Assembly (NCBI GenBank): GCA_001822815.1
Contig: MHSR01000013.1
Coordinates: forward strand, 18,808-82,807
Reading direction: 5' to 3'
From: Candidatus Terrybacteria bacterium RIFCSPHIGHO2_01_FULL_43_35
Lineage (GTDB): Bacteria; Patescibacteriota; Minisyncoccia; Terrybacterales; GWB1-40-14
Length of the DNA stretch: 64,000 nucleotides
The notes under the pieces were generated by a model. That model saw nothing but the letters and a program-made list of their open reading frames with translations. It had not been told where the DNA came from and searched no databases. A program made the translations under genes and the position numbers. This document shows, in pieces, positions 1 to 64,000 of the stretch. Numbering within the stretch: the first letter of the stretch is position 1; each line of letters starts with the position of its first letter.

Positions 1-511
1 AGTTGATTTGAAATTCACCGCCACCATGGAAGAAGATTTGGATAAGATAGCCGGAGGCAAGATGGCCTGGGTGCCGGTAATCAAGGAATTTTACGACCCG
101 TTTTCAAAACACCTGGCTGAAAAATACGAGACGGTTGAGAAAAAAGAATTGGTTACGGAAACTACGGACGAAATATGTGAAAAATGCGGCAAGCCTATGA
201 TCATCCGTTTCGGCAGGTTCGGAAAATTCATGGCTTGCTCCGGTTTTCCTGAATGTCGCAATACCAAAACGCTTAAGAAAGGATTGGGCGTTTCGTGCCC
301 ATCATGTCTCAAAGGAGAAATTATTGAACGCAAAAGCAAGCGCGGAAGATTCTTTTATGGATGTTCCAGCTATCCAGACTGCACTTTTGCCTTGTGGGAA
401 AAACCAACCGGAGAAAAGTGTCCTACCTGCGGCTCGCTTTTGGTACAGAATAAATCGGGAAAAAGATGTTCCAATAAAGAGTGTCTGAATGCTAAAGGTT
501 TGGAGAAGTAA
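1..511 (+). CDS. topA: DNA topoisomerase I, C-terminal zinc-ribbon region. The 5' end is truncated by the window edge.
   Basis: Repeated C4 zinc-ribbon motifs (CEKCGKPMIIRFGRFGKFMACSGFPEC; CPSC..C; CPTC..C) typical of the TopA C-terminus. The ORF is open to the window start. Confidence 0.7.
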   Translation, partial: VDLKFTATMEEDLDKIAGGKMAWVPVIKEFYDPFSKHLAEKYETVEKKELVTETTDEICEKCGKPMIIRFGRFGKFMACSGFPECRNTKTLKKGLGVSCPSCLKGEIIERKSKRGRFFYGCSSYPDCTFALWEKPTGEKCPTCGSLLVQNKSGKRCSNKECLNAKGLEK

Positions 512-787
512 AGCAGGAATGGACCACACAAGCGCAGTCCGTACAAGTGGGATCCGTCCCCACTAAACATGTACTACGATAGTGGTTAGCTTTTAGTTAA
601 AAGAAAAGCCTCATCATAAGATGAGGATATTATTAATCATTCATTGCGGCTGAAATAAACGCCATAAAACGAATAAACACAGTAACAAGAGAATAACTGC
701 AACAGCAAGAAAGACGGTTGCAACCAATATCATTTCTATCTCCTTTAAAAGAGCTTGTCGAGTAGTAGGGCATAGCAAACTACCCGA

Positions 788-812
788 TTGCGGCGGATAG
801 CGTCTGCTATCC
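788..812 (+). promoter_or_regulatory. Perfect 9-bp-stem hairpin (GCGGATAGC gtct GCTATCCGC) in the relA leader
   Basis: Inverted repeat read directly, about 45 nt upstream of the relA ATG. Confidence 0.35.
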
Positions 813-854
813 GCCTTGTTTGTTGTCTTAGTGTATAGCATAATCCCATATATA

Positions 855-2558
855 ATGTCCAGAGCTGATTTAGAAAAATTAATAACAACCGTCCAACAAA
901 ATAACCCCAATGCCGATGTCGGGTTAATTGAACGCGCCTATACATTTGCCGAAACGGCGCATAGCGAACAGACGCGCTCTTCCGGCGATCCCTACATAAT
1001 CCATCCGGTGGCCGCGGCGCAAACATTGGCGGAAATGAAACTGGACGATTCAACTATTGCCGCAGCGCTCTTGCACGACGTGGTTGATGACACGCCTTTC
1101 ACTGTTGAAGACATCAAAAATGAATTCGGCGAAGAAATAGCTTTTTTGGTTGACGGCGTGACCAAACTGGGCAAAATAAAATACCGAGGTGAGGAACGGC
1201 ATGTTGAAAATCTACGCAAGATGTTTTTGGCCATGGCGCAAGATATAAGAGTGGTTTTGATAAAACTTGCTGATCGCATGCACAATATGGAGACCCTCTC
1301 GGCCCTGCCAGAACAAAAGCAATACCGCATAGCGCTTGAAACTTTGGAGGTTTACGCACCGCTGGCTTCGCGCCTTGGTATGGGCGAACTCAAAAGCCGC
1401 CTTGACGATCTAGCATTCCCTTATGTGTACCCCGAAGAATACAAACTCCTGCTCAGTAAGATAGGCGATCTTTATGAAAAACGCGAGGCTTATCTGGAAA
1501 AAGTGAAGCCTATTCTTTACGCCATACTTGATAAAGAAAATGTCCATCCCCTAGCCGTGCATGCCAGAGCCAAACATTACTATAGTCTGTGGCAAAAAAT
1601 GCATAGGCTGAATATGGAGATAGACAAAATATATGATTTGGTTGCCTTAAGGATAATAGTAAAAGATATCCCTGCCTGCTATGAAACCCTGGGCATAATC
1701 CACAAATATTGGAAGCCATTGCCTGGAAGAATTAAGGACTATATCGCTCTGCCCAAGCCAAACGGTTATCGCTCCCTGCACACCACGGTATTTTGTGAGG
1801 ATGGAGTAATAACCGAACTGCAAATACGAACACAGGAAATGCACCAAGAAGCGGAATACGGCATCGTCGCGCACTGGAATTATGAGGAAGAGGGCAAACC
1901 CGATCATGGTTCAATAACCTCAAGAAAACTGCGCTGGGTCAAACAGCTATCCGAATGGCAGCATGAAACGCAAGGAACGGATGAATTTCTGGACGCGTTA
2001 AAAATAGATTTTTTCCGCGAAAGGATTTTTGTCTTCACGCCCAAAGGCGATGTCATTGAACTACCCGAGGGCGCAACGCCCTTAGATTTTGCCTTTGCCA
2101 TACATTCACAGATCGGTGAGCAGGCTTCCGGCGCCAGAATTAACGATAAATTCGTGGGACTTGATACTCCGCTCCGCAACGGCGACGTAGTTGAAATCAT
2201 CGTCCAGAAAGGTAAAAAACCTTCGCAACAATTAATGGAGGTTGCCAAAACAACTGCGGCGCGCTCGCATTTGCGCAAATCTTTGCGTTCACAAGGTATT
2301 GAATTAGCGCCTAAAAAAGAGCCGGTGCGTGTAGAGATGATCTTGGGCGTAGAAAACCGCGTGGGCCTACTTAAAGACGTAACCGCAACCTTAGCTAAAT
2401 TCGGCGTAAATATAATAAAAATTGAAGGGTCGGAAAAGAAAAATTTAGCCGAAATAAATATTGTAGCCAATATATCCTCAAAACAAGACTTGCCGCGTAT
2501 AATCGTGCGGCTCAAGAAAATAAACGGCGTAGCTGATATTAAATCGCGATTCGTATAA
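855..2558 (+). CDS. relA: Bifunctional (p)ppGpp synthetase/hydrolase (RelA/SpoT family)
   Basis: HD hydrolase motif (HPVAAA...LHDVVDDT), RelA_SpoT synthetase region, and TGS and ACT-like C-terminal domains. ATG at 855. Confidence 0.85.
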   Translation: MSRADLEKLITTVQQNNPNADVGLIERAYTFAETAHSEQTRSSGDPYIIHPVAAAQTLAEMKLDDSTIAAALLHDVVDDTPFTVEDIKNEFGEEIAFLVDGVTKLGKIKYRGEERHVENLRKMFLAMAQDIRVVLIKLADRMHNMETLSALPEQKQYRIALETLEVYAPLASRLGMGELKSRLDDLAFPYVYPEEYKLLLSKIGDLYEKREAYLEKVKPILYAILDKENVHPLAVHARAKHYYSLWQKMHRLNMEIDKIYDLVALRIIVKDIPACYETLGIIHKYWKPLPGRIKDYIALPKPNGYRSLHTTVFCEDGVITELQIRTQEMHQEAEYGIVAHWNYEEEGKPDHGSITSRKLRWVKQLSEWQHETQGTDEFLDALKIDFFRERIFVFTPKGDVIELPEGATPLDFAFAIHSQIGEQASGARINDKFVGLDTPLRNGDVVEIIVQKGKKPSQQLMEVAKTTAARSHLRKSLRSQGIELAPKKEPVRVEMILGVENRVGLLKDVTATLAKFGVNIIKIEGSEKKNLAEINIVANISSKQDLPRIIVRLKKINGVADIKSRFV

Positions 2559-2614
2559 TCCAAAGCCAAGAAAAAACAGCCCTTTAAATCAGGACTGTTA
2601 TGCTTTATTGTATT

Positions 2615-3433
2615 CTAAGTCATTTCCCAGATCTTCTCTTCTGTTTTAGCAAGCGCTAGATTGAGTTGAGCAACATCAGTGGGATGAAAACCCTCCCTAA
2701 TCTCAGAGCCAGTAACCCATTTTGGATGATATTTGATAGCCACTCGTTCTTCGTAAACGATCTTACCTTTGCTGTTGTAGACTTGAATCAACCACTCCAG
2801 CGGTTCAAACCCGCTTATAGGTGAAAACACTTTAATTTTGAAATTGCTTACTTGCTTTTCGCTGTAAGGAAAAACTGGGTTCTTCCTATTACGGCGCGCG
2901 TCGTGGGGTATAAGAATTCCAGCCCATGAGGCTCCGGTGCCGGTGCCCGAAGCAAGTTTGCCTTCGCATTCAAGCATATTAACAGCGGTCCATACATGTT
3001 CCATATCTGCGCCAAATTCCATTGCGTTTTCTAGAATGGCGGATACAAGTGTGCCTGGAAGGTAGTTTGTATTACCGCCCAACCACTCATTGTTCTGTGA
3101 TCGCGTGAACAGTTCAAATACGGCATTCTTGAATGCATCGCTGATATAAGGAAACTTGCTTTCATGACTATCCAAATCGTGTTTTCCAGCAAGCTCTTGG
3201 CTGATTTCGTATCGCCGCAAAAACATTGCGGCGTTTATATATTTACAATCCCAACCATGCCAGGGATCAAATTCCCCGGATTGTTTATTTAGACCGCATT
3301 CGCACGCAACCATATATTCAACATAATCGATTTTTGCCGTCGTCTTAACCCAGACCACTTCGTGTCCATCAATAATAATCTTACTGATAACTTCAACTTT
3401 GTAATAGTCGTTTTCGTATGCATCCGGTAGCAT
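2615..3433 (-). CDS. Hypothetical protein (272 aa, cytoplasmic, no recognisable motif)
   Basis: Long ORF with good coding appearance, adjacent to parB. No family recognised. Confidence 0.5.
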   Translation of the reverse strand: MLPDAYENDYYKVEVISKIIIDGHEVVWVKTTAKIDYVEYMVACECGLNKQSGEFDPWHGWDCKYINAAMFLRRYEISQELAGKHDLDSHESKFPYISDAFKNAVFELFTRSQNNEWLGGNTNYLPGTLVSAILENAMEFGADMEHVWTAVNMLECEGKLASGTGTGASWAGILIPHDARRNRKNPVFPYSEKQVSNFKIKVFSPISGFEPLEWLIQVYNSKGKIVYEERVAIKYHPKWVTGSEIREGFHPTDVAQLNLALAKTEEKIWEMT

Positions 3434-3529
3434 ACAACAACTCCTTTTTGTAAAAGTTCTAATTTATAGCTTAAATGAATGGAGTTTGGATGTCAAAAAT
3501 GAAAAATCCCGCTTTCGCAGGATTAATTT

Positions 3530-4411
3530 TTATCCAAGAAGCGTTTTTAGCACCCTATCCATTTCTTCTTTACTGCTGAAACTTATTGATATAGAGCCAC
3601 GTTTGCCGTTTTTTAATATGCGCACCGGAACGCCAAGTTTAGCTTTAATTTTATCTTCCAACTCCCCTCTTTGCGCACTGGCTTCACGTTGCGGGATCCT
3701 GCGGATACGCGATATCAACAGTCGCGCTGTTTCTTCTGCGCCGCGCACAGATAATTTTTCTTTCTGGATTTTTGAGAAAAGAAGTCTTTGAGCCTTTTCG
3801 GTTTTCAATGCCAGAATAGCCCGTGCGTGCCCCTCGCTTATGGCACCGCGAGAAATACCTTCCTGAATAAGCGAAGGCAGGCTCAATAAACGCAAGGTGT
3901 TGGTGACAAATTCGCGGCTTTTGCCCACGCGCGCGGCGATTTCTTCATGCGTAAGTTTAAAATCTCCAAGGAGCCGCTTAAAGGCCATGGCCCGTTCAAG
4001 CGCATTTAAATTTTCTCGTTGAACATTCTCTATTAAAGATAAGAGTAGGTTGTGATGTTCGCTTTTTGTCTCTCTGATGATAACCGGCACGCGCGGCAGA
4101 CCGGCTATTTTTGCTGCGCGCCAGCGCCTTTCACCGGCAATAATCTCATACACAACATTGGCGCCTCTTTCTGAAGTTTTTTCCTTTTTATGGACAACCA
4201 AAGGCAGTAAAACGCCGTGTTCTCTTATTGATGAAGCCAGTTCGTACAAGGCATCTTTATCAAATTCACGTCTGGGCTGATTTGGATTTGGCTGAATGTC
4301 CTTAATATCCAGCAAATAAAGAATCTCTTGGTTTTTACCAGATTTTTTAGATACCTTTTTGTTTTCTTTTCTGGCCGGAATCAGCGATTCAAGGCCTTTA
4401 CCTGATTTCAT
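3530..4411 (-). CDS. parB: Chromosome partitioning protein ParB/Spo0J
   Basis: ParB N-terminal box (IIAGERRWRAAKIAGL) plus an HTH region. Immediately downstream of parA. Confidence 0.85.
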   Translation of the reverse strand: MKSGKGLESLIPARKENKKVSKKSGKNQEILYLLDIKDIQPNPNQPRREFDKDALYELASSIREHGVLLPLVVHKKEKTSERGANVVYEIIAGERRWRAAKIAGLPRVPVIIRETKSEHHNLLLSLIENVQRENLNALERAMAFKRLLGDFKLTHEEIAARVGKSREFVTNTLRLLSLPSLIQEGISRGAISEGHARAILALKTEKAQRLLFSKIQKEKLSVRGAEETARLLISRIRRIPQREASAQRGELEDKIKAKLGVPVRILKNGKRGSISISFSSKEEMDRVLKTLLG

Positions 4412-4418
4412 TTTGATT

Positions 4419-5237
4419 TTATTCTTCGCTAATATCCTCTTCCAAATCCTTTTCTTCGTTGTCGTTTAAAATGCCTCCATGAATGTTCAATATTTCCTGC
4501 GCAAGTTGTTTGTAGGCAGTCGCGCCTGGTGAGTCGGGGGCCGCGTGGTATATTGTTTGTCCTCGTCCTGGCGCATCTGCCAATGCCACGCTTCGTGGAA
4601 TCACGGTATCAAAAACTCTGCCTTCAAAAGAGCGCCGCAGATCCTTAGCGATATTTCGCGCCGAAACATTCCTCCTATCATACAATGTTATCAGCGCGCC
4701 CAGAATATCTAACTTTGTTCCGATGTTGTCACGTATAAGATTTATGGTGTCTTGAAGCTGATTTAAACCCTGTATGGAAAAGAATTCGCACTGAACTGGG
4801 ATCAAGACTTCATCTGCGGCTACCAAACCGTTTATAGTAAGCAAACCCAAACTCGGCGGACAGTCTATAATTATGTAATCGTAGTCGGCCGCAAGATTAT
4901 GAAGCAGGTTTTTAAGCTTAAATTCCCTCTCGGGCAAATCAACCAATTCAACGGTTGCGCCAGCGAGGTCAGGCGCGGCAGGAAGAAGGTCGTAACCGAA
5001 AAATCCTGCTGAGCGCATAACATCCCGGGCAGGAACCTTTTCAAAAAGGGCATGATATATATGAACGGCTAAATTTTCCGGTTTGATTCCCACCCCTCCG
5101 GTTGCGTTACCTTGCGGGTCAAGATCAGCAAGTAGAACTTTCTTGCCCAATACCGCAAGATAAATACCGAGATTCATCGCTGTTGTGGTCTTGCCGGTGC
5201 CGCCTTTTTGATTTGCTATAGCAATAATTTTAGCCAC
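4419..5237 (-). CDS. parA: Chromosome partitioning ATPase ParA/Soj
   Basis: Deviant Walker A (IANQKGGTGKTTTAMNLG). GTG start read at 5235-5237. Confidence 0.85.
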   Translation of the reverse strand: MAKIIAIANQKGGTGKTTTAMNLGIYLAVLGKKVLLADLDPQGNATGGVGIKPENLAVHIYHALFEKVPARDVMRSAGFFGYDLLPAAPDLAGATVELVDLPEREFKLKNLLHNLAADYDYIIIDCPPSLGLLTINGLVAADEVLIPVQCEFFSIQGLNQLQDTINLIRDNIGTKLDILGALITLYDRRNVSARNIAKDLRRSFEGRVFDTVIPRSVALADAPGRGQTIYHAAPDSPGATAYKQLAQEILNIHGGILNDNEEKDLEEDISEE

Positions 5238-5344
5238 AAATCCAAATTAACACGAGCGTTTGGGCTTGGCAACGAACAAAAAAGGCTATATTATTTTTGT
5301 GGGCATGCGGCAGAACAGTATATTTGCCCTCACTCATCAATTTT

Positions 5345-5425
5345 GCCGAAGTGGCGGAATGGCAGACGCGCACGACTCAAAATCGTGTGAGGAAACTCAT
5401 GAGGGTTCGACTCCCTCCTTCGGCA
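5345..5425 (+). tRNA. tRNA-Leu (anticodon CAA), long variable arm, no encoded CCA
   Basis: Manual cloverleaf: acceptor GCCGAAG/CTTCGGC, D-arm, anticodon stem CACGA/TCGTG with loop CTCAAAA, long variable arm, T-arm GAGGG-TTCGACT-CCCTC. Confidence 0.85.
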
Positions 5426-5480
5426 CAAACGCAAAATTTAGTGCTGGGGCGCGCACCGACTTCTAGCACCAGAATGAATT

Positions 5481-5543
5481 CGGTGCGGTACAGGCAAAAT
5501 CGTGTGGAGAAATCCATGAGAGTTTGACTCTCTCCTCGCTCAC
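5481..5543 (+). pseudogene. Degenerate partial copy of the 3' half of tRNA-Leu (anticodon-stem remnant, variable arm, T-arm, acceptor 3' strand). It cannot form an acceptor stem.
   Basis: CAAAATCGTGTGGAGAAATCCATGAGAGTTTGACTCTCTCCTCGCTCACA is about 80% identical to the 3' half of the upstream tRNA-Leu. No complementary 5' acceptor strand lies upstream. Confidence 0.6.
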
Positions 5544-5557
5544 ATAGCATAAAAAGC

Positions 5558-5585
5558 AAAAATCCCGCAAACTACGGGATTTTTG
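5558..5585. terminator. Bidirectional intrinsic terminator (AAAAATCCCG-loop-CGGGATTTTT)
   Basis: Perfect 10-bp stem flanked by an A-run and a T-run. It lies between the tRNA-Leu locus (+) and the hup 3' end (-). Confidence 0.7.
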
Positions 5586-5610
5586 ACTTGTTTCTAGAAA
5601 CAAAGGATAT

Positions 5611-5883
5611 CTATTTAACCGCGTCCTTCAAAGCTTTCCCGGCTGAAAATCGAGGCACTTTGGTAGCTGGGATCTGTACTGCGGCGCCAGTCTTTGGGTT
5701 GCGTCCGGTGCGGGCCTTTCTGTGCGCAACTTTGAATTTACCGAATCCAGAAACGGCTACATCCTCGCCGCTACTCAAAGATTTAGTGATGGTGTCAAAA
5801 ACGCCATCAACAACTCGTCCTGCTTCAGCACGAGAGCCGCCAAGCATTTTTTGTACTGCCTCAACGATTCCGTCTTTTGTCAT
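5611..5883 (-). CDS. hup: DNA-binding protein HU
   Basis: HU/IHF signature (GFGKFKVAHRKARTGRNPKTGAAVQIPA). About 90 aa from the internal Met at 5883. Confidence 0.85.
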   Translation of the reverse strand: MTKDGIVEAVQKMLGGSRAEAGRVVDGVFDTITKSLSSGEDVAVSGFGKFKVAHRKARTGRNPKTGAAVQIPATKVPRFSAGKALKDAVK

Positions 5884-6183
5884 ATATTTCACCTCCTTTG
5901 AAAAACCTTGGAAAAGGCTTATTTTTTCTTGTTCTATTGTACCAATTCGCTCCAAATGAGCCAAAAACGTTGTCCACAGGGCTATTTTTAAACTTTCTTT
6001 AAAAAATTAAGTGGGTTTTGGGGTTGGGCGACTTAGCGAAAGCATTTGTCTGCAAAACGTAATTAAGCGCACAAGTGAAAACGAGGAAAAGGCTTATATT
6101 TATTGGCCGTTACGTGTTTTCACGCAGTGCGAAATGCGTTTTGCCAAGTGCTGAAGCGTCAAGCGAAACCCAAAAATTCACTT

Positions 6184-7713
6184 CTACTTTGCGTACTCTA
6201 TCGCCCTGGTTTCCCGTATAACATTCACCTTTATTTCACCGGGGTACTTTAAGGTCGCTTCAATCTGATCGGCTATTGATCGCGCCAATTTCTGAGCCGC
6301 CCAATCATCAATATCTTTGGGCGTAACAAAAACGCGCAACTCTCTGCCAGCTTGAATGGCAAAAGATTTCTCAACTCCTGGGAATTCGTTGGCGATGCGT
6401 TCAAGATCCTCAAGGCGCTTGATATAATTCTCAACAGTGTCGCGGCGGGCTCCTGGTCGTGCGGCCGAAATACCTTCGGCAACTTTAACGATAATGGATT
6501 CTGGGTTTTCAAATGGATATTCTTCGTGATGCGACTGCATAGCTTTAATTACCTCTTCATCTACGCCGAACCGGGCCAATAGCTTACGACCTATTTCAAC
6601 ATGCGTGCCTTCTACTTCATGATCAATAGACTTACCGATGTCGTGAAACAGGGCTCCTTTTTTAGCCACGCCAACACTAGCACCGACTTCGGCGGCAATC
6701 ATGCCGGCAACATGCGCGGCTTCAATTGAATGCAAAAGGACGTTTTGACCGTAACTTGTCCTGAATTTCAAGCGGCCCAGTAAATAAATCAACCGCGGAT
6801 CAATGCCGATAATGCCCACGTCTGTTACTGCGGCTTCACCGGCACGTCTGATTTCAGCTTCAATCTGCGATTTGGCCTGTTCTACAACCTCTTCGATACG
6901 CGCAGGCTGAATACGGCCGTCGGAAATCAATTTTTCTAAAGCTATTTTTGCCACCTGACGCCTTATGGGATCAAACCCTGAAATAACGATTGCTCCGGGA
7001 GAATCGTCAACCAAAACCTCACAACCCGTGGCTCGCTCCAGAGCCTTGATATTCCTTCCTTCTTTGCCGATGATACGGCCTTTTAAATCTTCGTTTGGTA
7101 AAGCCACAACGCTTGTAGTCACATCGGAAGAATGCGACCCGGCATAGCGCTGAAGGGCCGTAACTATTATGTCGCGCGCGCGCTCGGCAAAACGTTCTTC
7201 GCCTTCAGCGATTATTTTCTGAGTTCTCCGTGCCAAATCATCACTGATACTGGTCTCAATGCGATTAAAAAGTTCGGCTCTTGCTTCATCAAGCGATAGA
7301 CCGGCAATTGTTGCAAGTCTTTTTATTTCTTCTTCTTTCAACTGTTCAAGTTCCGCGCGCAAGCCAGAAACGCGCTCGGCTTTTTGGGTCAAAGCTTCTT
7401 CCTCGTGGGCTAACTTTACCGCTCGCTCATCAAGCTTTTGTTCTATGCGCTGAATGCGCTCTTCGGCCGCACTTAAACTGCGTTCGCGCTCGCGCGCCTC
7501 GCTCTTAGCCTCGGAAATGAGCTTGACGGATTTATCTTGCGATTCGAGAAGCGACTTATTGGCCTCTTCCTTTGCTGCATTGATTATCCGCTTGGCTTCG
7601 GATTCAGCCGAAGACACTTGCTGAAGAGCCAAGTATCTACGGAGTATGAAGCCTATTGTGGCCCCAAGAATGATGAGTACTAAACCAAAAATCGTCTGTA
7701 CATAAGACGCCAT
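6184..7713 (-). CDS. rny: Ribonuclease Y
   Basis: N-terminal TM helix, long coiled coil, KH domain (GRIIGKEGRNIKALE), HD domain (HDIGK...). Confidence 0.85.
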   Translation of the reverse strand: MASYVQTIFGLVLIILGATIGFILRRYLALQQVSSAESEAKRIINAAKEEANKSLLESQDKSVKLISEAKSEARERERSLSAAEERIQRIEQKLDERAVKLAHEEEALTQKAERVSGLRAELEQLKEEEIKRLATIAGLSLDEARAELFNRIETSISDDLARRTQKIIAEGEERFAERARDIIVTALQRYAGSHSSDVTTSVVALPNEDLKGRIIGKEGRNIKALERATGCEVLVDDSPGAIVISGFDPIRRQVAKIALEKLISDGRIQPARIEEVVEQAKSQIEAEIRRAGEAAVTDVGIIGIDPRLIYLLGRLKFRTSYGQNVLLHSIEAAHVAGMIAAEVGASVGVAKKGALFHDIGKSIDHEVEGTHVEIGRKLLARFGVDEEVIKAMQSHHEEYPFENPESIIVKVAEGISAARPGARRDTVENYIKRLEDLERIANEFPGVEKSFAIQAGRELRVFVTPKDIDDWAAQKLARSIADQIEATLKYPGEIKVNVIRETRAIEYAK

Positions 7714-8047
7714 AAATTAATATTTGTGTATGCGTTCTCCCAACCATCGCTTTTAGACTTTAAGTGCGCGTTGGGCTAAACAAAAATGCGCAATATATTT
7801 TTGTTCAAACCCAGCTCCAGTTTCTTAGAACCCTTTGGCTTATTTTCTTACCGATAAACGTGGTTCTACTAAATAAATCACTAATTTAAAAACTGGGGCT
7901 GGGGAAAGATCAATAAATGGTATATTGCCGCACTCCCTTGGTTTAGCATAACGCGGCAGAAAGCAACACAAGTGCTAAAAAACAAAAACCAGAATACTCG
8001 ATATTCTGATTTTAAGGATACAACGTGTGGGCTTAGTAGTCAATATA

Positions 8048-9883
8048 TTATTCAACTGTCACCGACTTCGCTAAATTACGCGGTTTGTCTACATCGCACC
8101 CTCGCGCTACGGCGGTGTGATAGGCCAAAAGGTGCAGGGGAACGGTGGTCAAAATAGGCGAAAGTGGTTCCAAAACCTTCGGGATGAATATCGCGGTATC
8201 GGCGACTTTCAAAATATGCTCGTCCCCTTCGGTAGCAATGGCCAGAATAGGTCCGCCGCGGGCTTTTATCTCTTCTAGATTAGAAATGGTTTTCTCATAC
8301 ACGGAATCTTGCGGCACTATAGCTATTGTTGGGAAAGAAGAATCTATCAAGGCTATAGGCCCGTGCTTCATTTCCGCGGCGTTATACCCTTCGGCATGAA
8401 GATAGGATACTTCCTTAAGTTTCAAAGCCCCTTCTAAGGCGACTGGGAAATTGTATTTGCGGCCTAGGAAAAATATGTGCTCGGCGTCTTTGAGCCAGTT
8501 AGCCAATTGCGCGAAAAATTGCTCCTGCGCCAATATCTGGTTTATTTTTTCGGGTATGGTTATAAGTTCATTCAGTAGTTCTTTAGCGCGCGATACTTCA
8601 AGATTCCTCATGCGCCCCATGAAAACTGCGAGCATGTTCAAAACAATAAGCTGGGACAAAAAGGCTTTAGTTGAAGCTACGGCAATTTCTGGTCCAGCGT
8701 GGTTATATATTCCGGCATCAGTTTCGCGGGCCACCGATGAACCCACAACATTAACTATGCCCATGGTAAGTACGTTGCGTCTTTTGGCTTCGCGTACTGC
8801 GGCAAGCGTATCTGCGGTTTCGCCGGATTGCGAAACAGCGATTAGAACGGTGTGACTGCGGTCATTTAAAATGGGATTGCGGTATCTAAATTCAGCCGCG
8901 TATTCAACTTCGCATGGAACACCGGCCAACTCTTCAAAAAGATACTCGCCTATCAAAGCGGCGTGATAAGCCGTACCCATGCCGGTAAGAATTATTCGGT
9001 TGGTTTCGGAAAGACGCTTGGCGATATCTTCCAAGCCGCCTAATTTCACTAAGCCCTGATCCGCCATGACGCGTCCGCGCATGGTGTTTTGAATAACTTC
9101 GGGGCCTTCAAAAATTTCTTTGTGCATAAAATGCGGGTGACCTGATTTTTCCGCTTCTTCAAGCGTCCAGGGAATTTCCACCAGACGCTTAACCAAGTCT
9201 TCTCCGCCAAGATCTTTAATACGGAACCCTTCACTGGTTAATGTAGCCATTTCGCCGTCTTCAATAAAGATAACTTTTTTTGTAGCGGCAATAACCGCCG
9301 ATGGATCGGAAGCCAGCAAAGTTTCGCCATCGCCTATTCCTATAAGCAGGGGCGAAGAATTACGCGCGGCAACTATTTTTTGTGGGTCGCCTTCTGAAAT
9401 CACTGCCAGCGCGTATGTACCTCGAACGCGGGCCAAAGCTTGGGCAATAGCATCTTCAAGCGTACCTCGAAACAAACTTTCTATTAAATGCGCCAAAACT
9501 TCGGTATCGGTATCCGAAGAAAACTTATGACCTGAGGCCATAAGTTCATTTTTTATGGGGATATAATTTTCTATTATGCCGTTATGAACAATAAAAATTT
9601 TGCCGGTGCAATCGGTGTGAGGATGCGCATTAATATCATTTGGCACACCGTGCGTCGCCCACCTGGTATGCCCTATCGCTACGGTTCCCAATGGGACGCT
9701 TTTGTTAACTTCGCTTTCAAGTTTGGCTACGCGACCGGCGTTCTTCAGAAATTTTATCGGCTCGCCGATGTTGTGTACCGCGATGCCTGCGGAATCGTAG
9801 CCTCGATATTCGAGCCGTTTCAAACCATCCATTACAATGGGTGTAGCTTGTTTATTACCTATGTAACCAACAATTCCGCACAT
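8048..9883 (-). CDS. glmS: Glutamine--fructose-6-phosphate aminotransferase
   Basis: MCGIVGY N-terminal nucleophile, two SIS domains, C-terminal ...VTVE. Confidence 0.9.
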   Translation of the reverse strand: MCGIVGYIGNKQATPIVMDGLKRLEYRGYDSAGIAVHNIGEPIKFLKNAGRVAKLESEVNKSVPLGTVAIGHTRWATHGVPNDINAHPHTDCTGKIFIVHNGIIENYIPIKNELMASGHKFSSDTDTEVLAHLIESLFRGTLEDAIAQALARVRGTYALAVISEGDPQKIVAARNSSPLLIGIGDGETLLASDPSAVIAATKKVIFIEDGEMATLTSEGFRIKDLGGEDLVKRLVEIPWTLEEAEKSGHPHFMHKEIFEGPEVIQNTMRGRVMADQGLVKLGGLEDIAKRLSETNRIILTGMGTAYHAALIGEYLFEELAGVPCEVEYAAEFRYRNPILNDRSHTVLIAVSQSGETADTLAAVREAKRRNVLTMGIVNVVGSSVARETDAGIYNHAGPEIAVASTKAFLSQLIVLNMLAVFMGRMRNLEVSRAKELLNELITIPEKINQILAQEQFFAQLANWLKDAEHIFFLGRKYNFPVALEGALKLKEVSYLHAEGYNAAEMKHGPIALIDSSFPTIAIVPQDSVYEKTISNLEEIKARGGPILAIATEGDEHILKVADTAIFIPKVLEPLSPILTTVPLHLLAYHTAVARGCDVDKPRNLAKSVTVE

Positions 9884-10130
9884 GCTAGTTGTTGCTCCCG
9901 AACCTTGCGAGGGATTGCAACAACTGCATCCCGAGCGCAGCGAGGGAGTACCTTAATGACGCTTGCCCACGAGCCGCGCGAGTGTTCCGACGATACGTCG
10001 GGACTAAAGCGCAACCGATGGATTACCTGTTAATGTTGGTGTTGCCCACACCATGCGTGGATGCAATTTCGTGCATCCCGACGCACGGTAAGGACTACTC
10101 TAACAACTTATTACTTCTATCATATCACCT
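9884..10130. repeat. Dispersed intergenic repeat element (family A) directly abutting the glmS start codon
   Basis: A 49-nt block (TTGCCCACGAGCCGCGCGAGTGTTCCGACGATACGTCGGGACTAAAGCG) is 48/49 identical to the reverse complement of 38772-38820. It shares the CTAGTTGTTGC start-proximal box with copies at 34581, 38858 and 39694. Confidence 0.7.
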
Positions 10131-10178
10131 ATCATTTATTGCCCAAACATCTAAAAATCGCCTGTTTTGAAGGCGATT

Positions 10179-12641
10179 TTAAACCACTATATTCAACAGT
10201 TTATCCTGCACATAAACGATCCGGTGTATTTTCTTATCCTTGGTGTACTTGAAAACATTTTCAAGATTAAGTGCTTTGGCCACAACCACGTCTTCAGCCA
10301 AACCGCTTGGCACTTTAAAAGTAGCACGCATTTTACCGTTAATCTGAACAACAACCAAAACCTCGTTCTGTTCTAAGGCAACTGGATCATAAACGGGCCA
10401 TCTTTCTTGTTGCACAGAATTATTATGCCCCAATTTTTCTTGCCAAAGTTCTTCGGCTAAATGAGGCGCGAAAGGAGAAACTAAAAGCACCAAGGTTTTG
10501 GCATCTGCTAAACTAACATTTTGCCTGTCCGCGTCATGGAGCGCGTTTACATACTCCATCAGTGAGCTGATAGCGGTATTAAATGAAAAATTCTCTATAT
10601 CTTTAGTGACCACTTTTATGGCCATGTTGCGCGCAAAATGAGTAGCGGCACTTCTGGTATTATCTTCGTTTAGAATTTTGCCGTCGTTTATCAAATTATA
10701 TATACGGCTCAAGAAACGCCATAAACCTATAATACCGCGCGTATCCCATGGTTTCTGATCTTCAAACGGTCCCAGAAAAAGCTCGTACATTCTTAAAGAA
10801 TCCGCGCCGTATAAATCTACAAGTTCATCCGGGTTGATTATATTACCTCTGGATTTAGACATTTTTTGTCCGTCCTGGCCCAAGATCAGACCCTGATTGA
10901 TCAATTTAGTGAAAGGTTCTTTGGTTGAAACCAGGCCAAGATCAAAAAGGAATTTATGCCAAAATCTTGCATAAAGCAGATGCAAAACGGCGTGCTCGAC
11001 ACCGCCGACATACAAATCAACGCCCATCCAATATTTTTCTTTTCTCTCGTCAACAATAGCCTTGTTGTTTTCTGGATCAATGAAACGCAGATAATACCAG
11101 CAGGAACCAGCCCACTGCGGCATAGTATTTGTTTCGCGTTTGGCTTTTGTACCGCAACGCGGGCATTCGGTGTTGACCCAACTGTCGATTTTTGCCAATG
11201 GCGATTCTCCGGTTCCGGTAGGTTCGTAACTTAAAATTTCTGGCAGCGTGAGAGGCAATGCCTCTTCTGGCAATGGCACAGCTCCGCATTTTGGACAATG
11301 AACTATCGGGATTGGCTCACCCCAATATCGCTGGCGGGAAAAAATCCAGTCGCGTAATTTATAGTTGACCATACCTCTGGCCAAACCATGCGCCTGCAGC
11401 CAGACAATAATCCTTGCTCGGGCATCTTCATTCCAAAGACCGTTGAATTCTCCCGAGTCTACCATGATGCCCTCGTGCGTGTGGGCTTCTTTTAACAAAC
11501 GATGTTTTTTGTTGTCTGGAGTAATAACCTCATTTATAGGCAGGTCATATTTCTTGGCAAAATCAAAATCTCTCTGATCGTGAGCCGGAACGGCCATTAT
11601 GGCTCCAGTTCCGTAATGCTCAAGGACATAGTCGGCCACAAAAACAGGTATTTTCTTTTTATCGGCGGGATTTATAGCCACTACACCCTCTAATTTAACG
11701 CCGGTTTTTTCGCCCGCCCCCCCCTGCCGCTCGCGGTCGCTTTTCTTTTTAGCCGCCTCTATATACTTTTCAACTTCGGACTTATTAGCAATGTGGCCTT
11801 CAAGCTTGTGCATCAGGGCGTGTTCCGGAGCCATGACAACATAGGTGGCGCCGAAAACAGTATCTGCCCTGGTAGTAAATACGGGCAATTCTAATTTCAA
11901 AGCAGATTTTTTGCCGGTCTTTTCAAGTTTAAAAATTATTTCTGCGCCATCAGATCTCCCAATCCAATTGCGCTGCATTTCTTTTATGTTTTCTGGCCAA
12001 TCAAGTTCGTCCAGATTATTAAGCAAACGGTCGGCATAAGCAGTAATCTTAAGCAGCCATTGTCTTATATTTTTTTTGATCACTGGCGTGCCGCAACGTT
12101 CACACTTGCCATCCACAACCTCTTCATTGGCCAGACCAGTGCCATCTTTTGGACAGAAGTTTATAGGCGCTTCAGATTCATAGGCCAATCCTTTTTCAAA
12201 AAGCTTTAAAAATATCCATTGCGTCCAGCGATAATACTCTGGATCGGTGGTATTTATTTCACGCTGCCAATCGTAAGAAAAACCCAAACTTTTAAGCTGG
12301 CTTCGGAAGCGCGTAATATTTTCCCCAACAGATTTTGAGGGGTGAGTTTTGCTTTTTATGGCGTAATTCTCTGCTGGTAAGCCAAAAGCGTCCCAACCCA
12401 TGGGATGCAAAACGTTTTTGCCGCGCATGCGCCAGTAACGACTCAAAACATCTGTAGCCGTGTATCCCTCGACATGACCGACATGCAAACCTTCGCCGGA
12501 TGGGTACGGAAACATGTCCAGAACATAATACTTGGATTTTTCATATCCGACATCCGGCAGATCTTGCGCGGCAAAAAGTTCTGGATGTTCTTCCCAGTAT
12601 TTCTGCCATCGCGCTTCAATTTTTTTAGGATTGTAGGGCAC
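10179..12641 (-). CDS. leuS: Leucyl-tRNA synthetase
   Basis: HVGH and KMSKS motifs, CP1 editing domain, 820 aa. Confidence 0.9.
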   Translation of the reverse strand: MPYNPKKIEARWQKYWEEHPELFAAQDLPDVGYEKSKYYVLDMFPYPSGEGLHVGHVEGYTATDVLSRYWRMRGKNVLHPMGWDAFGLPAENYAIKSKTHPSKSVGENITRFRSQLKSLGFSYDWQREINTTDPEYYRWTQWIFLKLFEKGLAYESEAPINFCPKDGTGLANEEVVDGKCERCGTPVIKKNIRQWLLKITAYADRLLNNLDELDWPENIKEMQRNWIGRSDGAEIIFKLEKTGKKSALKLELPVFTTRADTVFGATYVVMAPEHALMHKLEGHIANKSEVEKYIEAAKKKSDRERQGGAGEKTGVKLEGVVAINPADKKKIPVFVADYVLEHYGTGAIMAVPAHDQRDFDFAKKYDLPINEVITPDNKKHRLLKEAHTHEGIMVDSGEFNGLWNEDARARIIVWLQAHGLARGMVNYKLRDWIFSRQRYWGEPIPIVHCPKCGAVPLPEEALPLTLPEILSYEPTGTGESPLAKIDSWVNTECPRCGTKAKRETNTMPQWAGSCWYYLRFIDPENNKAIVDERKEKYWMGVDLYVGGVEHAVLHLLYARFWHKFLFDLGLVSTKEPFTKLINQGLILGQDGQKMSKSRGNIINPDELVDLYGADSLRMYELFLGPFEDQKPWDTRGIIGLWRFLSRIYNLINDGKILNEDNTRSAATHFARNMAIKVVTKDIENFSFNTAISSLMEYVNALHDADRQNVSLADAKTLVLLVSPFAPHLAEELWQEKLGHNNSVQQERWPVYDPVALEQNEVLVVVQINGKMRATFKVPSGLAEDVVVAKALNLENVFKYTKDKKIHRIVYVQDKLLNIVV

Positions 12642-12677
12642 AGTAAAAGTTAAAAATTTAAAGCGAAAAATGTAAAA

Positions 12678-13115
12678 TTAATCCAAGATTTCTTGCATTT
12701 TAGATAATACTATAGATCGCGCGTTGTCTTCGCCAAGCATATTAATAAATTTACCAAAAACGCTATCCATATCTAAATCACGTCTAAAAATAGGTTTAAA
12801 ATTAGAATAGGCAACAAAGCCTATCCCGTTTGCTGTTTTATTGCATCGGCATTCTAAAACAACATCGGTGTCATCAATACCACTATCTTTATAAATCCCA
12901 GTGTGATTTGACGATAACCAAATATCGAAATTTTTAGTAACAGCTATTGCAATGGCCTTACCGTCTTCAAGATCTCTTTTTAAATAACTTAAAGAAGAAC
13001 CTTCTCCAATTTTTACGCGCAAAATGCTAGACAGCTCTTCTGCGGAATATCTTTCTTTGTCTTCATCTACCTCTTTAATTTCGGCATGTGAAGTTGGTTT
13101 TTCTCTGGGGCCCAT
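12678..13115 (-). CDS. Hypothetical protein (145 aa)
   Basis: ORF in an operon-like array downstream of tatD. No motif recognised. Confidence 0.45.
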   Translation of the reverse strand: MGPREKPTSHAEIKEVDEDKERYSAEELSSILRVKIGEGSSLSYLKRDLEDGKAIAIAVTKNFDIWLSSNHTGIYKDSGIDDTDVVLECRCNKTANGIGFVAYSNFKPIFRRDLDMDSVFGKFINMLGEDNARSIVLSKMQEILD

Positions 13116-13171
13116 GTTTCAAATTAAAAATTCAAAACTAAAAATGGAAAAACGCGGTGTAAAAATTAAAA

Positions 13172-13537
13172 TTATTTCAATGCTTCTTGAATTTTTTCTG
13201 TAACGATTTCAACAAATTTGTGCGGAAATATTGCTCCAAAATATTTTGAAATTCCGACTTCCATATCGCCGTTTAAATCTTCATCATATACAAATATCAT
13301 TCGGCCTTTGTCTTTTATAAATCTTCCCCTGAAAATAACTTCTTCGCCTATTTCTACCGTTGTTGTAGGCAAAAGCGTGATGCTGAAATCATTTTTTACC
13401 TCGGTTATAATGCCGGATTCGTTTTCCTCCAGTCCTCGCAAAATTTCCAGTTCTCCACGCACAAAAGATTTTTGCTTAAAATCTTCGAGGGTGTATATAT
13501 TCTCTGATGTAGAACTAAATTCTGATCTCTCGTGCAT
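13172..13537 (-). CDS. Hypothetical protein (121 aa)
   Basis: ORF 2 bp downstream of the tatD stop. No motif recognised. Confidence 0.45.
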   Translation of the reverse strand: MHERSEFSSTSENIYTLEDFKQKSFVRGELEILRGLEENESGIITEVKNDFSITLLPTTTVEIGEEVIFRGRFIKDKGRMIFVYDEDLNGDMEVGISKYFGAIFPHKFVEIVTEKIQEALK

Positions 13538-13538
13538 G

Positions 13539-14402
13539 CTATTGAATAGGTAAATTAAACATTTTTTTAGCGTTAAGAACAGTTTGCTCCGCTACTTCTT
13601 CAAATGATGTGTTTTTGACTCCCGCTATGTGCTCAACAACATATTTTACGTTGACGGGTTCGTTGCGTTCGTCCCTATGCGGAACCGGCGTTAAATACGG
13701 AGAGTCGGTTTCGGTAAAAAGCTTATAAAGCGGCGCATCTTTAATAATTCTATCCCACGCGCCGTTATAAGTAATCATACCCGTAAAAGATAATCCGAAG
13801 CCTAACTGCATATATTCCTGGGCCTGAGCTTTGTTGCCGGAAAAACAGTGGCTCACGCCGCGCAGGCCTCGAGGCACATATTCCTTTAGTATAGCAAGCA
13901 TATCTTGATGCGCATTACGCTTGAGACCATCAACCTGGCCATCGCGGCAATGCAATATAACCGGCTTGGTAACTTCAAGTGCAAGTTCAAGCTGCTGCCG
14001 CAGTATATTTTCCTGATGTTTTCTATCGTCTTCAGTAATTTCAAGGCGTTTTACATAATCAAGACCAGTTTCGCCTATGGCCACTACAAGCGGATGCTTG
14101 GCAAGTAGCAACCATTCATTCATTTCAAATGTCTCATTGCTGGTTCTGGAGGCGTGATCGCCCCCCGCTTCTTCTTCATCGGGATCAAAAATTGTTGGCT
14201 TTGTGTGTATAGGGTGCAAACCGATCGCCGGAAACACAAGACCGCGATATTTTTCGCCAAATTCAATTGCGCGGCGCGAGATAGCAAGTTTGGTTGATGG
14301 CGCAACCATAAAAACGCCCGCTTCTTGCGCGCGGCGTATAACCTCATCGGCATCATCCTTAAAAATATTGAAGTGAATATGGGCGTGTAAATCAACTAAC
14401 AT
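13539..14402 (-). CDS. tatD: TatD-family metal-dependent DNase/hydrolase
   Basis: N-terminal LVDLHAHI TIM-barrel metal site. Conserved metG-tatD synteny. Confidence 0.8.
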   Translation of the reverse strand: MLVDLHAHIHFNIFKDDADEVIRRAQEAGVFMVAPSTKLAISRRAIEFGEKYRGLVFPAIGLHPIHTKPTIFDPDEEEAGGDHASRTSNETFEMNEWLLLAKHPLVVAIGETGLDYVKRLEITEDDRKHQENILRQQLELALEVTKPVILHCRDGQVDGLKRNAHQDMLAILKEYVPRGLRGVSHCFSGNKAQAQEYMQLGFGLSFTGMITYNGAWDRIIKDAPLYKLFTETDSPYLTPVPHRDERNEPVNVKYVVEHIAGVKNTSFEEVAEQTVLNAKKMFNLPIQ

Positions 14403-14463
14403 GCGTTAGAATTTGACATTTTGAATTTGGGATCTAGAAATAGTAAAATCTAATTTCAACATT

Positions 14464-15936
14464 CTAAATTCTAGGGAACAACGGCTCGCCTTTGTGTGGT
14501 TTGAGCCCTTGCTCCTCCCATGAACCCTGGGCCGATTTATCCAAACCTATCTGCTTAAAAATCTTTTCGGCGGTTTGCGGCAAAAACGGCTCAAGCATCC
14601 AGCCCATATTGACAATTAAATAGAGAAGGTTTGGAATGGCTTTTTGCCAATTATCACCTTGCCACGGCTTTTCGCGGTCAATATAAAGATTGCCTTCACG
14701 CGCAAGCTCATAGATGCGACTTAATGCCTCGCTGAAGCGAAATCTGGCCATAGCCGAGCCGTAAAAATCCCAGGCGTCGTTAACCGAAATTTCGAAATCG
14801 GCTGAAGACATTTTTAATGGTTTGGGGGATTTCTCCGCCAAAGCGCATACTCGCGCAACTAAGTTACCCAGACCATTGGCCAGTTCTGCGGAATAAACAT
14901 CAGCCATGCGCTCAGGGGTCATGTCGCCGTCTTCCATGGCAGGAATTTCCTTAAGCAAAAAATAGCGCACGGCGTCAGCTCCGTATTTGGCTATGAGCCC
15001 AAATGGATCAATAACATTGCCCAAAGACTTAGACATTTTTTGGCCGCCGGATTGAATATGACCATGCACCAGAATAGTTTTGGGTAGAGGTAATTTAACG
15101 ACCATAAGCATGGCCGGCCAAATTATGGCGTGAAAACGCATAATGTCCTTCCCTATCACATGTGCATCTGCGGGCCAGAACTTTTTGAACAGTTCGTCTT
15201 CGCTGCGGCCGAAACCCAAAGCGCTAATATAATTGACCAGCGCGTCGGCCCAAACATAAATAGTATGTTTTTTATCGCCAGGAACAGGTATGCCCCATTT
15301 TAAATCCTTGCTTGGCCGCGAAAAACTAACGTCTTCCAAGCCCTGGTTTATAAAATTCAATACTTCTGTTCGGCGATGTTCCGGAATTATTTTAATAATT
15401 CCCTGTTCATAAATATTAGCCAGCTTTTCTTGGAAATCAGAAAGCTTAAAAAAATAATTCTCTTCTTTTATGATTTCTGGTTTCCTATTATGATCCGAGC
15501 ACAAACCATTTACCAAATCGCTTGGCACTTTGAAAGCCTCGCAACCAGAACAGTAAAGGCCTTCGTAATATTTTTTGTATAAAACCTCTGCCGCGTTTAA
15601 ATTTTGCCACATTTCCTGCGCCCCTGGCCAATGAACCTTCTTATCTGATGTGCGGATAAATGAATCATTGCTTATGTTTAAGTCTTTGGCTAAATCACGG
15701 AAACGCTGGCTTACCTCATCAGCGAAAACCTGTGGGTCTTTGTCCGCTTCTTGCGCGGCTTTAACAATTTTCTGCCCGTGTTCGTCCGTTCCCGTTAGAT
15801 AATAGACGTCGTCTCCCAAAAGCCTTCTGTATCTTGCGATAACATCGGCTTGGCACAATTCCAAAGCAAAACCAACGTGTGGCGGCGCGTTAACATAGGC
15901 AATTGCGGTTGTAATGTAAAATTTTGATTTATTCAT
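14464..15936 (-). CDS. metG: Methionyl-tRNA synthetase (short form)
   Basis: N-terminal class I motif region (PPHVGFALE) and KMSKSLGN motif. Start at 15936. Confidence 0.9.
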   Translation of the reverse strand: MNKSKFYITTAIAYVNAPPHVGFALELCQADVIARYRRLLGDDVYYLTGTDEHGQKIVKAAQEADKDPQVFADEVSQRFRDLAKDLNISNDSFIRTSDKKVHWPGAQEMWQNLNAAEVLYKKYYEGLYCSGCEAFKVPSDLVNGLCSDHNRKPEIIKEENYFFKLSDFQEKLANIYEQGIIKIIPEHRRTEVLNFINQGLEDVSFSRPSKDLKWGIPVPGDKKHTIYVWADALVNYISALGFGRSEDELFKKFWPADAHVIGKDIMRFHAIIWPAMLMVVKLPLPKTILVHGHIQSGGQKMSKSLGNVIDPFGLIAKYGADAVRYFLLKEIPAMEDGDMTPERMADVYSAELANGLGNLVARVCALAEKSPKPLKMSSADFEISVNDAWDFYGSAMARFRFSEALSRIYELAREGNLYIDREKPWQGDNWQKAIPNLLYLIVNMGWMLEPFLPQTAEKIFKQIGLDKSAQGSWEEQGLKPHKGEPLFPRI

Positions 15937-15944
15937 TATCTTTA

Positions 15945-16182
15945 GGACTTACGCGCTTGCCGTTTTTCTCGCTCATCGGTAAGTATGCACTAGTTGTTTT
16001 CGCTCCTATCTGCGGGGACGATTATTGGCACTGCCACAAATTGGTCATCTTCCGGCAAACTCGCTCGCTTTCGCTCGCTCAAACAGTGCCTCACTACGAC
16101 CAATTCGTGGCGCCAATGTACGTCTCCTCGAATGTCGCGAAAATCAACTAGTGCATACAAAAAGTCAAGCGCGTAAGGTCCT
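15945..16182. mobile_element. MITE-like element with terminal inverted repeats in the metG leader
   Basis: The 15945-15990 end (GGACTTACGCGCTTG...GTATGCACTAGTTG) pairs with the 16145-16182 end (CAACTAGTGCATAC...CAAGCGCGTAAGGTCC). The internal sequence is homologous to 18045-18245. The left TIR begins 9 nt from the metG start codon. Confidence 0.65.
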
Positions 16183-16244
16183 AATCATTGAAAAATCTTA
16201 GAAAAAGTGGGTTGGCGTTAATATTTAAATTATACCTTAAAATA

Positions 16245-16952
16245 TTAATAAAAGATTATCGTGTATTCGCCGCGCGGCTTTTCTTTATTGATGTTCTCTA
16301 TCGCCTGTTCAAGCGTGCCGCGGAAAATGGTTTCAAATTTTTTAGTTAGTTCTCTGCCCACAATCACTTTGGCGTTGTCACCCAAAACGGCTCTGGCTTC
16401 CATGAGTGTTTTGGCGACGCGGTAAGGAGATTCGTAAATAATTTTTGGCATATCTTTAAAGACGGCCAGGTTATTGAAAAAAGTCTTTCTGCCTTTTTTG
16501 GTCGGCGGATATCCCAAGAATACGAAATTCTGCATCGGCAAACCAGAAACCGAAGCAAGTGCCGTCAGGGCGCTTGGACCAGGTATTGGCACAACTCTAA
16601 GCTCCATGCCAAGTATGCCATAAAGTCTGGCTACCAGTTCATTGCCTGGATCGGAAATGCCGGGCGTGCCGGCATCGGTGACCAGCGCGCAATTTTTGCC
16701 TTCGCGCAGCAATTGAGCAATATGAAAAGTTGCTTTCTCGCTACTGTGCTGATGGTACGCCTCAAGAAACGTGTTAATGTTATAATGTTTCAAAAGCGTT
16801 TTGGTTACGCGCGTGTCTTCGGCAAATATAAAATCGGCTTCCTTTAATATGCGGAGCGCGCGCAAAGAAATGTCTTCCAAATTACCTATTGGAGTAGCTA
16901 CAATATAAAGGTTTCCATACATACCTTTTATTTGTACTCGCAATAAAGACAA
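16245..16952 (-). CDS. rsmI: 16S rRNA (cytidine1402-2'-O)-methyltransferase
   Basis: Tetrapyrrole-methylase fold N-terminus (LYIVATPIGNLEDISLRALRIL...FAEDTR). Confidence 0.8.
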   Translation of the reverse strand: MSLLRVQIKGMYGNLYIVATPIGNLEDISLRALRILKEADFIFAEDTRVTKTLLKHYNINTFLEAYHQHSSEKATFHIAQLLREGKNCALVTDAGTPGISDPGNELVARLYGILGMELRVVPIPGPSALTALASVSGLPMQNFVFLGYPPTKKGRKTFFNNLAVFKDMPKIIYESPYRVAKTLMEARAVLGDNAKVIVGRELTKKFETIFRGTLEQAIENINKEKPRGEYTIIFY

Positions 16953-16974
16953 AAAGCAAAACCGTTATGATAGC

Positions 16975-17040
16975 TGGTAGTTAGTAGATGGTAGATAGAG
17001 ACGACTTTTCCTAACTACTAACTACAATCTACTATCTTCT
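16975..17040. promoter_or_regulatory. Imperfect palindrome in the rsmI / membrane-protein divergent intergenic region. A candidate operator.
   Basis: GGTAGTTAGTAGATGGTAGATAG...CTAACTACTAACTACAATCTACTATC arranged around a central gacgactttt. Confidence 0.35.
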
Positions 17041-17044
17041 AATT

Positions 17045-17530
17045 ATGATTTTAGCCGTCCACATCCTTTTTGGCGCCGCTGTCGGCAATGCTGTTGGTAA
17101 TCCCGCACTCGGGCTGCCAACTGCTTTCGTGAGCCACTATTTACTCGATTCGCTCCCCCACCGCGAGTATGATATTGACCGCGTAGAAAATCTCTCACGC
17201 ACCGGATGGCGCCGCGCCGCAATAGATTTTATAAAAATATTCATTGATTTTTTCGGCGGGATGGCAATACTCGTATTCATCGCGCCAGCCTCTATTCCGC
17301 TCCCATGGCTTCTTTTGTGGGGCTTTTTTGCCGCGCTGCCAGACGGTATATCTTTCTTGCATTATTTATGGCCAGATAATAAACCGCTTGCAGCTCAACA
17401 ACGCTTCCACAAACTTATCCATATAAAACAGGATAAAAAAGAAACTCCATGGCGTCTCGGGATTCCTTTTCAAATTGCCGTTGCCCTTGCGGCTATAGTA
17501 CTTTTGAACAGCCATTCGCTCGTGCACTAA
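17045..17530 (+). CDS. Membrane-bound metal-dependent hydrolase-like protein (YdjM/DUF457-like)
   Basis: Multi-TM protein with an HxxLD...PH motif. Assignment is tentative. Confidence 0.45.
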   Translation: MILAVHILFGAAVGNAVGNPALGLPTAFVSHYLLDSLPHREYDIDRVENLSRTGWRRAAIDFIKIFIDFFGGMAILVFIAPASIPLPWLLLWGFFAALPDGISFLHYLWPDNKPLAAQQRFHKLIHIKQDKKETPWRLGIPFQIAVALAAIVLLNSHSLVH

Positions 17531-17608
17531 ACAAAAAGTGTCCGTAAAGGACGCCGAACTCAATTTATTATTGATCGCGAGAACGAGAATCTCCCCCGCT
17601 GGAGTTGT

Positions 17609-17902
17609 TTATTGATTTTTTTCAGTCGAATCTTTTTCGGTCGAATCTGGCGATGGATCAGGATCTGCTATGCTAGACAAACCAATCATAACCGCGCTCA
17701 CAGAAATCACAGAGAGGCCCATTGTAATTGCTAAGATTGCAAACGGGTCCGCGTCCGCGTAGAGGGTAGCGTAGAGGATAGGTAGAACAAGATTACTGAT
17801 CGCTGAAACGACTTGCACCATAAAAAAGGCAATCACGACCATCACAAAGAAACTAACTGCAGTAACGATGCCAAATCTAGCGAGCTTAACGAGATACCGC
17901 AT
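17609..17902 (-). CDS. Small hydrophobic membrane protein (97 aa), hypothetical
   Basis: Two to three predicted TM helices. No motif recognised. Confidence 0.4.
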   Translation of the reverse strand: MRYLVKLARFGIVTAVSFFVMVVIAFFMVQVVSAISNLVLPILYATLYADADPFAILAITMGLSVISVSAVMIGLSSIADPDPSPDSTEKDSTEKNQ

Positions 17903-18044
17903 TTTCTTGTCCCCTTTCTCGGGTTTTCAAAGGGATTCTTTGTGAATCCCGTACTATGTATGTTTATACACTGTTATTGTATTTCTGTCAAGCTCTTCGG
18001 CTAAAACTAAAAGGTCGCCGCAGGCGACCTTCATTATCTTCTTT

Positions 18045-18245
18045 TTTAGTTCTAGAAAAACGTGTCCGCCTGAACGATTTCCGAGGAAACGTAAATTGGC
18101 GCCACGAATCGGACGCCATGAGGCACTGTTTGACCCAGCCCCAGTTTTGCATTAACAAATCTATTTTTATCAAACGGACTGTTAGACAAAACTGGGGCTG
18201 AGGAGTTTGCCGGAAGGTGTCTGATTCGCAGCAATGCCAATAATC
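18045..18245. mobile_element. Second copy (opposite orientation) of the 15945-16182 element, with a nested hairpin element inserted
   Basis: The reverse complement matches blocks of the metG-leader element (ctgcggggacgattattggca, cttccggcaaactc, tcaaacagtgcctca, cgtggcgccaat). The CCCAGCCCCAGTTTT/AAAACTGGGGCTG hairpin at 18134-18203 is present only in this copy. Confidence 0.6.
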
Positions 18246-18281
18246 GTCCCCGCAGACGTGAGCGAAAGCATGACTGCGCTT

Positions 18282-19322
18282 TTACACCTTTACTTTCCCT
18301 TGGCTAAAATCGCTGAAAAATTCTATAAGCACGGCCGCAACTGGAACGGCCAGCAAAATTCCGGGAATGCCGCCGAGGCGGGCGCCTATTAACAACGAAA
18401 AGATGACGATGATAGGATGCAAACCTAATACCCTTTTGAATATTATAGGCACAAGTACATTGCCCTCAAGCTGCTGCAAAACAAAGAAAAACAAACCAAT
18501 CAAGATTGCCATGGCCGGATTCTGGAAAAATGCGATGGAAATCGCGATTATGGCTGTTGCAATAGGACCGACTATGGGAACAATCTCTAAAATACCGGCG
18601 ATTATGGCTATTATAAGAGCGTAATGGATCTGCTCACCCAAAAACAACCCTATCGCAATAAGACCAACATATGTAGCAACGCCGATAAGCACGGCCAATA
18701 CGACCTGCCCCTGGAACCATTGGCCTATTTTTTTCTGCGCGCGCTTCCAGAGATCAACCACATAAGGCTCTTCCGATTGACTAAGCATCCGCAAGAATTT
18801 CTCTTCGCCATCCCTCTGTAAGGCCAGATAGAACGACGCCAAGAATACCGTGATTATTTGAAGGCTCCTGCCGACTACTCCCGTAAAAATACCCGGAAGC
18901 GTGGGTATAAACTGAGCAATATGCGTGTTGATCTCTTCAAAATAAACCTCAAAACCTCCGAATGCTGGGTTGCTCGGATTTATGCCGTATCTGGAGAGAG
19001 AATTTAATATGCCGGTGGCGTAAAATGAAAAATTGGTTGCAAAATCCGTAAGTTCACTGGCTAAAGGAGGCAGGATGGTCCACAAGAAAATAGCCAAGCC
19101 AATGATCGCGGTGAAGTAAACAGTCAAAAGAGCCACGATGCGCGGAATGTGCTTATTTTCCATGCGCGTAGCTAAAGGATCGATAGCCGCAGCTATGACT
19201 ATAGCGAAAAGCAAAAGTATTATTATATCGCGTAAGATAAAAATGGATAAAACAATAACTATAGCCAGCATCACTCTGACGATAGTTGAAGAAGGTATGT
19301 GTATGTAAACGTTATTGTTCAT
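18282..19322 (-). CDS. AI-2E family transporter (UPF0118/PerM-like permease)
   Basis: Eight predicted TM segments and the AI-2E-like topology. Family assignment from overall pattern. Confidence 0.55.
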   Translation of the reverse strand: MNNNVYIHIPSSTIVRVMLAIVIVLSIFILRDIIILLLFAIVIAAAIDPLATRMENKHIPRIVALLTVYFTAIIGLAIFLWTILPPLASELTDFATNFSFYATGILNSLSRYGINPSNPAFGGFEVYFEEINTHIAQFIPTLPGIFTGVVGRSLQIITVFLASFYLALQRDGEEKFLRMLSQSEEPYVVDLWKRAQKKIGQWFQGQVVLAVLIGVATYVGLIAIGLFLGEQIHYALIIAIIAGILEIVPIVGPIATAIIAISIAFFQNPAMAILIGLFFFVLQQLEGNVLVPIIFKRVLGLHPIIVIFSLLIGARLGGIPGILLAVPVAAVLIEFFSDFSQGKVKV

Positions 19323-19452
19323 CCCGTTAGAAGCAGATCGCGATCAATGATCTCAATCTGCAAAATTATTTGTATGGATACTATAATATGACATAGGTAT
19401 TTTTACTGCTAATCTATTGCGATCGCGGCTTCTAACGGGATTCATGATTGGT

Positions 19453-20727
19453 TTATCGTGAAAGTATTCTCATTATACCATCTTTATTCTTATGCGGGCC
19501 AATCAAGGCTAGATTAAAGCGCGATGGTTTAAAAACGTCCTGGGCTACGGAAATTACATCACTGGAAGAAACTTCGCGTATTTTTTCAATGTAGTGTTCC
19601 GGTTTCTCAATAACATTCTTCAATAGCTCCTGCGTAGCAAGATAAGAGGCTACTTCATCCGTTTCCTCAAGACCAAGAAGAAAGCGACCAACTAGATAAT
19701 CCTTGGCTTTCAACAATTCTTTATGGTTGACTGGTTTTTTGGCTATCAAATCATATTCCCGGCGTATGGCCTCCAAGGCCCTAAGAACTTCGGAGTTCTT
19801 AATGCCGGCGTGCGACATGATGTATCCAGAATCGGTATCAAGAGAGGGCGAGGTGCCTATATAATAGGCCAATCCCAAATGATCGCGCACGTTCAAAAAC
19901 AGACGCGAACTCATGTTGCCGCCCAAAATTGTGGCAAGCACCAACAATGCGAACCTTCGCGGATCACGATGATTAAAAGCTCTGGCCCCGAAAGCGATGT
20001 GCGTCTGGTCGGTCGGCTTGAAAGAAAGCGTTACTTTCGGTTTGGTTTGATCTTCGTAAACCGGCGGTTTAACCGAAGATTCTCTTTTGGGTAAGGTGGA
20101 AAAGCGCCTGCTTATTTCGCGCGTAGTGTGTTTTGGGTCAATATTCCCCGCTACGCAAACAACCGTCCCTAGTGTACCGTAATATTTCTTAAAATAAGCG
20201 AGAATGTCTTTGCGGGTTATATGACTCACGGATTCTTTGGTGCCGCCCACGTACCATCCTGCCGGCTGATCGCCCCAGACAGTCTCTTCAAAAAGATCTT
20301 CGACGAAACGCGTTGGCGTATCAAAATAGAGATTGAGTTCTTCAAAGATTACTCGTCTTTCTTTTTCTATCTCTTTGCCTTCAAAAAGCGGGCTGGTGAG
20401 CATATCTGAAACTATATCCAGAGCCAAGTCGGTGTGTTGAGCTGAGGCTTTAACCCAATAGCCGGTATACTCTTTGGAAGTGAAGGCGTTATGTTCTGCG
20501 CCCACCCCATCCAAAACAGCAGCCACGGCTTCTGTTGTTGGCCGGTGACGTGTACCTTTAAAAAAGAGGTGTTCTAAAAAATGAGAAATGCCGTTTATTC
20601 TTTTCTGTTCGTATTTTGATCCGGCGGCCACGAGAACAAGCACTGTTACGGCTTGAGTTTGCTTCATAGGCGCCAAAATAACACGTAAGCCACTGGGCAA
20701 TTTAGTAAACTTGTATGGCAACATCAT
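19453..20727 (-). CDS. M16-family zinc peptidase (insulinase-like)
   Basis: Inverted zinc motif HxxEH (ISHFLEHLFFKGT) near the N-terminus. 424 aa. Confidence 0.75.
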   Translation of the reverse strand: MMLPYKFTKLPSGLRVILAPMKQTQAVTVLVLVAAGSKYEQKRINGISHFLEHLFFKGTRHRPTTEAVAAVLDGVGAEHNAFTSKEYTGYWVKASAQHTDLALDIVSDMLTSPLFEGKEIEKERRVIFEELNLYFDTPTRFVEDLFEETVWGDQPAGWYVGGTKESVSHITRKDILAYFKKYYGTLGTVVCVAGNIDPKHTTREISRRFSTLPKRESSVKPPVYEDQTKPKVTLSFKPTDQTHIAFGARAFNHRDPRRFALLVLATILGGNMSSRLFLNVRDHLGLAYYIGTSPSLDTDSGYIMSHAGIKNSEVLRALEAIRREYDLIAKKPVNHKELLKAKDYLVGRFLLGLEETDEVASYLATQELLKNVIEKPEHYIEKIREVSSSDVISVAQDVFKPSRFNLALIGPHKNKDGIMRILSR

Positions 20728-20799
20728 AACAAATTTTAAATTTCTAATTTCAAATTAATCATCCGCTTTAATAAACGCCCCAGTGCTATATCGGTGTAT

Positions 20800-21183
20800 T
20801 TAAACATAAGATGGTTTGGGTATAATTTCAAAATATTGGGCCAGCAGAATAAGCACAACAATAATTACAAAAATTATGAAATTAACTATTACAGCTACCC
20901 GAAAAGCCTTGAGCCAAAGACGGGGGTTTTTAAAAATGACTTTAAGATATGCCCCCAAAATAACTGCAAGAATAACTAAGGACGCGGCCAAATTCAGGGC
21001 TTTCTGTAAATCATTATGAACCGTGCCTTGCTTATCGGTGAAATCAAAAAGGAACTTGTGTTCTATAAGAAAACCTCTATTGAGATAAAAAAGTGAAGTA
21101 AGAACAAGGGCAAATATTATAAGCTTGTTTTTAATGACGACTTTTTTAAAATAGTCAACAATTTGCTGTAATAATCTAACCAT
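20800..21183 (-). CDS. Small membrane protein (127 aa), hypothetical
   Basis: Three predicted TM helices. Start overlaps the glyQS stop. Confidence 0.4.
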   Translation of the reverse strand: MVRLLQQIVDYFKKVVIKNKLIIFALVLTSLFYLNRGFLIEHKFLFDFTDKQGTVHNDLQKALNLAASLVILAVILGAYLKVIFKNPRLWLKAFRVAVIVNFIIFVIIVVLILLAQYFEIIPKPSYV

Positions 21184-22478
21184 TAAAATTGTTCGGAAAA
21201 ATAACTTATTAGCTCAGAAATAGGTTTCCGTATCTGCTCCATTGTATCACGCATGCGTATGGTTACGGCATTATCTTGCAAGGTGTCAAAGTCTATCGTT
21301 ACGCAGAAAGGCGTACCTATCTCGTCCTGACGACGGTACCTGCGGCCCACGGTTCCGGCCTCATCATATTGTATTAACCAACGACCGCGTAAACTTTCAG
21401 CCACGCCACGGGCTTTTGCAACCACGTCTTCTTTATTTTTAACCAGCGGCAAGATCGCTATTTTTACCGGCGCCACCTTAGGGTTGAAGGAAAAGAAAAC
21501 GCGCTCCTCTCCCTTCACCTCTTCTTTGCGATAAGCGTCTATGAGCGCCACCAACGAGCAACGGTCCACTCCGCCCGAAGTTTCAATAACGTGAGGCATT
21601 GTACTTTCTTTTGTTTCTTCATCAAAAATGCGCATGTCTTGGCCGCTATATTTTGCGTGATTGCTTAAATCCCAATCCCCGCGATTGTGGATACCTTCAA
21701 GCTCTCCCCAACCCCAAGGATATTCATATTCAATATCTGCTGCAGATTTTGCGTAATGTGCTAGCTCGTCTTTTGCGTGGGGATGAAATTTTAACTTATC
21801 TATGCTTATGCCGATCGTCTCATACCAACTCATGCGTTGTTTTTTCCAATATTCAAACCATTCCGTGTCATCTTTGGGATCGTAAAACCACTGCATTTCC
21901 ATTTGCTCAAATTCCCTCATGCGAAAAGTGAACGGCCCAGGGGTTATTTCATTCCGGAAAGCCTTCCCTATCTGAGCGATACCAAACGGTAATTTTTTAC
22001 GACTTGATTGGGCAACAGAAGAAAAATTAACGAAAATGCCTTGCGCGGTTTCGGGACGCAGATACGCTAAACTTGAATCATCTTCAACTGGCCCCAAGTG
22101 AGTGCTGACCAATAAGTTGAATTTCTTGGCTTCGCCAAGCTGGCCGCCACAATCGGGACAAGCCTCACCGGCATGGTCTTTACGCCAACGCTTGTGACAA
22201 GATTTGCATTCGGCAAGCAAATCGGCAAATCCGGCCGAGGTATGACCGGAAGCTTCCCACACTTTTGAGGACATCATTATGGCGGCATCCAACCCAACAA
22301 CATCGTCGCGTTTATAGACCATTTCGCGCCACCATAAACGCTTAATATTGTTCTTCAATTCAACGCCCAGCGGTCCATAATCATAAGAAGACTTAAAGCC
22401 GCCGTAGATTTCCGAAGATGGAAAAATAAAACCACGGTGTTTAGCCAAAGAAATTATTGTTTCTAAATTCATATCCAT
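21183..22478 (-). CDS. glyQS: Glycyl-tRNA synthetase (class II, alpha2 type)
   Basis: The N-terminus LAKHRGFIFPSSEIYGG...YDYGPLG is diagnostic of GlyQS. Confidence 0.8.
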   Translation of the reverse strand: MDMNLETIISLAKHRGFIFPSSEIYGGFKSSYDYGPLGVELKNNIKRLWWREMVYKRDDVVGLDAAIMMSSKVWEASGHTSAGFADLLAECKSCHKRWRKDHAGEACPDCGGQLGEAKKFNLLVSTHLGPVEDDSSLAYLRPETAQGIFVNFSSVAQSSRKKLPFGIAQIGKAFRNEITPGPFTFRMREFEQMEMQWFYDPKDDTEWFEYWKKQRMSWYETIGISIDKLKFHPHAKDELAHYAKSAADIEYEYPWGWGELEGIHNRGDWDLSNHAKYSGQDMRIFDEETKESTMPHVIETSGGVDRCSLVALIDAYRKEEVKGEERVFFSFNPKVAPVKIAILPLVKNKEDVVAKARGVAESLRGRWLIQYDEAGTVGRRYRRQDEIGTPFCVTIDFDTLQDNAVTIRMRDTMEQIRKPISELISYFSEQF

Positions 22479-22561
22479 GTGTGACTTGAATCTATGATTG
22501 TATCTTGCTTAACAAAAATAGCGTCTTAATAATAAAAAGGTGCTCGAGGGCAATGTAATAA

Positions 22562-24262
22562 TTACGGCTGAACCTTGCCGCCTGAAGATGTATCGTCTGG
22601 AAGTTGCGTGGTTACCTCATCTACTTCAAATTCGCGCATTACACTCGTGAAAACATCCCGTCCGGTAACCTTGGCGCTCAAAACCAGCGGCACAAATTTA
22701 TCTATATCTTGAAAGCTGGGTATAAAACTTATCCTGAAGGAGAGTTCTCGTGGTTCACTTTTAATACCGATTCCCGCAGGCAGATCCCCGATGTTCCAGC
22801 GCAACTCGCGAGTGTTTTGATCCCAGATGATGGGTTCGTCTTCCGGGAAAAGTACGGCCACAAAATTTACTTCAGGAGCCAAAACTCCTCGCACGGTAAC
22901 ATTCTGCATGCCATTGGTGCCGCCGATAACATCCCAAACAACCGTATAGGTTGTGGTTTGTCCGACTCGCGGAGGCACGGGACCAGAATTTTGTCCGCCC
23001 GGAGCGTTGTTATACAGCACGCCCTGATTCAATATAAGCTTGCCGTTTATCCTGACCTCGTTGTTGGTGTCACCTAATTTTAATCCTCCGCTTTCGGCGT
23101 AAGAGCGGACGATAAACTTAGGGTTACGATCGTCTAAGGTGTTGAAGGGCGGGTTATTCAATATTCTACCTTGGAATATGAACTCTTTTTGCGCACCGGG
23201 ATTTATTGATCTCAAATCTAAAACCGTCGTTCCGTCAAAAATCCATTTTTCGCTGTCTTGCGATACCGATGTTTCTGTGGCGCGCAAACTGTTTATCTGA
23301 AAATATTTATCTGGTAAGAAGACGGTTAAAACCGTATTTTTAATAACTGTATTCGTGGTGTTGGTAATAAGCACCTTAAGATCAAAAGTCTCGCCAGGGT
23401 CAATTGCGGTGACTGCCGGATTGATAGCGCCCTGGAGGCGCTGGGATATTAAAAGCGATGAAATTGTCGGCCTTATTGTCTGGTTTTCTTCTTTGAAGGT
23501 TTGTATCAATCTTGAATGATCTTCACTTAATTGTCCCACCTTGAGTACGAAATCTCCGCCGGGCGCGCCGGGAGTAAATTTGCCCGTTATTGATATTTCT
23601 CCGGTGCTTACGGGATCAATAGTACCTAAATCCCAAAGACGGTAATTTTCGGAGGTTGTTTCTGGGGTACTGGAAACAAATTCAAACCCTTCTGGCTCAT
23701 CAAGCTGAAGGCCGATATTGGAGATAGGAATCTGCGCTTTGGATTCCCATGAAACTCTAAGGGTAAATTCTTTTCCTGGTGAAGGAACTTCGGGTATAGA
23801 AAGAGCTATATCAATCGGCAAAGACACGATTTTTATAGTTCTAGTTGCCTCTTTGCTGAATCTAAGCGACACAGCTTGCGTGCGGAAAGATAGTTCCGCT
23901 TTGGGCGTTATATCCCCACCGGGCAAAGTCGTGATCACCATACTAAAAGCAAAGGTTTTCTTTTCTCCAGGTGCCAATGCCGCAACACCGTCATTTTTTA
24001 CCCGTATGTTTGGGTCATCAGGGGCTTCGGTGCCGCTTGGATAAATAAAGGCCACGCGTACGTCTTGGAGCGCGGTGTCGGAGTTATTGATAACCACGGC
24101 ATAAATATCATGCTTCTCGCTGGAATCCACCGCCTGCTCGCTGACAATACTGAAGTCTATGCGATCTGTGCTAAAAAAAAGAAGCTGCGAGGCCGTAAAG
24201 GCGCCGCCGATAAACAATGAAACTATGCCTATAATTAATAAGGTTTTTGTCCGAGAGAACAT
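22562..24262 (-). CDS. Large secreted or cell-surface protein, hypothetical (signal peptide, beta-rich)
   Basis: N-terminal signal/anchor (MFSRTKTLLIIGIVSLFIGGAFTASQ). An alternative upstream start exists at 24289. Confidence 0.5.
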   Translation of the reverse strand: MFSRTKTLLIIGIVSLFIGGAFTASQLLFFSTDRIDFSIVSEQAVDSSEKHDIYAVVINNSDTALQDVRVAFIYPSGTEAPDDPNIRVKNDGVAALAPGEKKTFAFSMVITTLPGGDITPKAELSFRTQAVSLRFSKEATRTIKIVSLPIDIALSIPEVPSPGKEFTLRVSWESKAQIPISNIGLQLDEPEGFEFVSSTPETTSENYRLWDLGTIDPVSTGEISITGKFTPGAPGGDFVLKVGQLSEDHSRLIQTFKEENQTIRPTISSLLISQRLQGAINPAVTAIDPGETFDLKVLITNTTNTVIKNTVLTVFLPDKYFQINSLRATETSVSQDSEKWIFDGTTVLDLRSINPGAQKEFIFQGRILNNPPFNTLDDRNPKFIVRSYAESGGLKLGDTNNEVRINGKLILNQGVLYNNAPGGQNSGPVPPRVGQTTTYTVVWDVIGGTNGMQNVTVRGVLAPEVNFVAVLFPEDEPIIWDQNTRELRWNIGDLPAGIGIKSEPRELSFRISFIPSFQDIDKFVPLVLSAKVTGRDVFTSVMREFEVDEVTTQLPDDTSSGGKVQP

Positions 24263-24387
24263 GATGGAAGCTAAAAACGTAAAGTGCAAAACGAAAAATA
24301 ACTAAACGCGCGAAACGCTTTTGGCTATGCTTTAATTTTTTCGATATTCTTTTGCGCTTTTCGCTTTAAGCTTTACGCTATTGTAGA

Positions 24388-25149
24388 TTATACCACACGC
24401 TCTAAAAACCATGACACCGCAACTGGATTTGCTTCAACAAAGAAATCTTCTTTAAAAAGAAAGGTTATTAAGACTTTGTCCAAATGCTCGTAAACATGCT
24501 CCGGGATCTGGCCCGATATCCCTTCGTCCATAATGCGTTGAAGCGCGTATAGATCCTCTTTATCCAGTAAACATGAAGACGATTTCTCGCAGGAGCGACA
24601 TAAAATCTCGCCTGAAAAGTTAAAAACCGCACCGTCTTCAAATGATTGTTGGCACTGCGGGCATTTTTCAGATAAAACAAAGACCCCGGACATTTTAAGC
24701 ATTGACCAGAAAAACCTCTGCACGATTACCCAACATTTACGATCGCCTTGCCCGGCTTCAGTTCCAGAAAAAAACTGGGGCTGGGTGATCGCCCGAAAAG
24801 AAGCCAAAATGGTCAAAAACATGCGCTCGTCTTTTTCCGGCTGGACAACCAAAACGTCAATGATAAATGTTAAAAGTGTTGCGGCAAAAATATCTTTATA
24901 GCCAGACTCGCGCGTTATGAATGTCTCGATAGTTTTGGCGCCAGTAAGCAAAAGGTTGTTTTTGCCGCGCACAAAAGATAGTTCAACCAAAGAATAGGGC
25001 TGAAGGTCGGGGCGCAATTTCGCTTCCATCTTGCGTGCGCCTTTAGCCATAAAAGTCATTTTACCGAAAAGTTCAGTGTAGACGGTGGCCAAAATATCCG
25101 CTTCGCCGGATGTTTCGATTTTAATTATTATTGCGCGCGTTGAATCCAT
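24388..25149 (-). CDS. recO: DNA repair protein RecO
   Basis: N-terminal OB-fold-like region and a C-terminal CxxC...CxxC zinc finger (CPQCQQ...CRSC). Start taken at the internal Met (MDSTRAIIIKIE). Confidence 0.6.
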   Translation of the reverse strand: MDSTRAIIIKIETSGEADILATVYTELFGKMTFMAKGARKMEAKLRPDLQPYSLVELSFVRGKNNLLLTGAKTIETFITRESGYKDIFAATLLTFIIDVLVVQPEKDERMFLTILASFRAITQPQFFSGTEAGQGDRKCWVIVQRFFWSMLKMSGVFVLSEKCPQCQQSFEDGAVFNFSGEILCRSCEKSSSCLLDKEDLYALQRIMDEGISGQIPEHVYEHLDKVLITFLFKEDFFVEANPVAVSWFLERVV

Positions 25150-25468
25150 AAGAAAAGCGTAAAGTGTAAAACGAAAAGCGCAAAACAACAATGCAAAACT
25201 CAAAATAGATTAGTAAATCTACCGTTACCACTAATTTTCTTATATTTCTATACAAATTGAAAGGCCTCGCGTAGAAGAATTCTGTTTTGGTTGAGCGCTG
25301 TAATGGAAGCCGGTTAGCTGGCGGGCGAGTTCGTGAGCGTCATTAAGGCGAAGACCGAATTGGCCGGAACGGCTGTATAAATGGAGGGATCCCTTGCAGA
25401 CGCGAACGAATACGCCCGCCTGATAATTTATTTTCCTTAATACGTGAGCGTTAAGCGAAACCAAAATC

Positions 25469-28400
25469 TTATTTCGTCTTTCTAATCCCAATCCATATTT
25501 TACTGTCGCCAAGTGAAAACTCCCGTTCAATGATAAATGTTTCGTTCTTGCGCTTCTCCCCCGTCTCCACCCGTTTGGCATAAACATCTTCTTTTATTTC
25601 CTGCGCGCGCTCCATAATATCGCGTCCAAAGTTTTCACTGGCCCAAATGCGTAAAGTTATCCTCTCTTTTGGTTTCAAACCGGCATCTTTGCGAGTGTTT
25701 TGTATCTGCCGTACAAGCTCGCGCATGGCGCCAAGCAACATGAGGGTAGGCGTTATGTGTATATTCAGAGCCATACCTTGTTCGGTATCACGAAGCCATT
25801 CTTGCCCATCTGGCAAAGAAGAAAGTATAGCCACGCTGCCAACGTTCATTTCTTCACAAAGAACTCTAAAAAGACCCTTATCTAATTTTTCTTTATTGGC
25901 GACTTTGGCCGTAAGAACCAGGGACGAAAGCGGCTGGCGCACTTTATGTCCGCTTTGAGCCCTTAGTTTAAGCGCAATCTGAATTTTGGCGCGCAAAGCC
26001 TCCATACTTTTTTCAAGTTTGGAATTTTGGGTTTTTTTATTTATTTGAGGCATGCGCTCAAGATGCACCGAAGCCTTAAGCCCCAAGCCCAGCCATAACT
26101 GCTCGGCAACAAACGGAGCAAACGGGGCGGCCAGCAAAGCGGTTTGTTTCAAAACAAAACTAAGAACTTCTGTCACCTGGACAAGCTCTTTTTTATTTTT
26201 GGGATGCTGAAATCTTTCGCGCGAGCGTCTAATATACCAGTTGGACAGGTCATCAATCACAAAAGCGCTTAAAGCACGTGTGGCGGCGGTGATATCATAA
26301 TTATCCATGCGCTTAATAATCTGTTCGCTTGCGGTGGCAAGACGCGATAATATCCATTTATCAAGAATATCGGTTGACGCTGGCGCTTTCGTATTTTTTA
26401 GCGCGCTAGCGGCGTAAAGCTTAAAAAAGGATAGAGAATTCCAGAGCGTACCCAAAAATTTCTGCTGCGCGTCTTTAAGTTCTTCTTCGTTGAAGCGCTT
26501 AGTGTCTGACGGGTGATTCATGGTGTAGAAATACCAACGTACGGCATCGGCCCCGTAAAGATCGGTCATATCCCACGGGCTTATCGCATTGCCCAGAGAC
26601 TTGGACATTTTTTTGCCATTTTTATCTACCACGTGACCGGTCACAACAACATTCTTATACGGCGTGCTTTTGCCGAGCAAAACAGAAACAGCCATGAGGG
26701 TATAAAACCATCCGCGCGTTTGATCTACGGCCTCGCAGATGAAATCAGCCGGGAAAGAAAGAGCTTTTTTATTTCCGCTCTTCTCAACGCGGTTTTTATT
26801 TTCAAAAGGATAATGCCACTGGGCAAAAGGCATGGCACCGGAATCAAACCAGACATCAATTACTTCACTCACCCGTTTCATAGGATGCGCGCACTTTTTA
26901 CACGCAAAAGTCAGGTCATCAACAAAAGGACGGTGCAGATCCAAACGGCCAGTATCGTCTGAAGGCGGCATTGAAGAAAGGATTTTTTCTTCTTTAGCAA
27001 AATCGGGATATGTCAGTTTGGGCGTACCGGCTTTTTTTGTCTTGAGATACGGCTCAACATATTCTTTATCCTCCGCGCCAAGCAAAATACCCTTAAGCAG
27101 CAGTAAGGGATCGCCGTGCCCAACCAACACAATGGTTTTATCGTTATAGATTTTCTCGAGATTCTGTATAAAATAATACATGCGGTTTCTAAGATCGAAC
27201 CAATTTTCGCCATTTAATGGCTTTTTGTGCCAGCGTTCGCCTGGCTTGTGTTCCAGGAAATCGTGATATTCTTTTATCGGCATGCTGTTGAATGCTCCCA
27301 AATCAAACTCGCGCAGTTCTGTTTCTTTTTTGGGCTTGATACCGCACGCTTTCCCCATAATTTCCGCCGTATCATTTGCCCTTTGAAGTGGTGAGGTGAA
27401 AATAATATCTGGTTTGATCCGCGCAATTCTTTTTGCGGCAGCGCGAGCCTGTTTTATACCGCGAGCGGTCAATGGATTACGTTTGTTTTCGGGCCAAGAA
27501 GAAACCCAACCCTGTACATTAGCCCTGGCTTGGGCATGACGAACCAAAATATATTTATTTTTTGTCTGTGAACGGGACAAAAGCTCTTTTATTGAGCCGA
27601 TGACTTCAGTTTGACCACATTGTTCGCATTTCCAAACAGGCAGTGGTATGCCCCAGTAGCGCTCGCGCGATATTGCCCAATCCTTAACTTCGTTCAGCCA
27701 CTCTCCGAATCTACCTCTTTTTATGTGTTCCGGTACCCAATTTACTTTTTCATTAGCTTCGCGGAGCTGTTTGCGCAATGCCGACATGCGTATGAACCAA
27801 CTTTGGCGGGCGTAATAAAGTAGTGGAGTTTTGCATCGCCAACAGAAAGGATAATCGTGAGTATAAAGTTCTTCCTTTAAAATAAGGTTGCGCTGATGTA
27901 AATATGAATTTATCACTATTTCTGCTTCTTTTGATTTGACCGGCAAGCCCGCCAGACCAGCATTAACCGTGTTCAAAAATCTTCCGTCCTCGCCTACTGT
28001 ATGGACTTTCGGCAAGCCAATCTTTGAGCCCAAATTATAATCGTCCTCGCCATACATGACCGCGGTATGAACTACGCCGGTGCCGTCTTCAGTGGTCACG
28101 AAATCGGCGGCATAAACTTTATGACTTTTTTCGTTTTTGGTTTCTGGGATATCAAAAAGGGGTTCATATTCAAGCCCCACTAACCTTGAACCCTTAATTT
28201 CGGCTAAAATATTTAACGGCTCTTTAAATAAACGCGCTGCGGCATCTTTAGCCAAAATATAAACTTCACCGCTGCCAACCTGCGCTTGTACGTAATCTAT
28301 GTCGTTGTTTACAGCCAAAGCCACGTTACCCGGCAAGGTCCAAGGAGTTGTAGTCCAACTTAATATGTAAGTATGTTTTTTGTCTTTTATTCTAAATTTA

Positions 28401-28999
28401 ATATAAACCGAATTTTCGGTGACCGATTCATATCCTTGAGCAACTTCGTGCGAAGCCAAAGCCGTACCACAGCGCGTACAATAAGGCACGACCTTAAAAT
28501 CCTGCTCCAATAATTTTTTATTCCATATCTCTTTTATTATTCGCCAAACGCTTTCTATGTAAGAATTATCGTAAGTAACGTATGGATCTGTAAGATCCAA
28601 CCATAAGCCTATACGCTCGGTTAAGCGCTGCCATTCATCTTTATAGCGCCATACGGATGCTTTGGCTTTCGCGTTAAACTCGGCAATGCCATAATCTTCA
28701 ATTTCTTGCTTGGTTTTGAAGCCCAATTCTTTCTCAACTCCAATTTCAACCGGCAAGCCATGTGTATCCCAACCGGCTTTACGCTCAACCAAAAAACCTT
28801 GCATGGTTTTGTAACGCAAAAAAGCATCTTTGATTGCGCGAACCAAAACATGATGTATACCTGGCTGGCCGTTGGCTGTGGGCGGACCTTCAAAAAAAAC
28901 AAAACGCGGTGCGCGGGCGCGCCTCTTTAAACTTTTGGCAAAGATTTTATTATCTTCCCAATATCTAAGTATTTCTTTTTCTTGTTCGGCAAAGTTCAT
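25469..28999 (-). CDS. ileS: Isoleucyl-tRNA synthetase with an inserted histidine-phosphatase-like domain
   Basis: The N-terminal class I signature region reads ...GIHHV..., and WAISRERYWG, KMSKSLGN and the anticodon-binding domain are all present. Total length is 1176 aa, including an extra domain at aa 482-660. Confidence 0.9.
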   Translation of the reverse strand: MNFAEQEKEILRYWEDNKIFAKSLKRRARAPRFVFFEGPPTANGQPGIHHVLVRAIKDAFLRYKTMQGFLVERKAGWDTHGLPVEIGVEKELGFKTKQEIEDYGIAEFNAKAKASVWRYKDEWQRLTERIGLWLDLTDPYVTYDNSYIESVWRIIKEIWNKKLLEQDFKVVPYCTRCGTALASHEVAQGYESVTENSVYIKFRIKDKKHTYILSWTTTPWTLPGNVALAVNNDIDYVQAQVGSGEVYILAKDAAARLFKEPLNILAEIKGSRLVGLEYEPLFDIPETKNEKSHKVYAADFVTTEDGTGVVHTAVMYGEDDYNLGSKIGLPKVHTVGEDGRFLNTVNAGLAGLPVKSKEAEIVINSYLHQRNLILKEELYTHDYPFCWRCKTPLLYYARQSWFIRMSALRKQLREANEKVNWVPEHIKRGRFGEWLNEVKDWAISRERYWGIPLPVWKCEQCGQTEVIGSIKELLSRSQTKNKYILVRHAQARANVQGWVSSWPENKRNPLTARGIKQARAAAKRIARIKPDIIFTSPLQRANDTAEIMGKACGIKPKKETELREFDLGAFNSMPIKEYHDFLEHKPGERWHKKPLNGENWFDLRNRMYYFIQNLEKIYNDKTIVLVGHGDPLLLLKGILLGAEDKEYVEPYLKTKKAGTPKLTYPDFAKEEKILSSMPPSDDTGRLDLHRPFVDDLTFACKKCAHPMKRVSEVIDVWFDSGAMPFAQWHYPFENKNRVEKSGNKKALSFPADFICEAVDQTRGWFYTLMAVSVLLGKSTPYKNVVVTGHVVDKNGKKMSKSLGNAISPWDMTDLYGADAVRWYFYTMNHPSDTKRFNEEELKDAQQKFLGTLWNSLSFFKLYAASALKNTKAPASTDILDKWILSRLATASEQIIKRMDNYDITAATRALSAFVIDDLSNWYIRRSRERFQHPKNKKELVQVTEVLSFVLKQTALLAAPFAPFVAEQLWLGLGLKASVHLERMPQINKKTQNSKLEKSMEALRAKIQIALKLRAQSGHKVRQPLSSLVLTAKVANKEKLDKGLFRVLCEEMNVGSVAILSSLPDGQEWLRDTEQGMALNIHITPTLMLLGAMRELVRQIQNTRKDAGLKPKERITLRIWASENFGRDIMERAQEIKEDVYAKRVETGEKRKNETFIIEREFSLGDSKIWIGIRKTK

Positions 29000-29192
29000 A
29001 TCAGACCTATTATTGTAATAATTTTACCATACTAGGTAGTAGAAGTTCGACTAAAAATTAGTGGGGTTAAAGAATTGATCAATAAGAGCGTTGGTTTTTA
29101 TCTTTACTGTTAACAGTGAATTATAGCTCAATAACGCGCTGTTCGCACTTGGCGAACGGTCGAACTTTCACTACCTGGCACAGAAAGCAAAA

Positions 29193-29215
29193 AGCCTGGT
29201 ATTGTCAGGCTTTAT
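29193..29215. terminator. Intrinsic terminator downstream of the lipoprotein gene (minus strand)
   Basis: AAGCCTG-loop-CAGGCTT followed by a T-run on the minus strand. Confidence 0.55.
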
Positions 29216-29233
29216 TATTAATAGGCTAAATTA

Positions 29234-29824
29234 TTAGTTTCTCCACCCGCTTTTTGGACGAGATTCAATGGTTATAAGATCATCTGGCGCCACAAGATAG
29301 TATGTGGAATAACGCTGAAGATTTGCATTGAAGCTGTATATCGAAACAGAAGTCATCTCTAAAACAGAATCGCTAAAAGAGGTGTTGGCCCAAATAGAAC
29401 GCGGTTGGTGGTGAGTGTAAAAAACTGTTTTGGTTCCGTCTTCATGGATCCAGGTTACGCGCCATTCAAAATCATTTGGATCGCTGGCATCGCCAGAAGC
29501 TGGCTGCTTATTGATCTCAACGCTGTGGGTGGGATCTACATTAATAGTAAGGGTATTGTAAATATTATTTGTAAGCACTACGCCGTTGGCTTCGCGCGCG
29601 TTGGCCAGAACAACTTGCGGGTCTCTACCCTGCACAAAAACCGGTTCGCTATCGGTATAGTAATCAAATGCCTGAACGTTGCCTTGATTGTAATAAACGT
29701 GCCAAGTATATTCTTGGGCGCTAGAATGCTGACCGTCACCTAACTCAATATCTCCTACGCCAGAGGCACATGAAGCCACCAGAAAAGTTAGCGGTATAAC
29801 TAACAAGGCCGCAATCCGTTTCAT
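29234..29824 (-). CDS. Lipoprotein, hypothetical
   Basis: Lipobox LVASC after a signal peptide (MKRIAALLVIPLTFLVASCASG). Confidence 0.55.
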   Translation of the reverse strand: MKRIAALLVIPLTFLVASCASGVGDIELGDGQHSSAQEYTWHVYYNQGNVQAFDYYTDSEPVFVQGRDPQVVLANAREANGVVLTNNIYNTLTINVDPTHSVEINKQPASGDASDPNDFEWRVTWIHEDGTKTVFYTHHQPRSIWANTSFSDSVLEMTSVSIYSFNANLQRYSTYYLVAPDDLITIESRPKSGWRN

Positions 29825-29826
29825 TA

Positions 29827-30081
29827 TTACCTTCCTCCTTGCGTTGCGTGCGCCAAATATCTAGGCGCGATTTCGTGGGCAAAAACGACTTCGGGCAATG
29901 CCCTATACTTCTTAATTATTTCTGCAATAAACGCGTCGGGTACAAGGCTTAGCAAATAAAGGTCAGTCGCAATGACAAATTCAAAGGTGGCACCTAAATT
30001 CTTATTAATATCGGTGATGCGATCTAAAGAAGCGGACCGGAGAAACTTAACGGCTATAAACTTATGAGCGCGCAAAGCCAT
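29827..30081 (-). CDS. Hypothetical small protein (84 aa)
   Basis: ORF sits 2 bp upstream of the lipoprotein gene. No motif recognised. Confidence 0.35.
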   Translation of the reverse strand: MALRAHKFIAVKFLRSASLDRITDINKNLGATFEFVIATDLYLLSLVPDAFIAEIIKKYRALPEVVFAHEIAPRYLAHATQGGR

Positions 30082-30256
30082 ACTCCTTAGCTCTTTGAAA
30101 CCATTGGATTATTGACAAAAAGCTTTAACTAAAATTTAACCCCGCTAGAAGTCGCTGTCAAATGTATAAAAAAATTGCCCAAATTTTTTATACCGAAGAC
30201 TTCTAAGGGGGTCAATGATTAAAAATGACGAGTATTTATTGATTAACAAAACTGCC

Positions 30257-31285
30257 TTATTTATTTTCGGTACCACCAGTATCGGCGGTTTCTTCGCCAA
30301 GCCGCCGGAAAGAACCTTTGCCAAAAATACTCTCTATTAGACGCGCCAACGGAATTAAATTGCCGCTGAAATTTGCTCGCGCAAATATATCAAAAACCTC
30401 TTGCCTATTCTCAAATCGGCCGTGACTTTTTTCTATAATTTCATCTATCAATCTCCAAAGTTTATCACGTTCATTCTTGCGCCCAACAAATACATCTCTT
30501 CCTTTAGTTTTCGGTGGAAATTCAGCAACTATAGTAGCGATGGTTTCTTTGTCTGGTTCTATTTTCTCAAAAATCGTGAGTATTTCTCTGGCAGAAGGTA
30601 TAGAATATACTTCTTCCATGGCTTCCCGCTCATTCTGCTCTTGTGTTGGATTAAAGCGGTGAACAATATGCAATAATGATTCTTTCAATTTGTTTGTGGC
30701 TTCTATCTCTTCACTATATAATGGATTATTTTGCATTTCCTCGTCGTAAAATTTCTTGGCCAATATTTCGGCAATAGCCTCTTCTATATCTGAAAAGTGT
30801 TTTATGCGACTCTCTCGATCTGATACGATAATGCCGCTTCTATACATACGGTGCTTCTTTTGCGCATCTATTTGCGCAGCTTTGTAGGACAATTGGTGGA
30901 ACATTTCATGCACAAGCGTTGTGGCTACATCTACATTCGACTCCAGATCGCGATCCACTACTATCTCTTGTGCCAAAGACCTGTGTATACCGCCGTAGAA
31001 TTCCCCGTTGGTGAGTTCGGATGCTCCTCCTGATCTTACAAAATGTATTTTATGTGGCGGTATTGGCTTAGGGTCTCCGCCGTAAAACTTTGCCATTCTA
31101 TATGCAAATTCTTCTGCGTTTTGAATAATCGTCTTGTCCTGTTCAGTAAGCCGTATTTCGTACTTGGCAATATCTTGATCGCCAATTTGCAGAAGTTCCT
31201 CTTGTAATTCGTGCTTAAGTCTAGCTCGCTCTCCCTCTGTTCCGCCCACCACTCTTTCAAATTGTGTTTCAAAATTTTCTAGCAT
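30257..31285 (-). CDS. Hypothetical cytoplasmic protein with an HExxH zinc-metallopeptidase-like motif
   Basis: A single HEMFH motif in a 342-aa acidic protein. No signal peptide. Confidence 0.45.
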   Translation of the reverse strand: MLENFETQFERVVGGTEGERARLKHELQEELLQIGDQDIAKYEIRLTEQDKTIIQNAEEFAYRMAKFYGGDPKPIPPHKIHFVRSGGASELTNGEFYGGIHRSLAQEIVVDRDLESNVDVATTLVHEMFHQLSYKAAQIDAQKKHRMYRSGIIVSDRESRIKHFSDIEEAIAEILAKKFYDEEMQNNPLYSEEIEATNKLKESLLHIVHRFNPTQEQNEREAMEEVYSIPSAREILTIFEKIEPDKETIATIVAEFPPKTKGRDVFVGRKNERDKLWRLIDEIIEKSHGRFENRQEVFDIFARANFSGNLIPLARLIESIFGKGSFRRLGEETADTGGTENK

Positions 31286-31519
31286 GATTCCATAAAACCA
31301 TGGATTTATTGCTTGCGCAAACCTTTCGATTTACTCGGGTCTTCGACTCCCGCGGGACTGAGTCCTCGGGACGAACGTCTGAGAGTCTCAGACTCGTTGA
31401 GGTAAACAAAAACAGCTCTATCTAAAACAGAACTGCTTTTGCGCCAAATATCTTTAACAAAAAGTATTTGAGCGTGGAACGAATTTACTTATCTTTTCTT
31501 ATTTTCAAAGTTGGTGTTG

Positions 31520-31750
31520 GTGGTGGAACTAGCCTTGACCTGGCCTAGGCTGGCTCGCGAGACGAACGGGGTTGGGCTTTCAGCCTGGTTGGGAACAGCT
31601 CTCGTTGTATCCCGTACCTATTTCTACCACCCGCTTTTATCCCTCTAGGGGATCCGATCTTCCGGTATCAGACAAACCGTCGTATTAAGGAAATCGGATG
31701 AGCTGTCAATCCGAAACCTTTTTCCACCACCAACCAAAAACGAATTTTTA
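31520..31750. repeat. Copy 1 of a roughly 230-nt structured repeat in a GC-rich islet
   Basis: Shares ordered blocks with 32595-32830: GGGCTTTC(A/G)GCCTG, TACCACCC, GATCTT(C/G)CGGTATCAG(A/G)AAACCGTC, CCACCACCAACCAAAA. Confidence 0.6.
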
Positions 31751-31866
31751 TAAACGCGCTTTTGGCTAATGACGAGATTTATACATGTTTGAAAATATTT
31801 TTGAGATTAACCAGCCCTAATTTCAGATTTGCTAAAATCAGGGCTGGACTGACTTTTGTCGAGGTT

Positions 31867-32073
31867 TCACTTCTCCGCCTCGACCTTCGGATCTTCCAGC
31901 TCGACACCGAGCTCACGCGCCGCGCCTTCGGCCAGCTCGCGCTTCTCCGCGGGCGAGAGCTTGTCGATCTCGACCTTGAACCCGGCCATGTCCTGGCCAG
32001 AGAGCTTGCCGAAGTACTTCCAGAGCACCACGAGCTCGGTCGCCTTGGCGGCTTTGGCGCCAGAGGTGTCCAT
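31867..32073 (-). CDS. Small GC-rich protein (68 aa) with a strong Shine-Dalgarno, hypothetical
   Basis: About 62% GC with high GC3. GAAGGAG lies 8 nt upstream of the ATG. A hairpin overlaps the stop codon. Confidence 0.55.
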   Translation of the reverse strand: MDTSGAKAAKATELVVLWKYFGKLSGQDMAGFKVEIDKLSPAEKRELAEGAARELGVELEDPKVEAEK

Positions 32074-32274
32074 CTTTGGACTCCTTCATTGCTTGATACG
32101 GCTTAAACAATCTCTACTAATTGCAAGAGTTGTTGCCGCGCCTCAACAAACTTCCTGTATTAGAAATTTGCTCAAGTGCGGAACTACTGGTTTTTTCTTT
32201 AAATATGGTGAAGCGAGGGGAAATTCTTACTTGAGTTCCCCTCGCTTACTTAACGATCCTTGTGGATCTGGTGA

Positions 32275-32544
32275 CTAGAGCAGTGCGAGGCGGACGCGTT
32301 CAAGTTTCGCGTGCCAAGCCCCTGAACCACCAGAGATGCGTGTCTCGCGCGTCGCAAGATCAGCCATCTCACGATCCCGCACCACAGCCACGCTGACGGT
32401 GGGCGCCTGATTGCTCGATCCGTGGTTGTAGGCGAAACCTTTCTGGCGTGCCACCTTGCGGATGTAGGTAAGCTTCCTGCTGCGCAGGAAGGAATTTGGG
32501 TCTGCCTTGACCTGGTTCTTCTTGGTGTGGCCTTCTGAGCTCAC
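32275..32544 (-). CDS. Small GC-rich basic protein (89 aa), GTG start with a strong Shine-Dalgarno, hypothetical
   Basis: TAAGGAGGAGAC-GTG start context. GC-rich stem terminator (AGCGAGGGGAA/TTCCCCTCGCT) downstream. Confidence 0.55.
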   Translation of the reverse strand: MSSEGHTKKNQVKADPNSFLRSRKLTYIRKVARQKGFAYNHGSSNQAPTVSVAVVRDREMADLATRETRISGGSGAWHAKLERVRLALL

Positions 32545-32594
32545 GTCTCCTCCTTACTTGGCTTTTGCCTGCCCGCTTCTTTGGTTTTAGTTAT

Positions 32595-32830
32595 TTAAAG
32601 GTGCGGATGGTGATGGGACTGGTATAGCGTAAGACGCCGAACGGCGTCACGTGCTTAACCGATGAATGGGACTGGGCTTTCGGCCTGCTCGTTTCAGAGT
32701 AGCTCTACTCCAGTAGCTTTCAGTACCACCCATATTTATCAACACGCTCTTTTTGCCTGAGGCATGGCCTGATCTTGCGGTATCAGGAAACCGTCATCTT
32801 CCCCATCACCACCAACCAAAACAAACATGT
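32595..32830. repeat. Copy 2 of the roughly 230-nt structured repeat
   Basis: See copy 1. Located immediately 5' (minus-strand sense) of the 89-aa gene. Confidence 0.6.
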
Positions 32831-33397
32831 TGTTGATGCAAACTTGCTTTGGTTGATGGCAATCAATGATTTAGTTTTTAAAAAACATTCTCATACAAGA
32901 CGAGACCCTCGGGCATGATCTTTTAGAAGATCACACCAGGGAGTCTCCTCTCGGAGTCTTACCTTCACCGCATCACGCTTAGCCCGCCAAAATTTTAAAA
33001 TAAAATTTGTATGTTTGCGGGGGTTGATGCGTTTTGACAGATGCTACACGCCAAACCGACGCTTCGGTTAAATCGCGGATGCCTCTGACACTGCAAATCA
33101 TTATACAAACCTATTGCATCCGCTCACGAAAGAATCAGTAAGGCGGTGACGACACCAAGCCTCCCAAGCTACTTGATGTCCTGCCTATGCATAGAAACTG
33201 TCAATGCATACTGTCAATAACTAAAGTATATCATATAAGTTTTAACTTGTCAAGAGCAAGAGGGTTGCTTTAGGCTTGTTTTGGATATTTTCTTTATTCT
33301 AAAAGGGTTATATTAAATTGTGATTTGTCAGAATATGCTGACATGTATGGGTTGAGTATGGTACTTCTAATTCAAACTTCGATATCGCCAGGCACTA

Positions 33398-33426
33398 TTG
33401 ACATTTATACCACATAATGATATAAT
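33398..33426 (+). promoter_or_regulatory. Consensus sigma70 promoter (TTGACA-17-TATAAT)
   Basis: TTGACA at 33398-33403, a 17-nt spacer, and TATAAT at 33421-33426, read directly. Confidence 0.7.
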
Positions 33427-33432
33427 TTTATT

Positions 33433-33797
33433 GTGCGGCATAAATGACCGCATGAAAACAAGCTCTCTTGAAGGAAGAGAGCAAGGAGTAGCGTTATGGG
33501 CAACGGGTAGGTAGCGTCTGAAGCAAAAGAATGTGGTATGCAAAACAAAGGCGCAAGGTAACTATTTACTAGACGCGCCCAAGATGAAAGCGGTACCAAT
33601 GGCTCTAGATCAAGCGCTGCCTTAACCCTCGGTTGTCAAACAGAGGATCGCAGAGCGATAAGAGCCCTAAAGACAAGCTTCAACGTTAACCCCTGGAAAA
33701 GGCCGCGCCTATCCAGACAAAAAACCCAAATCAAGCTCTCTTTGTTCTTTCTTCACCAAGGCCGCCACTCTACTCGAGAGGCGGCCTAAACTTTTAT
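33433..33797 (+). ncRNA. Candidate roughly 365-nt non-coding RNA of unknown class
   Basis: Bounded by the consensus promoter and an intrinsic terminator (GGCCGCC-13-GGCGGCC followed by TAAACTTTTAT, 33757-33797). No ORF longer than 20 codons. Internal hairpins are present, e.g. CTCTCTTgaaggAAGAGAG. Confidence 0.5.
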
Positions 33798-33851
33798 ACA
33801 AAAACTGCTTTTTATGCAGAGTTTAAAAGACGGAGCACTGCTTTCTGTTAT

Positions 33852-34580
33852 TTATTTCCAAGCCAGAGAAAACAAGGCTCTCAACGTTTCAGCAATTTCC
33901 TTACTTTCAATAATGATGCCCATGGGTTTCCCGCGAAAGACGGCCATGGCTACTTTGTTACCATAAATAATCAAGTCGCTAGCAATACCCGCTTTGAGAG
34001 GCAAATATTTTGTTTCAACTCCCTGCGCATATTTCGCAATCGGTCCGGCTTTATGCGTATAGAATGTCTGTCCGCGAACATGTTTCTTGGAGCGACGCAA
34101 ACGGTAAACTTCACGCTCACTTTCAGAAAATAGCTCTTCATATTCGTCTCGTGGGAATATTTCCACTATAGAACTAGTCTTGGTGCGCAGAAAATCTTCC
34201 TGCATGGCCTTCAGGCCTTCCTTGCCCTCGAAAAAACGCACGCGCGGATGTTCCCTGGCCTGATCATAAAGGGCTTTAAGACGAGGAAGAATTTTTTCGG
34301 TTTCGGTTCGTTTAATTTTTAATTCCTGCTCGTTGCGATCTAGAAGTCGCATCAGCCTTTCGGGAAATTCTGCTGAAAGCAATCTCTTGCTTCCCTGTTC
34401 GTGCCAACTAACCAAACCAAGCTTAGCTAATTCTTCAAGAGCCAAATATGCCGTGGGTCTTCGTATGCCAGATTTCTTGGCGATATCTTGTACAGTTGCC
34501 TGACCCAGTTCCAAAACCGCCAAATAAACTCTGGCTTCCTTATCCGAAAGTCCTATGCTTTTTAGTTCTGGCTCGAACAT
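33852..34580 (-). CDS. TrmB-family transcriptional regulator
   Basis: N-terminal winged-helix TrmB signature (LSDKEARVYLAVLELGQATVQDIAKKSGIRRPTAYLALEELAKLGLV). Confidence 0.55.
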   Translation of the reverse strand: MFEPELKSIGLSDKEARVYLAVLELGQATVQDIAKKSGIRRPTAYLALEELAKLGLVSWHEQGSKRLLSAEFPERLMRLLDRNEQELKIKRTETEKILPRLKALYDQAREHPRVRFFEGKEGLKAMQEDFLRTKTSSIVEIFPRDEYEELFSESEREVYRLRRSKKHVRGQTFYTHKAGPIAKYAQGVETKYLPLKAGIASDLIIYGNKVAMAVFRGKPMGIIIESKEIAETLRALFSLAWK

Positions 34581-34900
34581 GTGCTAGTTGTTGCCCACGA
34601 CCCAGCTCTAATTTCTGAGCGTTTGGGCATTTCTAAAATTATAATGTATAATTTTATCTTGGTTTAAAACTTTTATCGAATTGTTTTTGGTAAATTAGGG
34701 CTGGATCGCGGTTGCAACGACGTGCATCTCTTCGAGTTCATCGAATCTGAGATTCTCTGAATCGAATGATCTGAAGACTCATCAGACGTTCGTCTCTTCG
34801 AGCCTGAGGGCTCCGCAGAGCCTGAACGGCCCGAGGACTCAGTCCCGAGGGAGTCTGAACGACCTAAGGAGCAAAGCGACGAGGGATTACTTTTCATTTA
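34581..34900. repeat. Composite repeat region (family A start-box plus degenerate serine-codon-like tandem units) abutting the TrmB-like gene start
   Basis: GTGCTAGTTGTTGCCCACGA lies directly after the start codon on the + strand. The 34700-34890 stretch resembles 39720-39800 and 31330-31400 (gcatctcttcgag..ctgaagactc..cgagggattac). Confidence 0.6.
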
Positions 34901-34977
34901 TTATAGCATTAAAAAGATTGAGCCCGGCCCGAGTTTTATCTAAAACTGGAGCTGGGCTCTTTGTTTTGGCTTAGCGG

Positions 34978-35151
34978 TTAAAACCAGATGACGGCCTGCG
35001 TTCTACCAGACGAACCTGCACCGGAACAGGAACCAGAATCAGGCGCGGCGCTGGTCTAGGTGACACGCGATCCAGAACGCTTGCGCCGAAATTCTTGGCT
35101 ATCCGCGAGAGCTTGGCTCCGCGGGATGAACGATTCACCATGGAATGTATC
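34978..35151 (-). CDS. Small GC-rich ORF (57 aa) with a perfect Shine-Dalgarno, hypothetical
   Basis: AAGGAGGATACATTCC-ATG context and about 58% GC. Below the ORF-track length cutoff. Confidence 0.4.
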
Positions 35152-35315
35152 CTCCTTACGGCTTGCTGATATGAAAAGTTCTGTTGGGGATAACGAGAAC
35201 TACTAAATACTATAAGTTTAAGGACTAAGTTTAAGAGTCTCGTTACCCCACTAATTACATTATAACACTAAAATAATGTTTGTCAAGAATTCGCCTCGCC
35301 TCCGTTTATCTGTTT

Positions 35316-37058
35316 TTACATTCTTTCCGGAGCATGAATTCCCATTAGGCGCATGGTGTTGGCCAAAACTATTTTTGTGGCGCGCACCAATGCTAAACGC
35401 GCAAGAGTTAAATCCTTATCCTCGCCTATAACTTGGCAATCGCGATAAAAAGCCGAAAAAACCGTGGCCACATCCGTGGCATAAACTGGCAGACGGCTGA
35501 CTTCATATTTGGAGGCAATATCTTCTACTAATTCCGGCAGAATAATTAACTTCTTTATCAACTGCGTTTCTGAAGGGTGCGCCAATTTTAAAAGCAAGTT
35601 ATTTCTTGCCGACCCCTCAACAATCCCCTCTTGTTTGGCTTGCCCTGAGCCAGCCGAACTGGCTTTGGCCAGAATGCTTGCACATCTCGCATGAGCATAC
35701 TGCACATAATAGACCGGGTTTTTGTCGGATTGTTCGCGTGCCAAAGTCATATCAAAATCCATATGGCTATTTGGTTCGCGCATCAAAAAGAAGAAGCGCG
35801 CAGCATCCAAGCCTACAGTATCAACTAATTCTTCAAGGGTTATGAATGTTCCGGTACGCTTGGACATGCGCACTTCTTGCCCGTTTTCCATCAAACGCAC
35901 AAGCTGAACCAAAATAAAATCGAATTTTCTTGAGCTCGAAACAAGCCCCAAGGATGCAAAAACTCTGTTCAACGTAAACATATGGGCATGGTGGTCGGCG
36001 CCGACAATATCTATGACTTTATCAAAACGGCGCCGCTTAAATTTATCCCAGTGATAAGCTATATCCGGAAGCAAATATGTGGGCTCGCCGTTTGATTTAA
36101 TCAGAACTCTTTCGTTAATATTGTCGTTTTCTTTAAGTCGCAACCATTGGGCTCCTTCCTTTTTTTCGATCAAATGTTTTTTCTGAAGAGCTTCATAAGC
36201 CTCCTTAATAAGCCCCTGGCGATGTAGGCTTTTCTCCGAAAACCACACGTCGAAACGTATTTTAAGTTTTTTTGTTATTCTTTTTATATCTTCCAATATC
36301 ATCTTTGAAGCCGTGCGGCTTATTGCTTCCGGGTTCAATTCCTCCGGCTTAAACTTGGAAATTTGCAGTTTATAAGCCAGTTCCTGTACGTATCCTCCGG
36401 GATAAAGCTCTTCGGGCGGATAAGGAATTTTGTAATCCCCGCCCGAAACCTTACCGGCTGCAATTACCGACCAGCCCAATTTTTTTATCTGCTCCCCGGC
36501 ATCATTTACATAATATTCACGAGTAATTTTGTATCCGGCAAAATCTAAAACGTTAGACAGAGCATCACCCAAAAACCCTCCACGTCCGTTTCCCAAAGTA
36601 GGCGGACCGGTAGGATTTGCTGATATAAATTCTACCTGCACATTTTGCTTATGTCCGATATCTATACGGCCATAATTGTTTTTAGCGCTTAAAATATTCT
36701 TAATTTGTTTGGCTAGATATTCAGGAGAGAGTGAAAAATTTATAAACCCCGGTCCGGCAACTTTTACGCTTTTTACTACGGCATTAAAGCGCTTATTTGT
36801 TTCAAGTCCGGTAATAATATTTTCGGCTACGGCATGAGGAGATTTTTTGCCTATTGCGGCCAAAACCATGGCGATATTTGAAGCGTAATCGCCGTATTGG
36901 ATATTGCTGGCTGGTTCAACGGTAAAATTTATTTTTTCCATGTGAAAGCCGGCATTTTGAGACGCCGCAATAATACTCTTTATCAAAAATTGCTTGGTTG
37001 TGGCTACCTCGCCGGATCCTTTAGTAAATATCTTGTCCTTGGGTGATTTTGTGGCCAT
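35316..37058 (-). CDS. argS: Arginyl-tRNA synthetase
   Basis: SANPTGP signature region, DALS-type anticodon-binding C-terminus. 580 aa. Confidence 0.85.
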   Translation of the reverse strand: MATKSPKDKIFTKGSGEVATTKQFLIKSIIAASQNAGFHMEKINFTVEPASNIQYGDYASNIAMVLAAIGKKSPHAVAENIITGLETNKRFNAVVKSVKVAGPGFINFSLSPEYLAKQIKNILSAKNNYGRIDIGHKQNVQVEFISANPTGPPTLGNGRGGFLGDALSNVLDFAGYKITREYYVNDAGEQIKKLGWSVIAAGKVSGGDYKIPYPPEELYPGGYVQELAYKLQISKFKPEELNPEAISRTASKMILEDIKRITKKLKIRFDVWFSEKSLHRQGLIKEAYEALQKKHLIEKKEGAQWLRLKENDNINERVLIKSNGEPTYLLPDIAYHWDKFKRRRFDKVIDIVGADHHAHMFTLNRVFASLGLVSSSRKFDFILVQLVRLMENGQEVRMSKRTGTFITLEELVDTVGLDAARFFFLMREPNSHMDFDMTLAREQSDKNPVYYVQYAHARCASILAKASSAGSGQAKQEGIVEGSARNNLLLKLAHPSETQLIKKLIILPELVEDIASKYEVSRLPVYATDVATVFSAFYRDCQVIGEDKDLTLARLALVRATKIVLANTMRLMGIHAPERM

Positions 37059-37104
37059 AACTGTATATTTATTATAATACCATGCTAAATTGGGATTAGA
37101 GATT

Positions 37105-37548
37105 ATGACAACCCTTGCCGAAAATAAACGGGCTGGATTCGATTATGAAATCCTCGAAAAAATGGAGGCTGGTATTGTGTTAAACGGACAGGAAACCAAG
37201 TCTATAAGAGCTGGGCAAGCGTCTCTGGGCGGAGCGTTTGTAACGGTTAAAAACAATGAACTCTGGCTGACTAATATGAATGTAGCCCCGTGGCAACCCA
37301 AGAATATATCGCACAATTACGATGAAGCCCGTCCAAGAAAACTATTGATGCATAAAAATGAGATCGCATCGCTCATAGGCAAAATCAAAACCCGCGGCTT
37401 GACGGCCCTGCCCTTGCGATTATATACTCACCACGGTAAGATTAAAGTCGAAATAGGCGTTGTTAAATATAGGAAAAAGCACGACAAAAGAGAATTGATA
37501 AAGAAACGCGACGCCCAACGGGATATTGCCAGAACCTTAGCAGAATAA
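37105..37548 (+). CDS. smpB: SsrA-binding protein SmpB
   Basis: KRAGFDYEILEKMEAGIVLNGQETKSIRAG matches the SmpB N-terminus. tmRNA gene follows directly. Confidence 0.85.
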   Translation: MTTLAENKRAGFDYEILEKMEAGIVLNGQETKSIRAGQASLGGAFVTVKNNELWLTNMNVAPWQPKNISHNYDEARPRKLLMHKNEIASLIGKIKTRGLTALPLRLYTHHGKIKVEIGVVKYRKKHDKRELIKKRDAQRDIARTLAE

Positions 37549-37552
37549 AAAT

Positions 37553-37935
37553 GGGGATGCCGGGCTTCGAAAAGGAAAAGTGTAGCGCGCGCAGGACGAG
37601 GCCGATCAACAACCTCGAAAAAAGTTGATCACTTACAAGTGCAAACTTGTTCGCAAAAGTGCAGAACGCTTTCCGCGTTCCAGCATTTGCTCTTGCTTAA
37701 ATTAGCTTGAGCCATCCGGCCCTGATGCTCGATAAGGAAACGCCGGGTGCCATACATCGAGCTTGACTAGCATAAGGACCTCGCTTGCGCTACGCGACTC
37801 AAACAGGGGTAGGAATATCTGAAATTCTGCCGTTCTTTGACCGGATATTCTGACAAAACATTACAGAATGGCTAATCCTGTAGAAGCGTGCCGCATAATT
37901 TTTCTTTGACGTGGGTTCAACTCCCACCATCTCCA
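37553..37935 (+). ncRNA. ssrA: tmRNA (SsrA)
   Basis: 5' GGGGATGCCGGGCTTCGA... pairs with 3' ...GACGTGGGTTCAACTCCCACCATCTCCA (tRNA-like domain). An internal tag frame at 37640-37699 ends ...AFALA-TAA. Located immediately after smpB. Confidence 0.8.
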
Positions 37936-38026
37936 CAAACCATGCCGACAATTTATAAATAGTTTTAACTATCTGCAAAAGTTTAATTATTATCAGCGCC
38001 GTCCGCAGTTTCAACGAGGACCGCGC

Positions 38027-38518
38027 ATGAACAATCAAATCAAGGCTTCGCCTGTGCGCGTTATAGATGAACAGGGTAAAAACCTAGGCGAAATGGATAC
38101 CCAAGAAGCTATTCGCTTGGCCTCCAGCCGTGCCTTAGATTTAATAGAGGTTTCTCCAGATGCTATACCGCCCGTGTGCCGAATAGTTAACCTTGGGAAA
38201 TGGAAATACGAACAGGCCAAAAAACAGCGGGCCCAAAAGGCGCACCAAAAACAGGTTGAGTTAAAAGGCATACGGATAACGATGCGTTCTTCCCTTCATG
38301 ATCTTGGAACTAGGGCGCGGCAAGCTGAAAAATTTTTAAACGAAGGCAACAAAGTGCGCGTGGAAATGCTGCTCAAGGGACGGGAGAGAGCAAACGAAAC
38401 ATTCGCCAGAGGCAAATTTGCGGAGTTCACTTCCCTCCTTTCTGTATCTTATAAAATGGAGCAGGATATAAAACGCGAGCCCAGGGGCTTGTCATTAATC
38501 ATAGTCAAGGGCAAATAA
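38027..38518 (+). CDS. infC: Translation initiation factor IF-3
   Basis: The IF-3 N- and C-domain sequence, followed by rpmI-rplT. Confidence 0.85.
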   Translation: MNNQIKASPVRVIDEQGKNLGEMDTQEAIRLASSRALDLIEVSPDAIPPVCRIVNLGKWKYEQAKKQRAQKAHQKQVELKGIRITMRSSLHDLGTRARQAEKFLNEGNKVRVEMLLKGRERANETFARGKFAEFTSLLSVSYKMEQDIKREPRGLSLIIVKGK

Positions 38519-38521
38519 TTC

Positions 38522-38734
38522 ATGAGTAAACTTAAAACAAGAAAGGCCGTGTCTTCGCGCTTCAAATTTACCAAAAGCGGCAAAATACTCTATAGACCAA
38601 TGCGCCAAGGGCACTTTCATGCCAAGGCAACCGGAAAGGCGCGCAGAAAGAAAACTAAGCTTATGGTACTATCCAAAAGCGATGCGCGGGCATTGAAAAA
38701 ATACGCGCGTTATGCGAGAAAGTGGGGGCACTAA
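38522..38734 (+). CDS. rpmI: 50S ribosomal protein L35
   Basis: MSKLKTRKAVSSRFKFTKSGKI... matches L35. Confidence 0.85.
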   Translation: MSKLKTRKAVSSRFKFTKSGKILYRPMRQGHFHAKATGKARRKKTKLMVLSKSDARALKKYARYARKWGH

Positions 38735-38741
38735 TTACCTT

Positions 38742-38871
38742 AAATTAAAATAATGTAATCCTTCGACTACGCTTTAGTCCCGACGTATCGTCGGGACACT
38801 CGCGCGGCTCGTGGGCAATCCTTCGATAAACTCAGGATTGTCCTGAGCAAAGTCGAAGGACAACAACTAGC
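38742..38871. repeat. Family A repeat element inserted between rpmI and rplT
   Basis: Contains the 49-nt block that is the reverse complement of 9962-10010 (1 mismatch). It ends in CAACAACTAGC immediately before the rplT ATG. Confidence 0.7.
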
Positions 38872-39219
38872 ATGTCTAGAGTAAAACGCGGAAAAACAAG
38901 AAACGCCAAGCGAGGGCGACTACTTAAACAGACCAAGGGTTTCCGTTGGGGGCGCAAATCCAAAAAACTTGCAGCAAAACAGGCCTTAATGAAGGCGTGG
39001 TCTTACAGCACGCGCGACCGCAAACGTAGAAAGGGCGAATTTAGAAAACTTTGGCAGATAAGAATAAACGCCGCGTCGCGCCAAAATGGATTAAGTTATA
39101 GCCAATTAATGAATCTGATACACAAAAAAAACGTGGCTCTGGATCGTAAAATCCTATCCGAAATCGCAGAAAAATATCCTGATGTTTTCAAATCCATAGT
39201 TGAAGAAATAAGAAAGTAG
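38872..39219 (+). CDS. rplT: 50S ribosomal protein L20
   Basis: MSRVKRGKTRNAKRGRLLKQTKGF... matches L20. Confidence 0.9.
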   Translation: MSRVKRGKTRNAKRGRLLKQTKGFRWGRKSKKLAAKQALMKAWSYSTRDRKRRKGEFRKLWQIRINAASRQNGLSYSQLMNLIHKKNVALDRKILSEIAEKYPDVFKSIVEEIRK

Positions 39220-39227
39220 TGTTTCAA

Positions 39228-39258
39228 AAAACCCCGCTTCAAAGCGGAGTTTTTATTA
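39228..39258. terminator. Bidirectional intrinsic terminator (AAAACCCCGCTT-caa-AGCGGAGTTTTT)
   Basis: Stem-loop flanked by an A-run and a T-run, between the rplT (+) end and the NUDIX (-) end. Confidence 0.7.
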
Positions 39259-39693
39259 GTGTTTAGCAAGAAACGCCTCGGCTTTCTTTATCAGATCTTT
39301 AGCGTTCTTGTATGTAGCAAGTTTAACGGCTTCATTATACGGCAACCATACATAACCGGTATGTTCGTGCGATAAACGGACATTACCGCCATAAGCTTCA
39401 CCCAAGAAAAATGTTACTGTTTTTAAGGTTCGGGTAGGCCGGCCACGTTTTTTTTGAGCATAAGACCACATCCAATATTGCATAACCTCTCTAAAATTAT
39501 TAAAGAGTTTAATGTTTTTTAAGCCAGTTTCTTCAAATATTTCTCGGCGCGCGGCTTGTTCTGCCTTCTCCCCCGCCTCAAGATGGCCTTTGGCAAAATC
39601 CCAGTGTCCGGCTTCGTAATGCAGAAGCAGATACTGCCTTATTTTTTTATAGCGCCGGAAGATAATCGCACCGGCTGAAATTTCTGGTCTCAT
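39256..39693 (-). CDS. NUDIX hydrolase
   Basis: Nudix box GHLEAGEKAEQAARREIFEETGL. Confidence 0.8.
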   Translation of the reverse strand: MRPEISAGAIIFRRYKKIRQYLLLHYEAGHWDFAKGHLEAGEKAEQAARREIFEETGLKNIKLFNNFREVMQYWMWSYAQKKRGRPTRTLKTVTFFLGEAYGGNVRLSHEHTGYVWLPYNEAVKLATYKNAKDLIKKAEAFLAKH

Positions 39694-39880
39694 GTGTTAG
39701 TTGTTGCCCGCGAGTTTGCTCGCGGATGCAACATGCATCTCTTCGAGTCTGAAGACTCTTCAGAGTCTGAACGACCCGAGCGAAGTCGAGGGATTACCTG
39801 CCAATTTTGCCCTCGCGGCAGCGGGGTGCAAAATTGTGCATCCTGAGCGGAGCGAAGGATTACCTAAAATTATACCATCA
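39694..39880. repeat. Family A repeat element abutting the NUDIX start codon
   Basis: GTGTTAGTTGTTGCCCGCGAG start-box. Internal units gcatctcttcgagtctgaagactcttcagagtctgaacgac, and CGAGGGATTACCT / CGAAGGATTACCT ends. Confidence 0.65.
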
Positions 39881-39955
39881 ATTGACTGCAGATAAATTGT
39901 TTGATATTTTACCACTGCCTCTTGAGAAGGAAGTCCGCGCCTGTCCCAAGAGAAG

Positions 39956-40480
39956 ATGGCCAGTAATTGGCCCAAAGGAGACACAATGAGCAGTACATCG
40001 ACAAAACCGTATCGCGAAACCCTCCCCGCCAATAGGAAACTTGCTCTGCATATGCTAGAACAGCTTCATGAATTAAAGTTAATCCCGCGTTCAACCTATG
40101 ATGCGGCAGAGTGGGGTCCCATCTCCGTCCTATACACAGACCCTGGTTATTTGGACGACAAAATTACCAGAGAGAGAGAAGTAACCTTTACCTTCGAACC
40201 TGCTCGCAAGGACACAAGCCGAGGTACCAAAGTAACCTTGCGTTTGGTTGGCGAGCATGGCGCCTACAAAGACGACAAAAATCGTCGCGATCTTGCTACT
40301 CGTGTTATTTCTGATGATGAAGACATTTACAATATGCACGATCCCAAGCGCTTATACATCAACTGGTGGGTTAAACGTATTCAAATAGTCTGGGCTAACT
40401 ATACTGTCACGTTTGAAGATACTAGTTCTTCGTTCCGAGGAAATGTTGGACCGTTAATTAATCATTTTGCTGAACGTTAA
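39956..40480 (+). CDS. Hypothetical protein (174 aa)
   Basis: ORF with plausible coding composition. No motif recognised. Confidence 0.4.
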   Translation: MASNWPKGDTMSSTSTKPYRETLPANRKLALHMLEQLHELKLIPRSTYDAAEWGPISVLYTDPGYLDDKITREREVTFTFEPARKDTSRGTKVTLRLVGEHGAYKDDKNRRDLATRVISDDEDIYNMHDPKRLYINWWVKRIQIVWANYTVTFEDTSSSFRGNVGPLINHFAER

Positions 40481-40595
40481 TAACGTTTAAGCGCTAATCA
40501 TCCGTTGCGGACCGGGTGATTTTTATTTGACATTATTAACAATTTGTTGTATTATTTATATAATTGCGATCCCGCAATCACTACAGGAGACAATA

Positions 40596-41510
40596 ATGAA
40601 TCGTCGTATTTGGCTCCTAGGACTGCTCTTTGTCATTCTCGTGTTTGTTATAAGCGGTAACCTATTCCCCTTTTTGGTATTCGCGTCAATTATCTTTGCT
40701 TTAGCGATCCATGAAGCGGGTCATGCAGTAAAACTCATAAAATACGGTATCACCATAAGAGAGTTCGGGCTTGGAATCGACGTGATAAGTCTAATTAAAA
40801 AGCGTCCTGCAGGCCCCGGCATCCTAACTATCGGCCCACATTCCCTTGCCCTGGGAACTCGGCGCATAAGGATTCCGCGTCTTGTCCTCCATCCCTTGCT
40901 CATCGGAGCATATGTTGACCATCCTGAAAGCGAACGCGAAAAACTTGATGCCCTGCCTACGGCTGCAAAATTAGAGATTTATAGCTCTGGAGCATACACA
41001 AATCTCTTGATGGCGGCCATCTTATTCCTTATGATCTTCTGGCTTCTTTTTACGCTATATATTGCCCATGGCATCTATCCTTCAAAGTTCCTCCTGCTTC
41101 ATTTACTGGCAGGCACCGTTACGTTTGCTATACTGGTCGCCTGGCGCGCATTCTTTATGCGCATAATGGCCAGTCTCACCGCTGTAATAGGAACTATTGC
41201 GCTTCCCGCAATTTTCATTCTACTAGGGCCGGCTGTACTTACTGGAATAATTGGCATTGTGGTATTGGCGTTCAATGCCAAAAATATTTTTGACGTGCTC
41301 ATGATTGCTTTTGCCATTAACCTATCAATGGGAATTATAAATCTCATACCGCTAGGTATTACTGACGGCCAACAGATTTTGCACACGCTATCTGAACGAG
41401 TCGGCGCTCCGCCGCGAATAAACCTATTGATGCGCCGCATGGGTCTGATAATGCTCGTAGTCGTGCTTGCTGTTTCTATTGCCAACGATCTTGCGACGTA
41501 TATATTCTAA
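40596..41510 (+). CDS. M50-family (site-2 protease-like) membrane metalloprotease
   Basis: HEAGH motif inside a TM helix (ALAIHEAGHAV), multiple TM segments. AGGAGA SD 6 nt upstream of the ATG at 40596. Confidence 0.65.
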   Translation: MNRRIWLLGLLFVILVFVISGNLFPFLVFASIIFALAIHEAGHAVKLIKYGITIREFGLGIDVISLIKKRPAGPGILTIGPHSLALGTRRIRIPRLVLHPLLIGAYVDHPESEREKLDALPTAAKLEIYSSGAYTNLLMAAILFLMIFWLLFTLYIAHGIYPSKFLLLHLLAGTVTFAILVAWRAFFMRIMASLTAVIGTIALPAIFILLGPAVLTGIIGIVVLAFNAKNIFDVLMIAFAINLSMGIINLIPLGITDGQQILHTLSERVGAPPRINLLMRRMGLIMLVVVLAVSIANDLATYIF

Positions 41511-41655
41511 AAAACAAAGCGCCTTGCCTTACGCAAAGCGCTTATTTCTTTAAAAAGAATTTTATCTTACCCAACGGCCAGGCGTTAATAACGTCGTTTT
41601 TCAATGCCCAACTGCGCCTTGTCCTTCGGCGAGCTCAGGACGCGCCGCGGCTGCA

Positions 41656-43440
41656 TTATTTATCTTTTAATGCTTTTAGCATCTGTTTAAGGGGATAAGT
41701 ATTGATTACGCTCCTCTTTTCAGTCCAACCTCGTCGTGCCTGCGCAATGCCGTAATGCAAAACATTAAGACCGGCTATTGAATGCGCATCTGAATCTATG
41801 GCTATTTTTACTCCGGCGGAAACGGCTTTGCGTATATATTCGTCTTTAAGATCAAGACGCTGCCAATAGGCGTTGGCCTCCAAAACCGTGCCGGTTCTCT
41901 TTGCGGCGGCAATAACTTCATCCATATCAACCTCATAAGGGGCGCGTTTATTTATTATTCTGCCGGTGGGATGGAAAAATATATCAACGTGCGGATTTGA
42001 TATGGCTTTTATGATACGTTTGGTCATATCGTGTCTGGACATATTGAAATAAGAATGTACTGACACGCCAACCACATCTAATTTAGCCAAAATTTTATTA
42101 GGCAAATCCAATGAACCGTCTTTCAAAATATCACATTCTGTTCCTTTAAGTATGCTGATGTCTTTGAACTTTGTGTTAATACGATCAATTTCAGCCATTT
42201 GCTTTAAGAGACGCCGCTCATCGAGCCCATGAGTCATGGCCAGGCGTTTGGTGTGATCAGTAATGGCAATATATTTGTGGCCGAGCTTAAGCGCTGCGCG
42301 AGCCAAATCTTCAATTGAATCTTCGCCGTCAGTCCAGTTGGATTGAACTTGCAAATCTCCCATCAAATCATCGTAGCCTACAAGCTTTGGCAATTTGGCT
42401 TGCCGCGCTGCTTCAATTTCGCCGGTGCTTTCTCGTAATTCAGGTTCTATATACTCAAGATCCAATATCTTATAGATTTCTTCCTCGGTTCTGCCGCAAA
42501 TATATTTATCTCCTTTTTTGCCTCCAAAAACCCCGTATTCGCTTAGCTTTAACCCCCTTTTTATAGCCAATTGCCTCAAAGTCACATTGTGGTCTTTATT
42601 GCCTGTAAAATAGTTAAGTGCTGCGCCAAAGGACTCGCGCGGCACGACACGCAAATCCAGATCGAGGCCATTTTTTAAACGAACCATAGTTTTTGTTCCG
42701 CCTTTGGCGTAAACATGGATGACCTCGGGCATGCTGACAAAATAATCCATGACCTTATCTGGAGAAGAAGAGACAACCAAAAAGTCTCCGTCCCCTACTG
42801 TTTCTTTTCTGCGCCTGATAGAGCCGACTATCTCAATCAATTCAACTTGGGATAATTTTCTTAGGCGATCTCTTATACTTAAAGCTAAGGGTAAAACTTC
42901 GCCCAACAAAAACCTTCCGCCGTGCTTTTTGTGGAATTCTATGCCCTTAACTATTTTTTGCTCGGTTTTTTCACCGAAGTGCTCCAATTTTCTTATCTTT
43001 CCGGTCTTAGCTGCTTTTTCAAGATCGGCAACATTTCTGATCCCGAGTTTTTTGTATAAAGTAATAATCATTTTAGGACCCACGCCTTCAATGGCCGACA
43101 ACGCCTCTACATCAACCGGTATTTCTTTCTTTAATTCCTGGTAATATTTCAGGTGGCCAGTTTTTACTAACTCCACCACTTTTGAGGCAATAGAAATGCC
43201 CACCCCCGGTATTTCTTCAAGGCCTTTTAATCCTGACTTTTTATATATTTCTTCAACCGGTTCCTCTAATGATTCAACGACCCGTGCGGATTTTTCATAA
43301 GCACGGGGCTTAAATGGCACGTTCTTCATCTCAAGGAATTCGGCTATCTGGTAAAGGATGCGAGCAATTTCTTGGTTAGTAACCATGCTCGATATATTAT
43401 TTATGGTCTTGGTTATTTCCGTTAACGCCTCTCCAGGCAT
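41656..43440 (-). CDS. polX: DNA polymerase X family protein with C-terminal PHP domain (PolX)
   Basis: N-terminal Pol-beta-like HhH region, C-terminal PHP histidines (ITDHTKRL..., HSYF..., DSDAH). Confidence 0.75.
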   Translation of the reverse strand: MPGEALTEITKTINNISSMVTNQEIARILYQIAEFLEMKNVPFKPRAYEKSARVVESLEEPVEEIYKKSGLKGLEEIPGVGISIASKVVELVKTGHLKYYQELKKEIPVDVEALSAIEGVGPKMIITLYKKLGIRNVADLEKAAKTGKIRKLEHFGEKTEQKIVKGIEFHKKHGGRFLLGEVLPLALSIRDRLRKLSQVELIEIVGSIRRRKETVGDGDFLVVSSSPDKVMDYFVSMPEVIHVYAKGGTKTMVRLKNGLDLDLRVVPRESFGAALNYFTGNKDHNVTLRQLAIKRGLKLSEYGVFGGKKGDKYICGRTEEEIYKILDLEYIEPELRESTGEIEAARQAKLPKLVGYDDLMGDLQVQSNWTDGEDSIEDLARAALKLGHKYIAITDHTKRLAMTHGLDERRLLKQMAEIDRINTKFKDISILKGTECDILKDGSLDLPNKILAKLDVVGVSVHSYFNMSRHDMTKRIIKAISNPHVDIFFHPTGRIINKRAPYEVDMDEVIAAAKRTGTVLEANAYWQRLDLKDEYIRKAVSAGVKIAIDSDAHSIAGLNVLHYGIAQARRGWTEKRSVINTYPLKQMLKALKDK

Positions 43441-43897
43441 TAAGCGCTTTTGAAAATTCGGTGAAGAGGAAATAAGCTAGTGTTTCGTAACAAAGCGCGG
43501 TCATACTTTCGGGAACATTCCAGCGTGGAGTCAAATAGCTAGCAATAAACATAATCAATAATGTGCCCCACCAGATATAAACGAATATTTCTCCGCGTCT
43601 TACGCGCGGAGCAACGCCGGTCCAACGCAATGTTTCCTTATGAACTATATAAGCGCCCAACAAAACAATATAACCTGCTTGTATTGTATGCGGCGTGGCC
43701 ATGTCAAAGAAAAACTCGGTCCACTCCATAAGCAGGATGACAAACGTCCATAGCATCAAAAACCAAAACATCCAGTCCTTAACCTGGACTAATTCTTTTT
43801 CATAACGAAGACATATCTGAGCCAGTTTATTTGGGGGTATAGATAAATATTCCTTATCAGGATCAGATGAATTTTGATTATTGCTCGTGTTTTCCAT
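43397..43897 (-). CDS. Membrane protein, hypothetical (166 aa)
   Basis: Three to four predicted TM helices. 3' end overlaps the polX start by about 44 bp. Confidence 0.4.
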   Translation of the reverse strand: MENTSNNQNSSDPDKEYLSIPPNKLAQICLRYEKELVQVKDWMFWFLMLWTFVILLMEWTEFFFDMATPHTIQAGYIVLLGAYIVHKETLRWTGVAPRVRRGEIFVYIWWGTLLIMFIASYLTPRWNVPESMTALCYETLAYFLFTEFSKALNAWRGVNGNNQDHK

Positions 43898-44099
43898 ATA
43901 TTTATTATACCTTGGCCAAACGCATACCCCAACTTTATTGGATTTTTATATTGTTGTTAACGAAAAGGTTATTTTTCTAGATGGCTCTTAGAGTTATCGG
44001 GGTTCACAAAAATATTTAAATCTGCTTGAGCCAACATTTGGGATACTGAACCAAAAACACCCCTTGAGGGGTGTTTTGTCGAGTGATACCGCGCTGAAT

Positions 44100-44951
44100 T
44101 TAATTCGCCCAGATAACAAAGGTAAACAGCTTATTCCCATTACCTAAGTCACGTTCAAACAAAGACGGCTTGCCATCCGAAGAGGCGCGAATAGCCTTGC
44201 CCCATTCCGCAGAATTCTCAAGATCGTCGTTGTTTCTGCCATGCGCTGCTCCAGAAATTGATTGGGAGATGGTGATACCCGAATCGAGATGGGTGTAGAT
44301 TGCTTTAAGCTGATCGTAGTCATGCTGATTTGGATGCTCGTTTGAAGGATCGTTGTCAACCGCTCCACCCACGCCGCCATCCGGGTCATTGGTGTAATCC
44401 ATACAGCTGCCTAAATTGGCATTGTTAAAAGTTTCGTCCTGATGAGCGAGACCGAAATCATGAGCAACTTCCTGACACATAACGAGCCTTCGCCAGGCAG
44501 GAGTGTTATAAGGAATGGTATTAAAATACGTATCGTTCACCTTGGCTGTGCCCGCAACTATATGGTCTCCGCTAGCCCAAATTTGGGCTAAGCCAAGCCA
44601 GCCGTTACGCCCATATTTAGCACTACAAACCTCAACGCGACCGCTCGTGGGTACGCAGTTCTTGGGTGTAAGTCTGCCCTTGGTATTATTGGTGCCGCCA
44701 GCGACAATAGTTGTATCAAGTACGGACGACACGTTCCAGTCAGATGAGGCTCCAGTAAGGTAAGCGTCCCAAGTGTTTGAAACGTTATCACCGAGCTTCA
44801 GAGTAACGGTGTTGCTTGTGCGCGACCAGTGATAGGCGCCCCAAGAATGATCTGCGTATGCAACGGCCGCAAACGCGCCGACTAGCGACACAAACGCAAC
44901 GGCCAAGAGGACGCGGTAACGAGAACAAAAGATGTGAAGAATCTTATTCAT
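44100..44951 (-). CDS. Secreted protein, hypothetical (signal peptide, His-rich putative metal site AHDFGLAHQDE)
   Basis: N-terminal signal peptide. The HDFGLAH motif is noted but is not a canonical HExxH. Confidence 0.45.
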   Translation of the reverse strand: MNKILHIFCSRYRVLLAVAFVSLVGAFAAVAYADHSWGAYHWSRTSNTVTLKLGDNVSNTWDAYLTGASSDWNVSSVLDTTIVAGGTNNTKGRLTPKNCVPTSGRVEVCSAKYGRNGWLGLAQIWASGDHIVAGTAKVNDTYFNTIPYNTPAWRRLVMCQEVAHDFGLAHQDETFNNANLGSCMDYTNDPDGGVGGAVDNDPSNEHPNQHDYDQLKAIYTHLDSGITISQSISGAAHGRNNDDLENSAEWGKAIRASSDGKPSLFERDLGNGNKLFTFVIWAN

Positions 44952-45068
44952 AATATTCGATGTTTTGAATTAATTGTGCTTAATATCTATGCCCATCTTA
45001 CCACTTACTGCTGAAAATTGCAAGTCCACTGTGAGTGCGTTGATTAGTTGCAAAAAATCATATGCTGG

Positions 45069-45581
45069 TTAAAAGCGGGTGACGCCAGGTGTCTCCGCAT
45101 TCGCCGAAATAGTAAAAATCGTGTACATGATATTTCCGGCCGCGTCTCTCAAGGGATGATCGTCTGCCATATGAAACACTCCGTCCCCGTTATCGTTGTG
45201 AAGCATGGCGATCAACTCTTCTCCATCTTGAGTAGGACGCGTAAGCGTAATCTGAATTTTTTCTGTTGCGCCCGGGGCTAACATATTACTGTTGCCAATT
45301 ATTGCTCCGGCTGTTTCACCAACGCTTTCGTGTATCACCACAAACCCGCCCCCAGAAACGTCAACAAAATCTACTACGACAATATCAGATGGCTTTTGCT
45401 CGGAAACGTAAATCGCGTTTTCGCCGATGCGGAATCCGGTATTTGTATCGGTATTTTTTAAAACGTTTTTATTTGCCGCCCGTTCAAATCCGCTATCGTA
45501 ACCAAAGTAATACCCGAGCATAACGCCTAAAACAAACGCAATAATTATAAAAGGTACGGTTATTTTCATTTGGTATATCAT
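45069..45581 (-). CDS. Membrane-anchored or secreted protein, hypothetical (170 aa)
   Basis: N-terminal TM/signal anchor. No motif recognised. Confidence 0.4.
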   Translation of the reverse strand: MIYQMKITVPFIIIAFVLGVMLGYYFGYDSGFERAANKNVLKNTDTNTGFRIGENAIYVSEQKPSDIVVVDFVDVSGGGFVVIHESVGETAGAIIGNSNMLAPGATEKIQITLTRPTQDGEELIAMLHNDNGDGVFHMADDHPLRDAAGNIMYTIFTISANAETPGVTRF

Positions 45582-45599
45582 AAAGTGTATTAAGGATTT

Positions 45600-46913
45600 T
45601 CAGAATAATTTGTCCTGGACAGCACTTCCTTGATTGCCGCTCAAAAAAATCTTACGTTCATCTTCAGAAAAAATCTCTACTTTACCGAACTCGCCGTCAT
45701 ATCCCGGTTCAATATGCAATTTGCCTTCGCGTATTCTTTTCAATCCCTCCCCTATTATAGGCAAGCTCTCCTGTGCCACTTCTGTAGTATCGGTATTAAG
45801 CAGAATTTCAAACTCATTGCCAAAAGATTTCAATAATTTTTCATACAGTTCGCTTACTTTTTTTGAAGCCGTGCCAACGCCAAAACATGAGGCTATTATT
45901 TCTTCAAGCGGCACAAATGACTTGAATTCTGGCGCGCCTGCCGGCTTGGCACCATCTTCCCTATTTGATAGATCGTTAACCCTAGACACCACCCCGACCG
46001 TAACTCTACGGCCGCAAACACTGCATATACCGCTATGTTCTTTGGTCTCTTTGGGATGCCATGATACTTTACAAAGCCTATGCCCGTCGTAATGATATTT
46101 TCCTTCTTGAGGGAAAAACTCTATTGTTCCGACTAACTTTGTTTTATTTCCTTCTCGCAAAGCGGCTTTTGAGGGCGCGCCATTTTTTATTGCTTCATGC
46201 ATGGCGGCGTACCCCATTTCGCCCTCAAAAATATTGGCTTCGCGGCCGATTTTTCGGCCGGAATGGCTATCGGAGTTTGAAATCAAGGTCACGGAATCAA
46301 GTTTAGAAACGCGCCAGTTCATCAACGGGTCGGAGGACAGACCGGTTTCTATGGCATATATTTTGGGCGTCATTTCATCAAAACATTCTTCTAGGGAATC
46401 AAAGCCTGACATGGAGCCAAAAACTGAAAACCAAGGCGTCCAAGCGTGCGCCGGAATGACCATACATTGATCGGAAACGGAAAAAACTATTTTAGCCAGC
46501 TCCTTAACATCCAAACCCAAAATTGGCCGGCCATCGGAATGAAGATTGCCCCGCCACCCTAATTGCTTATTTATTCCCTCTGCCGCTTCAAACGAAGGAG
46601 CAAAAATAAGGGTGTGGATTTTTCTGACTTTTGCGTTTTTGGAATAAATACTGGATACCTCAACTGTAAGCAAAAAACGTGTGGCGGTTTTTATATCTGC
46701 TGTGTTTTTTAAAACAAACAACCCATCTTCAGGCGCTGGCTCAAGCTGCTGTTTTAACTCTGAAATCCACTCTGGATGCGTAAAATCCCCCGTGCCCATA
46801 ACGGCAATCCCCTTTTTGACAGCCCATTTATCCAACTCGGCAATATTCATATCCTTGGAAACGGCGCGCGAGTAGTGGGAATGTATATGAAAATCAGCTA
46901 TAAATTTAGACAT
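45600..46913 (-). CDS. PHP-domain protein with CxxC zinc finger, endonuclease Q-like (TIGR00375-like)
   Basis: N-terminal DFHIHSHYS PHP motif, later GICSVCGRRVTVG zinc-finger-like motif. About 437 aa, as for EndoQ homologues. Confidence 0.5.
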   Translation of the reverse strand: MSKFIADFHIHSHYSRAVSKDMNIAELDKWAVKKGIAVMGTGDFTHPEWISELKQQLEPAPEDGLFVLKNTADIKTATRFLLTVEVSSIYSKNAKVRKIHTLIFAPSFEAAEGINKQLGWRGNLHSDGRPILGLDVKELAKIVFSVSDQCMVIPAHAWTPWFSVFGSMSGFDSLEECFDEMTPKIYAIETGLSSDPLMNWRVSKLDSVTLISNSDSHSGRKIGREANIFEGEMGYAAMHEAIKNGAPSKAALREGNKTKLVGTIEFFPQEGKYHYDGHRLCKVSWHPKETKEHSGICSVCGRRVTVGVVSRVNDLSNREDGAKPAGAPEFKSFVPLEEIIASCFGVGTASKKVSELYEKLLKSFGNEFEILLNTDTTEVAQESLPIIGEGLKRIREGKLHIEPGYDGEFGKVEIFSEDERKIFLSGNQGSAVQDKLF

Positions 46914-47050
46914 AATCTGCAGAATTATCTTTTATAAGCGTATCGCAACGTGTCAACGCATGCAAATAATATTGACGTAATAAATTTTTTGTGCCATGAT
47001 ATAAATAATGCGTTGCTTGATGTACGGACAACGCAAAAAGGAGGCAGAGG

Positions 47051-47338
47051 ATGCGAGAAGACCGGAAGATTAGCGAGCAAGAGGCTGATCGCCTTATCGC
47101 TGAAGGAGCAGGCACGATGTTTGATGTGCGTGATCCGGATGCGCAGATACCACCCTCCTACTTCGAGCCGAAAAACGGCAACCCGCACATCGTCGTCATA
47201 GCTGACGATACCTACTATGTGCGGAGCATCGAGGATCTAGAAAGCGGTCCCGATGGGGTCATTGTTCGCTTTCTAGATGAAAGCGACGGCAGGCCCCTGC
47301 CTTCGGCAGATGAAGTGTTCAAGTTTAGACAGCTGTAA
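47051..47338 (+). CDS. Small acidic protein (95 aa) with a perfect Shine-Dalgarno, hypothetical
   Basis: AAAGGAGGCAGAGG-ATG start context. Moderately GC-rich. Confidence 0.5.
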   Translation: MREDRKISEQEADRLIAEGAGTMFDVRDPDAQIPPSYFEPKNGNPHIVVIADDTYYVRSIEDLESGPDGVIVRFLDESDGRPLPSADEVFKFRQL

Positions 47339-47585
47339 TCAAACAGCAGTTTAAACCAACAACGGCTCGATCTTCGATCGGGCTGTTTTTCTACGTACTA
47401 ACATTACGATATACTATTGCCAAATTAGTTAATATATAGCTCTTCGCAGCAATACTATTTGGCGGGCGGCCTTGTGAGCAACATGAGGGCCAAGGACCCT
47501 TTGTCGGTACGACTTTATAAATGGAAAGGTCCCCTACAGTTGCGAACAAGGGCGCGCGCCAATAACTTAATACGACCCCGCTGTA

Positions 47586-47614
47586 TTGACAATACAAAAA
47601 TTATGTGCTAATAT
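47586..47614 (+). promoter_or_regulatory. Near-consensus sigma70 promoter (TTGACA-17-TAATAT)
   Basis: TTGACA at 47586-47591, a 17-nt spacer, and TAATAT at 47609-47614, read directly. Confidence 0.65.
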
Positions 47615-47620
47615 ATACAC

Positions 47621-48030
47621 ACTGAAGCTGATCTCCCCCTATACCATGAAGGTCAAGGGAGCTCTCAGCCAAACCGAACCTTGAGCCGGGCTGAAAGGCT
47701 TTACGGCTCAAAGCTAAGGCAGGAATAGGTGGCGCTGACAATAAAACAAGGATGTGTACATACTCCTTGCTTTACCCAGCACCACCGGGGTCAATGTTAC
47801 CGGCATGCGGAACATCCTGTCCGGGGGTCCGAGCCATGATCAGCTTGGATTGCAACCAGGAAAAGACCTCCAAAAAGCTCTTTCGTAACCGCCCCACGTT
47901 CTCTGACGCCTGGTCCGGGCTACTGGACCTTCTGTTTACTAACTGTCAGGGGCGGCAAATAAGGTGCGGGGAGGATCCATTCGGATCCTCCCCAAACCCC
48001 GACATCGTTTGTCGGGGTCGTTATTTTTTA
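47621..48030 (+). ncRNA. Candidate roughly 410-nt non-coding RNA of unknown class
   Basis: Strong promoter upstream. Two 3' hairpins (GGGGAGGATCC-attc-GGATCCTCCCC, then CCCCGACA-tcgttt-GTCGGGG followed by a T-run). The only overlapping ORF (93 aa) is low-complexity and runs through the terminator hairpins. No same-strand gene lies downstream. Confidence 0.5.
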
Positions 48031-48038
48031 TAGAAACA

Positions 48039-49499
48039 CTATGACGGTTCACCGAACCGTTTATCTTTTAATCCATGACTGGCCAGAATTCCAAGCAACA
48101 ACCAAAACAGTAAACGTCCTTGCTGCAAAGTCCAGGAGAAATGGTCAAAAAAACCGACAAATAAAATTAGCCCCAAAGAAATCCCGGCGGCTAAAACAAA
48201 ATTGTTGTTTTGCCAAGATAAATTCTTAATCTTTGAGGCTGTGCGATAAAAAACAGAAAGCACAAGACATATAAATATAAAAAGAGATATTAAACCGTTC
48301 TCCGCGGCTATTAAAAGATAGATATTGTGCGCCGGCTGGTAAACCCAGTCCTTTAATTTAAATCTAGGGGTGGGTTGACCGATATTTTCAACAAAGTCTC
48401 CTGGCCCAACCCCAACAAGCGGTTTGGCTTCAATCAATTCAATGGCGGTTTGATTATAAAAAAGCCTGAAGCCAACGGCCTGCTCTTCTCTCGCCACGGA
48501 AACTCTGGGCACAATAAAAGGAAAAAGGGCCAATAATACCAATACAGCTGCAACCGCATTAACAGATATGGTGAAAATAATCATACGCAAAACATCAGAA
48601 CGCGGTCTTATAGTTATTTTAGCCTTTTCCACTATGCCGGCGTGAAAATATTTTGCGATAAGGAACCCAAAAAAGATGGTTTCTCCAGCCAGTAATCCGA
48701 CCCATACAGCTCGGGAACCGCTAAGCGCTAAAGCAAAAAAAGATAGCAGCAGAAAAGAGCCAAATATTATTTTAATTAAAATTGCTCTTTTATTATCCCG
48801 ATTGTCTTTCAAGTAATTTAACAAAAGGGCGTTAATAATGAGAACGGCTACGGCCAAATATGCCGCCAAAACGTTGGGGTGAGGCGTTGTGCCATAAACA
48901 CGTATTACTGTCGCTCCCGCAACGTGCATTTTTGCAACTCCGTTTATCAACATACCCAATGGCGATTCGCCAAGCAACCGCAAGCCTAGATCACTTTGGA
49001 ATTTGAACTGTAAAAGAGCTATTAAAGATTGCGCGATCGCTCCAAGACCCATGCCCACTGCAAGAACCTTAAATAAGACATCGGGCTTAAGAAATCGCGG
49101 GATAAAAAATAGAATAAACAATTCAAGAAATTTAATAAAGGTCCAGGCGGCAATGTGCTTATTGGCCGCAAAAGCTAAAGAGGTAACGATAGTTATCAAA
49201 AATCCCAACAGAAATATTTCAACAATTACTTCTGAAAGACTCTTTTTGAATTCCTGGGTTACCTCTGCAGGATAAAATGATTGTCTCGCGATGATCAGAA
49301 AAGCGACCGCCGCAAGCAATATATCCGTTCCCCACAACCAGGCGCTTGAATATTCGTTGCCTTCAAGGCCGTGACCTAAATCGGCAAGAAAAATCCGCGT
49401 TTGAAAAGGTATGGCTAAAATAAAAAACGTAAACGCGATGGCCAAAAGGCTATCGTATTTTTTTTGTTTGCCGATAATTTTAGTTGTGCGGTCTGCCAT
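48039..49499 (-). CDS. O-antigen ligase/polymerase-like (Wzy/WaaL family) membrane protein
   Basis: About 12 TM helices with a large periplasmic loop. Family assigned by topology only. Confidence 0.45.
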   Translation of the reverse strand: MADRTTKIIGKQKKYDSLLAIAFTFFILAIPFQTRIFLADLGHGLEGNEYSSAWLWGTDILLAAVAFLIIARQSFYPAEVTQEFKKSLSEVIVEIFLLGFLITIVTSLAFAANKHIAAWTFIKFLELFILFFIPRFLKPDVLFKVLAVGMGLGAIAQSLIALLQFKFQSDLGLRLLGESPLGMLINGVAKMHVAGATVIRVYGTTPHPNVLAAYLAVAVLIINALLLNYLKDNRDNKRAILIKIIFGSFLLLSFFALALSGSRAVWVGLLAGETIFFGFLIAKYFHAGIVEKAKITIRPRSDVLRMIIFTISVNAVAAVLVLLALFPFIVPRVSVAREEQAVGFRLFYNQTAIELIEAKPLVGVGPGDFVENIGQPTPRFKLKDWVYQPAHNIYLLIAAENGLISLFIFICLVLSVFYRTASKIKNLSWQNNNFVLAAGISLGLILFVGFFDHFSWTLQQGRLLFWLLLGILASHGLKDKRFGEPS

Positions 49500-49500
49500 A

Positions 49501-50643
49501 TCAATGTGTTAGAAATACTATAGCCTCTCCTGCGATGCCGAATAAAAAAATGGTTATTAAAATCAACGGAGCAAGCTTGTTGACCCTTATAAGCGATTCA
49601 AATTCGCTCCGCTTACTAAGTTTCAAGAAAATCGCTGCTATCAATATACCGTCGACTCCGCCCAATAACGAACCAACGAAACCGATAACTGTGTTAAAAC
49701 TGCGTATACCTATCAAAAAAAGCAGCAGCGGAATAAATACCGCCGTAAATCCAGCACTGATCTTTTGGAATTTCAAATCATAATTTAGAGTATCAGCAAG
49801 ATACAGGCCGATGCTAACGAACGATGTTGCTATGGCCAAAAAACCTATTGCAAGGGCTAATTTTATAACCCACGGGTTAAGTAACAAAATGAGGCCCGTT
49901 ATGGCCTCAGTAGATGTATTTTCTCCGCTCAAGCTCAAAACAGCAAAAGTGAATAAAATATAGCTTATAAGCGGTAATGTAGAACCCAATAATATAGCTT
50001 GGCGCAGTTTATTCTTTTTGGACGTAAGTATTTCTGCCGCCTTCGGAATTGCATTTGCTCCGTAAAGTGAAAATAAAATGACTCCATATGGCAAGAAGGA
50101 ATTTTCTGGCGAACCTTGCGGAATATGCGCCAAGGCACCTTTATCCAAGAGAGCGGCTACCAAAACGCCAAGACCCAAAAACATAGCAATACTGGCTAAA
50201 ATTTCAAAACTGGCAACGGACCTTATGCCCAAAAGCACCATTGTGGAAAGTATGGCCCAAATTATAATTGCGGCTTTTTCAGGAGAAATATCTATTATGC
50301 CTTCAAGAAAAAGTGAGGTGAATTTCCCGCCGACTATCAAATAAACCAATAGTGCTCCGGAAGTTCCAATGATGGTACTGATAAAAGGAATAAATTTGAA
50401 TTTTTCGCCTAAATTATTTTCTACCAAACCGATAAGTCGTCTATGGCTGTTGCCGTTAATTTGGATGGAACCGTATAAAAGATGCAGAAACAATATAGCA
50501 CTACCCAAAATAACAAACCAAAAAAGCCCCGCCGCGGGGCCCGAACGTGCAATGGTATGAGGTAGAGCAAAAACTCCTACCCCGAATATGGTACCGGCTA
50601 TTGTGGCCGTAGCGCCCCAAAAACGCCGTTGTTCCTCGGTCAT
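49501..50643 (-). CDS. Amino acid permease-like transporter
   Basis: About 11 TM helices. The N-terminal GATATIAGTIFGVGVFALP resembles the aromatic/APC-type amino acid transporter signature. Confidence 0.5.
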   Translation of the reverse strand: MTEEQRRFWGATATIAGTIFGVGVFALPHTIARSGPAAGLFWFVILGSAILFLHLLYGSIQINGNSHRRLIGLVENNLGEKFKFIPFISTIIGTSGALLVYLIVGGKFTSLFLEGIIDISPEKAAIIIWAILSTMVLLGIRSVASFEILASIAMFLGLGVLVAALLDKGALAHIPQGSPENSFLPYGVILFSLYGANAIPKAAEILTSKKNKLRQAILLGSTLPLISYILFTFAVLSLSGENTSTEAITGLILLLNPWVIKLALAIGFLAIATSFVSIGLYLADTLNYDLKFQKISAGFTAVFIPLLLFLIGIRSFNTVIGFVGSLLGGVDGILIAAIFLKLSKRSEFESLIRVNKLAPLILITIFLFGIAGEAIVFLTH

Positions 50644-51149
50644 AACGACTCGTGGTGATCTGGTGGTTTATTATGAACAACCCAGTGTTCCGGCTCAACA
50701 CGTTTCAGAAAAAAGAAGATTAGAACGACCAAAACTGCGGTTACAACGCCTATTAAATACATACCGAAACCTATAGCCGTGCCTATGGCGGCAACAACCC
50801 AAAGTCCGGCCGACGTAGTTAAACCCTCAACACGGAAGCCTCTAAAAACTATTAATCCCGCGCCCAAAAAACCTATGCCAACAACTATCTGCGAAACTAT
50901 GCGGGTTGGATCATAATTATAACGGAAAGTGGGATCTGCTGTTTCGCTTAATGGAACCAGGTGGTTAATTCCGAGCAACGACACTATGGTAAAAAGGCAT
51001 GCGCCAAGCGAAACAAAAGAAAATGTTCTCAAGCCTGCGGATTTGCCGACAATTTCACGTTCTATACCAACGATTGCTCCGAGGCCTGCGGCAAGCAACA
51101 GACGGAAAACCGATTCTACTTCAGGAACATTATGGAAAATATCAATCAT
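50640..51149 (-). CDS. MgtC/SapB family membrane protein
   Basis: RLLLAAGLGAIVGIEREIVGKSAGLRTF matches the MgtC signature. Confidence 0.7.
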   Translation of the reverse strand: MIDIFHNVPEVESVFRLLLAAGLGAIVGIEREIVGKSAGLRTFSFVSLGACLFTIVSLLGINHLVPLSETADPTFRYNYDPTRIVSQIVVGIGFLGAGLIVFRGFRVEGLTTSAGLWVVAAIGTAIGFGMYLIGVVTAVLVVLIFFFLKRVEPEHWVVHNKPPDHHESL

Positions 51150-51169
51150 GGATAAAAATTATATTGCGT

Positions 51170-51421
51170 CTAATTAGCTAAAAATACCTTGTCTCCGGCT
51201 TTTGTTTTCTGGTCAAGTTTCATGCCTATTTCATCTCCGGTGCTAGCGCTTGCTATTGCCTTATGATCGACTTCCATAGAGGAAACTTGTTGGATGAAAT
51301 CGGCACTTGCGCCTTTAACGTGTATACTATCCCCTATTTTAAGTGGTCCTGAGAGCTTAAGTACGGCAACTCCGATATTGCCGTAAAAGTGTGTTATGGT
51401 AGCAATTTGTTTCTCTTCCAT
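51170..51421 (-). CDS. Small beta-barrel protein (83 aa), EF-Tu domain-2-like, hypothetical
   Basis: Short ORF preceding the LOG-family gene. Assignment is tentative. Confidence 0.35.
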   Translation of the reverse strand: MEEKQIATITHFYGNIGVAVLKLSGPLKIGDSIHVKGASADFIQQVSSMEVDHKAIASASTGDEIGMKLDQKTKAGDKVFLAN

Positions 51422-51425
51422 ATAT

Positions 51426-52034
51426 TTATTTTATGCGTCTTCTATTTTTTTGCGAAGACGTATTACTTCTAATATTCTTGGTTTGACTTTCTTCTAGCAA
51501 TTTTATAACTTTGGCAACTAGGCGCTTGGGATTGCTATCGTAACATATGGCTCCCGTGCCGCGATGGGCTCTGGCTACCAAGCTTTTAATAATTTCGGTT
51601 ACTCCGCCAGAACCCACCAAAACACCTATAGGTTTTTTATCCTCAAATGCAATAGTGAATTCATTGAGAGTTCCCATCCTACCGCAAATCAAAATTACGG
51701 CATCGGCGGCGCGCGTAAGCAAGAGATTGCGCCCGGAATAATCAAAACCCGTATAGACTATTATATCAAAATAATCTGTAGGTAGCCTATAAGTTTTCAC
51801 ATGAGCTTCTTCAGAGGCTGCTGGCGATAAGCCTATGGAAAGACCTCCGGCTTCTTTTGCGCCTATAGCTGCCCAATAAGGAATGCCGTTGGTCGCACCA
51901 GTAACCAAAACCCCTCCTTGCAATATTATTTCTCGTCCAACTTCTTTGGCAAATTCTGTCGCCTTAGGTGAACACCAATCTGTCTCGGCGGCTCCGGAAA
52001 CGCAAATCTTATATTTTTGATACTTATTAGACAT
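51426..52034 (-). CDS. LOG-family protein (TIGR00725-like Rossmann-fold nucleotide-binding protein)
   Basis: GGVLVTGATNGIPYWAAIGAKEAGGLSIGL...PIGVLVGSGGV motifs. ATG taken at the internal Met; the ORF track begins at an upstream TTG. Confidence 0.6.
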   Translation of the reverse strand: MSNKYQKYKICVSGAAETDWCSPKATEFAKEVGREIILQGGVLVTGATNGIPYWAAIGAKEAGGLSIGLSPAASEEAHVKTYRLPTDYFDIIVYTGFDYSGRNLLLTRAADAVILICGRMGTLNEFTIAFEDKKPIGVLVGSGGVTEIIKSLVARAHRGTGAICYDSNPKRLVAKVIKLLEESQTKNIRSNTSSQKNRRRIK

Positions 52035-52279
52035 AAAGAAGTGCAAAACGTAAAACTAAAGGCGCAAAACAAAAACCCAAGCCCTTAATATACTTTAACT
52101 CTGGATTGCTTTTACTTTTTCGCTTTGCACTTTACGCTTTTATTATACCTCGCTAGATAAATTGTGTGAAATTATTATAGAAATAAGATTAGATTAAATC
52201 ACCAAACAGCCCCGGCAACCAAAAAGTCTTGATGGACTTTTTGGTTCTCGGCTTTATCGTAATTTTCTAACGGGACAGG

Positions 52280-53644
52280 CTACAACTCGTGCTTATCGTC
52301 CATAAACGGCGCCTGCGCATCAAGATTCAAAAATTCTTTTATATGGCTGACTAAAGCCAAGGAAGCGGCTTCTTCGCCGTGGGTAACAAAAATATTTTTG
52401 GGTGGGTTTTTTATTTTGTCTAGCCAGGCTACCAAGCCTTCTTGATCGGCATGCGAAGAATAGGCTCCCAAACCCTTCACTAGGGCATTAACTCTGACGG
52501 ATTGGCCCAAAATGCGCACCGAACGCGCGCCGTCAAAAAGTCTACGGCCCAAAGAGCCGGCTGCCTGATAGCCCATAAAAAGAAGTACGGAGTTGGAGTC
52601 GGAAAGATATCGAACGGCGTGGTGCAAAATGCGCCCACCTATCATCATGCCCGAACCAGCAATGATGATTTTGGGCGGCGGTACGCCATTGATTTGTTTT
52701 GATTCGGCAACCGTCGGAGTCATAACCATACCAGGGAAGCTGAATAATTTGTCTCCTGAAGCGATCAGCTTCTTGGCTTCAACGTTATAATAATCAGGAT
52801 ATCTTTCATAAATTTTTGTAGCGTGAATGGCCAAAGGACTATCAATAAATACCGGGATGGGCGTAATTTGTTTTTGTTCAACAAATTTATCTATCTCAAA
52901 TAAAATTTCTTGTTCTTTTTCAAAAGCGAATACAGGCATCATCAATACGCCTTTGTTAGCTATAACTTTTTCTATTATCGTTTCCAGTTTTTTATTACGC
53001 TCATCTCTTACTTCGTGTATTTTATTTCCATAAGTAGACTCGATTATCACGTAATCGGCTTGTTCAACTGCTTCCGTGGGTTTCAGTAGAGGCGTAGGCG
53101 GATTACCTAAATCCCCGGAAAAAACTATTGTCTTCCCTTCTATCTTTAATTCTATTATTGATGAGCCCAGGACGTGCCCCGCATCAAGTAACCTGAAGGA
53201 TATATCGGGGGCCAGCTTAGTCTCTTCTCTATAATTGACGGTTTTGAATTGCCTAATGGTCTCAGTAACATCGGCGTCAAAATACAACGGTTTTCCGCCG
53301 ATATCCTGGGATTCTTGGAGCATCAGCTCGGCTGCGTCGCGCAAAAGTATCTCGGCAAAATCTTTTGTCGGAGGCGTAGAATAAATAGATCCGCGATAAC
53401 CTTCCTTTACCAACTTTGGTAATTTGCCCGTATGATCCATGTGGGCATGAGTTATCAGCACTGCGTCCAGTTCACTTGGCTCAAAAACAAATGGCTTAAT
53501 GTTTGCGCCCTCATAGAAACGACAATCTTGGGACATTCCACAATCGACCAAAATCTTTTGGCCTTCGGTTTCAATTAAATACTGTGAGCCGGTAACCTTG
53601 CGCGCCGCTCCCAAAAAAGAAAGGGTCACTGACATATGACCCAT
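52280..53644 (-). CDS. Beta-CASP MBL-fold RNA-metabolising hydrolase (RNase J/CPSF-like)
   Basis: HAHMDHTG metallo-beta-lactamase motif plus beta-CASP-like and RNA-specificity regions. 454 aa. Confidence 0.65.
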   Translation of the reverse strand: MGHMSVTLSFLGAARKVTGSQYLIETEGQKILVDCGMSQDCRFYEGANIKPFVFEPSELDAVLITHAHMDHTGKLPKLVKEGYRGSIYSTPPTKDFAEILLRDAAELMLQESQDIGGKPLYFDADVTETIRQFKTVNYREETKLAPDISFRLLDAGHVLGSSIIELKIEGKTIVFSGDLGNPPTPLLKPTEAVEQADYVIIESTYGNKIHEVRDERNKKLETIIEKVIANKGVLMMPVFAFEKEQEILFEIDKFVEQKQITPIPVFIDSPLAIHATKIYERYPDYYNVEAKKLIASGDKLFSFPGMVMTPTVAESKQINGVPPPKIIIAGSGMMIGGRILHHAVRYLSDSNSVLLFMGYQAAGSLGRRLFDGARSVRILGQSVRVNALVKGLGAYSSHADQEGLVAWLDKIKNPPKNIFVTHGEEAASLALVSHIKEFLNLDAQAPFMDDKHEL

Positions 53645-53676
53645 TATACATTGAAATTCTGTTTTTAAACTAACTG

Positions 53677-53916
53677 CTAAGTCTTGATCTTACGGGCTTT
53701 AAGTCTTCGGTAAAAAAGGCTTAAAAAAATCATGGCCGATAAACTAAAAAACACAAAACTGCCGGCGTTGGCAAGCGCCGGATCCACGTAAGGCAGGGTC
53801 CAATGCCAAAAATTGACCCACAGAGCCTTGTCTCCCTGAGCCTGAAGAAAATCCCTTACTGCATGGTAAAAGGATAGTACCGCGGCTGTAAGATACACGA
53901 AATTTATACTGTCCAT
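53677..53916 (-). CDS. Small membrane protein (79 aa), hypothetical
   Basis: Two predicted TM helices. Confidence 0.35.
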   Translation of the reverse strand: MDSINFVYLTAAVLSFYHAVRDFLQAQGDKALWVNFWHWTLPYVDPALANAGSFVFFSLSAMIFLSLFYRRLKARKIKT

Positions 53917-53967
53917 ATAGAATGTATAAGTTATATAATAAGATTTACTTTTAAAATAATCAATGCT

Positions 53968-54020
53968 GTGCCCCCGCGAGGAATTGAACCCCGATTTCAG
54001 CCTCCGGCTTGCCCCGCGCT
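53968..54020 (-). pseudogene. Degenerate partial copy of the 3' half of tRNA-Arg (T-arm plus acceptor 3' strand). It cannot form a complete cloverleaf.
   Basis: The minus-strand sequence CCGGAGGCTGAAATCGGGGTTCAATTCCTCGCGGGGGCACA parallels the tRNA-Arg 3' half (CCGGAGGAGGAGACTGGGGGTTCGATTCCTCTCGAGGACA). No matching 5' acceptor strand. Confidence 0.55.
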
Positions 54021-54040
54021 AAATTTGTATTACCTGTGCG

Positions 54041-54113
54041 TGTCCTCGAGAGGAATCGAACCCCCAGTCTCCTCCTCCGGAGGGAGGCGTTTTATCCATT
54101 AAACTACGAGGAC
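54041..54113 (-). tRNA. tRNA-Arg (anticodon CCG), no encoded CCA
   Basis: Manual cloverleaf on the minus strand: acceptor GTCCTCG/CGAGGAC, D-stem GTTT/AAAC, anticodon stem CCTCC/GGAGG with loop CTCCGGA, T-loop TTCGATT. Confidence 0.8.
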
Positions 54114-54481
54114 AAATTTTAGTGCGAGGGCGTTGTCAGCCACCTTATGATAAAGTCGCGTGCGATTTTTGCCACGCCGTAGCGTGATCCCACCTTCTTA
54201 AAAAATTAAATAACTGTGACAGAAAAATGCGAATCCGCCTGTGGCGGAAACTATAAGCGCATTATACATCTATAACTACCTTTGAAAAGTTTATTTGTTC
54301 AACGATAGTACCCGCCGCATGCGCTTTTCTTTGATTGTTTTTGACATAGATATAGCCATTTCTCATTGTGGAGAAAACCGCCATATGTGTCTGCACATTA
54401 CCACTATGTATTGACTTTTTCTATAATAAGTATATACTATATTTACTCAGTTCTCACCAGCATACCAAAAAGGAGCTCTCC

Positions 54482-54712
54482 ATGTTTCGGCTATTCGCCT
54501 GGCTCCAATCACACAACTCCTTTAAGACAAGTGATAGACAATGTCGGCTTTGTCGTCTCAATCCCGGACGATGCCCCGTGTGTAGGGGGTCCCGCATCGT
54601 ACCAGGCCTCCTTTTGGGCTACCCGTGTTTGTTATGTAAAAACTCCTCGGGAATCTGTCCGGACTGCGACGGCAACGGCGTCCGCGAAGAGGCGCCTGCA
54701 AACGGTGGCTAA
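54482..54712 (+). CDS. Small cysteine-rich protein (76 aa) with four CxxC repeats resembling a DnaJ-type zinc-finger (CxxCxGxG) domain
   Basis: CRLC, CPVCRGSR, CLLC and CPDCDGNG motifs. AAAGGAG SD 7 nt upstream of the ATG. GC-rich relative to its flanks. Terminator hairpin at 54925-54955. Confidence 0.55.
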   Translation: MFRLFAWLQSHNSFKTSDRQCRLCRLNPGRCPVCRGSRIVPGLLLGYPCLLCKNSSGICPDCDGNGVREEAPANGG

Positions 54713-55139
54713 AAAGCTTCATTGCTTCAAAATCTCCGGTTCGATAGAAACCCCTCGTGCGCATATCCCAGACGAGTACACGACCGCCCATTCTGCGGCA
54801 CGGGCAATGCGAAATGTTGCGAGGCGCTTAGAGGAACGGTATGGACTCGCCGAAGGCGCTCTTTATACTGGAAACCTCAGGGCGGTCCCGTGCAACGAGG
54901 ACCAACCCAACGATAAAAAAATCCCGTAGCAATACGGGATATTATTACGCCAGCGAAACGTGGCGTTCGTTGAATGTTTCCGGCCCCATGTTGGCTTCGC
55001 TACATCTTTATCCGCCCGTTCTGCGCGTTGCGAAGCCGGCGCTGAAACAAAAACTTTTCCCGCACGAAACGCCCGCGAAACGCGCTGGGTGTTCTATACG
55101 CAACTTTGTCACGTTTTGCCGCTTTCATTGAGTATTTTT

Positions 55140-55379
55140 TCATAATCTTAAACTCGGCAATATGGCCCCTCGTTGTTCAATCCATCCACGGTGATATATT
55201 TCTATACCATCCTGCAATATGAGCAAAAACCAGAATATGGCAATTAACAACGCGATCTTGAACCAATTTTCTTTCGCGAAGTTTACTATTTTTTTTGAGT
55301 AGTGTTGATTTTCCCATATAAAGTTAATAAAAAATATAAGACTTACGCGCTTACCTTTTTGAGCGGATTCCGAGGCCAT
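55140..55379 (-). CDS. Small membrane protein (79 aa), hypothetical
   Basis: Central hydrophobic helix (IALLIAIFWFLLIL). Confidence 0.35.
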   Translation of the reverse strand: MASESAQKGKRVSLIFFINFIWENQHYSKKIVNFAKENWFKIALLIAIFWFLLILQDGIEIYHRGWIEQRGAILPSLRL

Positions 55380-55481
55380 TTTGGCATGGTTCCCGAGCGC
55401 GAGCGAGGGACAAAATGGCCAAGGCCTCGGAGCCCCGCGCTGGCGGGGCGAGAATGAGTGAGAAAAGAGTAAGCGTGTAAG

Positions 55482-56003
55482 TCAAATATACCTATCCGCC
55501 ACTACTGACGCGGCTATAGACTCTGGCTTCCATTTAATATTTTCCAAAGGAAAACCGTAACCCAAAAGCATGCCAATTATTTCACGCATAATAACCGAGG
55601 TGCGGCCCGACTCCCCCACATCGGCATGCACTTCAATATTATTAGATATGTCTTCACCTAAAATCTGCTTGAGTCGCGATCTTAATTCTACCGTCAAGGT
55701 TCCGGTCAAAATAACCTCTTGATAAATCCTTTTGGGGTGGAAACCGCCGCTTTTATATTCTTTACCCTTGCCCCAGGTTATAGTTCTCCAGGCTCGCGCG
55801 CCGTGGCCAACTCGCCAAAGAACAATCGCGGAGACAAATTTGACTTCGCCGTTTATTTCTTCTGAATCCGTGCCGACCGAAACTTTAAAATTATCTCCTG
55901 GCATTGAGCTGTATGAGGCGACAATAAAATCAACTACTTCCAAGAAGGAGCAGGATCCGCTGGTTATGCTCAAAAATGGCTGTTCGGATAAATTATTATC
56001 CAT
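55482..56003 (-). CDS. Hypothetical protein (DUF458/YkuK-like, possible RNase H-like fold), last gene of the Bat-like operon
   Basis: ORF immediately downstream of the batA-like gene. Family assignment is tentative. An alternative start exists at 56039. Confidence 0.4.
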   Translation of the reverse strand: MDNNLSEQPFLSITSGSCSFLEVVDFIVASYSSMPGDNFKVSVGTDSEEINGEVKFVSAIVLWRVGHGARAWRTITWGKGKEYKSGGFHPKRIYQEVILTGTLTVELRSRLKQILGEDISNNIEVHADVGESGRTSVIMREIIGMLLGYGFPLENIKWKPESIAASVVADRYI

Positions 56004-56051
56004 GTTGGGCACTTTAACAAAAGAATAACCTCCATGCAAACGCGTGGAGGT

Positions 56052-57101
56052 TTATTTAACTTTACTTGGTTTTTGTGAAATTCTTTTGCCGATTAATCGA
56101 AACGGGTTAAAAACATCTATTCTTTCGATATAAAGAGTGAAATATGCCAGCAGAGCCAGTATCGCTATCAGGAAAAATGGCGCAGATATGTTCTCATAAA
56201 CCTTGACAACAATCATGGCGTCAACAGGACCTTGACCAATGACGTCTTTCAATGCCCCGGCTAAATTCTCGGCATTATTCTCGGTAAAGAATTGTCCGCC
56301 TGTTTCTGAAGCCAAATAGCGAAGTTCCGTGTCATAGACCAGCAGAGGTTTCGGATCATATCCTGTTACCTGTCTGGTTTTTTTGTCGCGCAACCAGATA
56401 TGCTCTGAATTGTCGCCGATATTTACGGCAAAAACCTTGATGCTTTGGTTCTTTAAGTAACGGATGGAATCCGGGGTGTGGGGCTCGACGATGTCGCCAT
56501 CGCTAATCACAACAATGATCTTCTTTTGGGTTTTAGGTGTAAACTCGGTCGGCAATCTATACATGGCTTGCCAGACTTCGCTACAGTTATCTCTGTTGGT
56601 GCATGCCTTCTGCAAAGAGCCGGCAACGAGATTCACATTCAACATGTCATCCAAAGTCGAAAAGGATGTGGTGAACGGCACTTGCGGCACTGTTATGTTC
56701 GTAAAAGCATAAACTGCTATCGGAATGCCGGGTAATTCACCAGCAACTTCTCTGATTAGATCCTTGGCTCTGTCTATACGAAGTAGTGAATCGGCCTGTT
56801 TGGATCCGGCCATGCTGGCTGAAAGATCAACCGCAAACATGATTTGCACGTCAGATCTGGCAGGCACGGACTTTACGGTCTTTTCGGTATTGATTTGCGG
56901 CTGAGCCAAACCCGTCGCCATGGCAGATATAAATACCAGGCCCAAGATTAGTTGTCCGCGTATAGAAAGACTCTTGGGTTCTTGGCTGAAGCCAATTTTC
57001 TTGCCCAAACTAATCTTAAACGCACGGTCTTTGACTAACACGACAACGAAAGGGATTAACAACAGTATGAGCAGAAAGGCATGAGGCTCCAATAGAGTCA
57101 T
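56052..57101 (-). CDS. VWA domain protein, BatA-like (N-terminal TM anchor)
   Basis: MTLLEPHAFLLILLLIPFVV N-terminus. vWA MIDAS region (FAVDLSASM). Confidence 0.65.
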   Translation of the reverse strand: MTLLEPHAFLLILLLIPFVVVLVKDRAFKISLGKKIGFSQEPKSLSIRGQLILGLVFISAMATGLAQPQINTEKTVKSVPARSDVQIMFAVDLSASMAGSKQADSLLRIDRAKDLIREVAGELPGIPIAVYAFTNITVPQVPFTTSFSTLDDMLNVNLVAGSLQKACTNRDNCSEVWQAMYRLPTEFTPKTQKKIIVVISDGDIVEPHTPDSIRYLKNQSIKVFAVNIGDNSEHIWLRDKKTRQVTGYDPKPLLVYDTELRYLASETGGQFFTENNAENLAGALKDVIGQGPVDAMIVVKVYENISAPFFLIAILALLAYFTLYIERIDVFNPFRLIGKRISQKPSKVK

Positions 57102-57102
57102 C

Positions 57103-57720
57103 TTAATACCCTCCTTGCCCAGGATCTATGCCGCCTGGCCCTTCATCCTGCCCTCCTCCAGGATCGACTCCAGAAGGCGCGGACGACATTCCGTTGTCGG
57201 TATAGAACCTGCGCAGTAATTCCAAATTCCATTTGGCATCAACATTATTAGGATCTATATCAAGAACTTCTTCATAGAATTGTTCAGCGGCTTCTAGGGC
57301 TTGAGCGTTCTTATACAACATGCCCTGTTCAAGCAAAATTGTAGCTATGGCGAATGCTGAACGGCTAAGAACGTAATCATTACCCTCCTTTTTGGCTTCA
57401 TCATAGGCTGCAGCAAACCCATCCAACGCGTCACCCAACCAAAATGAATATTTATTGAGCGTAAAGTAAAGATGGTATTTACTCAAAGCGTCGTTATAAA
57501 GGGACGTCTCTTTGTTCTGTTGGCTGACAATCGGGGATAGAGATTTCCAAGCAATAGCTTTGGTTTGGCCTGCAGAAAATGCTATCGCGTCGCGCCTAGC
57601 CTGTATTTCATCATGCGACATGGTGAGGCTCCAAAAAATGAGTATGACACCGAGTATAGCCGCCAAAAGTATAGGCGGAACAGCCATCCCTTTCTTGAAT
57701 ACCAGAACTGGTCTGTTCAT
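57103..57720 (-). CDS. TPR-repeat membrane protein, BatC-like
   Basis: N-terminal TM helix, TPR-like helical repeats, Gly/Pro-rich C-terminus. Confidence 0.5.
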   Translation of the reverse strand: MNRPVLVFKKGMAVPPILLAAILGVILIFWSLTMSHDEIQARRDAIAFSAGQTKAIAWKSLSPIVSQQNKETSLYNDALSKYHLYFTLNKYSFWLGDALDGFAAAYDEAKKEGNDYVLSRSAFAIATILLEQGMLYKNAQALEAAEQFYEEVLDIDPNNVDAKWNLELLRRFYTDNGMSSAPSGVDPGGGQDEGPGGIDPGQGGY

Positions 57721-58685
57721 TTGCTTCTCCTGAAGATCAGCGGTCGGCGGATGTAGATATTAAACGCAATGACAGCAATAGTTACAATCAAAGCAAGCAA
57801 TGCCGCGTATATCTTATCCTGCGTCATGACCGAAGATAAAGATAATTCATCATAGGAGTAAAGCTGTTCTGGTAATGGTCCGATCACCTCTGTGTCATTT
57901 TGATTATTAACCGAAATGAATTTTATGTTATTAATGACCGCAAAGGCTAACACTTTAGCAGAAGACCATCTACCACCTTTTATAGCGATCAATTCTATAG
58001 CAATACCCTTATCGTGGGCTTTCTGCAGAGAATCCAGAAATCTTGTTTCGGAATTATCTTCCATATCGCCTATGAAGACGATACGTTTGGCCTTAGAGTT
58101 AGTATGAACGAGGGTTCTTGTTGCGTATTCAACACCGTTGGCGCCGTCTGTTCCTCCGGTTAGGGGGCCCATAAGTGGGGTTGTAAGAAAACCGTATTTC
58201 AGAAACGGAGCAAAAAGTGCGTGGCTATCTGTGGGTACGGATATTGGTGAGAAGGCATAGGTGGCAAAAAATACCAGACCTATGTTTTCGTTTGGATTCG
58301 CCCCCAGAGTCCGCAATATAGCCTGCTGAGCTAACTGGTATTTATCACCCGTAGTCATGCTTCCGGAAATATCAACAACAATCATGGTGTCGCGACGATC
58401 GCTCGTCTGCGGATTAGAGCTATTAGATGCAGAATATCTAGGGTTGCCGGATGCGGCATAACTTAGCAATGCCGTTACCGCAAAAACCGCAGCAACCATC
58501 ATCAAACGGATGCGCTCGGCTCTTTTAGCATGTGGCCTTAACTCTTCAAGGGTTGCGTATTTCATTCCGGAAAGATTCTTCTTACGCAAGAAAAGTAAAA
58601 TAAGAACCGCGCCGACAAAGAAAAATACTCCTAGCGTCACCTCTAAAGAAGAGAGGACGCGTAAAAGATCGTAATCGTAGATCAT
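57717..58685 (-). CDS. VWA domain protein, BatB-like
   Basis: Two N-terminal TM helices. vWA MIDAS (MIVVDISGSM). Start/stop overlaps with its neighbours. Confidence 0.65.
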   Translation of the reverse strand: MIYDYDLLRVLSSLEVTLGVFFFVGAVLILLFLRKKNLSGMKYATLEELRPHAKRAERIRLMMVAAVFAVTALLSYAASGNPRYSASNSSNPQTSDRRDTMIVVDISGSMTTGDKYQLAQQAILRTLGANPNENIGLVFFATYAFSPISVPTDSHALFAPFLKYGFLTTPLMGPLTGGTDGANGVEYATRTLVHTNSKAKRIVFIGDMEDNSETRFLDSLQKAHDKGIAIELIAIKGGRWSSAKVLAFAVINNIKFISVNNQNDTEVIGPLPEQLYSYDELSLSSVMTQDKIYAALLALIVTIAVIAFNIYIRRPLIFRRSK

Positions 58686-59593
58686 TTAACGTCCTCCTTT
58701 CCATTATCGTGGTTTATGATGCGACAGAACTCATCAAGAATAGCCAAGACATCGCCCTTTTGCGGCAATGTTTCCTGAAAGGCGACTCTTTCGGCTCGCC
58801 ATCTTAGTTTGTTCAAAAGGCTACGTTGCTCATGGTCGTACTCTGCTTTGCGGCTTTCGTCTTCAAGTAAACCGGCGCAAGCCGCGAGGATCTTTCGGTG
58901 ATTAACACCTGGCGCAGAAAGTTTGCTACGCAACAGGTCAAGTTTTCTTAGAAGTTCGTTTTCGTAAACAAGCGGCTCCGCCGTTTGTTTGACGTCGCTG
59001 GTTTGCTCACCGCGCCACATGCGCCTGAGAGCAAAAACTCCCGTGCCAATAAGAAGAAGACCCAACAAAAGTATGCCGGCCCAAAACTCAAGACGAGAGA
59101 GCACTATAGGTTCATTCGGCCTGCGCATAACAACGTCTTCAGTTTTGACTTTGGGATCTATTTGCTGAGAAACAAAGATCGGTTCCTGTTTAACAACTAA
59201 ATCCTTGTCCGCGCCTAATTCCTTATAGGGAACGTGTATGTCGGGCAAAGAATAGCTGTTGCCCGGGAAACACGAAACGCACTGCACGCGCCAATAGATG
59301 GTAATTTCTCCGGGACGAGTCTCTATTCTGGGCTCGCCGCGCGCAAAGAATGGGTCGAATGAAGCAATTACTTTTTGCGGGTCAATGCTGATGGCATTTC
59401 TTGGATAACGCACATTAAGTTTAATTTGCAATTCATCGCCTAGGAAATTACCTCTTGGTGAAGTTTGTACTTGAGCGATTATGGAATCTGGATCTTGATT
59501 TTCCACTATTGGTCCAAAGAAAGCGATCAACCCAACAGTTGCTGTCAGGAGGATCGCCGGGATTGAGATCTTGAATAGGTTTCGCTTTCCCAT
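58682..59593 (-). CDS. Membrane protein of the Bat/DUF58 operon, hypothetical (possibly BatD/DUF4381-like)
   Basis: Signal/TM at the N-terminus and one central TM helix. Translationally coupled within the operon. Confidence 0.45.
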   Translation of the reverse strand: MGKRNLFKISIPAILLTATVGLIAFFGPIVENQDPDSIIAQVQTSPRGNFLGDELQIKLNVRYPRNAISIDPQKVIASFDPFFARGEPRIETRPGEITIYWRVQCVSCFPGNSYSLPDIHVPYKELGADKDLVVKQEPIFVSQQIDPKVKTEDVVMRRPNEPIVLSRLEFWAGILLLGLLLIGTGVFALRRMWRGEQTSDVKQTAEPLVYENELLRKLDLLRSKLSAPGVNHRKILAACAGLLEDESRKAEYDHEQRSLLNKLRWRAERVAFQETLPQKGDVLAILDEFCRIINHDNGKEDVK

Positions 59594-59622
59594 TTCATCC
59601 TCCTTTTTTTGTTGTTTGTTAG

Positions 59623-60537
59623 TTATCTGTTACCTTTACGCAAACGGGAGTCTGCCCATTCCAGAAAAACTTCTTCGCAGTATTCTTCATCGCTAGAAAC
59701 GAAGGTCAAGGGATCAACGCCTAAAGATCTAAAGAACGCAACGGCGTCTTGATAGTTATGCTCATGCTGATTGTGCAGACGCCTGGCTTCACTTTTGGTG
59801 ATAAATATTTCTCTCACGACACCGTTAGTTGCATCACGTAAGGGGATGGTAATACTATCTTGCGGAAAGGTCATTTCCCACTGCGGATGACGAATTATTA
59901 CTGGTTGTAGATTAAAACGGTCAATGGCGTCACCCAACAAATCTTCTGATGGTAACACGAAGAAATCCGAGAGGATAAAAACCAAACTACCGCGGGGTAA
60001 ATTGTGCTTAAGAGTAAAAAGTCTTTCTAGACATTCGCTTACATTATCCTCGTCTCCAAGAAAATTTTCGTTGCTAGAGGAGCGTCGTATACGCGCGATG
60101 CCCTCGTCGCCTTCTTCGGGCTTTCGGAAGTGTTCTTCGCCTTTGGCAAAATCGATGTAACCAATGGTCAGATGATTCTTAACGGCTCCATTAATTATGG
60201 CACCTGAAACCACTTTCATAATCTTGTGCTTATAAGATTCCCACTTTTCTGTTTCTGGGTTAAAAACATCACAAGCGCCCATTTTTGGCGAGCGGTCAAA
60301 AACCAAAAATACCGTTGGGTTGCGCTCGGCGTAATTCACTCGCACCATTACTTCTCCATGATGCGCGCTGGCCTTACGAGCTATTTTGCGAGCATCATCA
60401 CCGTGTTGATAAGGCCTGATGCCCTCAAGATCATATCCCTCTCCACGGAAAACGCTTCCCCAGGTACCAAGATGCGAACTGTGCACTCTTTCCAGCGGCG
60501 AAAGATCAACGTAGAAATCAGGAATGATTATTTCCAT
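59623..60537 (-). CDS. DUF58 family protein (vWA-like; usually partnered with a MoxR ATPase)
   Basis: DUF58 hallmark IRPYQHGDDARKIARKAS (the R-x-Y-x-x-GDD-x-R-x-I motif). Confidence 0.65.
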   Translation of the reverse strand: MEIIIPDFYVDLSPLERVHSSHLGTWGSVFRGEGYDLEGIRPYQHGDDARKIARKASAHHGEVMVRVNYAERNPTVFLVFDRSPKMGACDVFNPETEKWESYKHKIMKVVSGAIINGAVKNHLTIGYIDFAKGEEHFRKPEEGDEGIARIRRSSSNENFLGDEDNVSECLERLFTLKHNLPRGSLVFILSDFFVLPSEDLLGDAIDRFNLQPVIIRHPQWEMTFPQDSITIPLRDATNGVVREIFITKSEARRLHNQHEHNYQDAVAFFRSLGVDPLTFVSSDEEYCEEVFLEWADSRLRKGNR

Positions 60538-60795
60538 GGCTTAGCTCCTTTGATTTTCAAGGCGCTATCCTTGTAAAGGCAATAGTGATGCCTTTCTGTT
60601 AGGTATCGCTATATAACATTAATCCTTATGTGTCAAGCCAGTTCGAGAATTACGGAAAAAATTAACGGCTAAAGAAGTTTTGTGTCTTTAGCCGATGTAT
60701 ATGTTTATTTGCTTGAAAAATGGCGGCGATCCTCTAATAATATTTCTTGGTTTGTGGTATGACTGTTGATTTTTAAAATAAATCGATTGGAGACG

Positions 60796-60984
60796 TTAAT
60801 CGTGGTGCGCCATGGTTAAATCTTCCTTGTTTTTATTAGCAAATGTCGAGACAAATTCACGGATTTTTTTATCCGTTTCTTCCTGCGATAAGCCGTCCCT
60901 TCTTATCCGTGCTTTTTGGCCGCGTATATATTTTCTTAGGCCTGCTGGTAATCTCTTTTTCATAGCAGGAGAAGGATAGCTCAA
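60796..60984 (-). CDS. Small basic protein (62 aa), hypothetical
   Basis: Lys/Arg-rich ORF upstream of the DUF58 operon. Confidence 0.35.
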   Translation of the reverse strand: MSYPSPAMKKRLPAGLRKYIRGQKARIRRDGLSQEETDKKIREFVSTFANKNKEDLTMAHHD

Positions 60985-61029
60985 AAAAATACTCTTGGCA
61001 ACTGGGCCATTAAATCATCGAGGGATAAA

Positions 61030-62334
61030 TCATTTATCTGCTTCTCTGAGGGCCTTAACTGCTATTTGCCGGTCATCCCATGAAATTTTTTTGCCTGCGG
61101 CCACAGCCATTAAAGATTCGGAACCCTTACCGGTAATAATTACGGTTTCCCCGCTCCGAGCGATAGAAATAGCTTTTACGATGGCCGCTTTACGATCGAT
61201 CATTATTTCATAATTCTCTTTTTTGAAATTACTCTCCTTTAAGCCGGCTTCGATCTCGGCAATAATTTTAACGGGGTCTTCGTCATAAGGATCTTCGTTA
61301 GTCAAAATAATTTTTTGACAATAACGCACGGCAATCTTACCCATCTCTGGCCTTTTCCATTTATCCCGGCCGCCGCCAGCCGCTCCCAAAACGCATATTA
61401 AAACCGAGTTGGCGCCTAGCGCTTGGTAGACCGATTCAAGCGCTGCAGGCGTATGAGCATAATCAACAAAGACATTAATGCCTTTTTTATTTGGTATTTG
61501 TTCAAGCCTGCCTGGTATTTCTTTTATTTCCTGCAAGATTTTAGCCATGCTGTCCAACGACAAACCCTCGCTTATGCCGGCCGAAATAACAGCCAGCATA
61601 TTTTCGATATTTAAATCACCTCGTAGAGAAGATTGATATTTGGTGGTCGCAATATTAAAATCAATGCCGCTAGCATTTACTTGCTCATTTTGAGAAATAA
61701 CCTCTTGAGCCGCTTGGGGGATAGCCGCTCTTGGTTCTTGATCGTGTTTTCTGTAGACAAAAATTCTGTCGGCTCCAAACGACAAAAAGTATTGGGCTTT
61801 AGGATCAGCTAAATTAATGATTGATGTTTTTATTTTTTTATTGCTTTTAGCTAGCGCTCTAAACAAAACGCCTTTGGCTTCACGATACTTAACATATCCG
61901 CCGTGACGCTCAATGTGCTCTGGAGACAGATTGGTAAAAATTGCTGTATCAAAATCTACAAAGGCGTGGCGGTTTTGTACCAGACCTTCGCTCGTAACTT
62001 CAATTACGACGTGGGTGCAGCCGGCTTTAACTGCTTTGGCTAAAAAACTCTGCAGAAAAGCACGGCCCGGCATAGTCATTTTAAATTCATTCGGCCATAC
62101 TTTATCTCCTATTTGGAATTCTATGGAAGAGGAACTGGCAACTTTATAACCCGCCGCGGTAAGCATTTTAGCTAAAAGATAAACAACCGTAGATTTGCCG
62201 TTCGTGCCGGTCACGCCGATTACCTTCAATTTTCTTGATGGAAATCTAAAAAAAATGGCTCCGCTCATGGCCAGTAAATAATGGTACTTATTAATTACTA
62301 TTTCTGGAATTAACTTTCTTAGTACACCTCTCAT
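61030..62334 (-). CDS. murE: Mur ligase family protein (MurE-like UDP-N-acetylmuramoyl-tripeptide synthetase)
   Basis: ATP-binding P-loop VIGVTGTNGKSTV, then the Mur ligase middle and C-terminal domains. Specificity is not resolvable by eye. Confidence 0.6.
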   Translation of the reverse strand: MRGVLRKLIPEIVINKYHYLLAMSGAIFFRFPSRKLKVIGVTGTNGKSTVVYLLAKMLTAAGYKVASSSSIEFQIGDKVWPNEFKMTMPGRAFLQSFLAKAVKAGCTHVVIEVTSEGLVQNRHAFVDFDTAIFTNLSPEHIERHGGYVKYREAKGVLFRALAKSNKKIKTSIINLADPKAQYFLSFGADRIFVYRKHDQEPRAAIPQAAQEVISQNEQVNASGIDFNIATTKYQSSLRGDLNIENMLAVISAGISEGLSLDSMAKILQEIKEIPGRLEQIPNKKGINVFVDYAHTPAALESVYQALGANSVLICVLGAAGGGRDKWKRPEMGKIAVRYCQKIILTNEDPYDEDPVKIIAEIEAGLKESNFKKENYEIMIDRKAAIVKAISIARSGETVIITGKGSESLMAVAAGKKISWDDRQIAVKALREADK

Positions 62335-63368
62335 GAACGTAAAATTTTCCTTATGTTCTGATATAAGACATAACCAAAACGAGCAAGCGGCAAATCAAAA
62401 GCGTTTTCGTATTCTTCCTCATACCCACCGAAGCCTTTTTTAAAACGCGTTATACCTTGCCACTTAATATTATCTATCCCCCCCAAATCGTAAAGCAAGA
62501 AACCGTTCTCCTTTGCACTAGATAATATACGCCAATGCAGCAAATACGGAGCCATGACATCCCTGTGGTCCAAAACAGTTCCGCCGTGAATATAAACGGC
62601 TCTTGCGCCAAAATAGATGACAAGAGCCGCAGCCAGTGCGGTATTGTTATATTCGGCAAAATACAGTTCGCCAAAAGCTTTTTGCTTGAGGTGTTTTATG
62701 CCCGAATCAGTGCAAAAATAATCTATTAACTTATCGTAATATCCTTGGGCATAGCCCTTAATACCTTGACGCTTGGCGGTTGAAAATATTAATTTAGAGA
62801 AAATCTTTTTGTCTGAATCGCGAGAGGCGGCTTCTGATCTTCTTATTATAACGCCTCTCTTTAGGGCGATGCGTATATTATATCTTGTTTTTGGATGCAT
62901 TTTTGTCTGCAATTCTTGCTCGCTTAGGCTTAAATCCACAACCAAATTCTTGGCTGGCTGCAACGCCCTACCGATATTAATAAATCCCATACTGCCCAGA
63001 AAAGACATTTGGTTTTTTTGCTGCCCTTTTAAAAAAGACGGCTCCAGACGCAGAAAAGTTGATTTTTGCTGTTTGCCTATATTTACGGCCTGGTCCAAAA
63101 AATCCTTCCACAAATATAAAATATCGCCGGCAAAAATCGGTCCGCGAGGCACATAAATATAATTCTTGCCGAAGGGAAGATTATGTTTTATTAATGAGGC
63201 CCGAAATCCGCTGGGTGGCGAGGAATTACCTCTGTTATCGCATATGGCCCAGGTCTTTCTTCCGCATAATTCTTGAAATTTCGCCCATTCCAGTGATTGC
63301 AAAAAGGAGCCGCCACGGGCGGACACAAAAGCGTTCCAGTCTTTTTTGCATAAATCCTGTTCAGACAT
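62331..63368 (-). CDS. FemAB-family peptidoglycan interpeptide-bridge transferase
   Basis: FemAB/GNAT-like N-terminus (SFLQSLEWAKFQ...). Adjacent to and overlapping the Mur ligase gene. Confidence 0.6.
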   Translation of the reverse strand: MSEQDLCKKDWNAFVSARGGSFLQSLEWAKFQELCGRKTWAICDNRGNSSPPSGFRASLIKHNLPFGKNYIYVPRGPIFAGDILYLWKDFLDQAVNIGKQQKSTFLRLEPSFLKGQQKNQMSFLGSMGFINIGRALQPAKNLVVDLSLSEQELQTKMHPKTRYNIRIALKRGVIIRRSEAASRDSDKKIFSKLIFSTAKRQGIKGYAQGYYDKLIDYFCTDSGIKHLKQKAFGELYFAEYNNTALAAALVIYFGARAVYIHGGTVLDHRDVMAPYLLHWRILSSAKENGFLLYDLGGIDNIKWQGITRFKKGFGGYEEEYENAFDLPLARFGYVLYQNIRKILRS

Positions 63369-63376
63369 AGCCTGTC

Positions 63377-63958
63377 TTATTTTCCGCCTAGAATTTTTAA
63401 TGCCGCCTTGACCTTTTCTTCAAGATTCATATCGGTACCTAGCGGAATGTTTCTTAGGGCATCACGAGATTCTTTTTCCGAATAACCCAGCTTTTTTAAA
63501 ACATCCAGAACATCGGCCGAGATCTGCGGAAACTCTCCCATGACCAAAGCCAAGCCTTCATATTTTTCTTTTAGTTCTATAAGTATTTTTAGGGCTTTCT
63601 TCTTACCGATACCGGCAACTTTGGTCAAAACCTCATCGTCACCTGAGGCAATAGCTCGCTCTATATCTTCGACTGAAGCTTCGCCCAAAATAGCCAAAGC
63701 GCTTTTGGGGCCCACGCCAGGCACTTCAATGAGAAGATCAAAGAAAGCGAGTTCTTTGGCGCTTAAAAACCCATATAGTTCCACTGTCTTATTTTCGCGA
63801 AGAAAGAGGTGGGTAAAAATTTCCGTATCCGAGTTATCGACTGGTAAGCGCAGTAGGGTTTCTTTGGAAAGAAATGTTTTGTAGCCTACGCCTTGTACGT
63901 CTAAAACAATATATTTGTCTGTTTTTAAAATAATTTTGCCGTTTAACCAAGAAATCAT
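63377..63958 (-). CDS. ruvA: Holliday junction DNA helicase RuvA
   Basis: MISWLNGKI...LDVQGVGYKTFLS N-terminal OB domain. HhH motifs (PGVGPKSALAIL). C-terminal RuvB-interaction domain. Confidence 0.85.
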   Translation of the reverse strand: MISWLNGKIILKTDKYIVLDVQGVGYKTFLSKETLLRLPVDNSDTEIFTHLFLRENKTVELYGFLSAKELAFFDLLIEVPGVGPKSALAILGEASVEDIERAIASGDDEVLTKVAGIGKKKALKILIELKEKYEGLALVMGEFPQISADVLDVLKKLGYSEKESRDALRNIPLGTDMNLEEKVKAALKILGGK

Positions 63959-64000
63959 AAATTAGAAATTAGACATTAGAAATTAGTCATTATAAGTATA

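What the first reader, a model, noticed from the sequence alone, without database searches (positions are those of the whole stretch)
38742..38871. Repeat family A: dispersed elements ending in a CAACAACTAGC box flush against start codons, including an insertion splitting rpmI and rplT
Four copies were found: 9884-10130 at glmS, 34581-34625 onward at the TrmB-like gene, 38742-38871 at rplT, and 39694-39880 at the NUDIX gene.

All place the motif (G)CAACAACTA(G/A)C 0-2 nt from the start codon on the coding strand. All fold that box into a hairpin with an upstream complementary arm, e.g. GTTGTTGC-22nt-GCAACAAC at glmS and TCCTTCGA-26nt-TCGAAGGA CAACAACTAGC ATG at rplT.

The glmS and rplT copies share a 49-nt block at 48/49 identity in inverted orientation.

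Distal ends read CGA(G/A)GGATTAC(C/T)T followed by AT-rich sequence.

The rpmI-rplT junction is normally a few bp; here it is 137 bp. This indicates a recent insertion.

The elements would occlude the initiation region, so they may act as mobile translational or transcriptional control cassettes.
Basis: seen in the sequence. Interest (0 to 1): 0.68.

Follow-up and report, generated by a model that had tools for sequence, protein, structure and literature searches.

The report
Repeated folded leaders abutting start codons
In this tiny groundwater bacterium (Candidatus Terrybacteria) and its relatives, one repeated about 70-base folded cassette forms the untranslated leader of many unrelated housekeeping genes and ends in a conserved 9-base-pair helix 2-5 bases before the start codon, where a ribosome-binding site would normally sit.

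Summary

**What is in the window.** It comes from Candidatus Terrybacteria RIFCSPLOWO2_01_FULL_44_24. The leaders of glmS, a TrmB-like gene, rplT and a NUDIX gene are built from tandem units of about 70 nt.

**The unit.**
- Hairpin P1: GUAAUCCY-UCG..CUC-RGGAUGC.
- A 9-bp helix P2: AGUUGUUGC/GCAACAACU, enclosing a second hairpin of the same type.
- Then 2-5 nt and the true AUG. There is no Shine-Dalgarno sequence.

**Related sequences.** A metagenome scan whose pattern did not include ATG found units before seven more genes: ftsZ, recR, rpmA, rpsT, aspS and two of unknown function. All abut a start codon.

**Covariation.** P2 covaries. There are five different 9-bp versions, one entirely different (CATAGTGGC/GCCACTATG). 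Thirteen of 22 modelled pairs show compensatory changes.

**Turnover.** Orthologous loci show gain and loss. The rpmI-rplT gap is 7 nt in a distant relative, 75 nt with one unit in a closer one, and 137 nt here.

**Building block.** The 20-nt hairpin is REP-like and occurs in several phyla. No Rfam family matches.

**Function.** Most likely a repeat-borne, cis-acting mRNA leader that sets translation initiation. Whether it represses, docks ribosomes or is a processing site is untested.

The parts
9884..9954 (-). glmS leader, terminal unit. P1 hairpin, then P2 helix (GCAGTTGTTGC / GCAACAACTAGC) enclosing hairpin 2. It ends flush with the glmS ATG (9881-9883).
   Evidence: Covariance-model hit at 89.6 bits; sequence; fold.
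9955..10033 (-). glmS leader, middle unit of a different subtype. It contains the 64-nt block 9963-10026, which is 92% identical in inverted orientation to 38755-38818.
10034..10101 (-). glmS leader, first (promoter-proximal) unit. It begins GTAGTCC and its 3' end is degenerate (GGGCAACACCAACATTAAC).
   Evidence: Covariance-model hit at 44 bits; sequence.
34581..34890 (-). Composite leader of the TrmB-family gene. From 5' to 3' on the minus strand:
- GTAATCCCTCG at 34890.
- Several hairpin modules (about 34720-34870).
- The arm GTCGTTGC.
- An AT-rich stretch of about 100 nt.
- GGGCAACAACTAGC-AC, then the ATG (34578-34580).
   Evidence: Modules are shared with 39731-39793 and 31326-31401.
38755..38818 (+). 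rplT leader, 5' block. GTAATCCTTCG, then hairpin CCCGACG-TAT-CGTCGGG, then ACTCGCGCGGCTCGTGGGCAA. It has the same subtype as the glmS middle unit.
38819..38860 (+). rplT leader: an inverted doublet of the basic hairpin (TCCTTCGATAAACTCAGGA-TTG-TCCTGAGCAAAGTCGAAGGA). It is nested between GGGCAA and CAACAACTAGC.
   Evidence: Sequence; fold at z = -6.8.
38861..38871 (+). rplT leader: the box CAACAACTAGC, directly followed by the rplT ATG (38872). It has no upstream partner arm here and is predicted to be unpaired.
39694..39799 (-). NUDIX leader, terminal unit. P1 is interrupted by an inserted hairpin module. Then GATGCATGTTGC / hairpin CCGCGAG-CAAA-CTCGCGG / GCAACAACTAAC-AC, then the ATG (39691-39693).
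   Evidence: covariance-model partial hit at 39696-39759.
39800..39866 (-). NUDIX leader, first unit. It starts 5 nt after a TGgTATAAT extended -10-like box.
   Evidence: Covariance-model hit at 54.2 bits; sequence.
31326..31401 (-). Related hairpin modules in the leader of gene 30257-31285. They are the same module family as in the TrmB and NUDIX leaders. They are not a full unit and carry no box.
   Evidence: (I6).

Best explanation
These are modular, REP-like structured repeat units that have become the 5' leaders of many housekeeping mRNAs in Terrybacteria and related Parcubacteria.

**Architecture**
- One to four units sit head-to-tail between an AT-rich, -10-like promoter region and the start codon. 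They are always in the gene's sense orientation.
- The last unit folds as hairpin P1, immediately followed by a 9-bp helix P2 that encloses a second hairpin.
The AUG lies 2-5 nt beyond its foot.
- No Shine-Dalgarno sequence is present.

**Proposed mechanism**
- The cassette acts in cis on the mRNA.
- P2 gates or positions the ribosome at the start codon. It either closes the -4 to -12 region, or a competing helix (GGAUGCA/UGCAUCC) opens it.
- The promoter-proximal P1 hairpin protects the 5' end.
- The cassette spreads and turns over by duplication, insertion and recombination among leaders.

**Shown here:** the family, its modular anatomy, its position and orientation, the helices with covariation, and gain and loss between relatives.

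**Inferred:** that it is transcribed as the leader, that it acts on translation, and in which direction.
For: **Position and orientation**
- The four window copies sit 0-2 nt from true start codons.
- The metagenome scan used a pattern without ATG. All 11 genuine units (7 distinct genes) have ATG 2-4 nt after ...CTA. None of the 19 chance matches does.
- Further flush units lie before groEL (L165:500-572), rplT of a relative (L170) and glmS of a 64%-identical relative (L177).
- Every full unit found by covariance model R1 lies 5' of a gene, in sense orientation.

**Helix P2 covaries.** Five versions were found, all 9 bp:
- AGUUGUUGC/GCAACAACU
- CUUGGUUGC/GCAACCAAG
- AGUUUUUGC/GCAAAAACU
- CUUUGUUGU/ACAACAAAG
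- CAUAGUGGC/GCCACUAUG

**Pair counts on the model-fitted alignment**
- 92.6% of cells form a standard pair.
- 13 of 22 pairs have changes on both sides.
- Versions with partners slid by 1-3 columns give at most 5 such pairs.

**Other points**
- An orthologous element persists at rpmI-rplT in a relative with 80% identical L20, with a diverged but still paired sequence.
- Element genes lack an SD, while other genes in the window have AAGGAGG or TATAAT-N6-12-ATG.
- First units start 2-9 nt after -10-like boxes.
- In tandem arrays only the last unit keeps the full 3' arm next to the ATG.
Against: - There are no expression data. Transcription start sites are inferred only from -10-like boxes, and the strict -35/-10 scan finds no promoter directly upstream of the elements.
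- Predicted occlusion of -15..-1 is strong only at glmS. It is average at TrmB and NUDIX and low at rplT.
- The window's rplT copy keeps the box sequence without its partner arm, so pairing cannot be the whole story.
- G-U against A-C counts do not show which strand folds.
- The alignment used for pair counts was fitted to the model.
- Covariation between subfamilies could reflect requirements of a mobile master copy rather than selection at each locus.
- One full unit (L157:3133-3251) is not flush. It is followed by TATAAT-N7-ATG.
- A repressive helix in front of groEL, ftsZ, ribosomal protein and aminoacyl-tRNA synthetase genes would seem costly.
Confidence: 0.42

Rival explanations
1. RNA processing signal ('punctuation'). 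An endoribonuclease such as RNase III cuts in or at the foot of P2/hairpin 2. This releases an mRNA with a very short or absent leader, which is then translated by the leaderless pathway that many genes of this organism appear to use. The hairpins left behind stabilise the upstream fragment.
For: - Many genes in the window have TATAAT 6-12 nt before the ATG, which suggests leaderless or short-leader mRNAs.
- The AUG is always 2-5 nt from the helix foot.
- One copy sits inside an operon, between rpmI and rplT, where a new 5' end would have to be made.
- P2 plus hairpin 2 stack into a hairpin of about 15-17 bp.
- From background knowledge: Neisseria Correia/NEMIS repeats in 5' UTRs are RNase III substrates, and human mitochondrial mRNAs are made leaderless by excision of flanking tRNAs.
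Against: - There are no cleavage data.
- The helix is shorter than classical RNase III substrates of about 20-22 bp.
- No known self-cleaving ribozyme or tRNA-like fold was detected (Rfam; ARAGORN).
- The rplT copy lacks P2.
Confidence: 0.2
2. Selfish, non-autonomous DNA repeats of REP/REPIN or MITE type. Their hairpins serve transposition as single-stranded DNA, and they insert preferentially, or are tolerated only, between promoter and start codon. They have no host function.
For: - The basic 20-nt hairpin has a GTA[A/G] tag followed by an imperfect palindrome. The tandem mismatches read G-A/A-G on the other strand, as in GTAG-tagged REPs.
- The hairpin occurs in dozens of copies, as inverted doublets, in Archangium MAGs, and in several other phyla.
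- There are nested and tandem arrangements.
- The rplT doublet may be flanked by a CAA duplication.
- Relatives at 84-86% GlmS identity lack the glmS array, and the NUDIX element is absent from the relative L170.
- Assemblies break inside the repeat.
- G-U against A-C counts do not favour RNA.
Against: - All 12 independent loci are in sense orientation.
- A DNA enzyme is unlikely to recognise start codons of unrelated genes, yet the ends are flush.
- The full unit has no terminal inverted repeats.
- No transposase was seen. The window was not exhaustively screened and the rest of the genome was not available.
- The element persists at the orthologous rplT junction with its helix maintained.
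- REPs lie mainly downstream of genes (PMC3733652), the opposite of what is seen here.
Confidence: 0.2
3. A common operator for a trans-acting factor (protein, small RNA or ligand). This would make these housekeeping genes one post-transcriptional regulon, with a riboswitch-like choice between P1/P2 and the alternative helix GGAUGCA/UGCAUCC.
For: - Loop motifs UCG...CUC are conserved in both hairpins, and TGCA...TGCA is invariant.
- The alternative helix is 90.7% paired, with 2 pairs changed on both sides.
- The two folds are within a few kcal/mol of each other in several units.
Against: - The copies are far more alike (85-100%) than members of a riboswitch class within one genome.
- Tandem arrays and rapid gain and loss are not typical of operators.
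- The genes are functionally unrelated.
- Covariation for the alternative helix is weak, and one of its pairs is broken in 11 of 17 sequences.
- No Rfam family matches.
Confidence: 0.1

Closest known systems
GTAG-tagged REP elements, BIMEs and REPINs (Di Nocera et al. 2013, PMC3733652; Bertels and Rainey 2011)
   Same: - The building block is a 20-26-nt imperfect palindrome preceded by GTA[A/G].
- Non-complementary dinucleotides lie between stem and loop.
- It occurs singly, in tandem and as inverted doublets, and is assembled into mosaics.
- G-T pairs are tolerated.
   Different: - REPs lie mostly downstream of genes and in either orientation. Here complete units are always 5' of a gene, in sense orientation, and end at the start codon.
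- The tag is mostly GTAA and is partly paired.
- The same hairpin sequence is shared across phyla, whereas REP families are usually lineage-specific.
- No RAYT has been identified.
Pneumococcal BOX elements (boxA-boxB-boxC)
   Same: They are modular, with a variable number of internal modules. They are intergenic, often near 5' ends, form stable RNA structures, and are reported to alter expression of neighbouring genes (background knowledge).
   Different: - No sequence similarity.
- BOX elements are not positioned at a fixed distance from the start codon and do not replace the ribosome-binding site.
Neisseria Correia/NEMIS repeats and enterobacterial ERIC repeats
   Same: They are small dispersed repeats co-transcribed into 5' UTRs, where the hairpin changes mRNA processing and stability (background knowledge; the authors of PMC3733652 also worked on these).
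   Different: - Correia elements have 26-bp terminal inverted repeats, a TA target duplication and an IHF site. None of these is present here.
- Their insertion points relative to the ATG vary.
Structured leaders that dock on the 30S platform (rpsO pseudoknot, thrS operator), RNA thermometers and the glmS ribozyme
   Same: They have a helix immediately 5' of the start codon that determines ribosome access, and a cis-acting leader upstream of glmS and ribosomal protein genes.
   Different: - Those are single-gene, non-repeated elements that carry an SD.
- Here one repeated cassette serves many unrelated genes and has no SD.
- No Rfam model matches, including the glmS ribozyme and the L20 leader.

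Membership tests
REP / GTAG-tagged REP (BIME, REPIN) | Short (20-40 nt) imperfect palindrome able to form a stem-loop | tested here: met
   The hairpin is ATCCY-TCG-N4-6-CTC-RGGAT. Y and R covary: CCT..AGG against CCC..GGG. In some copies the mismatch pairs are replaced by Watson-Crick pairs (CCCGAC..GTCGGG).
REP / GTAG-tagged REP (BIME, REPIN) | Conserved unpaired GTAG-type tetranucleotide at one end | tested here: inconclusive
   Most copies have GTAA. Three have GTAG: glmS unit 1, L163 and L145. In the unit model the tag pairs with ..TGC, and in Flavobacteriales copies with GGATTAC. The paper allows degenerate second and third positions but not a fourth-position A.
REP / GTAG-tagged REP (BIME, REPIN) | Located mainly downstream of genes or between convergent genes, in either orientation | tested here: not met
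   All full units found with model R1 lie 5' of a gene in sense orientation. Single hairpins in other CPR genomes occur in mixed contexts.
REP / GTAG-tagged REP (BIME, REPIN) | High copy number in the genome and an associated RAYT transposase | not testable with these tools
   Only 64 kb of the genome was available, plus fetched loci. There are four leaders in the 64 kb.
MITE | Terminal inverted repeats and a target-site duplication | tested here: not met
   The unit ends (AGGTAATCC... and ...CAACAACTAGC) are not inverted repeats. Only the 42-nt doublet inside the rplT copy has inverted arms and a possible CAA duplication. That is a single case in a CAA-repeat context.
Correia / NEMIS | 26-bp terminal inverted repeats, TA duplication, IHF site, RNase III cleavage of the transcribed hairpin | tested here: not met
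   The sequence shows no such terminal repeats or TA duplication. Cleavage cannot be tested here.
Known cis-regulatory RNAs and ribozymes (Rfam 15: riboswitches, ribosomal protein leaders including the L20 leader, glmS ribozyme, hammerhead and others) | Match to the family covariance model | tested here: not met
   The gathering-threshold scan of the whole window found only tmRNA and two tRNAs. Permissive scans of all four leaders gave nothing on the elements. The best was CRISPR-DR34 at E = 0.77, 17.9 bits against a gathering score of 35.
tRNA-like or tRNA-derived element | Cloverleaf detectable by a tRNA finder | tested here: not met
   ARAGORN finds only tRNA-Leu, tRNA-Arg and tmRNA.

The most novel reading that the evidence does not exclude
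The cassette is a portable translation-start signal that replaces the Shine-Dalgarno sequence. It would work in one of two ways:
- The 9-bp P2 helix docks where the SD-anti-SD duplex normally sits and presents the AUG 2-5 nt downstream. This would be a repeat-borne, IRES-like ribosome-docking module.
- It is a cleavage ('punctuation') signal that converts leadered or polycistronic transcripts into leaderless mRNAs.

Either way, a small mobile repeat would be distributing a start-site determinant among housekeeping genes of CPR bacteria.
Probability: 0.2. Interest if true: 0.85.

Novelty: new variant of a known kind. Interest (0 to 1): 0.62.

Why it matters
- **A constrained repeat.** Small dispersed repeats are usually treated as junk or as 3' stabilisers. 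Here one repeat family supplies the whole 5' leader of essential genes (groEL, ftsZ, glmS, ribosomal proteins L20, L27 and S20, AspRS). Its geometry at the start codon is strictly conserved and backed by covariation, and it has no SD.
- **A testable case.** It is concrete and sequence-defined, so it can be used to ask how CPR/Patescibacteria start translation and how a repeat can rewire initiation across many genes at once. These organisms are uncultivated, have reduced ribosomes and have many apparently leaderless genes.
- **Annotation.** One relative's L20 is called 12 residues too long, because its start was placed inside the element.
- **Assembly.** Contigs break inside the repeat.
- **The cross-phylum hairpin.** A 20-nt REP-like hairpin shared across phyla has no recognised carrier and deserves its own study.

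Tried and rejected
- **Known RNA families.** Rfam at gathering and permissive thresholds matched nothing on the elements. A CUGAUGAG string in the TrmB leader is not a hammerhead.
- **Literature.** Full-text searches for the hairpin sequence, for the peptide-like translations of the repeat, and for CPR plus Shine-Dalgarno/leaderless found nothing on this element. The search on CPR taxa plus REP/MITE/RAYT terms also found nothing on it. It did turn up the REP literature, from which I read PMC3733652.
- **Promoters.** The strict -35/-10 scan found no promoter directly upstream of the elements, so start-site claims rest on -10-like boxes only.
- **Strand test.** G-U against A-C counts to decide which strand folds were uninformative: 8 against 10 once one invariant pair is removed.
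- **Occlusion.** Occlusion of the initiation region as a general property is not borne out by predicted pairing in the window's four genes.
- **SD mimic.** AGGTAATCC as a complement of the 16S 3' tail, and the box as an rRNA mimic, were recalled resemblances only. They are not testable without the 16S gene and were dropped.
- **Integron attC sites.** The core motifs do not fit.
- **Phage carriage.** The hairpin has no match in IMG/VR.
- **L010 as an 'empty' rpmI-rplT site.** The contig simply ends inside the repeat.
- **First viral scan.** The scan with the box plus ATG gave only chance-like single hits.
- **Single-hairpin context.** Context of the single hairpin in other CPR genomes was mixed, and my crude ORF calls make the distances unreliable.

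Full report
**Source and gene context.** The L20 protein of the window is found, with identical flanks, on contigs from NCBI (GCA_001822905.1, MHSX01000014.1), JGI Rifle samples and ENA assemblies. One source names the organism Candidatus Terrybacteria bacterium RIFCSPLOWO2_01_FULL_44_24, which belongs to the CPR/Parcubacteria. Pfam confirms the genes next to the four claimed copies:
- GlmS (8048-9883, minus strand)
- a TrmB-family regulator (33852-34580, minus strand)
- L35 (38522-38734) and L20 (38872-39219)
- a NUDIX hydrolase (39256-39693, minus strand)

The start codons are the true ones: GlmS begins MCGI and L20 begins MSRVKRG.

**Check of the observation.**
- GCAACAACTAGC with at most one mismatch occurs four times in the window, and each copy is 0 or 2 nt before one of these ATGs on the coding strand. 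My arithmetic gives about 0.28 such matches expected by chance.
- At two mismatches the motif alone is not above chance.
- The 49-nt block at 48/49 identity is real. It sits inside a 64-nt block at 59/64 identity between 9963-10026 and 38755-38818.
- The distal motif CGARGGATTACCT is enriched: 10 matches against 2.0 expected.
- The rpmI-rplT gap is 137 nt.
- Some independent assemblies end inside the repeat, as expected for a genuine repeat.

**Anatomy.** Read in the direction of the gene, each leader is a head-to-tail array of units.
- A canonical unit reads (A)AGGTAATCCYTCG-N4-6-CTCRGGATGC-AGTTGTTGC-AA-[hairpin 2]-GCAACAACT-AGC.
- glmS has three units (9884-9954, 9955-10033, 10034-10101).
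- NUDIX has two (39694-39799, 39800-39866).
- TrmB has one long composite, with extra hairpin modules and an AT-rich insert (34581-34890).
- rplT has a rearranged one. It consists of a 64-nt block (38755-38818), an inverted doublet of the basic hairpin (38819-38860), and then the box (38861-38871).
- Internal units end in degenerate versions of the box, such as GGGCAAAATTGGC or GGGCAACAATAA. Only the unit next to the ATG keeps it intact.
- First units begin 2-9 nt after -10-like boxes, for example TGgTATAAT-tttag-GTAATCC at NUDIX. The strict two-hexamer promoter scan finds nothing there, so the transcription start is inferred.
- Other genes of the window have either AAGGAGG or TATAAT 6-12 nt before the ATG. 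The four element genes have neither.

**Related sequences.** I had one scan of species-representative genomes and one of JGI metagenomes.
- The genome scan used the 5' hairpin (GTAATCCYTCG N3-4 CGCTCRGG).
- These include dozens of copies in Archangium MAGs, where the hairpins form inverted doublets. Others are in Parcubacteria, Saccharibacteria, Flavobacteriales, Chlorobiota, WOR-3 and more.
- Y and R almost always covary. The 20-nt hairpin is therefore a widespread building block with the anatomy of GTAG-tagged REPs (read in PMC3733652).
- One hit, a Parcubacteria MAG (L034), carries a complete unit ending ...GGGAGCAACAACTAAC-ATG in front of ftsZ.
- The metagenome scan used GATGCA N1-6 GTTGCA N15-30 GCAACAACTA, deliberately without ATG. 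It returned 30 loci.
- Eleven are genuine units, in front of ftsZ, recR, rpmA (L27), rpsT (S20), aspS and two unknown proteins. Every one has ATG 2-4 nt after the pattern.
- The 19 other matches are chance hits in coding sequence, and none has the ATG.

**Structure.**
- RNAalifold on ten units predicts P1 (GUA.AUCC../..GGAUGC) and P2 (UGUUGC/GCAACA), with an inner stem CC(A/C)C/G(U/G)GG.
- I built covariance model R1 without the ATG.
- In the window it finds units only at the four leaders.
- In the fetched loci it finds new copies, all 5' of genes and in sense orientation.
- The new copies give independent compensatory changes in P2:
  - groEL leader, GTTTTTGC/GCAAAAAC
  - rplT of a relative, CTTGGTTGC/GCAACCAAG
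  - a non-flush copy, CTTTGTTGT/ACAACAAAG
  - glmS of a 64%-identical Terrybacteria, CATAGTGGC/GCCACTATG, followed by GC-ATG
- On the model-fitted alignment of 17 distinct units, 92.6% of cells are paired and 13 of 22 pairs have changes on both sides. With partners slid by 1-3 columns, at most 5 pairs do.
- The caveat is that this alignment leans towards the model.
- The conserved feature is therefore a 9-bp helix whose foot is 2-5 nt from the AUG, not the box sequence itself.
- A competing helix, GGAUGCA/UGCAUCC, would exclude P1, P2 and hairpin 2. It is 90.7% paired but shows only two pairs with double changes. In several units the two folds are within a few kcal/mol of each other. I regard this as suggestive only.

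**Turnover at orthologous loci.**
- In a relative with 65% identical L20, the rpmI-rplT gap is 7 nt and carries no element (L173).
- In one with 80% identity the gap is 75 nt and holds a single canonical unit. That unit begins with the same aataatGTAATCCTTCGACT as in the window (L170).
- The junction was therefore expanded by insertion. The insertion predates the split of these two lineages, and the window's copy was later remodelled.
- The NUDIX orthologue in L170 has no element.
- The glmS leaders of the 84-86% identical relatives have none, while a 64% relative has one divergent unit.

**What it is not.**
- Rfam gives no match at gathering or permissive thresholds for any of the four leaders. 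That covers the glmS ribozyme, the L20 leader and the self-cleaving ribozymes.
- ARAGORN sees no tRNA-like fold.
- The unit has no terminal inverted repeats.
- The hairpin is absent from IMG/VR viral contigs.
- Full-text searches found no description of the element.

**Interpretation.** Four observations point to selection on the transcript at the point of translation initiation rather than to insertion preference alone:
- strict sense orientation at 12 independent loci
- the fixed distance to true start codons of unrelated genes
- a helix maintained by compensatory change
- the absence of an SD

I therefore favour a cis-acting, repeat-borne leader that sets ribosome access at the AUG, with P1 as a 5' protective hairpin (confidence about 0.4).

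The direction of the effect is open. Predicted occlusion is strong at glmS but not at rplT, where the partner arm has been lost and the box is unpaired. A purely repressive element in front of groEL, ftsZ and ribosomal protein genes also seems costly.

The rivals that remain are:
- a processing or 'punctuation' site that creates short-leader mRNAs for an organism that seems to rely on leaderless initiation
- selfish REP- or MITE-like DNA tolerated only in this position
- a shared operator for a trans-acting factor

G-U against A-C counts could not settle which strand folds.

**Verdict.** The finding is genuine and statistically solid, and my searches found no published description. It is best filed as a new variant of the small dispersed structured repeats (REP/BIME, BOX, Correia, ERIC). 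The unusual property is that a conserved helix abuts the start codon where a ribosome-binding site would be. The family, its position and the helix hold up. 'Recent insertion', 'all copies sequester the box' and mobility itself do not, or remain unproven.

Noticed in passing
window 15986-16152 and 18075-18270: Two inverted copies (about 82% identical) of a different repeat of about 190 nt. One is in the leader of metG (14464-15936, minus strand). The other is just 3' of the AI-2E transporter gene. Copy 1 is bounded by GTATGCACTAGTTGTTTTCGC / GCGAAAATCAACTAGTGCATAC, which contains a box-like AACAACTAG. Copy 2 lacks those 9 nt.
   Followed up: partly
window 5345-5536: tRNA-Leu(CAA) at 5345-5426 is followed 117 nt downstream by an 83% copy of its 3' half (5495-5536). 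This looks like the footprint of an element integrated at the tRNA gene.
   Followed up: no
window 12637-12677, 24268-24407, 25128-25204, 52039-52149: A separate A/G-rich repeat family (AAGCGTAAAGTGTAAAACGAAAAGCGCAAAAC and its complement) lies in several intergenic leaders.
   Followed up: no
window 34720-34870, 39731-39793, 31326-31401; also L133, L144, L157: A second hairpin-module family is inserted inside units. Its motifs are GACTCTGAAGAGTCTTCAGACTCGAAGAG and GACTCCCKCGGGACTGAGTCCTCGGG. It is also present in a Saccharibacteria MAG. One copy contains CTGATGAG but is not a hammerhead by Rfam.
   Followed up: partly
window 35259-35286 (minus strand) and about 34970-35140: A perfect TTGACA-16-TATAAT promoter with a TG extension lies upstream of a 56-residue ORF that other assemblies call. 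A terminator-like hairpin follows, immediately upstream of the TrmB leader.
   Followed up: no
L020-L139 (Archangium sp. MAGs JAYVFP01, JANODF01, JBKJSE01; Flavobacteriales, Chlorobiota, WOR-3, Saccharibacteria): The same 20-nt hairpin, GTAA-TCCY-TCG..CTC-RGGA, occurs in unrelated phyla. Archangium has dozens of copies arranged as REPIN-like inverted doublets, often at contig ends. None occurs in IMG/VR viral contigs.
   Followed up: partly
window-wide; e.g. 43898-43920, 37059-37085, 51150-51170: Many genes have TATAAT 6-12 nt before the ATG, which suggests leaderless or very short leaders. Others have a strong AAGGAGG. The organism appears to use several initiation modes.
   Followed up: partly
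L170 6001-6384 (protein P0003): In a relative, L20 is annotated 12 residues too long (127 aa). The gene caller started inside the repeat unit, while the conserved MTRVKRG start is at 6037.
   Followed up: yes
window 25469-28999: The isoleucyl-tRNA synthetase carries an inserted or fused histidine-phosphatase (His_Phos_1) domain, giving 1176 aa. A more distant relative (L173) has the two as separate adjacent genes.
   Followed up: no

Follow-up and report, generated by a model that had tools for sequence, protein, structure and literature searches.

Background

Several large RNAs of bacteria, namely the raiA motif RNA, OLE, ROOL, GOLLD and HEARO, are stand-alone genes with multi-domain folds of more than 200 nt that are backed by covariation. 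Their conserved nucleotides lie in junctions and internal loops, their peripheral helices are variable, and gene context is silent on function. Bacterial RNAs of such size and intricacy of fold have repeatedly proved to be ribozymes, cores of ribonucleoprotein particles (RNPs) or ligand sensors; a new family of this kind is therefore a concrete target for biochemistry.

Smaller or better-known RNAs offer further points of comparison. RNase P RNA has a nested, pseudoknotted core (P1/P2/P4), and 6S RNA, about 180 nt long, is one extended hairpin that opens into a bubble at its centre. Many Gram-positive sRNAs consist of a structured body, an open linker and a terminator hairpin.

Hardly any of the CPR (Patescibacteria), bacteria with very small genomes, have been cultured, and little of their complement of non-coding RNAs (ncRNAs) has been charted. 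In 10 of 35 circularised CPR genomes RNase P RNA went unfound until the thresholds of RF00010 were lowered, and many of the RNase P RNAs thus recovered needed extensive manual refolding (Lui et al. 2021, PMC8172020).

The locus described here lies in a 64-kb stretch of Terrybacteria DNA (the window), between the genes for endonuclease Q and Wzy_C. With a probability of about 0.8, the plus strand from 47621 to approximately 48029 is an independent structured ncRNA gene of an uncatalogued family, which is vertically inherited, neither translated nor cis-regulatory, and likely to act in trans by binding a protein or ligand. The RNA family is new and of a known general kind: it shares with raiA, OLE, ROOL, GOLLD and HEARO all the properties listed above. 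It differs from them in that there is no match in sequence or structure and in its taxonomic range, which is very narrow so far. It is also smaller than OLE, ROOL and GOLLD and, unlike OLE and HEARO, is without an associated protein gene.

Results and discussion

The transcription unit and its neighbours

The features of the locus, numbered from the first letter of the window, are as follows.

47051-47338: 95-aa gene, 5' of the RNA, with AAAGGAGG ahead of its ATG and its own terminator at about 47366-47392
47586-47614, plus strand: sigma-70-type promoter, with TTGACA at 47586-47591, a 17-nt spacer, TAATAT at 47609-47614 and a TG one base 5' of the -10 element
47621-48029, plus strand: putative transcript of about 405 nt, its predicted start set by the spacing to the -10 element and its predicted end by the U-run past the terminator
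47752-48033: 93-aa ORF within the RNA region, starting with ATG and passing through both 3' hairpins
47968-47993, no strand assigned: 11-bp GC hairpin with an AUUC loop (GGGGAGGATCC-ATTC-GGATCCTCCCC), window-specific and inside the RNA transcript
47997-48029, plus strand: intrinsic terminator of the RNA (stem 47997-48004/48010-48017, then UCGUUAUUUUUU), flagged as a plus-strand terminator
48039-49499, minus strand: Wzy_C gene, convergent, 3' of the RNA

An earlier, sequence-only reading of this DNA had proposed a stand-alone ncRNA gene of about 410 nt with its own promoter and terminator. This agrees with the span given above and is borne out by comparison, as promoter, body and terminator are kept in three other lineages (represented by L008, L169 and L173). 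The TTGACA-17-TAATAT promoter on which that reading had relied is the top promoter-like site across 46800-48300 (10 of 12 matches). In L008, L169 and L173 a perfect TTGACA is likewise followed, after a 17-nt spacer, by a -10 element (TATACT, TATTAT and TATGAT, respectively), which lies 12-13 nt ahead of the first helix of the RNA (H1). The homologous RNAs, at about 340-350 nt, are shorter than the window copy. The body had been called GC-rich; its GC content is indeed raised, but moderately (0.52-0.58 versus 0.35-0.45 in the flanks).

At the 3' end, the 11-bp stem with a tetraloop was found just as proposed, at 47968-47993, and so was the second hairpin with its T-run, although the stem of the latter is 8-9 bp rather than 7 bp (CCCCGACA-TCGTT-TGTCGGGG at 47997-48017, then CGTTATTTTTT). 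What did not survive is the idea that the two form a tandem unit of the RNA, since only the second is common to a homologue, being homologous to CCUCGACA-UA-UGUUGGGG-UUUUAUUUUUU in L008. In L169 and L173 another hairpin takes its place as terminator. The 11-bp hairpin has no counterpart in L008, L169 or L173, and it was flagged as a terminator-like site on the minus strand. As its stem is followed by CACCTTATTT on that strand, it probably serves to terminate transcription of the convergent Wzy_C gene.

Gene order bears on whether the RNA could be a cis-regulatory leader, a riboswitch or an antisense regulator of a neighbouring gene. Such a role is highly improbable. It would find a place in L008, where a 151-aa gene on the same strand follows the RNA, but there a strong terminator closes the RNA, and past it the 151-aa gene has a TTGACA-17-TATAAT promoter of its own. 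In the three other lineages (window, L169 and L173) gene order contradicts it, because the next gene is convergent with the RNA and the RNA does not overlap it; the same argument from the convergent Wzy_C gene had already been made for the window and holds. Thus a same-strand gene without an intervening promoter, as expected downstream of a leader, occurs in none of the four lineages, and no riboswitch family matched in permissive Rfam scans. A promoter and a terminator hairpin with a U-run, the marks of a stand-alone ncRNA gene, are present in all four.

That the region might instead encode the 93-aa Cys/Pro/Gly-rich protein, or some other small protein, has next to no probability. The ORF does begin with ATG, and long stop-free stretches occur in every homologue. 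However, it passes through two strong hairpins, as had been pointed out when it was first judged implausible, and no gene caller picked it on the contigs examined. It is not conserved: tblastn found no similarity to it in the homologous RNAs, and a set of 5.8 billion proteins contains no homologue of it or of the longest sense ORF of L173. A search of the protein database for spurious ORF calls within the homologous RNAs likewise returned none. From one lineage to another the frame is broken by insertions and deletions, and the substitutions keep base pairs, not codons. Annotation of the region as an ncRNA gene avoids calling spurious ORFs there.

Distribution and inheritance

Homologues detected with nhmmer (L008/L088/L089/L090 from Parcubacteria GW2011_GWB1_40_14, L169/L170, and L173) lie, as in the window, in the interval from the Wzy_C gene to the endonuclease Q gene. 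In genome and metagenome scans anchored on endonuclease Q (160 loci) the RNA was carried by the L008 group only; examination of 12 further contigs added the copies of L169/L170 and L173. A covariance-model search of 65 loci yielded no further homologues. The RNA has thus been found so far in four related CPR lineages only, all in one Parcubacteria clade. A possible paralogue within the window, the candidate at 33.4-33.8 kb with which the strings CCUGGAAAAGGCC and GUUCUUUCUUCA are shared, was discarded: Smith-Waterman scores were within the range of shuffled sequences and the covariance model found nothing there.

On the endonuclease Q tree the RNA-bearing loci form one clade with one loss, and since presence of the RNA tracks this phylogeny, vertical descent is indicated. 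The loss concerns L091, the closest relative of L008, whose syntenic locus has no copy of the RNA, so that either the RNA is dispensable or L091 encodes it at another site of its genome.

The interval between the Wzy_C and endonuclease Q genes varies in content. It holds the RNA and the 95-aa gene in the window, the RNA and the 151-aa gene in L008, and the RNA alone in L169 and L173; elsewhere it is empty (L091, L176 and L179) or contains HAD and DUF218 genes (L168 and L171) or other small ORFs (L174 and L180). This variability, together with a GC content of the islet above that of its flanks and a 10-nt direct repeat (TTATCTTTTA) at 46925 and 48061, could be taken as a sign that the RNA belongs to a mobile or otherwise accessory module at a hotspot of variation, as an orphan guide or omega-like RNA, an RNA antitoxin or a retron-like RNA that works with the adjacent small orphan protein. 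Such a module is distinctly unlikely. No gene for a reverse transcriptase, TnpB, IscB, Cas protein, transposase or toxin adjoins the RNA in any lineage (gene tables, Pfam and PHROGs), and the distribution of the RNA on the endonuclease Q tree, described above, argues against it too. A pattern scan of viral contigs and blastn against phage records brought up nothing similar to the RNA, and there are no direct repeats within its body. The flanking repeat, considered as a pair of element boundaries, was rejected because homologous loci are without it, and the 10-mer is probably there by chance.

The partnership with a small protein fares no better. The sequence-only reading had correctly noted an upstream 95-aa gene with a good Shine-Dalgarno sequence, and had seen in it a recurrent pairing of a small protein with a large RNA. 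The 95-aa gene is confined to the window lineage, the 151-aa gene of L008 is unrelated and lies on the other side of the RNA, and L169 and L173 have no small gene at all. The small proteins adjoining the RNA gave zero matches to Pfam or PHROGs.

Fold and covariation

Folding of the window RNA gave a minimum free energy with a z-score of -6.55 relative to dinucleotide shuffles. The overall fold is multi-branched, with at least ten local helices in a string; its elements, all on the plus strand, are listed below.

47627-47669, plus strand: helix H1, with outer stem 47627-47631/47665-47669, inner stem 47633-47637/47657-47661 and a window-specific 19-nt loop
47674-47719, plus strand: helix H2, with an invariant CC/GG base (47674-47675/47718-47719), a variable stem (47679-47683/47709-47713 and inward) and a GAAA loop in the window
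47721-47726, plus strand: conserved single-stranded AGGAAU (AGGAAC in other lineages)
47728-47786, plus strand: domain H3, with outer stem 47728-47732/47782-47786, apical hairpin H3c (47747-47751/47765-47769) and a conserved GGAUG (47750-47754)
47787-47870, plus strand: three-way-junction domain, the best conserved part, with H4 (47787-47792/47865-47870), H5 (47796-47802/47808-47813), H6a (47815-47819/47857-47861) and H6b (47827-47834/47843-47850)
47875-47884, plus strand: C/U-rich linker AAGCUCUUUC, predicted to be single-stranded, with counterparts AAGUUCUUUC (L008) and AAAGCUCUUU (L169 and L173)
47889-47955, plus strand: helix H7, whose CCGC...GCGG base is conserved and whose length, 67 nt in the window, is far less in the homologues

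In H1, 6 of 11 pairs differ on both sides among the lineages (for example, GCUGA/UCAGC versus GUCGG/CCGAC), and the minimum-free-energy fold concurs with this helix. A long-range 9-bp helix (47625-47633/47838-47846), seen in a minus-strand fold, was rejected as chance because it is conserved in no homologue and clashes with the covarying H1. The stem of H2 is wholly different in each lineage (CCUUGAGCCG, CCAGUGG, CCUCGC) and its strands are still complementary. In H3 the covariance model aligns AGGUGG...CCACC with AGGUUC...GAACC; the window copy is without the H3a/H3i side branch that is present in other lineages. Most compensatory changes of the three-way-junction domain fall in H4, H5 and H6b, while H6a and the internal-loop sequences are nearly invariant. 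The conserved sequences of this domain are UCCUGUCCGGGG (47815-47826) and AACCAGGAAAAG (47854-47865).

The sequence-only reading had suggested that structure be sought by covariation with homologues, and this revealed a structure conserved in four lineages. A covariance model (R1) was built from the other lineages with the window sequence left out. Searched with all filters off, the window gave a sole significant match, at 47727-47872 (24.1 bits, E = 2.2e-5), the next-best match having E = 0.1. In the model-based alignment 98.9% of cells are paired and nine pairs have changes on both sides, a count reached in 0 of 500 shuffles; control positions slid along the same alignment gave three or fewer such pairs and 37-53% pairing. 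RNAalifold independently recovers the same helices. With no more than five distinct sequences, drawn from four lineages, these covariation statistics are low in power, and it is from the same sequences that the structure was derived.

A table of 12 helices, aligned by hand in the variable hairpins, has 35 of 66 pairs altered on both sides and 98% of cells paired (6 of 323 non-canonical). Together, these data support the maintenance of at least ten helices through compensatory changes. Eleven pair columns of the table contain G-U pairs, which would be A-C mismatches on the opposite strand; it is therefore the plus strand that is functional.

The window copy is the outlier of the family, with one sub-branch missing and a covariance-model score of only 24 bits. 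In the 3' core it is about 52% identical to the other copies, compared with 82-83% between L008 and L169/L173.

Comparison with known RNA families

Rfam 15 was scanned for all families, including RNase P RNA, 6S RNA and the large ornate RNAs to which the sequence-only reading had drawn attention, and the outcome was negative. At gathering scores no family matched the RNA in a scan of the whole window. Permissive scans (E ≤ 10, scores from about 12 bits upwards) of the window, L169 and L008 copies also gave no family, only chance matches on terminator hairpins, and the covariance models of OLE, ROOL, GOLLD, raiA and HEARO had no match at E ≤ 10.

The RNA may nevertheless be asked to be a diverged housekeeping RNA missed by Rfam thresholds, of which RNase P RNA is the most plausible and 6S or SRP RNA come next. 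The resemblance to RNase P RNA of type A, including its diverged CPR forms, consists in a length of 340-410 nt, a strong promoter, a stand-alone gene and a host phylum whose RNase P RNAs are known to be missed by standard searches; the rest of the 64-kb window, which is only part of the genome, has no RNase P RNA. Yet RF00010 had no match at its gathering score in the window or at E ≤ 10 in three short-region scans, and 6S and SRP RNA were equally unmatched at E ≤ 10 in three lineages.

The hallmarks of RNase P are missing as well. The best matches to CR-I (GAGGAAAGUCC...) and CR-V (ACAGAAnnCGGCUUA), which form P4, have 5-6 mismatches in 15 in all four lineages and are equalled by 30%-100% of shuffles; the query motifs are those of E. 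coli M1 RNA. No conserved duplex joins the 5' end to the tail as P1 would: the pairing amounts to -5 kcal/mol in L169 and L173 and falls in other registers in the window and L008. The RNA is thus without CR-I, CR-V, the P4 pseudoknot or P1 closure, and its gene is missing from the L091 locus.

With 6S RNA (RF00013) the RNA shares its own terminator and a strong promoter, and it too is likely to be an abundant, housekeeping-style RNA. Unlike the 6S rod with its central bubble and closing stem, however, it consists of local branched domains with unpaired ends. A string of local domains is at odds with both the nested RNase P core and the 6S rod, and a diverged housekeeping RNA is very unlikely.

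Likely mode of action

On the pattern of conservation, the best guess is an RNA that acts in trans and has a protein or ligand as its partner. The RNA, predicted to be transcribed from its near-consensus sigma-70 promoter to its own intrinsic terminator, has a conserved core of about 250 nt (47627-47870), made up of the 5' hairpins H1 and H2, the branched H3 and the three-way junction of H4, H5 and H6. The invariant nucleotides (UCCUGYCCGGGG, GAAACCAGGRAAAAG and GGAUG) are placed in the junctions and internal loops of this last domain. Conserved junctions and internal loops may bind a protein partner or a small ligand, and the molecule would then work in trans, through its fold, as an RNP scaffold or a regulatory RNA, with the variable helices as mere struts. 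Variation is seen in hairpin tips, in the 3' tail (C/U-rich linker and H7) and in the terminator. The RNA has been inherited vertically in one Terrybacteria-related Parcubacteria clade, with loss at the locus in one sister lineage.

A trans-acting base-pairing sRNA is a sub-case of this explanation and not a true alternative to it. Here the linker AAGCUCUUUC (47875-47884) would serve as a seed for purine-rich ribosome-binding sites, with the large 5' domain stabilising the RNA or sensing a signal. All four lineages have a C/U-rich stretch that links the core to H7, and the order of body, linker and terminator is like that of many Gram-positive sRNAs, as are the own promoter, the intrinsic terminator and the position of the C/U-rich stretch before the 3' hairpins. 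On the other hand, the RNA is two to four times longer than Gram-positive-type sRNAs, the junction nucleotides of the core surpass the linker in conservation of both sequence and position, and a covarying core of 250 nt is far beyond the needs of a seed-type sRNA. A seed-based mode of action is accordingly rather unlikely.

A CsrA-type sponge was also considered and dropped, as the 5-7 GGA motifs per copy (counted by eye) compare with about five expected by chance.

A gene of about 400 nt, with at least ten compensated helices and a perfect -35 element in every lineage, suggests that selection pays for this RNA in a tiny genome. That it represents a new class of large, structured, CPR-specific RNA with a function of its own, as a ribozyme, ligand sensor or self-assembling RNA, is a tentative proposal and fairly improbable. 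The covariance model from this analysis can seed a wider search. With regard to self-assembly, homo-oligomeric assemblies are known for other large bacterial RNAs, and the internal loop of H6 contains a nearly invariant, self-complementary hexamer (CCCGGG in three lineages and, in the window, UCCGGG at 47820-47825, which self-pairs via G-U) that could mediate homodimerisation.

Promoter, terminator and neighbouring genes

Comparison of homologous loci shows that the candidate is a conserved, structured, non-coding RNA gene that appears to be independently transcribed. Its promoter is the best promoter-like site of the region, and its body of about 405 nt is moderately GC-rich (0.52-0.58 versus 0.35-0.45 in the flanks). 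The promoter, hairpins, ORF and neighbours picked out in the sequence-only reading are all present in the sequence where that reading placed them.

Features of the locus (coordinates in the window)
45600-46913, minus strand: 437-aa gene of the endonuclease Q / TIGR00375 / MJ0043_C family
47051-47338: 95-aa gene upstream of the RNA, with a AAAGGAGG Shine-Dalgarno sequence and its own terminator
47586-47614, + strand: RNA promoter, TTGACA (47586-47591), 17-nt spacer, TAATAT (47609-47614), with TG one base upstream of the -10
47752-48033: 93-aa ORF, extending through both 3' hairpins
47968-47993: 11-bp hairpin with tetraloop, near the RNA 3' end
47997-48017, + strand: terminator hairpin of 8-9 bp, then CGTTATTTTTT, the last element of the RNA
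48039-49499: Wzy_C, O-antigen-ligase-like membrane protein, the next gene, convergent with the RNA

A perfect TTGACA, a 17-nt spacer and a -10 element 12 to 13 nt before the first helix are common to all four lineages carrying the RNA, as is the terminator hairpin with its U-run. The 11-bp hairpin has no counterpart in the homologous RNAs and, followed by CACCTTATTT, was flagged as terminator-like in a scan of the minus strand. Both members of the proposed tandem 3' hairpins exist; the 11-bp one is read as a putative terminator for Wzy_C, which runs convergently, rather than as half of a tandem terminator of the RNA.

Homologues and inheritance

The closest named relatives of the 437-aa protein are from Parcubacteria GW2011_GWB1_40_14 (locus L008; 73% identity) and Candidatus Terrybacteria (60 to 65%). 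Several public records list its close homologues as 'DNA helicase UvrD', apparently a mis-annotation that has spread. With endonuclease Q as anchor, genome and metagenome contigs were scanned, and contigs encoding close homologues of it were looked up. Searched with nhmmer, these gave the RNA in three further lineages, L008/L088/L089/L090, L169/L170 and L173. In each case it lies between Wzy_C and endonuclease Q and is transcribed away from the latter. Copies identical to that of the window occur on seven other contigs, one of them truncated and with a single mismatch.

In a neighbour-joining endonuclease Q tree, the loci with the RNA (window, L008, L169 and L173) form one clade. Nested inside it, as sister of L008 (85% identity), is L091, which has no RNA between Wzy_C and endonuclease Q, the genes being about 35 nt apart at this locus. 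In more distant relatives the interval is empty or holds other genes or small ORFs. This distribution fits a single gain followed by vertical descent and one loss or relocation. The homologous loci share no flanking repeats, and a search of phage records and viral contigs gave nothing similar to the RNA. The lack of any effector gene excludes a mobile or defence RNA module.

An exact 10-nt direct repeat (TTATCTTTTA, 46925-46934 and 48061-48070) brackets the islet of 95-aa gene and RNA; it is probably due to chance, since homologous loci lack an equivalent. Contigs L171 and L172, from one related lineage, carry an rve-family integrase gene (5364-6170) directly after endonuclease Q on its downstream side, a hint that mobile DNA can enter this neighbourhood.

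Coding potential and gene order

That the region holds no plausible ORF was borne out: tblastn with the 93-aa ORF gave no match to the homologous RNAs, a search of 5.8 billion predicted proteins gave no homologue, and on the contigs examined no gene call corresponds to it. A 138-aa sense ORF in L173 likewise had no homologue in the protein search. Indels between lineages have lengths that are not multiples of three. In L169, public annotation has an 81-aa gene without Pfam match (3439-3684, + strand) that overlaps the RNA homologue's 3' half in antisense; this is very likely a false gene call within a non-coding RNA gene.

A leader or riboswitch, already discounted in the sequence-only reading, is ruled out by gene order, as the downstream gene is convergent in three lineages and in L008 the next gene has a TTGACA-17-TATAAT promoter of its own, located beyond the RNA terminator. 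The suggested pairing of a small protein with a large RNA did not hold across lineages. The 95-aa gene is confined to the window lineage, the 151-aa gene downstream of the RNA in L008 is unrelated to it (BLASTP E = 3.9), and no credible small gene accompanies the RNA in L169 and L173. Neither protein has a Pfam or PHROGs match.

The 195-nt spacer between the 95-aa-gene terminator and the RNA promoter (47391-47585) folds as an extended, imperfect hairpin, GGCGGGCGGCCUUGU...ACAAGGGCGCGCGCC (z = -3.1), and is present only in the window lineage.

Secondary structure and covariation

The predicted fold of the + strand RNA is far more stable than those of shuffled sequences (z = -6.55). Twelve helices (H1a, H1b, H2 outer, H2 middle, H3 outer, H3c, H4, H5, H6a, H6b, H7 and the terminator; H4, H5 and H6 make up a three-way-junction domain) were placed, by eye and then by script, in the same order in all four lineages. 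The proposed covariation check revealed compensatory changes in 35 of 66 aligned pairs, counted over only five distinct sequences from which the structure was itself derived; seven pairs change on one side, 24 are invariant, and 6/323 cells are non-canonical. Examples are H1a (GCUGA/UCAGC versus GUCGG/CCGAC), H4 (GGGGUC/GACCUC versus GAGGCU/AGCCUU) and H5 (GUUCCG/CGGAAC versus CCCUGC/GCAGGG).

As these counts rest on our own alignment, a covariance model (R1; H3 to H4, 176 positions, 40 pairs) was also built, as an independent check, from the three non-window lineages only. With filters off it matched the window at 47727-47872 (24.1 bits, E = 2.2e-5), the second-best match within the window having E = 0.1. 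In the R1-derived alignment 98.9% of cells are paired and double changes occur at nine pairs, a number reached in 0/500 shuffles; slid-partner controls gave at most three such pairs and 37 to 53% pairing. RNAalifold, run on its own, predicted the same helices. Eleven pair columns contain G-U pairs, which would be A-C mismatches on the opposite strand, so the functional strand agrees with promoter and terminator.

Conserved core and the window copy

Conservation is concentrated in a core of about 250 nt (47627-47870), at junctions and internal loops, and hairpin tips vary freely in length and sequence. Conserved strings are AAG before H1, an A-rich J1/2, GGCAGG..AGGAAY after H2, GGAUG at the H3c loop, UCCUGYCCGGGG and GAAACCAGGRAAAAG around H6, and the C/U-rich linker AAGYUCUUU.

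Within the family, the window copy is the outlier: its 3' core shares about 52% identity with the other copies, versus 82 to 83% between L008 and L169/L173. The endonuclease Q tree nonetheless puts the window nearer L008. The window copy lacks the H3a/H3i side branch; its H7 is much longer, its H1 loop is long, and it carries the additional 11-bp hairpin.

A perfect 9-nt complementarity links the RNA 5' end (47625-47633, AAGCUGAUC) and the H6b loop (47838-47846, GAUCAGCUU). It is not kept in homologues and is probably a chance match; it may otherwise be a window-specific tertiary pairing.

Known RNA families and possible function

At gathering thresholds, Rfam 15 recovered from the whole window only tmRNA (37553-37938, 122 bits) and two tRNAs (5345-5425 and 54041-54113). 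The proposed scan was also negative at E ≤ 10 on the short region, where the window copy and two homologues gave only chance matches to terminator hairpins. RNase P RNA was examined explicitly because diverged CPR forms are missed by Rfam thresholds (Lui et al. 2021, PMC8172020). Matches to the P4-forming CR-I and CR-V sequences were no better than those in shuffled sequence, the RNA ends form no conserved closing helix, and every conserved helix is local. The fold is also unlike that of 6S RNA, a rod with a central bubble. On this comparative evidence, the RNA is a real feature and a new family outside Rfam 15, of the general kind of orphan structured bacterial non-coding RNAs.

The RNA would act in trans as a folded molecule, its invariant junctions and internal loops binding a protein or ligand. 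In a variant of this proposal, the C/U-rich linker would pair with ribosome-binding sites of mRNAs. The conserved H6 internal-loop hexamer reads CCCGGG, or UCCGGG in the window, and is self-complementary in each lineage, which would allow dimerisation.

Other RNA candidates in the window

The RNA has no sequence relationship to the other orphan-RNA candidate of the sequence-only reading, at 33400-33800, which has no Rfam match and consists of TTGACA-17-TATAAT, then about 380 ORF-free nt with a GC hairpin (33762-33788) at the end. A pair of homologous structured elements, each about 225 nt long (31500-31750 and 32590-32830; 76% column identity), has no Rfam match at E ≤ 5. Each is closed by GGUG(U/C)(U/G)G(G/A)UGGUG...CACCACCAACC, both contain GGGCUUUC(A/G)GCCUG, and they are interleaved with minus-strand small ORFs of 68 aa (31867-32073) and 89 aa (32275-32544).

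Follow-up and report, generated by a model that had tools for sequence, protein, structure and literature searches.

The window analysed here, a 64,000-nt stretch of a Candidatus Terrybacteria genome (contig MHSR01000013.1), carries on its minus strand an intact tRNA-Arg(CCG) gene, which is followed by a short segment resembling the 3' half of a tRNA-Arg of a different sequence type. The features of this locus, in window coordinates, are:

54114..54131, plus strand: inverted copy of a 17-nt motif (AAATTTTAGTGCGAGGGC), abutting the 5' end of tRNA-Arg
54041..54113, minus strand: intact, presumably functional tRNA-Arg(CCG); Rfam RF00005, 65.7 bits, with all stems pairing
54008..54040, minus strand: 33-nt spacer separating intact tRNA from remnant; last bases CAAG
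54011..54026, minus strand: copy of the 17-nt motif (AAATTTAGCGCGGGGC) within the spacer; p ~0.007 against the copy at the tRNA-Leu locus
53969..54007, minus strand: probable truncated tRNA-Arg(CCG) pseudogene, 'A-type', from anticodon position 34 to discriminator A73

The intact gene is called by ARAGORN (54040..54113, minus strand) as well as by Rfam, in keeping with the original prediction, and represents what we term the 'C-type' allele, with acceptor strands GTCCTCG/CGAGGAC. The string that had been quoted as a tRNA-derived segment downstream, CCGGAGGCTGAAATCGGGGTTCAATTCCTCGCGGGGGCACA, is found at 54007..53967 (minus strand), extending two bases past the end of the pseudogene. Local alignment of this remnant with its intact neighbour gives 32/41 identities (78%) and a score of 21, where 2000 dinucleotide shuffles reach a maximum of 13; the tRNA-derived character of the segment is thereby confirmed, and chance similarity is rejected, since here and at the Leu locus the observed scores lie above every shuffle. 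The gap, previously put at 20 nt, is instead 33 nt when counted from the discriminator at 54041 to the first matching base at 54007.

Similarity to tRNA spans anticodon base 34 through to the 3' end, with the block of exact identity to the intact gene comprising just 7 nt (CCGGAGG), starting at position 34. The remnant retains an intact T arm (CGGGG/TTCAATT/CCTCG), an acceptor 3' strand of CGGGGGC (CGAGGAC in the intact gene) and the discriminator A; its T stem of CGGGG/CCTCG, set against GGGGG/CCTCT in the intact tRNA, represents a compensated change. An extension of the remnant into the D arm, suggested by BLAST (GCGGGGCAAG versus GCGCGGCCCT), was rejected as not significant. At default thresholds, neither ARAGORN nor Rfam makes a tRNA call on this remnant or on its counterpart at the Leu locus; lowering the thresholds produces implausible calls only. 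Assembly artefact is likewise rejected, as each locus is identical across independent assemblies; for Arg these are ENA ERZ4903055, Logan SRR2090153 and NCBI GCA_001822905.1.

A strict search for a matching 5' half across 84 kb (the window plus 20 kb of flanks) found no credible one for either remnant, yet recovered real 5' halves as positive controls, and the earlier statement that the segment has no 5' partner therefore stands. We consider the Arg remnant to be probably functionless; its RNA would most likely form part of the new tRNA's 3' trailer, and be trimmed away.

The tRNA-Arg locus in related genomes

The order of genes around this tRNA is conserved in relatives (RNaseH-like, tRNA-Arg, beta-CASP, SLOG, MgtC). 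Against the functional, syntenic tRNA-Arg(CCG) of the Candidatus Terrybacteria relative L045/L046, the remnant is 90.2% identical over 41 nt (84.3% over 51 nt in a longer alignment), with a score of 35 against the L045 tRNA and of 21 against its own neighbour (shuffle maxima 12-13). The original prediction had described the segment as a copy of the 3' half of the adjacent tRNA; this does not hold, as the L045 orthologue is the closer of the two (90% versus 78%). Identity to L045 also shows a sharp boundary, with 37/41 positions matching from position 34 onwards and 14/33 before it, a pattern that uniform decay would not give. Similarity between the spacer and the 5' half of the L045 tRNA-Arg is not significant (p ~0.23). 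In L045, the tRNA-Arg ends 28 nt before the beta-CASP gene, i.e. on the side that holds the remnant in the window.

The intact tRNA-Arg is 79% identical to that of L045, and has an exact 21-nt T-arm/acceptor block in common with the tRNAs of two further relatives, L040 and L043. Upstream of it, the CYTH-like gene of the relatives is absent, and ~800 nt of higher-GC sequence is found instead, the only ORF of which matched none of 1.8 billion representative proteins. The possibility of a structured RNA within the GC-rich part (54440..54935) found no support, with folding no better than shuffles and no Rfam match.

One syntenic site holds three very different sequences for tRNA-Arg(CCG), and other relatives add to the picture: L094 (75% identity) has just a degenerate tRNA-like end, and in L095 no tRNA was found. 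In the neighbouring protein, even the closest of the available relatives reach just 65-75% identity, a distance from which the order of events cannot be reconstructed; those that are nearer as judged by RNase Y (83-84% identity) are represented by contigs that end before the tRNA locus, and scans of genome and metagenome contigs with the beta-CASP protein returned nothing closer than 53% identity.

As the Arg remnant is closer to the syntenic tRNA of L045 than to its own neighbour, we take it to be the truncated relic of the ancestral resident gene; it has the marks of a tRNA pseudogene, i.e. a 90% match to a functional syntenic orthologue and loss of the 5' half. Taken together, we think it probable that 54007..53969 (minus strand) is the dead 3' half of the lineage's original tRNA-Arg(CCG), lying just upstream of the beta-CASP RNase gene, and that the intact gene of a different type, 33 nt upstream, is its functional replacement.

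A parallel tRNA-Leu(CAA) locus and a shared breakpoint

The same gene displacement probably took place at the tRNA-Leu(CAA) locus, which lies 49 kb from the Arg locus, and where just 107 nt separate parA and the tRNA. Its features are:

about 5345..5426, plus strand: intact tRNA-Leu(CAA), acceptor GCCGAAG/CTTCGGC; ARAGORN, and Rfam at 59.2 bits
5434..5450, plus strand: further copy of the 17-nt motif (AAATTTAGTGCTGGGGC), 8 nt past tRNA-Leu
5452..5487, plus strand: 8-bp perfect hairpin (CGCACCGA / TCGGTGCG) in the spacer, from repeat search and MFE fold
5495..5542, plus strand: truncated tRNA-Leu(CAA) pseudogene, from position 34 to the discriminator
5557..5585, plus strand: hairpin resembling an intrinsic terminator

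Here the gap from tRNA to remnant is 68 nt. Positions 5495..5536 align with positions 34-75 of the intact tRNA at 35/42 identities (83%; score 28, shuffle maximum 16), including an exact block of 12 nt (CAAAATCGTGTG) that again begins at position 34; an extension into the D arm (CGCGCACCGACT match) was not significant, and was rejected. The remnant retains its variable and T arms, with an acceptor 3' strand of CTCGCTC and a C56-to-T change in the T loop. Six of the seven differences between the two copies sit in three compensated stem pairs, affecting the variable arm (TGAG/CTCA in the intact gene, TGGA/TCCA in the remnant) and the T stem (GAGGG/CCCTC and GAGAG/CTCTC, respectively), and since the differences are compensated, both Leu copies must once have been working tRNAs; the same reasoning extends to the T stem at the Arg locus. 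The Leu sequence is identical in ENA ERZ4903055 and JGI 3300002502. Because the Leu remnant lies between a promoter-like site preceding tRNA-Leu (5266..5294) and the terminator-like hairpin, we place it inside the tRNA-Leu transcription unit; both remnants are in fact predicted to lie within tRNA transcription units.

The two loci had been suggested to follow a common logic, and this is borne out. Both remnants begin exactly at position 34, each directly after CA[AG]G, and each is preceded by a 17-nt motif, AAATTTAG[TC]GC.GGGGC, with three significant copies in the window, confined to the Arg and Leu loci. The third is the inverted copy abutting the 5' end of tRNA-Arg, which matches the Leu-locus copy at 16/19 positions (p ~7e-4); in folds, it is able to pair with the downstream motif copy, or else its GCCCUCGC pairs with the 3' end of the remnant, and pairing of this leader with the remnant's CGGGGGC is no better than chance. 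At the relatives' loci, matches to the motif are weaker and bear indels, with none noted next to a tRNA, and a viral scan returned nine matches, comprising one unrelated phage family plus singletons, none of them near a tRNA. A leader-trailer processing stem as a feature of the lineage was considered and rejected, the motif being missing in relatives and the Leu fold having no such stem. So too was a nested tRNA, suggested by the fold and formed from an old acceptor strand GCCCTCG upstream of the new gene and the remnant's CGGGGGC; Y-rich heptamers able to pair with CGGGGGC are common, and there is no Leu equivalent.

Across the clade, partial copies of a tRNA of the same identity occur at five of the seven Terrybacteria-like tRNA loci examined, which agrees with the suggestion that the feature might recur in the lineage; several of their breakpoints fall in or beside the anticodon loop. 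In L040 the first 12 nt of the tRNA itself are repeated exactly. In L043 the last 21 nt, from the T loop, are repeated exactly 171 nt after the tRNA, and its remnant starts near position 37. Some of the relatives' tRNAs have no partial copy, and nor does the tmRNA.

Possible routes to displacement

We tentatively favour, as one possibility among several, a speculative model in which each displacement was brought about by an integrating element that has since decayed, and that carried its own cognate tRNA, by analogy with tRNA-dependent lysogeny. In such a model, the element would recombine across a short core within the anticodon loop of the resident tRNA gene (CCGGAGG for Arg, CAAAATCGTGTG for Leu), with an attP made up of the 17-nt motif plus CCGGAGG or CAAAATCGTG. 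The host tRNA would be left unrebuilt, with the complete cognate tRNA gene of the element adjoining its attachment site; this incoming tRNA would become indispensable and hence be retained, with genome streamlining deleting the rest. What survives would be the tRNA together with an arm of 33-68 bp, bearing the 17-nt motif as a putative recombinase arm site.

The precedent comes from mycobacteriophages, where tRNA-dependent lysogeny relies on cores of 8-10 bp in the anticodon region together with a cognate tRNA carried by the phage; one of the examples concerns tRNA-Leu-CAA (Guerrero-Bustamante and Hatfull 2024, PMC10865867). Common to those systems and to the model proposed here are the short core in the anticodon region, the host tRNA left unrebuilt and the incoming cognate tRNA that takes over. 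The intact Arg and Leu genes also match that type in being complete tRNAs of the same anticodon and of a different sequence, i.e. distinct alleles with compensated differences. The described cases are, however, intact and inducible actinobacteriophage prophages with a tyrosine integrase, whereas here there is a tRNA with a short arm, the host is a Patescibacterium, and no phage or integrase was found; membership of this type is something we infer, rather than demonstrate. Across the 84 kb there are no genes for integrases, prophages or other mobile elements, and the search found no attL, the host 5' half that such an element would leave at its far end. Viral scans for the remnant and for the C-type tRNA returned nothing, and viral scans otherwise gave unrelated hits or a generic one; no phage or element bearing these alleles or the motif was found, and phage blastn gave generic tRNA similarity only. 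An island of 48 kb between the two tRNAs was rejected, as the interval encodes housekeeping proteins (LeuRS, MetRS, IleRS, ArgRS, RecO and PolX). The integrase, the element and its decay are all things that we infer, and the model carries two further burdens: it requires two independent elements, each decayed to almost nothing, and it does not predict that an inverted motif copy should abut tRNA-Arg at its 5' end.

Displacement of the ancestral gene by ordinary recombination, with no site-specific recombinase, is in our view nearly as likely, i.e. possible but unlikely when taken singly. It might have come about in one of two ways. DNA taken up from a related lineage may have recombined through homology at one end, with the other end joined illegitimately within the resident tRNA (homology-facilitated illegitimate recombination), which would put a foreign cognate tRNA immediately upstream of the truncated resident; or an old tandem pair may have existed, the downstream member of which lost its 5' part. 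No integrase is needed, in agreement with none having been found; the two copies are diverged functional alleles, and the sequence preceding the new tRNA-Arg looks foreign and is higher in GC. Uptake of DNA by competence is also compatible with DprA being encoded next to the region and with the type IV pilus and T2SS genes of a Terrybacteria relative. Displacement that leaves an orphaned 3' remnant at T6SS and Rhs loci has been ascribed to this same mechanism (PMC5361080; PMC3240628), and at Rhs C-terminal and T6SS effector-immunity loci (PMC5361080), as here, a module inserts upstream and the orphaned resident remnant is pushed downstream, leaving a serial record; those loci, however, encode a protein toxin and its immunity partner, and their orphans are still useful, whereas the displaced gene in our case is a tRNA, with an orphan that appears to be useless. 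What such a displacement does not predict is the shared start at position 34, the CA[AG]G or the 17-nt motif. The published anchors for homology-facilitated illegitimate recombination are, moreover, far longer than the homology evident here, and the tandem-pair version has against it that L045 bears no trace of a second gene upstream, and L040 and L043 no A-type remnant. Group I introns offer another, improbable, route, in which the remnant would represent the 3' exon with the terminal 33-68 nt of an intron at 33/34, the rest having been replaced by an intron-less cognate. The anticodon loops of Patescibacteria tRNAs often contain such introns, 33/34 being a known insertion site (bioRxiv 10.1101/2025.07.03.662931), and the cases described there resemble ours in the discontinuity at 33/34, the G before the downstream part and the phylum itself. 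At both of our loci, similarity starts exactly at position 34 and the preceding base is G, as for the terminal G of an intron. We also presume that the motif's UAG[UC]GC could pair in a P7-like manner with GCACUA upstream of tRNA-Arg, and that the Leu hairpin could be P9-like. Against this, Rfam gives no RF00028 group I intron signal, even with E up to 10, and ARAGORN in intron mode gives no intron-containing tRNA that uses the remnants; unlike the described introns, there is no core and no detectable 5' exon, the spacers (33-68 nt) are much too short for a ribozyme, an intact intron-less gene stands where the intron should be, and the supposed P7 strands would surround an entire tRNA gene.

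The original prediction had raised integrase scars as a common mechanism, and in their classical form, where a chimeric intact tRNA joins a host 5' half to an element 3' half, and the remnant is the displaced host 3' half of a deleted island, these are unsupported and, we think, very unlikely. As with Islander-type tDNA fragments (Williams 2002; van der Gulik et al. 2023, PMC9897764; PMC4383910), each remnant begins in the anticodon loop, comprises the 3' portion of a tRNA, and follows an intact gene that has the same orientation and anticodon; an Arg chimera is sterically possible, as GTCCTCG pairs with CGGGGGC via two G-U pairs, and the 21-nt repeat of L043 is of a comparable kind. Islander-type cases, however, have a near-exact repeat of 30-45+ bp, a chimeric intact gene and kilobases of island with an integrase in between, whereas here the repeats are 78-83% identical with exact blocks of 7-12 nt, the gaps are 33 and 68 nt, and there is no integrase in 84 kb. 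The Arg anticodon stem would also be mismatched at 2/5 positions (CCTCC versus GGCTG in the remnant), and a Leu chimera is impossible, because GCCGAAG pairs with 3/7 bases of the remnant's CTCGCTC. Somewhat less probable again is a functional RNA, one that supplies half of a split or permuted tRNA, that serves as a tRNA-like signal in the processing or termination of the upstream tRNA, or that acts as a decoy. The well-preserved T arm and acceptor 3' strand, the position of the remnants within tRNA transcription units, and a whole-locus fold that pairs the leader GCCCUCGC with the remnant 3' end in a tRNA-like outline all speak for such a role; the split or permuted form, however, finds no support, with no credible 5' partner for either remnant in 84 kb, the leader pairing is at chance level, the Arg spacer and remnant fold no better than shuffles (z = +0.5 to +0.9), the Leu remnant has a mutation at the conserved C56, and relatives either lack the element or have different fragments. 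Least probable of all is that slippage or template switching locally duplicated part of the neighbouring tRNA, its own 3' half, and that the copy then decayed neutrally. Relatives do have short exact repeats of their own tRNA ends (12 nt in L040, 21 nt in L043), but the Arg remnant is closer to the tRNA of another genome than to its neighbour, the acceptor strands show coordinated differences at 2-4 positions, and neutral decay would not give the compensation seen in 6/7 of the Leu differences.

Returning to the notion of an incoming cognate tRNA, a bolder variant, which we regard as quite improbable, would have minimal 'tRNA-replacement cassettes' (a tRNA gene plus an arm of 30-70 bp with AAATTTAG[TC]GC.GGGGC) serially replacing the tRNA genes of Terrybacteria, by recombining at 33/34 of the resident, killing it and becoming indispensable in its place; on this view, one would be dealing not with the decayed tail of an ordinary prophage but with a mobile unit, 'addictive' and borne on a tRNA, or with the relic of an anticodon-loop intron in which a tRNA gene is nested.

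Turnover of single-copy tRNA genes

In itself, the finding is a modest curiosity concerning tRNA gene turnover in bacteria with tiny genomes. On the reading given here it would bear on annotation, in that fragments of this kind may be miscalled or may hide the true gene, and on the detection of mobile elements, in that fragment-based island finders would expect kilobases between a tRNA and its fragment, whereas in the Patescibacteria case described here the distance is 33-68 nt.

If our reading is true, the window shows twice over how a small genome can swap an essential single-copy tRNA gene for a foreign allele without the gene ever being lost: the incoming gene lands in or beside the resident and assumes its role, while the resident's 3' half is left behind as a 'fossil'. 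Allele replacement, and not drift by point mutation, would then explain the three tRNA-Arg(CCG) sequences at a single site. Should tRNA-dependent integration be confirmed, a behaviour known only from actinobacteriophages would be extended to the candidate phyla radiation, and its long-term outcome, the domestication of the element's tRNA, would be shown as well.

Trailing pieces behind tRNA-Arg and tRNA-Leu

The intact tRNA-Arg(CCG) gene is followed, as originally predicted, by a partial tRNA-like stretch, which in local alignment scores 21 against the intact gene (32/41 identities), the maximum in 2000 dinucleotide-preserving shuffles being 13; the spacer is 33 nt, and not the 20 nt first proposed. 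This trailing piece has a paired T arm (CGGGG/TTCAATT/CCTCG), the acceptor 3' strand CGGGGGC and the discriminator A. The same layout at the tRNA-Leu(CAA) locus, also part of the prediction, is indeed present, the features of the two loci being as follows:

54041..54113, minus strand: intact tRNA-Arg(CCG) (Rfam, 65.7 bits; ARAGORN gives 54040..54113)
54007..53967, minus strand: Arg trailing piece, CCGGAGGCTGAAATCGGGGTTCAATTCCTCGCGGGGGCACA, 33-nt spacer from the intact tRNA
5345..5426: intact tRNA-Leu(CAA)
5495..5536: Leu remnant, 35/42 identical to positions 34-75 of tRNA-Leu(CAA), score 28 (highest shuffle score 16)
5266..5294: promoter-like site of the tRNA-Leu unit (consensus scan)
5557..5585: terminator of the tRNA-Leu unit (consensus scan)

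Neither trailing piece is called as a tRNA by ARAGORN or Rfam; as judged by consensus scans, both would lie inside tRNA transcription units, and the Leu spacer holds a perfect 8-bp hairpin. Each locus has the same sequence in independent assemblies, which rules out an assembly artefact as the source of the remnants; for Arg these include NCBI GCA_001822905.1, whose contig MHSX01000014.1 is 100% identical to the window across a 10.6 kb overlap.

At both loci the supported tRNA similarity starts at exactly position 34, opening with exact-identity blocks of 7 nt at Arg (CCGGAGG) and 12 nt at Leu (CAAAATCGTGTG), and both remnants are preceded by CA[AG]G, at the site of CU in a tRNA. The two spacers share the motif AAATTTAG[TC]GC.GGGGC, of which a third copy, inverted, abuts the 5' end of tRNA-Arg; pairwise similarities between the copies give p ~7e-4, 0.007 and 0.015 against shuffles, and a candidate fourth copy, lying upstream of tRNA-Leu, falls short of significance. 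Close matches within the window are confined to these two loci, and those in the relatives' loci are weaker and indel-bearing, with none noted beside a tRNA.

Origin of the remnants

By its neighbouring proteins the window belongs to Patescibacteria/Parcubacteria, with Candidatus Terrybacteria as the nearest relatives that have a name. Three related genomes (L040-42, L043-44 and L045-46) keep the order RNaseH-like, tRNA-Arg(CCG), beta-CASP RNase, SLOG, MgtC, with beta-CASP proteins 65-68% identical to that of the window. The tRNA-Arg(CCG) gene of L045, GTCCCCATAGCTTAACGGATAAAGCGCGGCCCTCCGGAGGCTGAGATCGGGGTTCGATTCCTCGTGGGGACA, stops 28 nt short of the beta-CASP gene, and its 3' half is 90.2% identical to the Arg trailing piece over 41 nt (84.3% over 51 nt), an alignment score of 35 as against 21 for the window's own gene. 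That intact gene is 79% identical to its L045 counterpart and has an exact 21-nt T-arm/acceptor block in common with the L040/L043 allele; it is a different allele from the L045 gene. Given the better L045 match and this allele difference, the Arg trailing piece is not, as had been proposed, a copy of the adjacent 3' half, but the probable leftover of an ‘A-type’ (L045-like) gene originally at this site in the lineage.

The match to L045 has a sharp boundary, with 37/41 matches from position 34 on and 14/33 in the preceding 33 nt, a pattern not expected from uniform decay of the whole gene; everything 5' of the anticodon was replaced by something. The sequence before the remnants shows no significant resemblance to tRNA 5' halves (p ~0.23 for Arg, ~0.13 for Leu).

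The divergence itself indicates that both copies were once functional, since much of it is compensated. At the Leu locus, six of the seven differences between intact gene and remnant, within 42 aligned bases, form three perfectly compensated base pairs, in the variable arm (TGAG/CTCA intact, TGGA/TCCA remnant) and the T stem (GAGGG/CCCTC intact, GAGAG/CTCTC remnant); the seventh, conserved T-loop C56 to T in the remnant, is a disabling change. At Arg, the intact gene has G-T at T-stem pair 49-65 where the remnant has C-G, and the acceptor strands of intact genes and remnants show coordinated differences. Compensated pair changes rule out neutral decay of a fresh duplicate, and divergence of this kind is, as read from the sequences, that between working tRNAs, be they orthologues, xenologues or old paralogues.

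Recurrence and flanking sequence

When each tRNA was aligned to 300 nt of flank per side and tested against shuffles, partial same-identity copies were found at 5/7 Terrybacteria-like tRNA loci: window Leu, window Arg, L043 Arg, L040 Arg and the Gly locus of L086 (in another Terrybacteria genome, GCA_001822835.1). Outside the window these are:

L043 tRNA-Arg: 3' piece from about position 37, including an exact 21-nt repeat starting in the T loop
L043, 9957..9983: site of this repeat of the last 21 nt, 171 nt downstream of tRNA-Arg, adjoining the beta-CASP start
L040, 9612..9623: exact repeat of the first 12 nt of tRNA-Arg, 165 nt upstream, directly after the original promoter
L086, 12391..12283, minus strand: tRNA-Gly(TCC) 5'-half pseudo-copy of a different allele, 40 nt upstream of the intact gene

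The Gly pseudo-copy sits between tRNA-Pro and the intact tRNA-Gly, and is identical in L087, L088 and L089; its acceptor strand differs (GCGGGTG), and after the pseudo-copy come a 9-bp hairpin and TCCCGCC. Partial copies are absent from the 300-nt flanks of L045 tRNA-Arg, L086 tRNA-Pro and two distant Patescibacteria loci. In the 84 kb covered for the organism itself (the window plus 20 kb of flanks), the Arg and Leu genes are the only tRNA genes. The window tmRNA (37553..37938, plus strand; tag peptide ANLFAKVQNAFRVPAFALA), whose 5' end lies a few bases from the end of the upstream CDS, has no trailing partial copy.

Upstream of tRNA-Arg the window lacks the CYTH-like gene of the relatives, and has in its place a GC-rich block of ~600 nt (54440..55050; 0.53-0.56, as against ~0.43 around it), folding no better than shuffles on either strand. 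Its only sizeable ORF is:

54387..54929, plus strand: ORF of 180 aa

This matches nothing in Pfam, PHROG or NCBIfam, and a search of 1.8 billion representative proteins gave no homologue. A small ORF just past the RNaseH-like gene (55143..55051, minus strand; start ATGAAAAAATACTCAATGAAAGCGGC), which L040 and L043 share at 63-70% nucleotide identity, is the last homology with the relatives before the replaced region.

Three relatives also keep, immediately behind tRNA-Arg and ahead of the beta-CASP RNase, a ~110-nt element (L040 9862..9975; L043 9786..9900; L094 231..300) with nested stems and no Rfam match, which has GAC[CT]AGAAAA at its start, then a hairpin leading to GCGGGATTCGCATTTTCAGGAGTCCCGCC, and GGCGAGGCGGGAATATTTATTGA at its end; it may combine a terminator with a leader or small RNA. 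In the window a related hairpin lies instead on the upstream side of tRNA-Arg (54251..54224, minus strand). In L094, a 766-nt contig of a 75%-identical relative, the 420 nt upstream of the beta-CASP gene have no intact tRNA; positions 1..419 carry only a degenerate tRNA-like end, GGTTCAAGACCGTGTAGGGGCAC, and after it the conserved hairpin element.

Possible routes of displacement

The original suggestion of one process acting at Arg and Leu stands insofar as the pattern is common to both and recurs in the lineage, at five of seven loci; its classical integrase-scar form is contradicted. The repeats fall short of near-identity, tRNA and remnant are separated by no more than 33 and 68 nt, and no integrase or phage genes were found in the 84 kb; between the two tRNAs lie 48 kb encoding aminoacyl-tRNA synthetases, RecO, PolX and similar housekeeping proteins. 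Moreover, GCCGAAG, the acceptor 5' strand of the intact Leu gene, is unable to pair with CTCGCTC of the remnant, so the intact tRNA-Leu cannot be a host 5'/element 3' chimera; each intact gene must have come in whole.

Two observations stand apart from this question. In an IleRS-like protein of 1176 aa (25469..28999, minus strand), the class I synthetase domain is interrupted at residues 484-647 by an inserted His_Phos_1 (histidine-phosphatase) domain. In an unrelated bacterium, a prophage end (L096 11582..13057; IMGVR_UViG_3300002546_000005) encoding a tyrosine integrase with an arm-binding domain, an HTH repressor, an ImmA-like peptidase and a Bro-N protein adjoins a tRNA-Leu(CAA)/tRNA-Arg(ACG) cluster, whose tRNA-Leu matches the window gene in the D arm and anticodon arm only.

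The published system that matches the window architecture is tRNA-dependent lysogeny, in which a tyrosine integrase uses a core of only 8-10 bp at the anticodon region without restoring the host tRNA, and the phage brings its own complete cognate tRNA; one described case is tRNA-Leu-CAA (PMC10865867). The far junction would then read element tRNA, short arm, core and host 3' half, which is the layout of both window loci; the element tRNA would become indispensable and be kept while the remaining element was deleted, and the shared motif may represent an arm-type site of related recombinases. Such integration would explain the common breakpoint, the motif, the allele difference and the foreign-looking flank, and we tentatively regard it, with the element since deleted, as the most likely route, although with well under even confidence: two elements would each need almost complete decay, the inverted motif copy is not explained, and no integrase, attL or donor element was found.

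Displacement without site specificity seems to us only a little less likely than the lysogeny route. DNA that was taken up could have recombined by homology on one side and illegitimately on the other, a mechanism put forward for T6SS and Rhs loci with orphaned 3' remnants (PMC5361080), or an old tandem pair could have lost one of its genes to decay; either version requires no missing genes but predicts neither the common breakpoint nor the shared junction motif. We consider a former group I intron at 33/34 improbable: such introns are common in tRNA genes of this phylum (bioRxiv 10.1101/2025.07.03.662931), and one would account for the exact position-34 start, the G before it, the conserved tail motif and the hairpin, yet Rfam, the ARAGORN intron mode and 5'-exon searches returned nothing. 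A functional role for the remnant is very improbable, given that no 5' partner was found in the 84 kb, that the Arg spacer plus remnant folds no better than shuffles, with leader/3'-end pairing no better than chance, and that the element is not conserved in relatives.

The Arg piece is neither a copy of its neighbour nor a classical integrase scar, but probably the remnant of a displaced ancestral gene. Fragments of tRNA genes left by gene turnover or integration are known, and the case described here is a variant of these, made somewhat more interesting by the motif common to both loci and by a breakpoint that falls exactly at 33/34.
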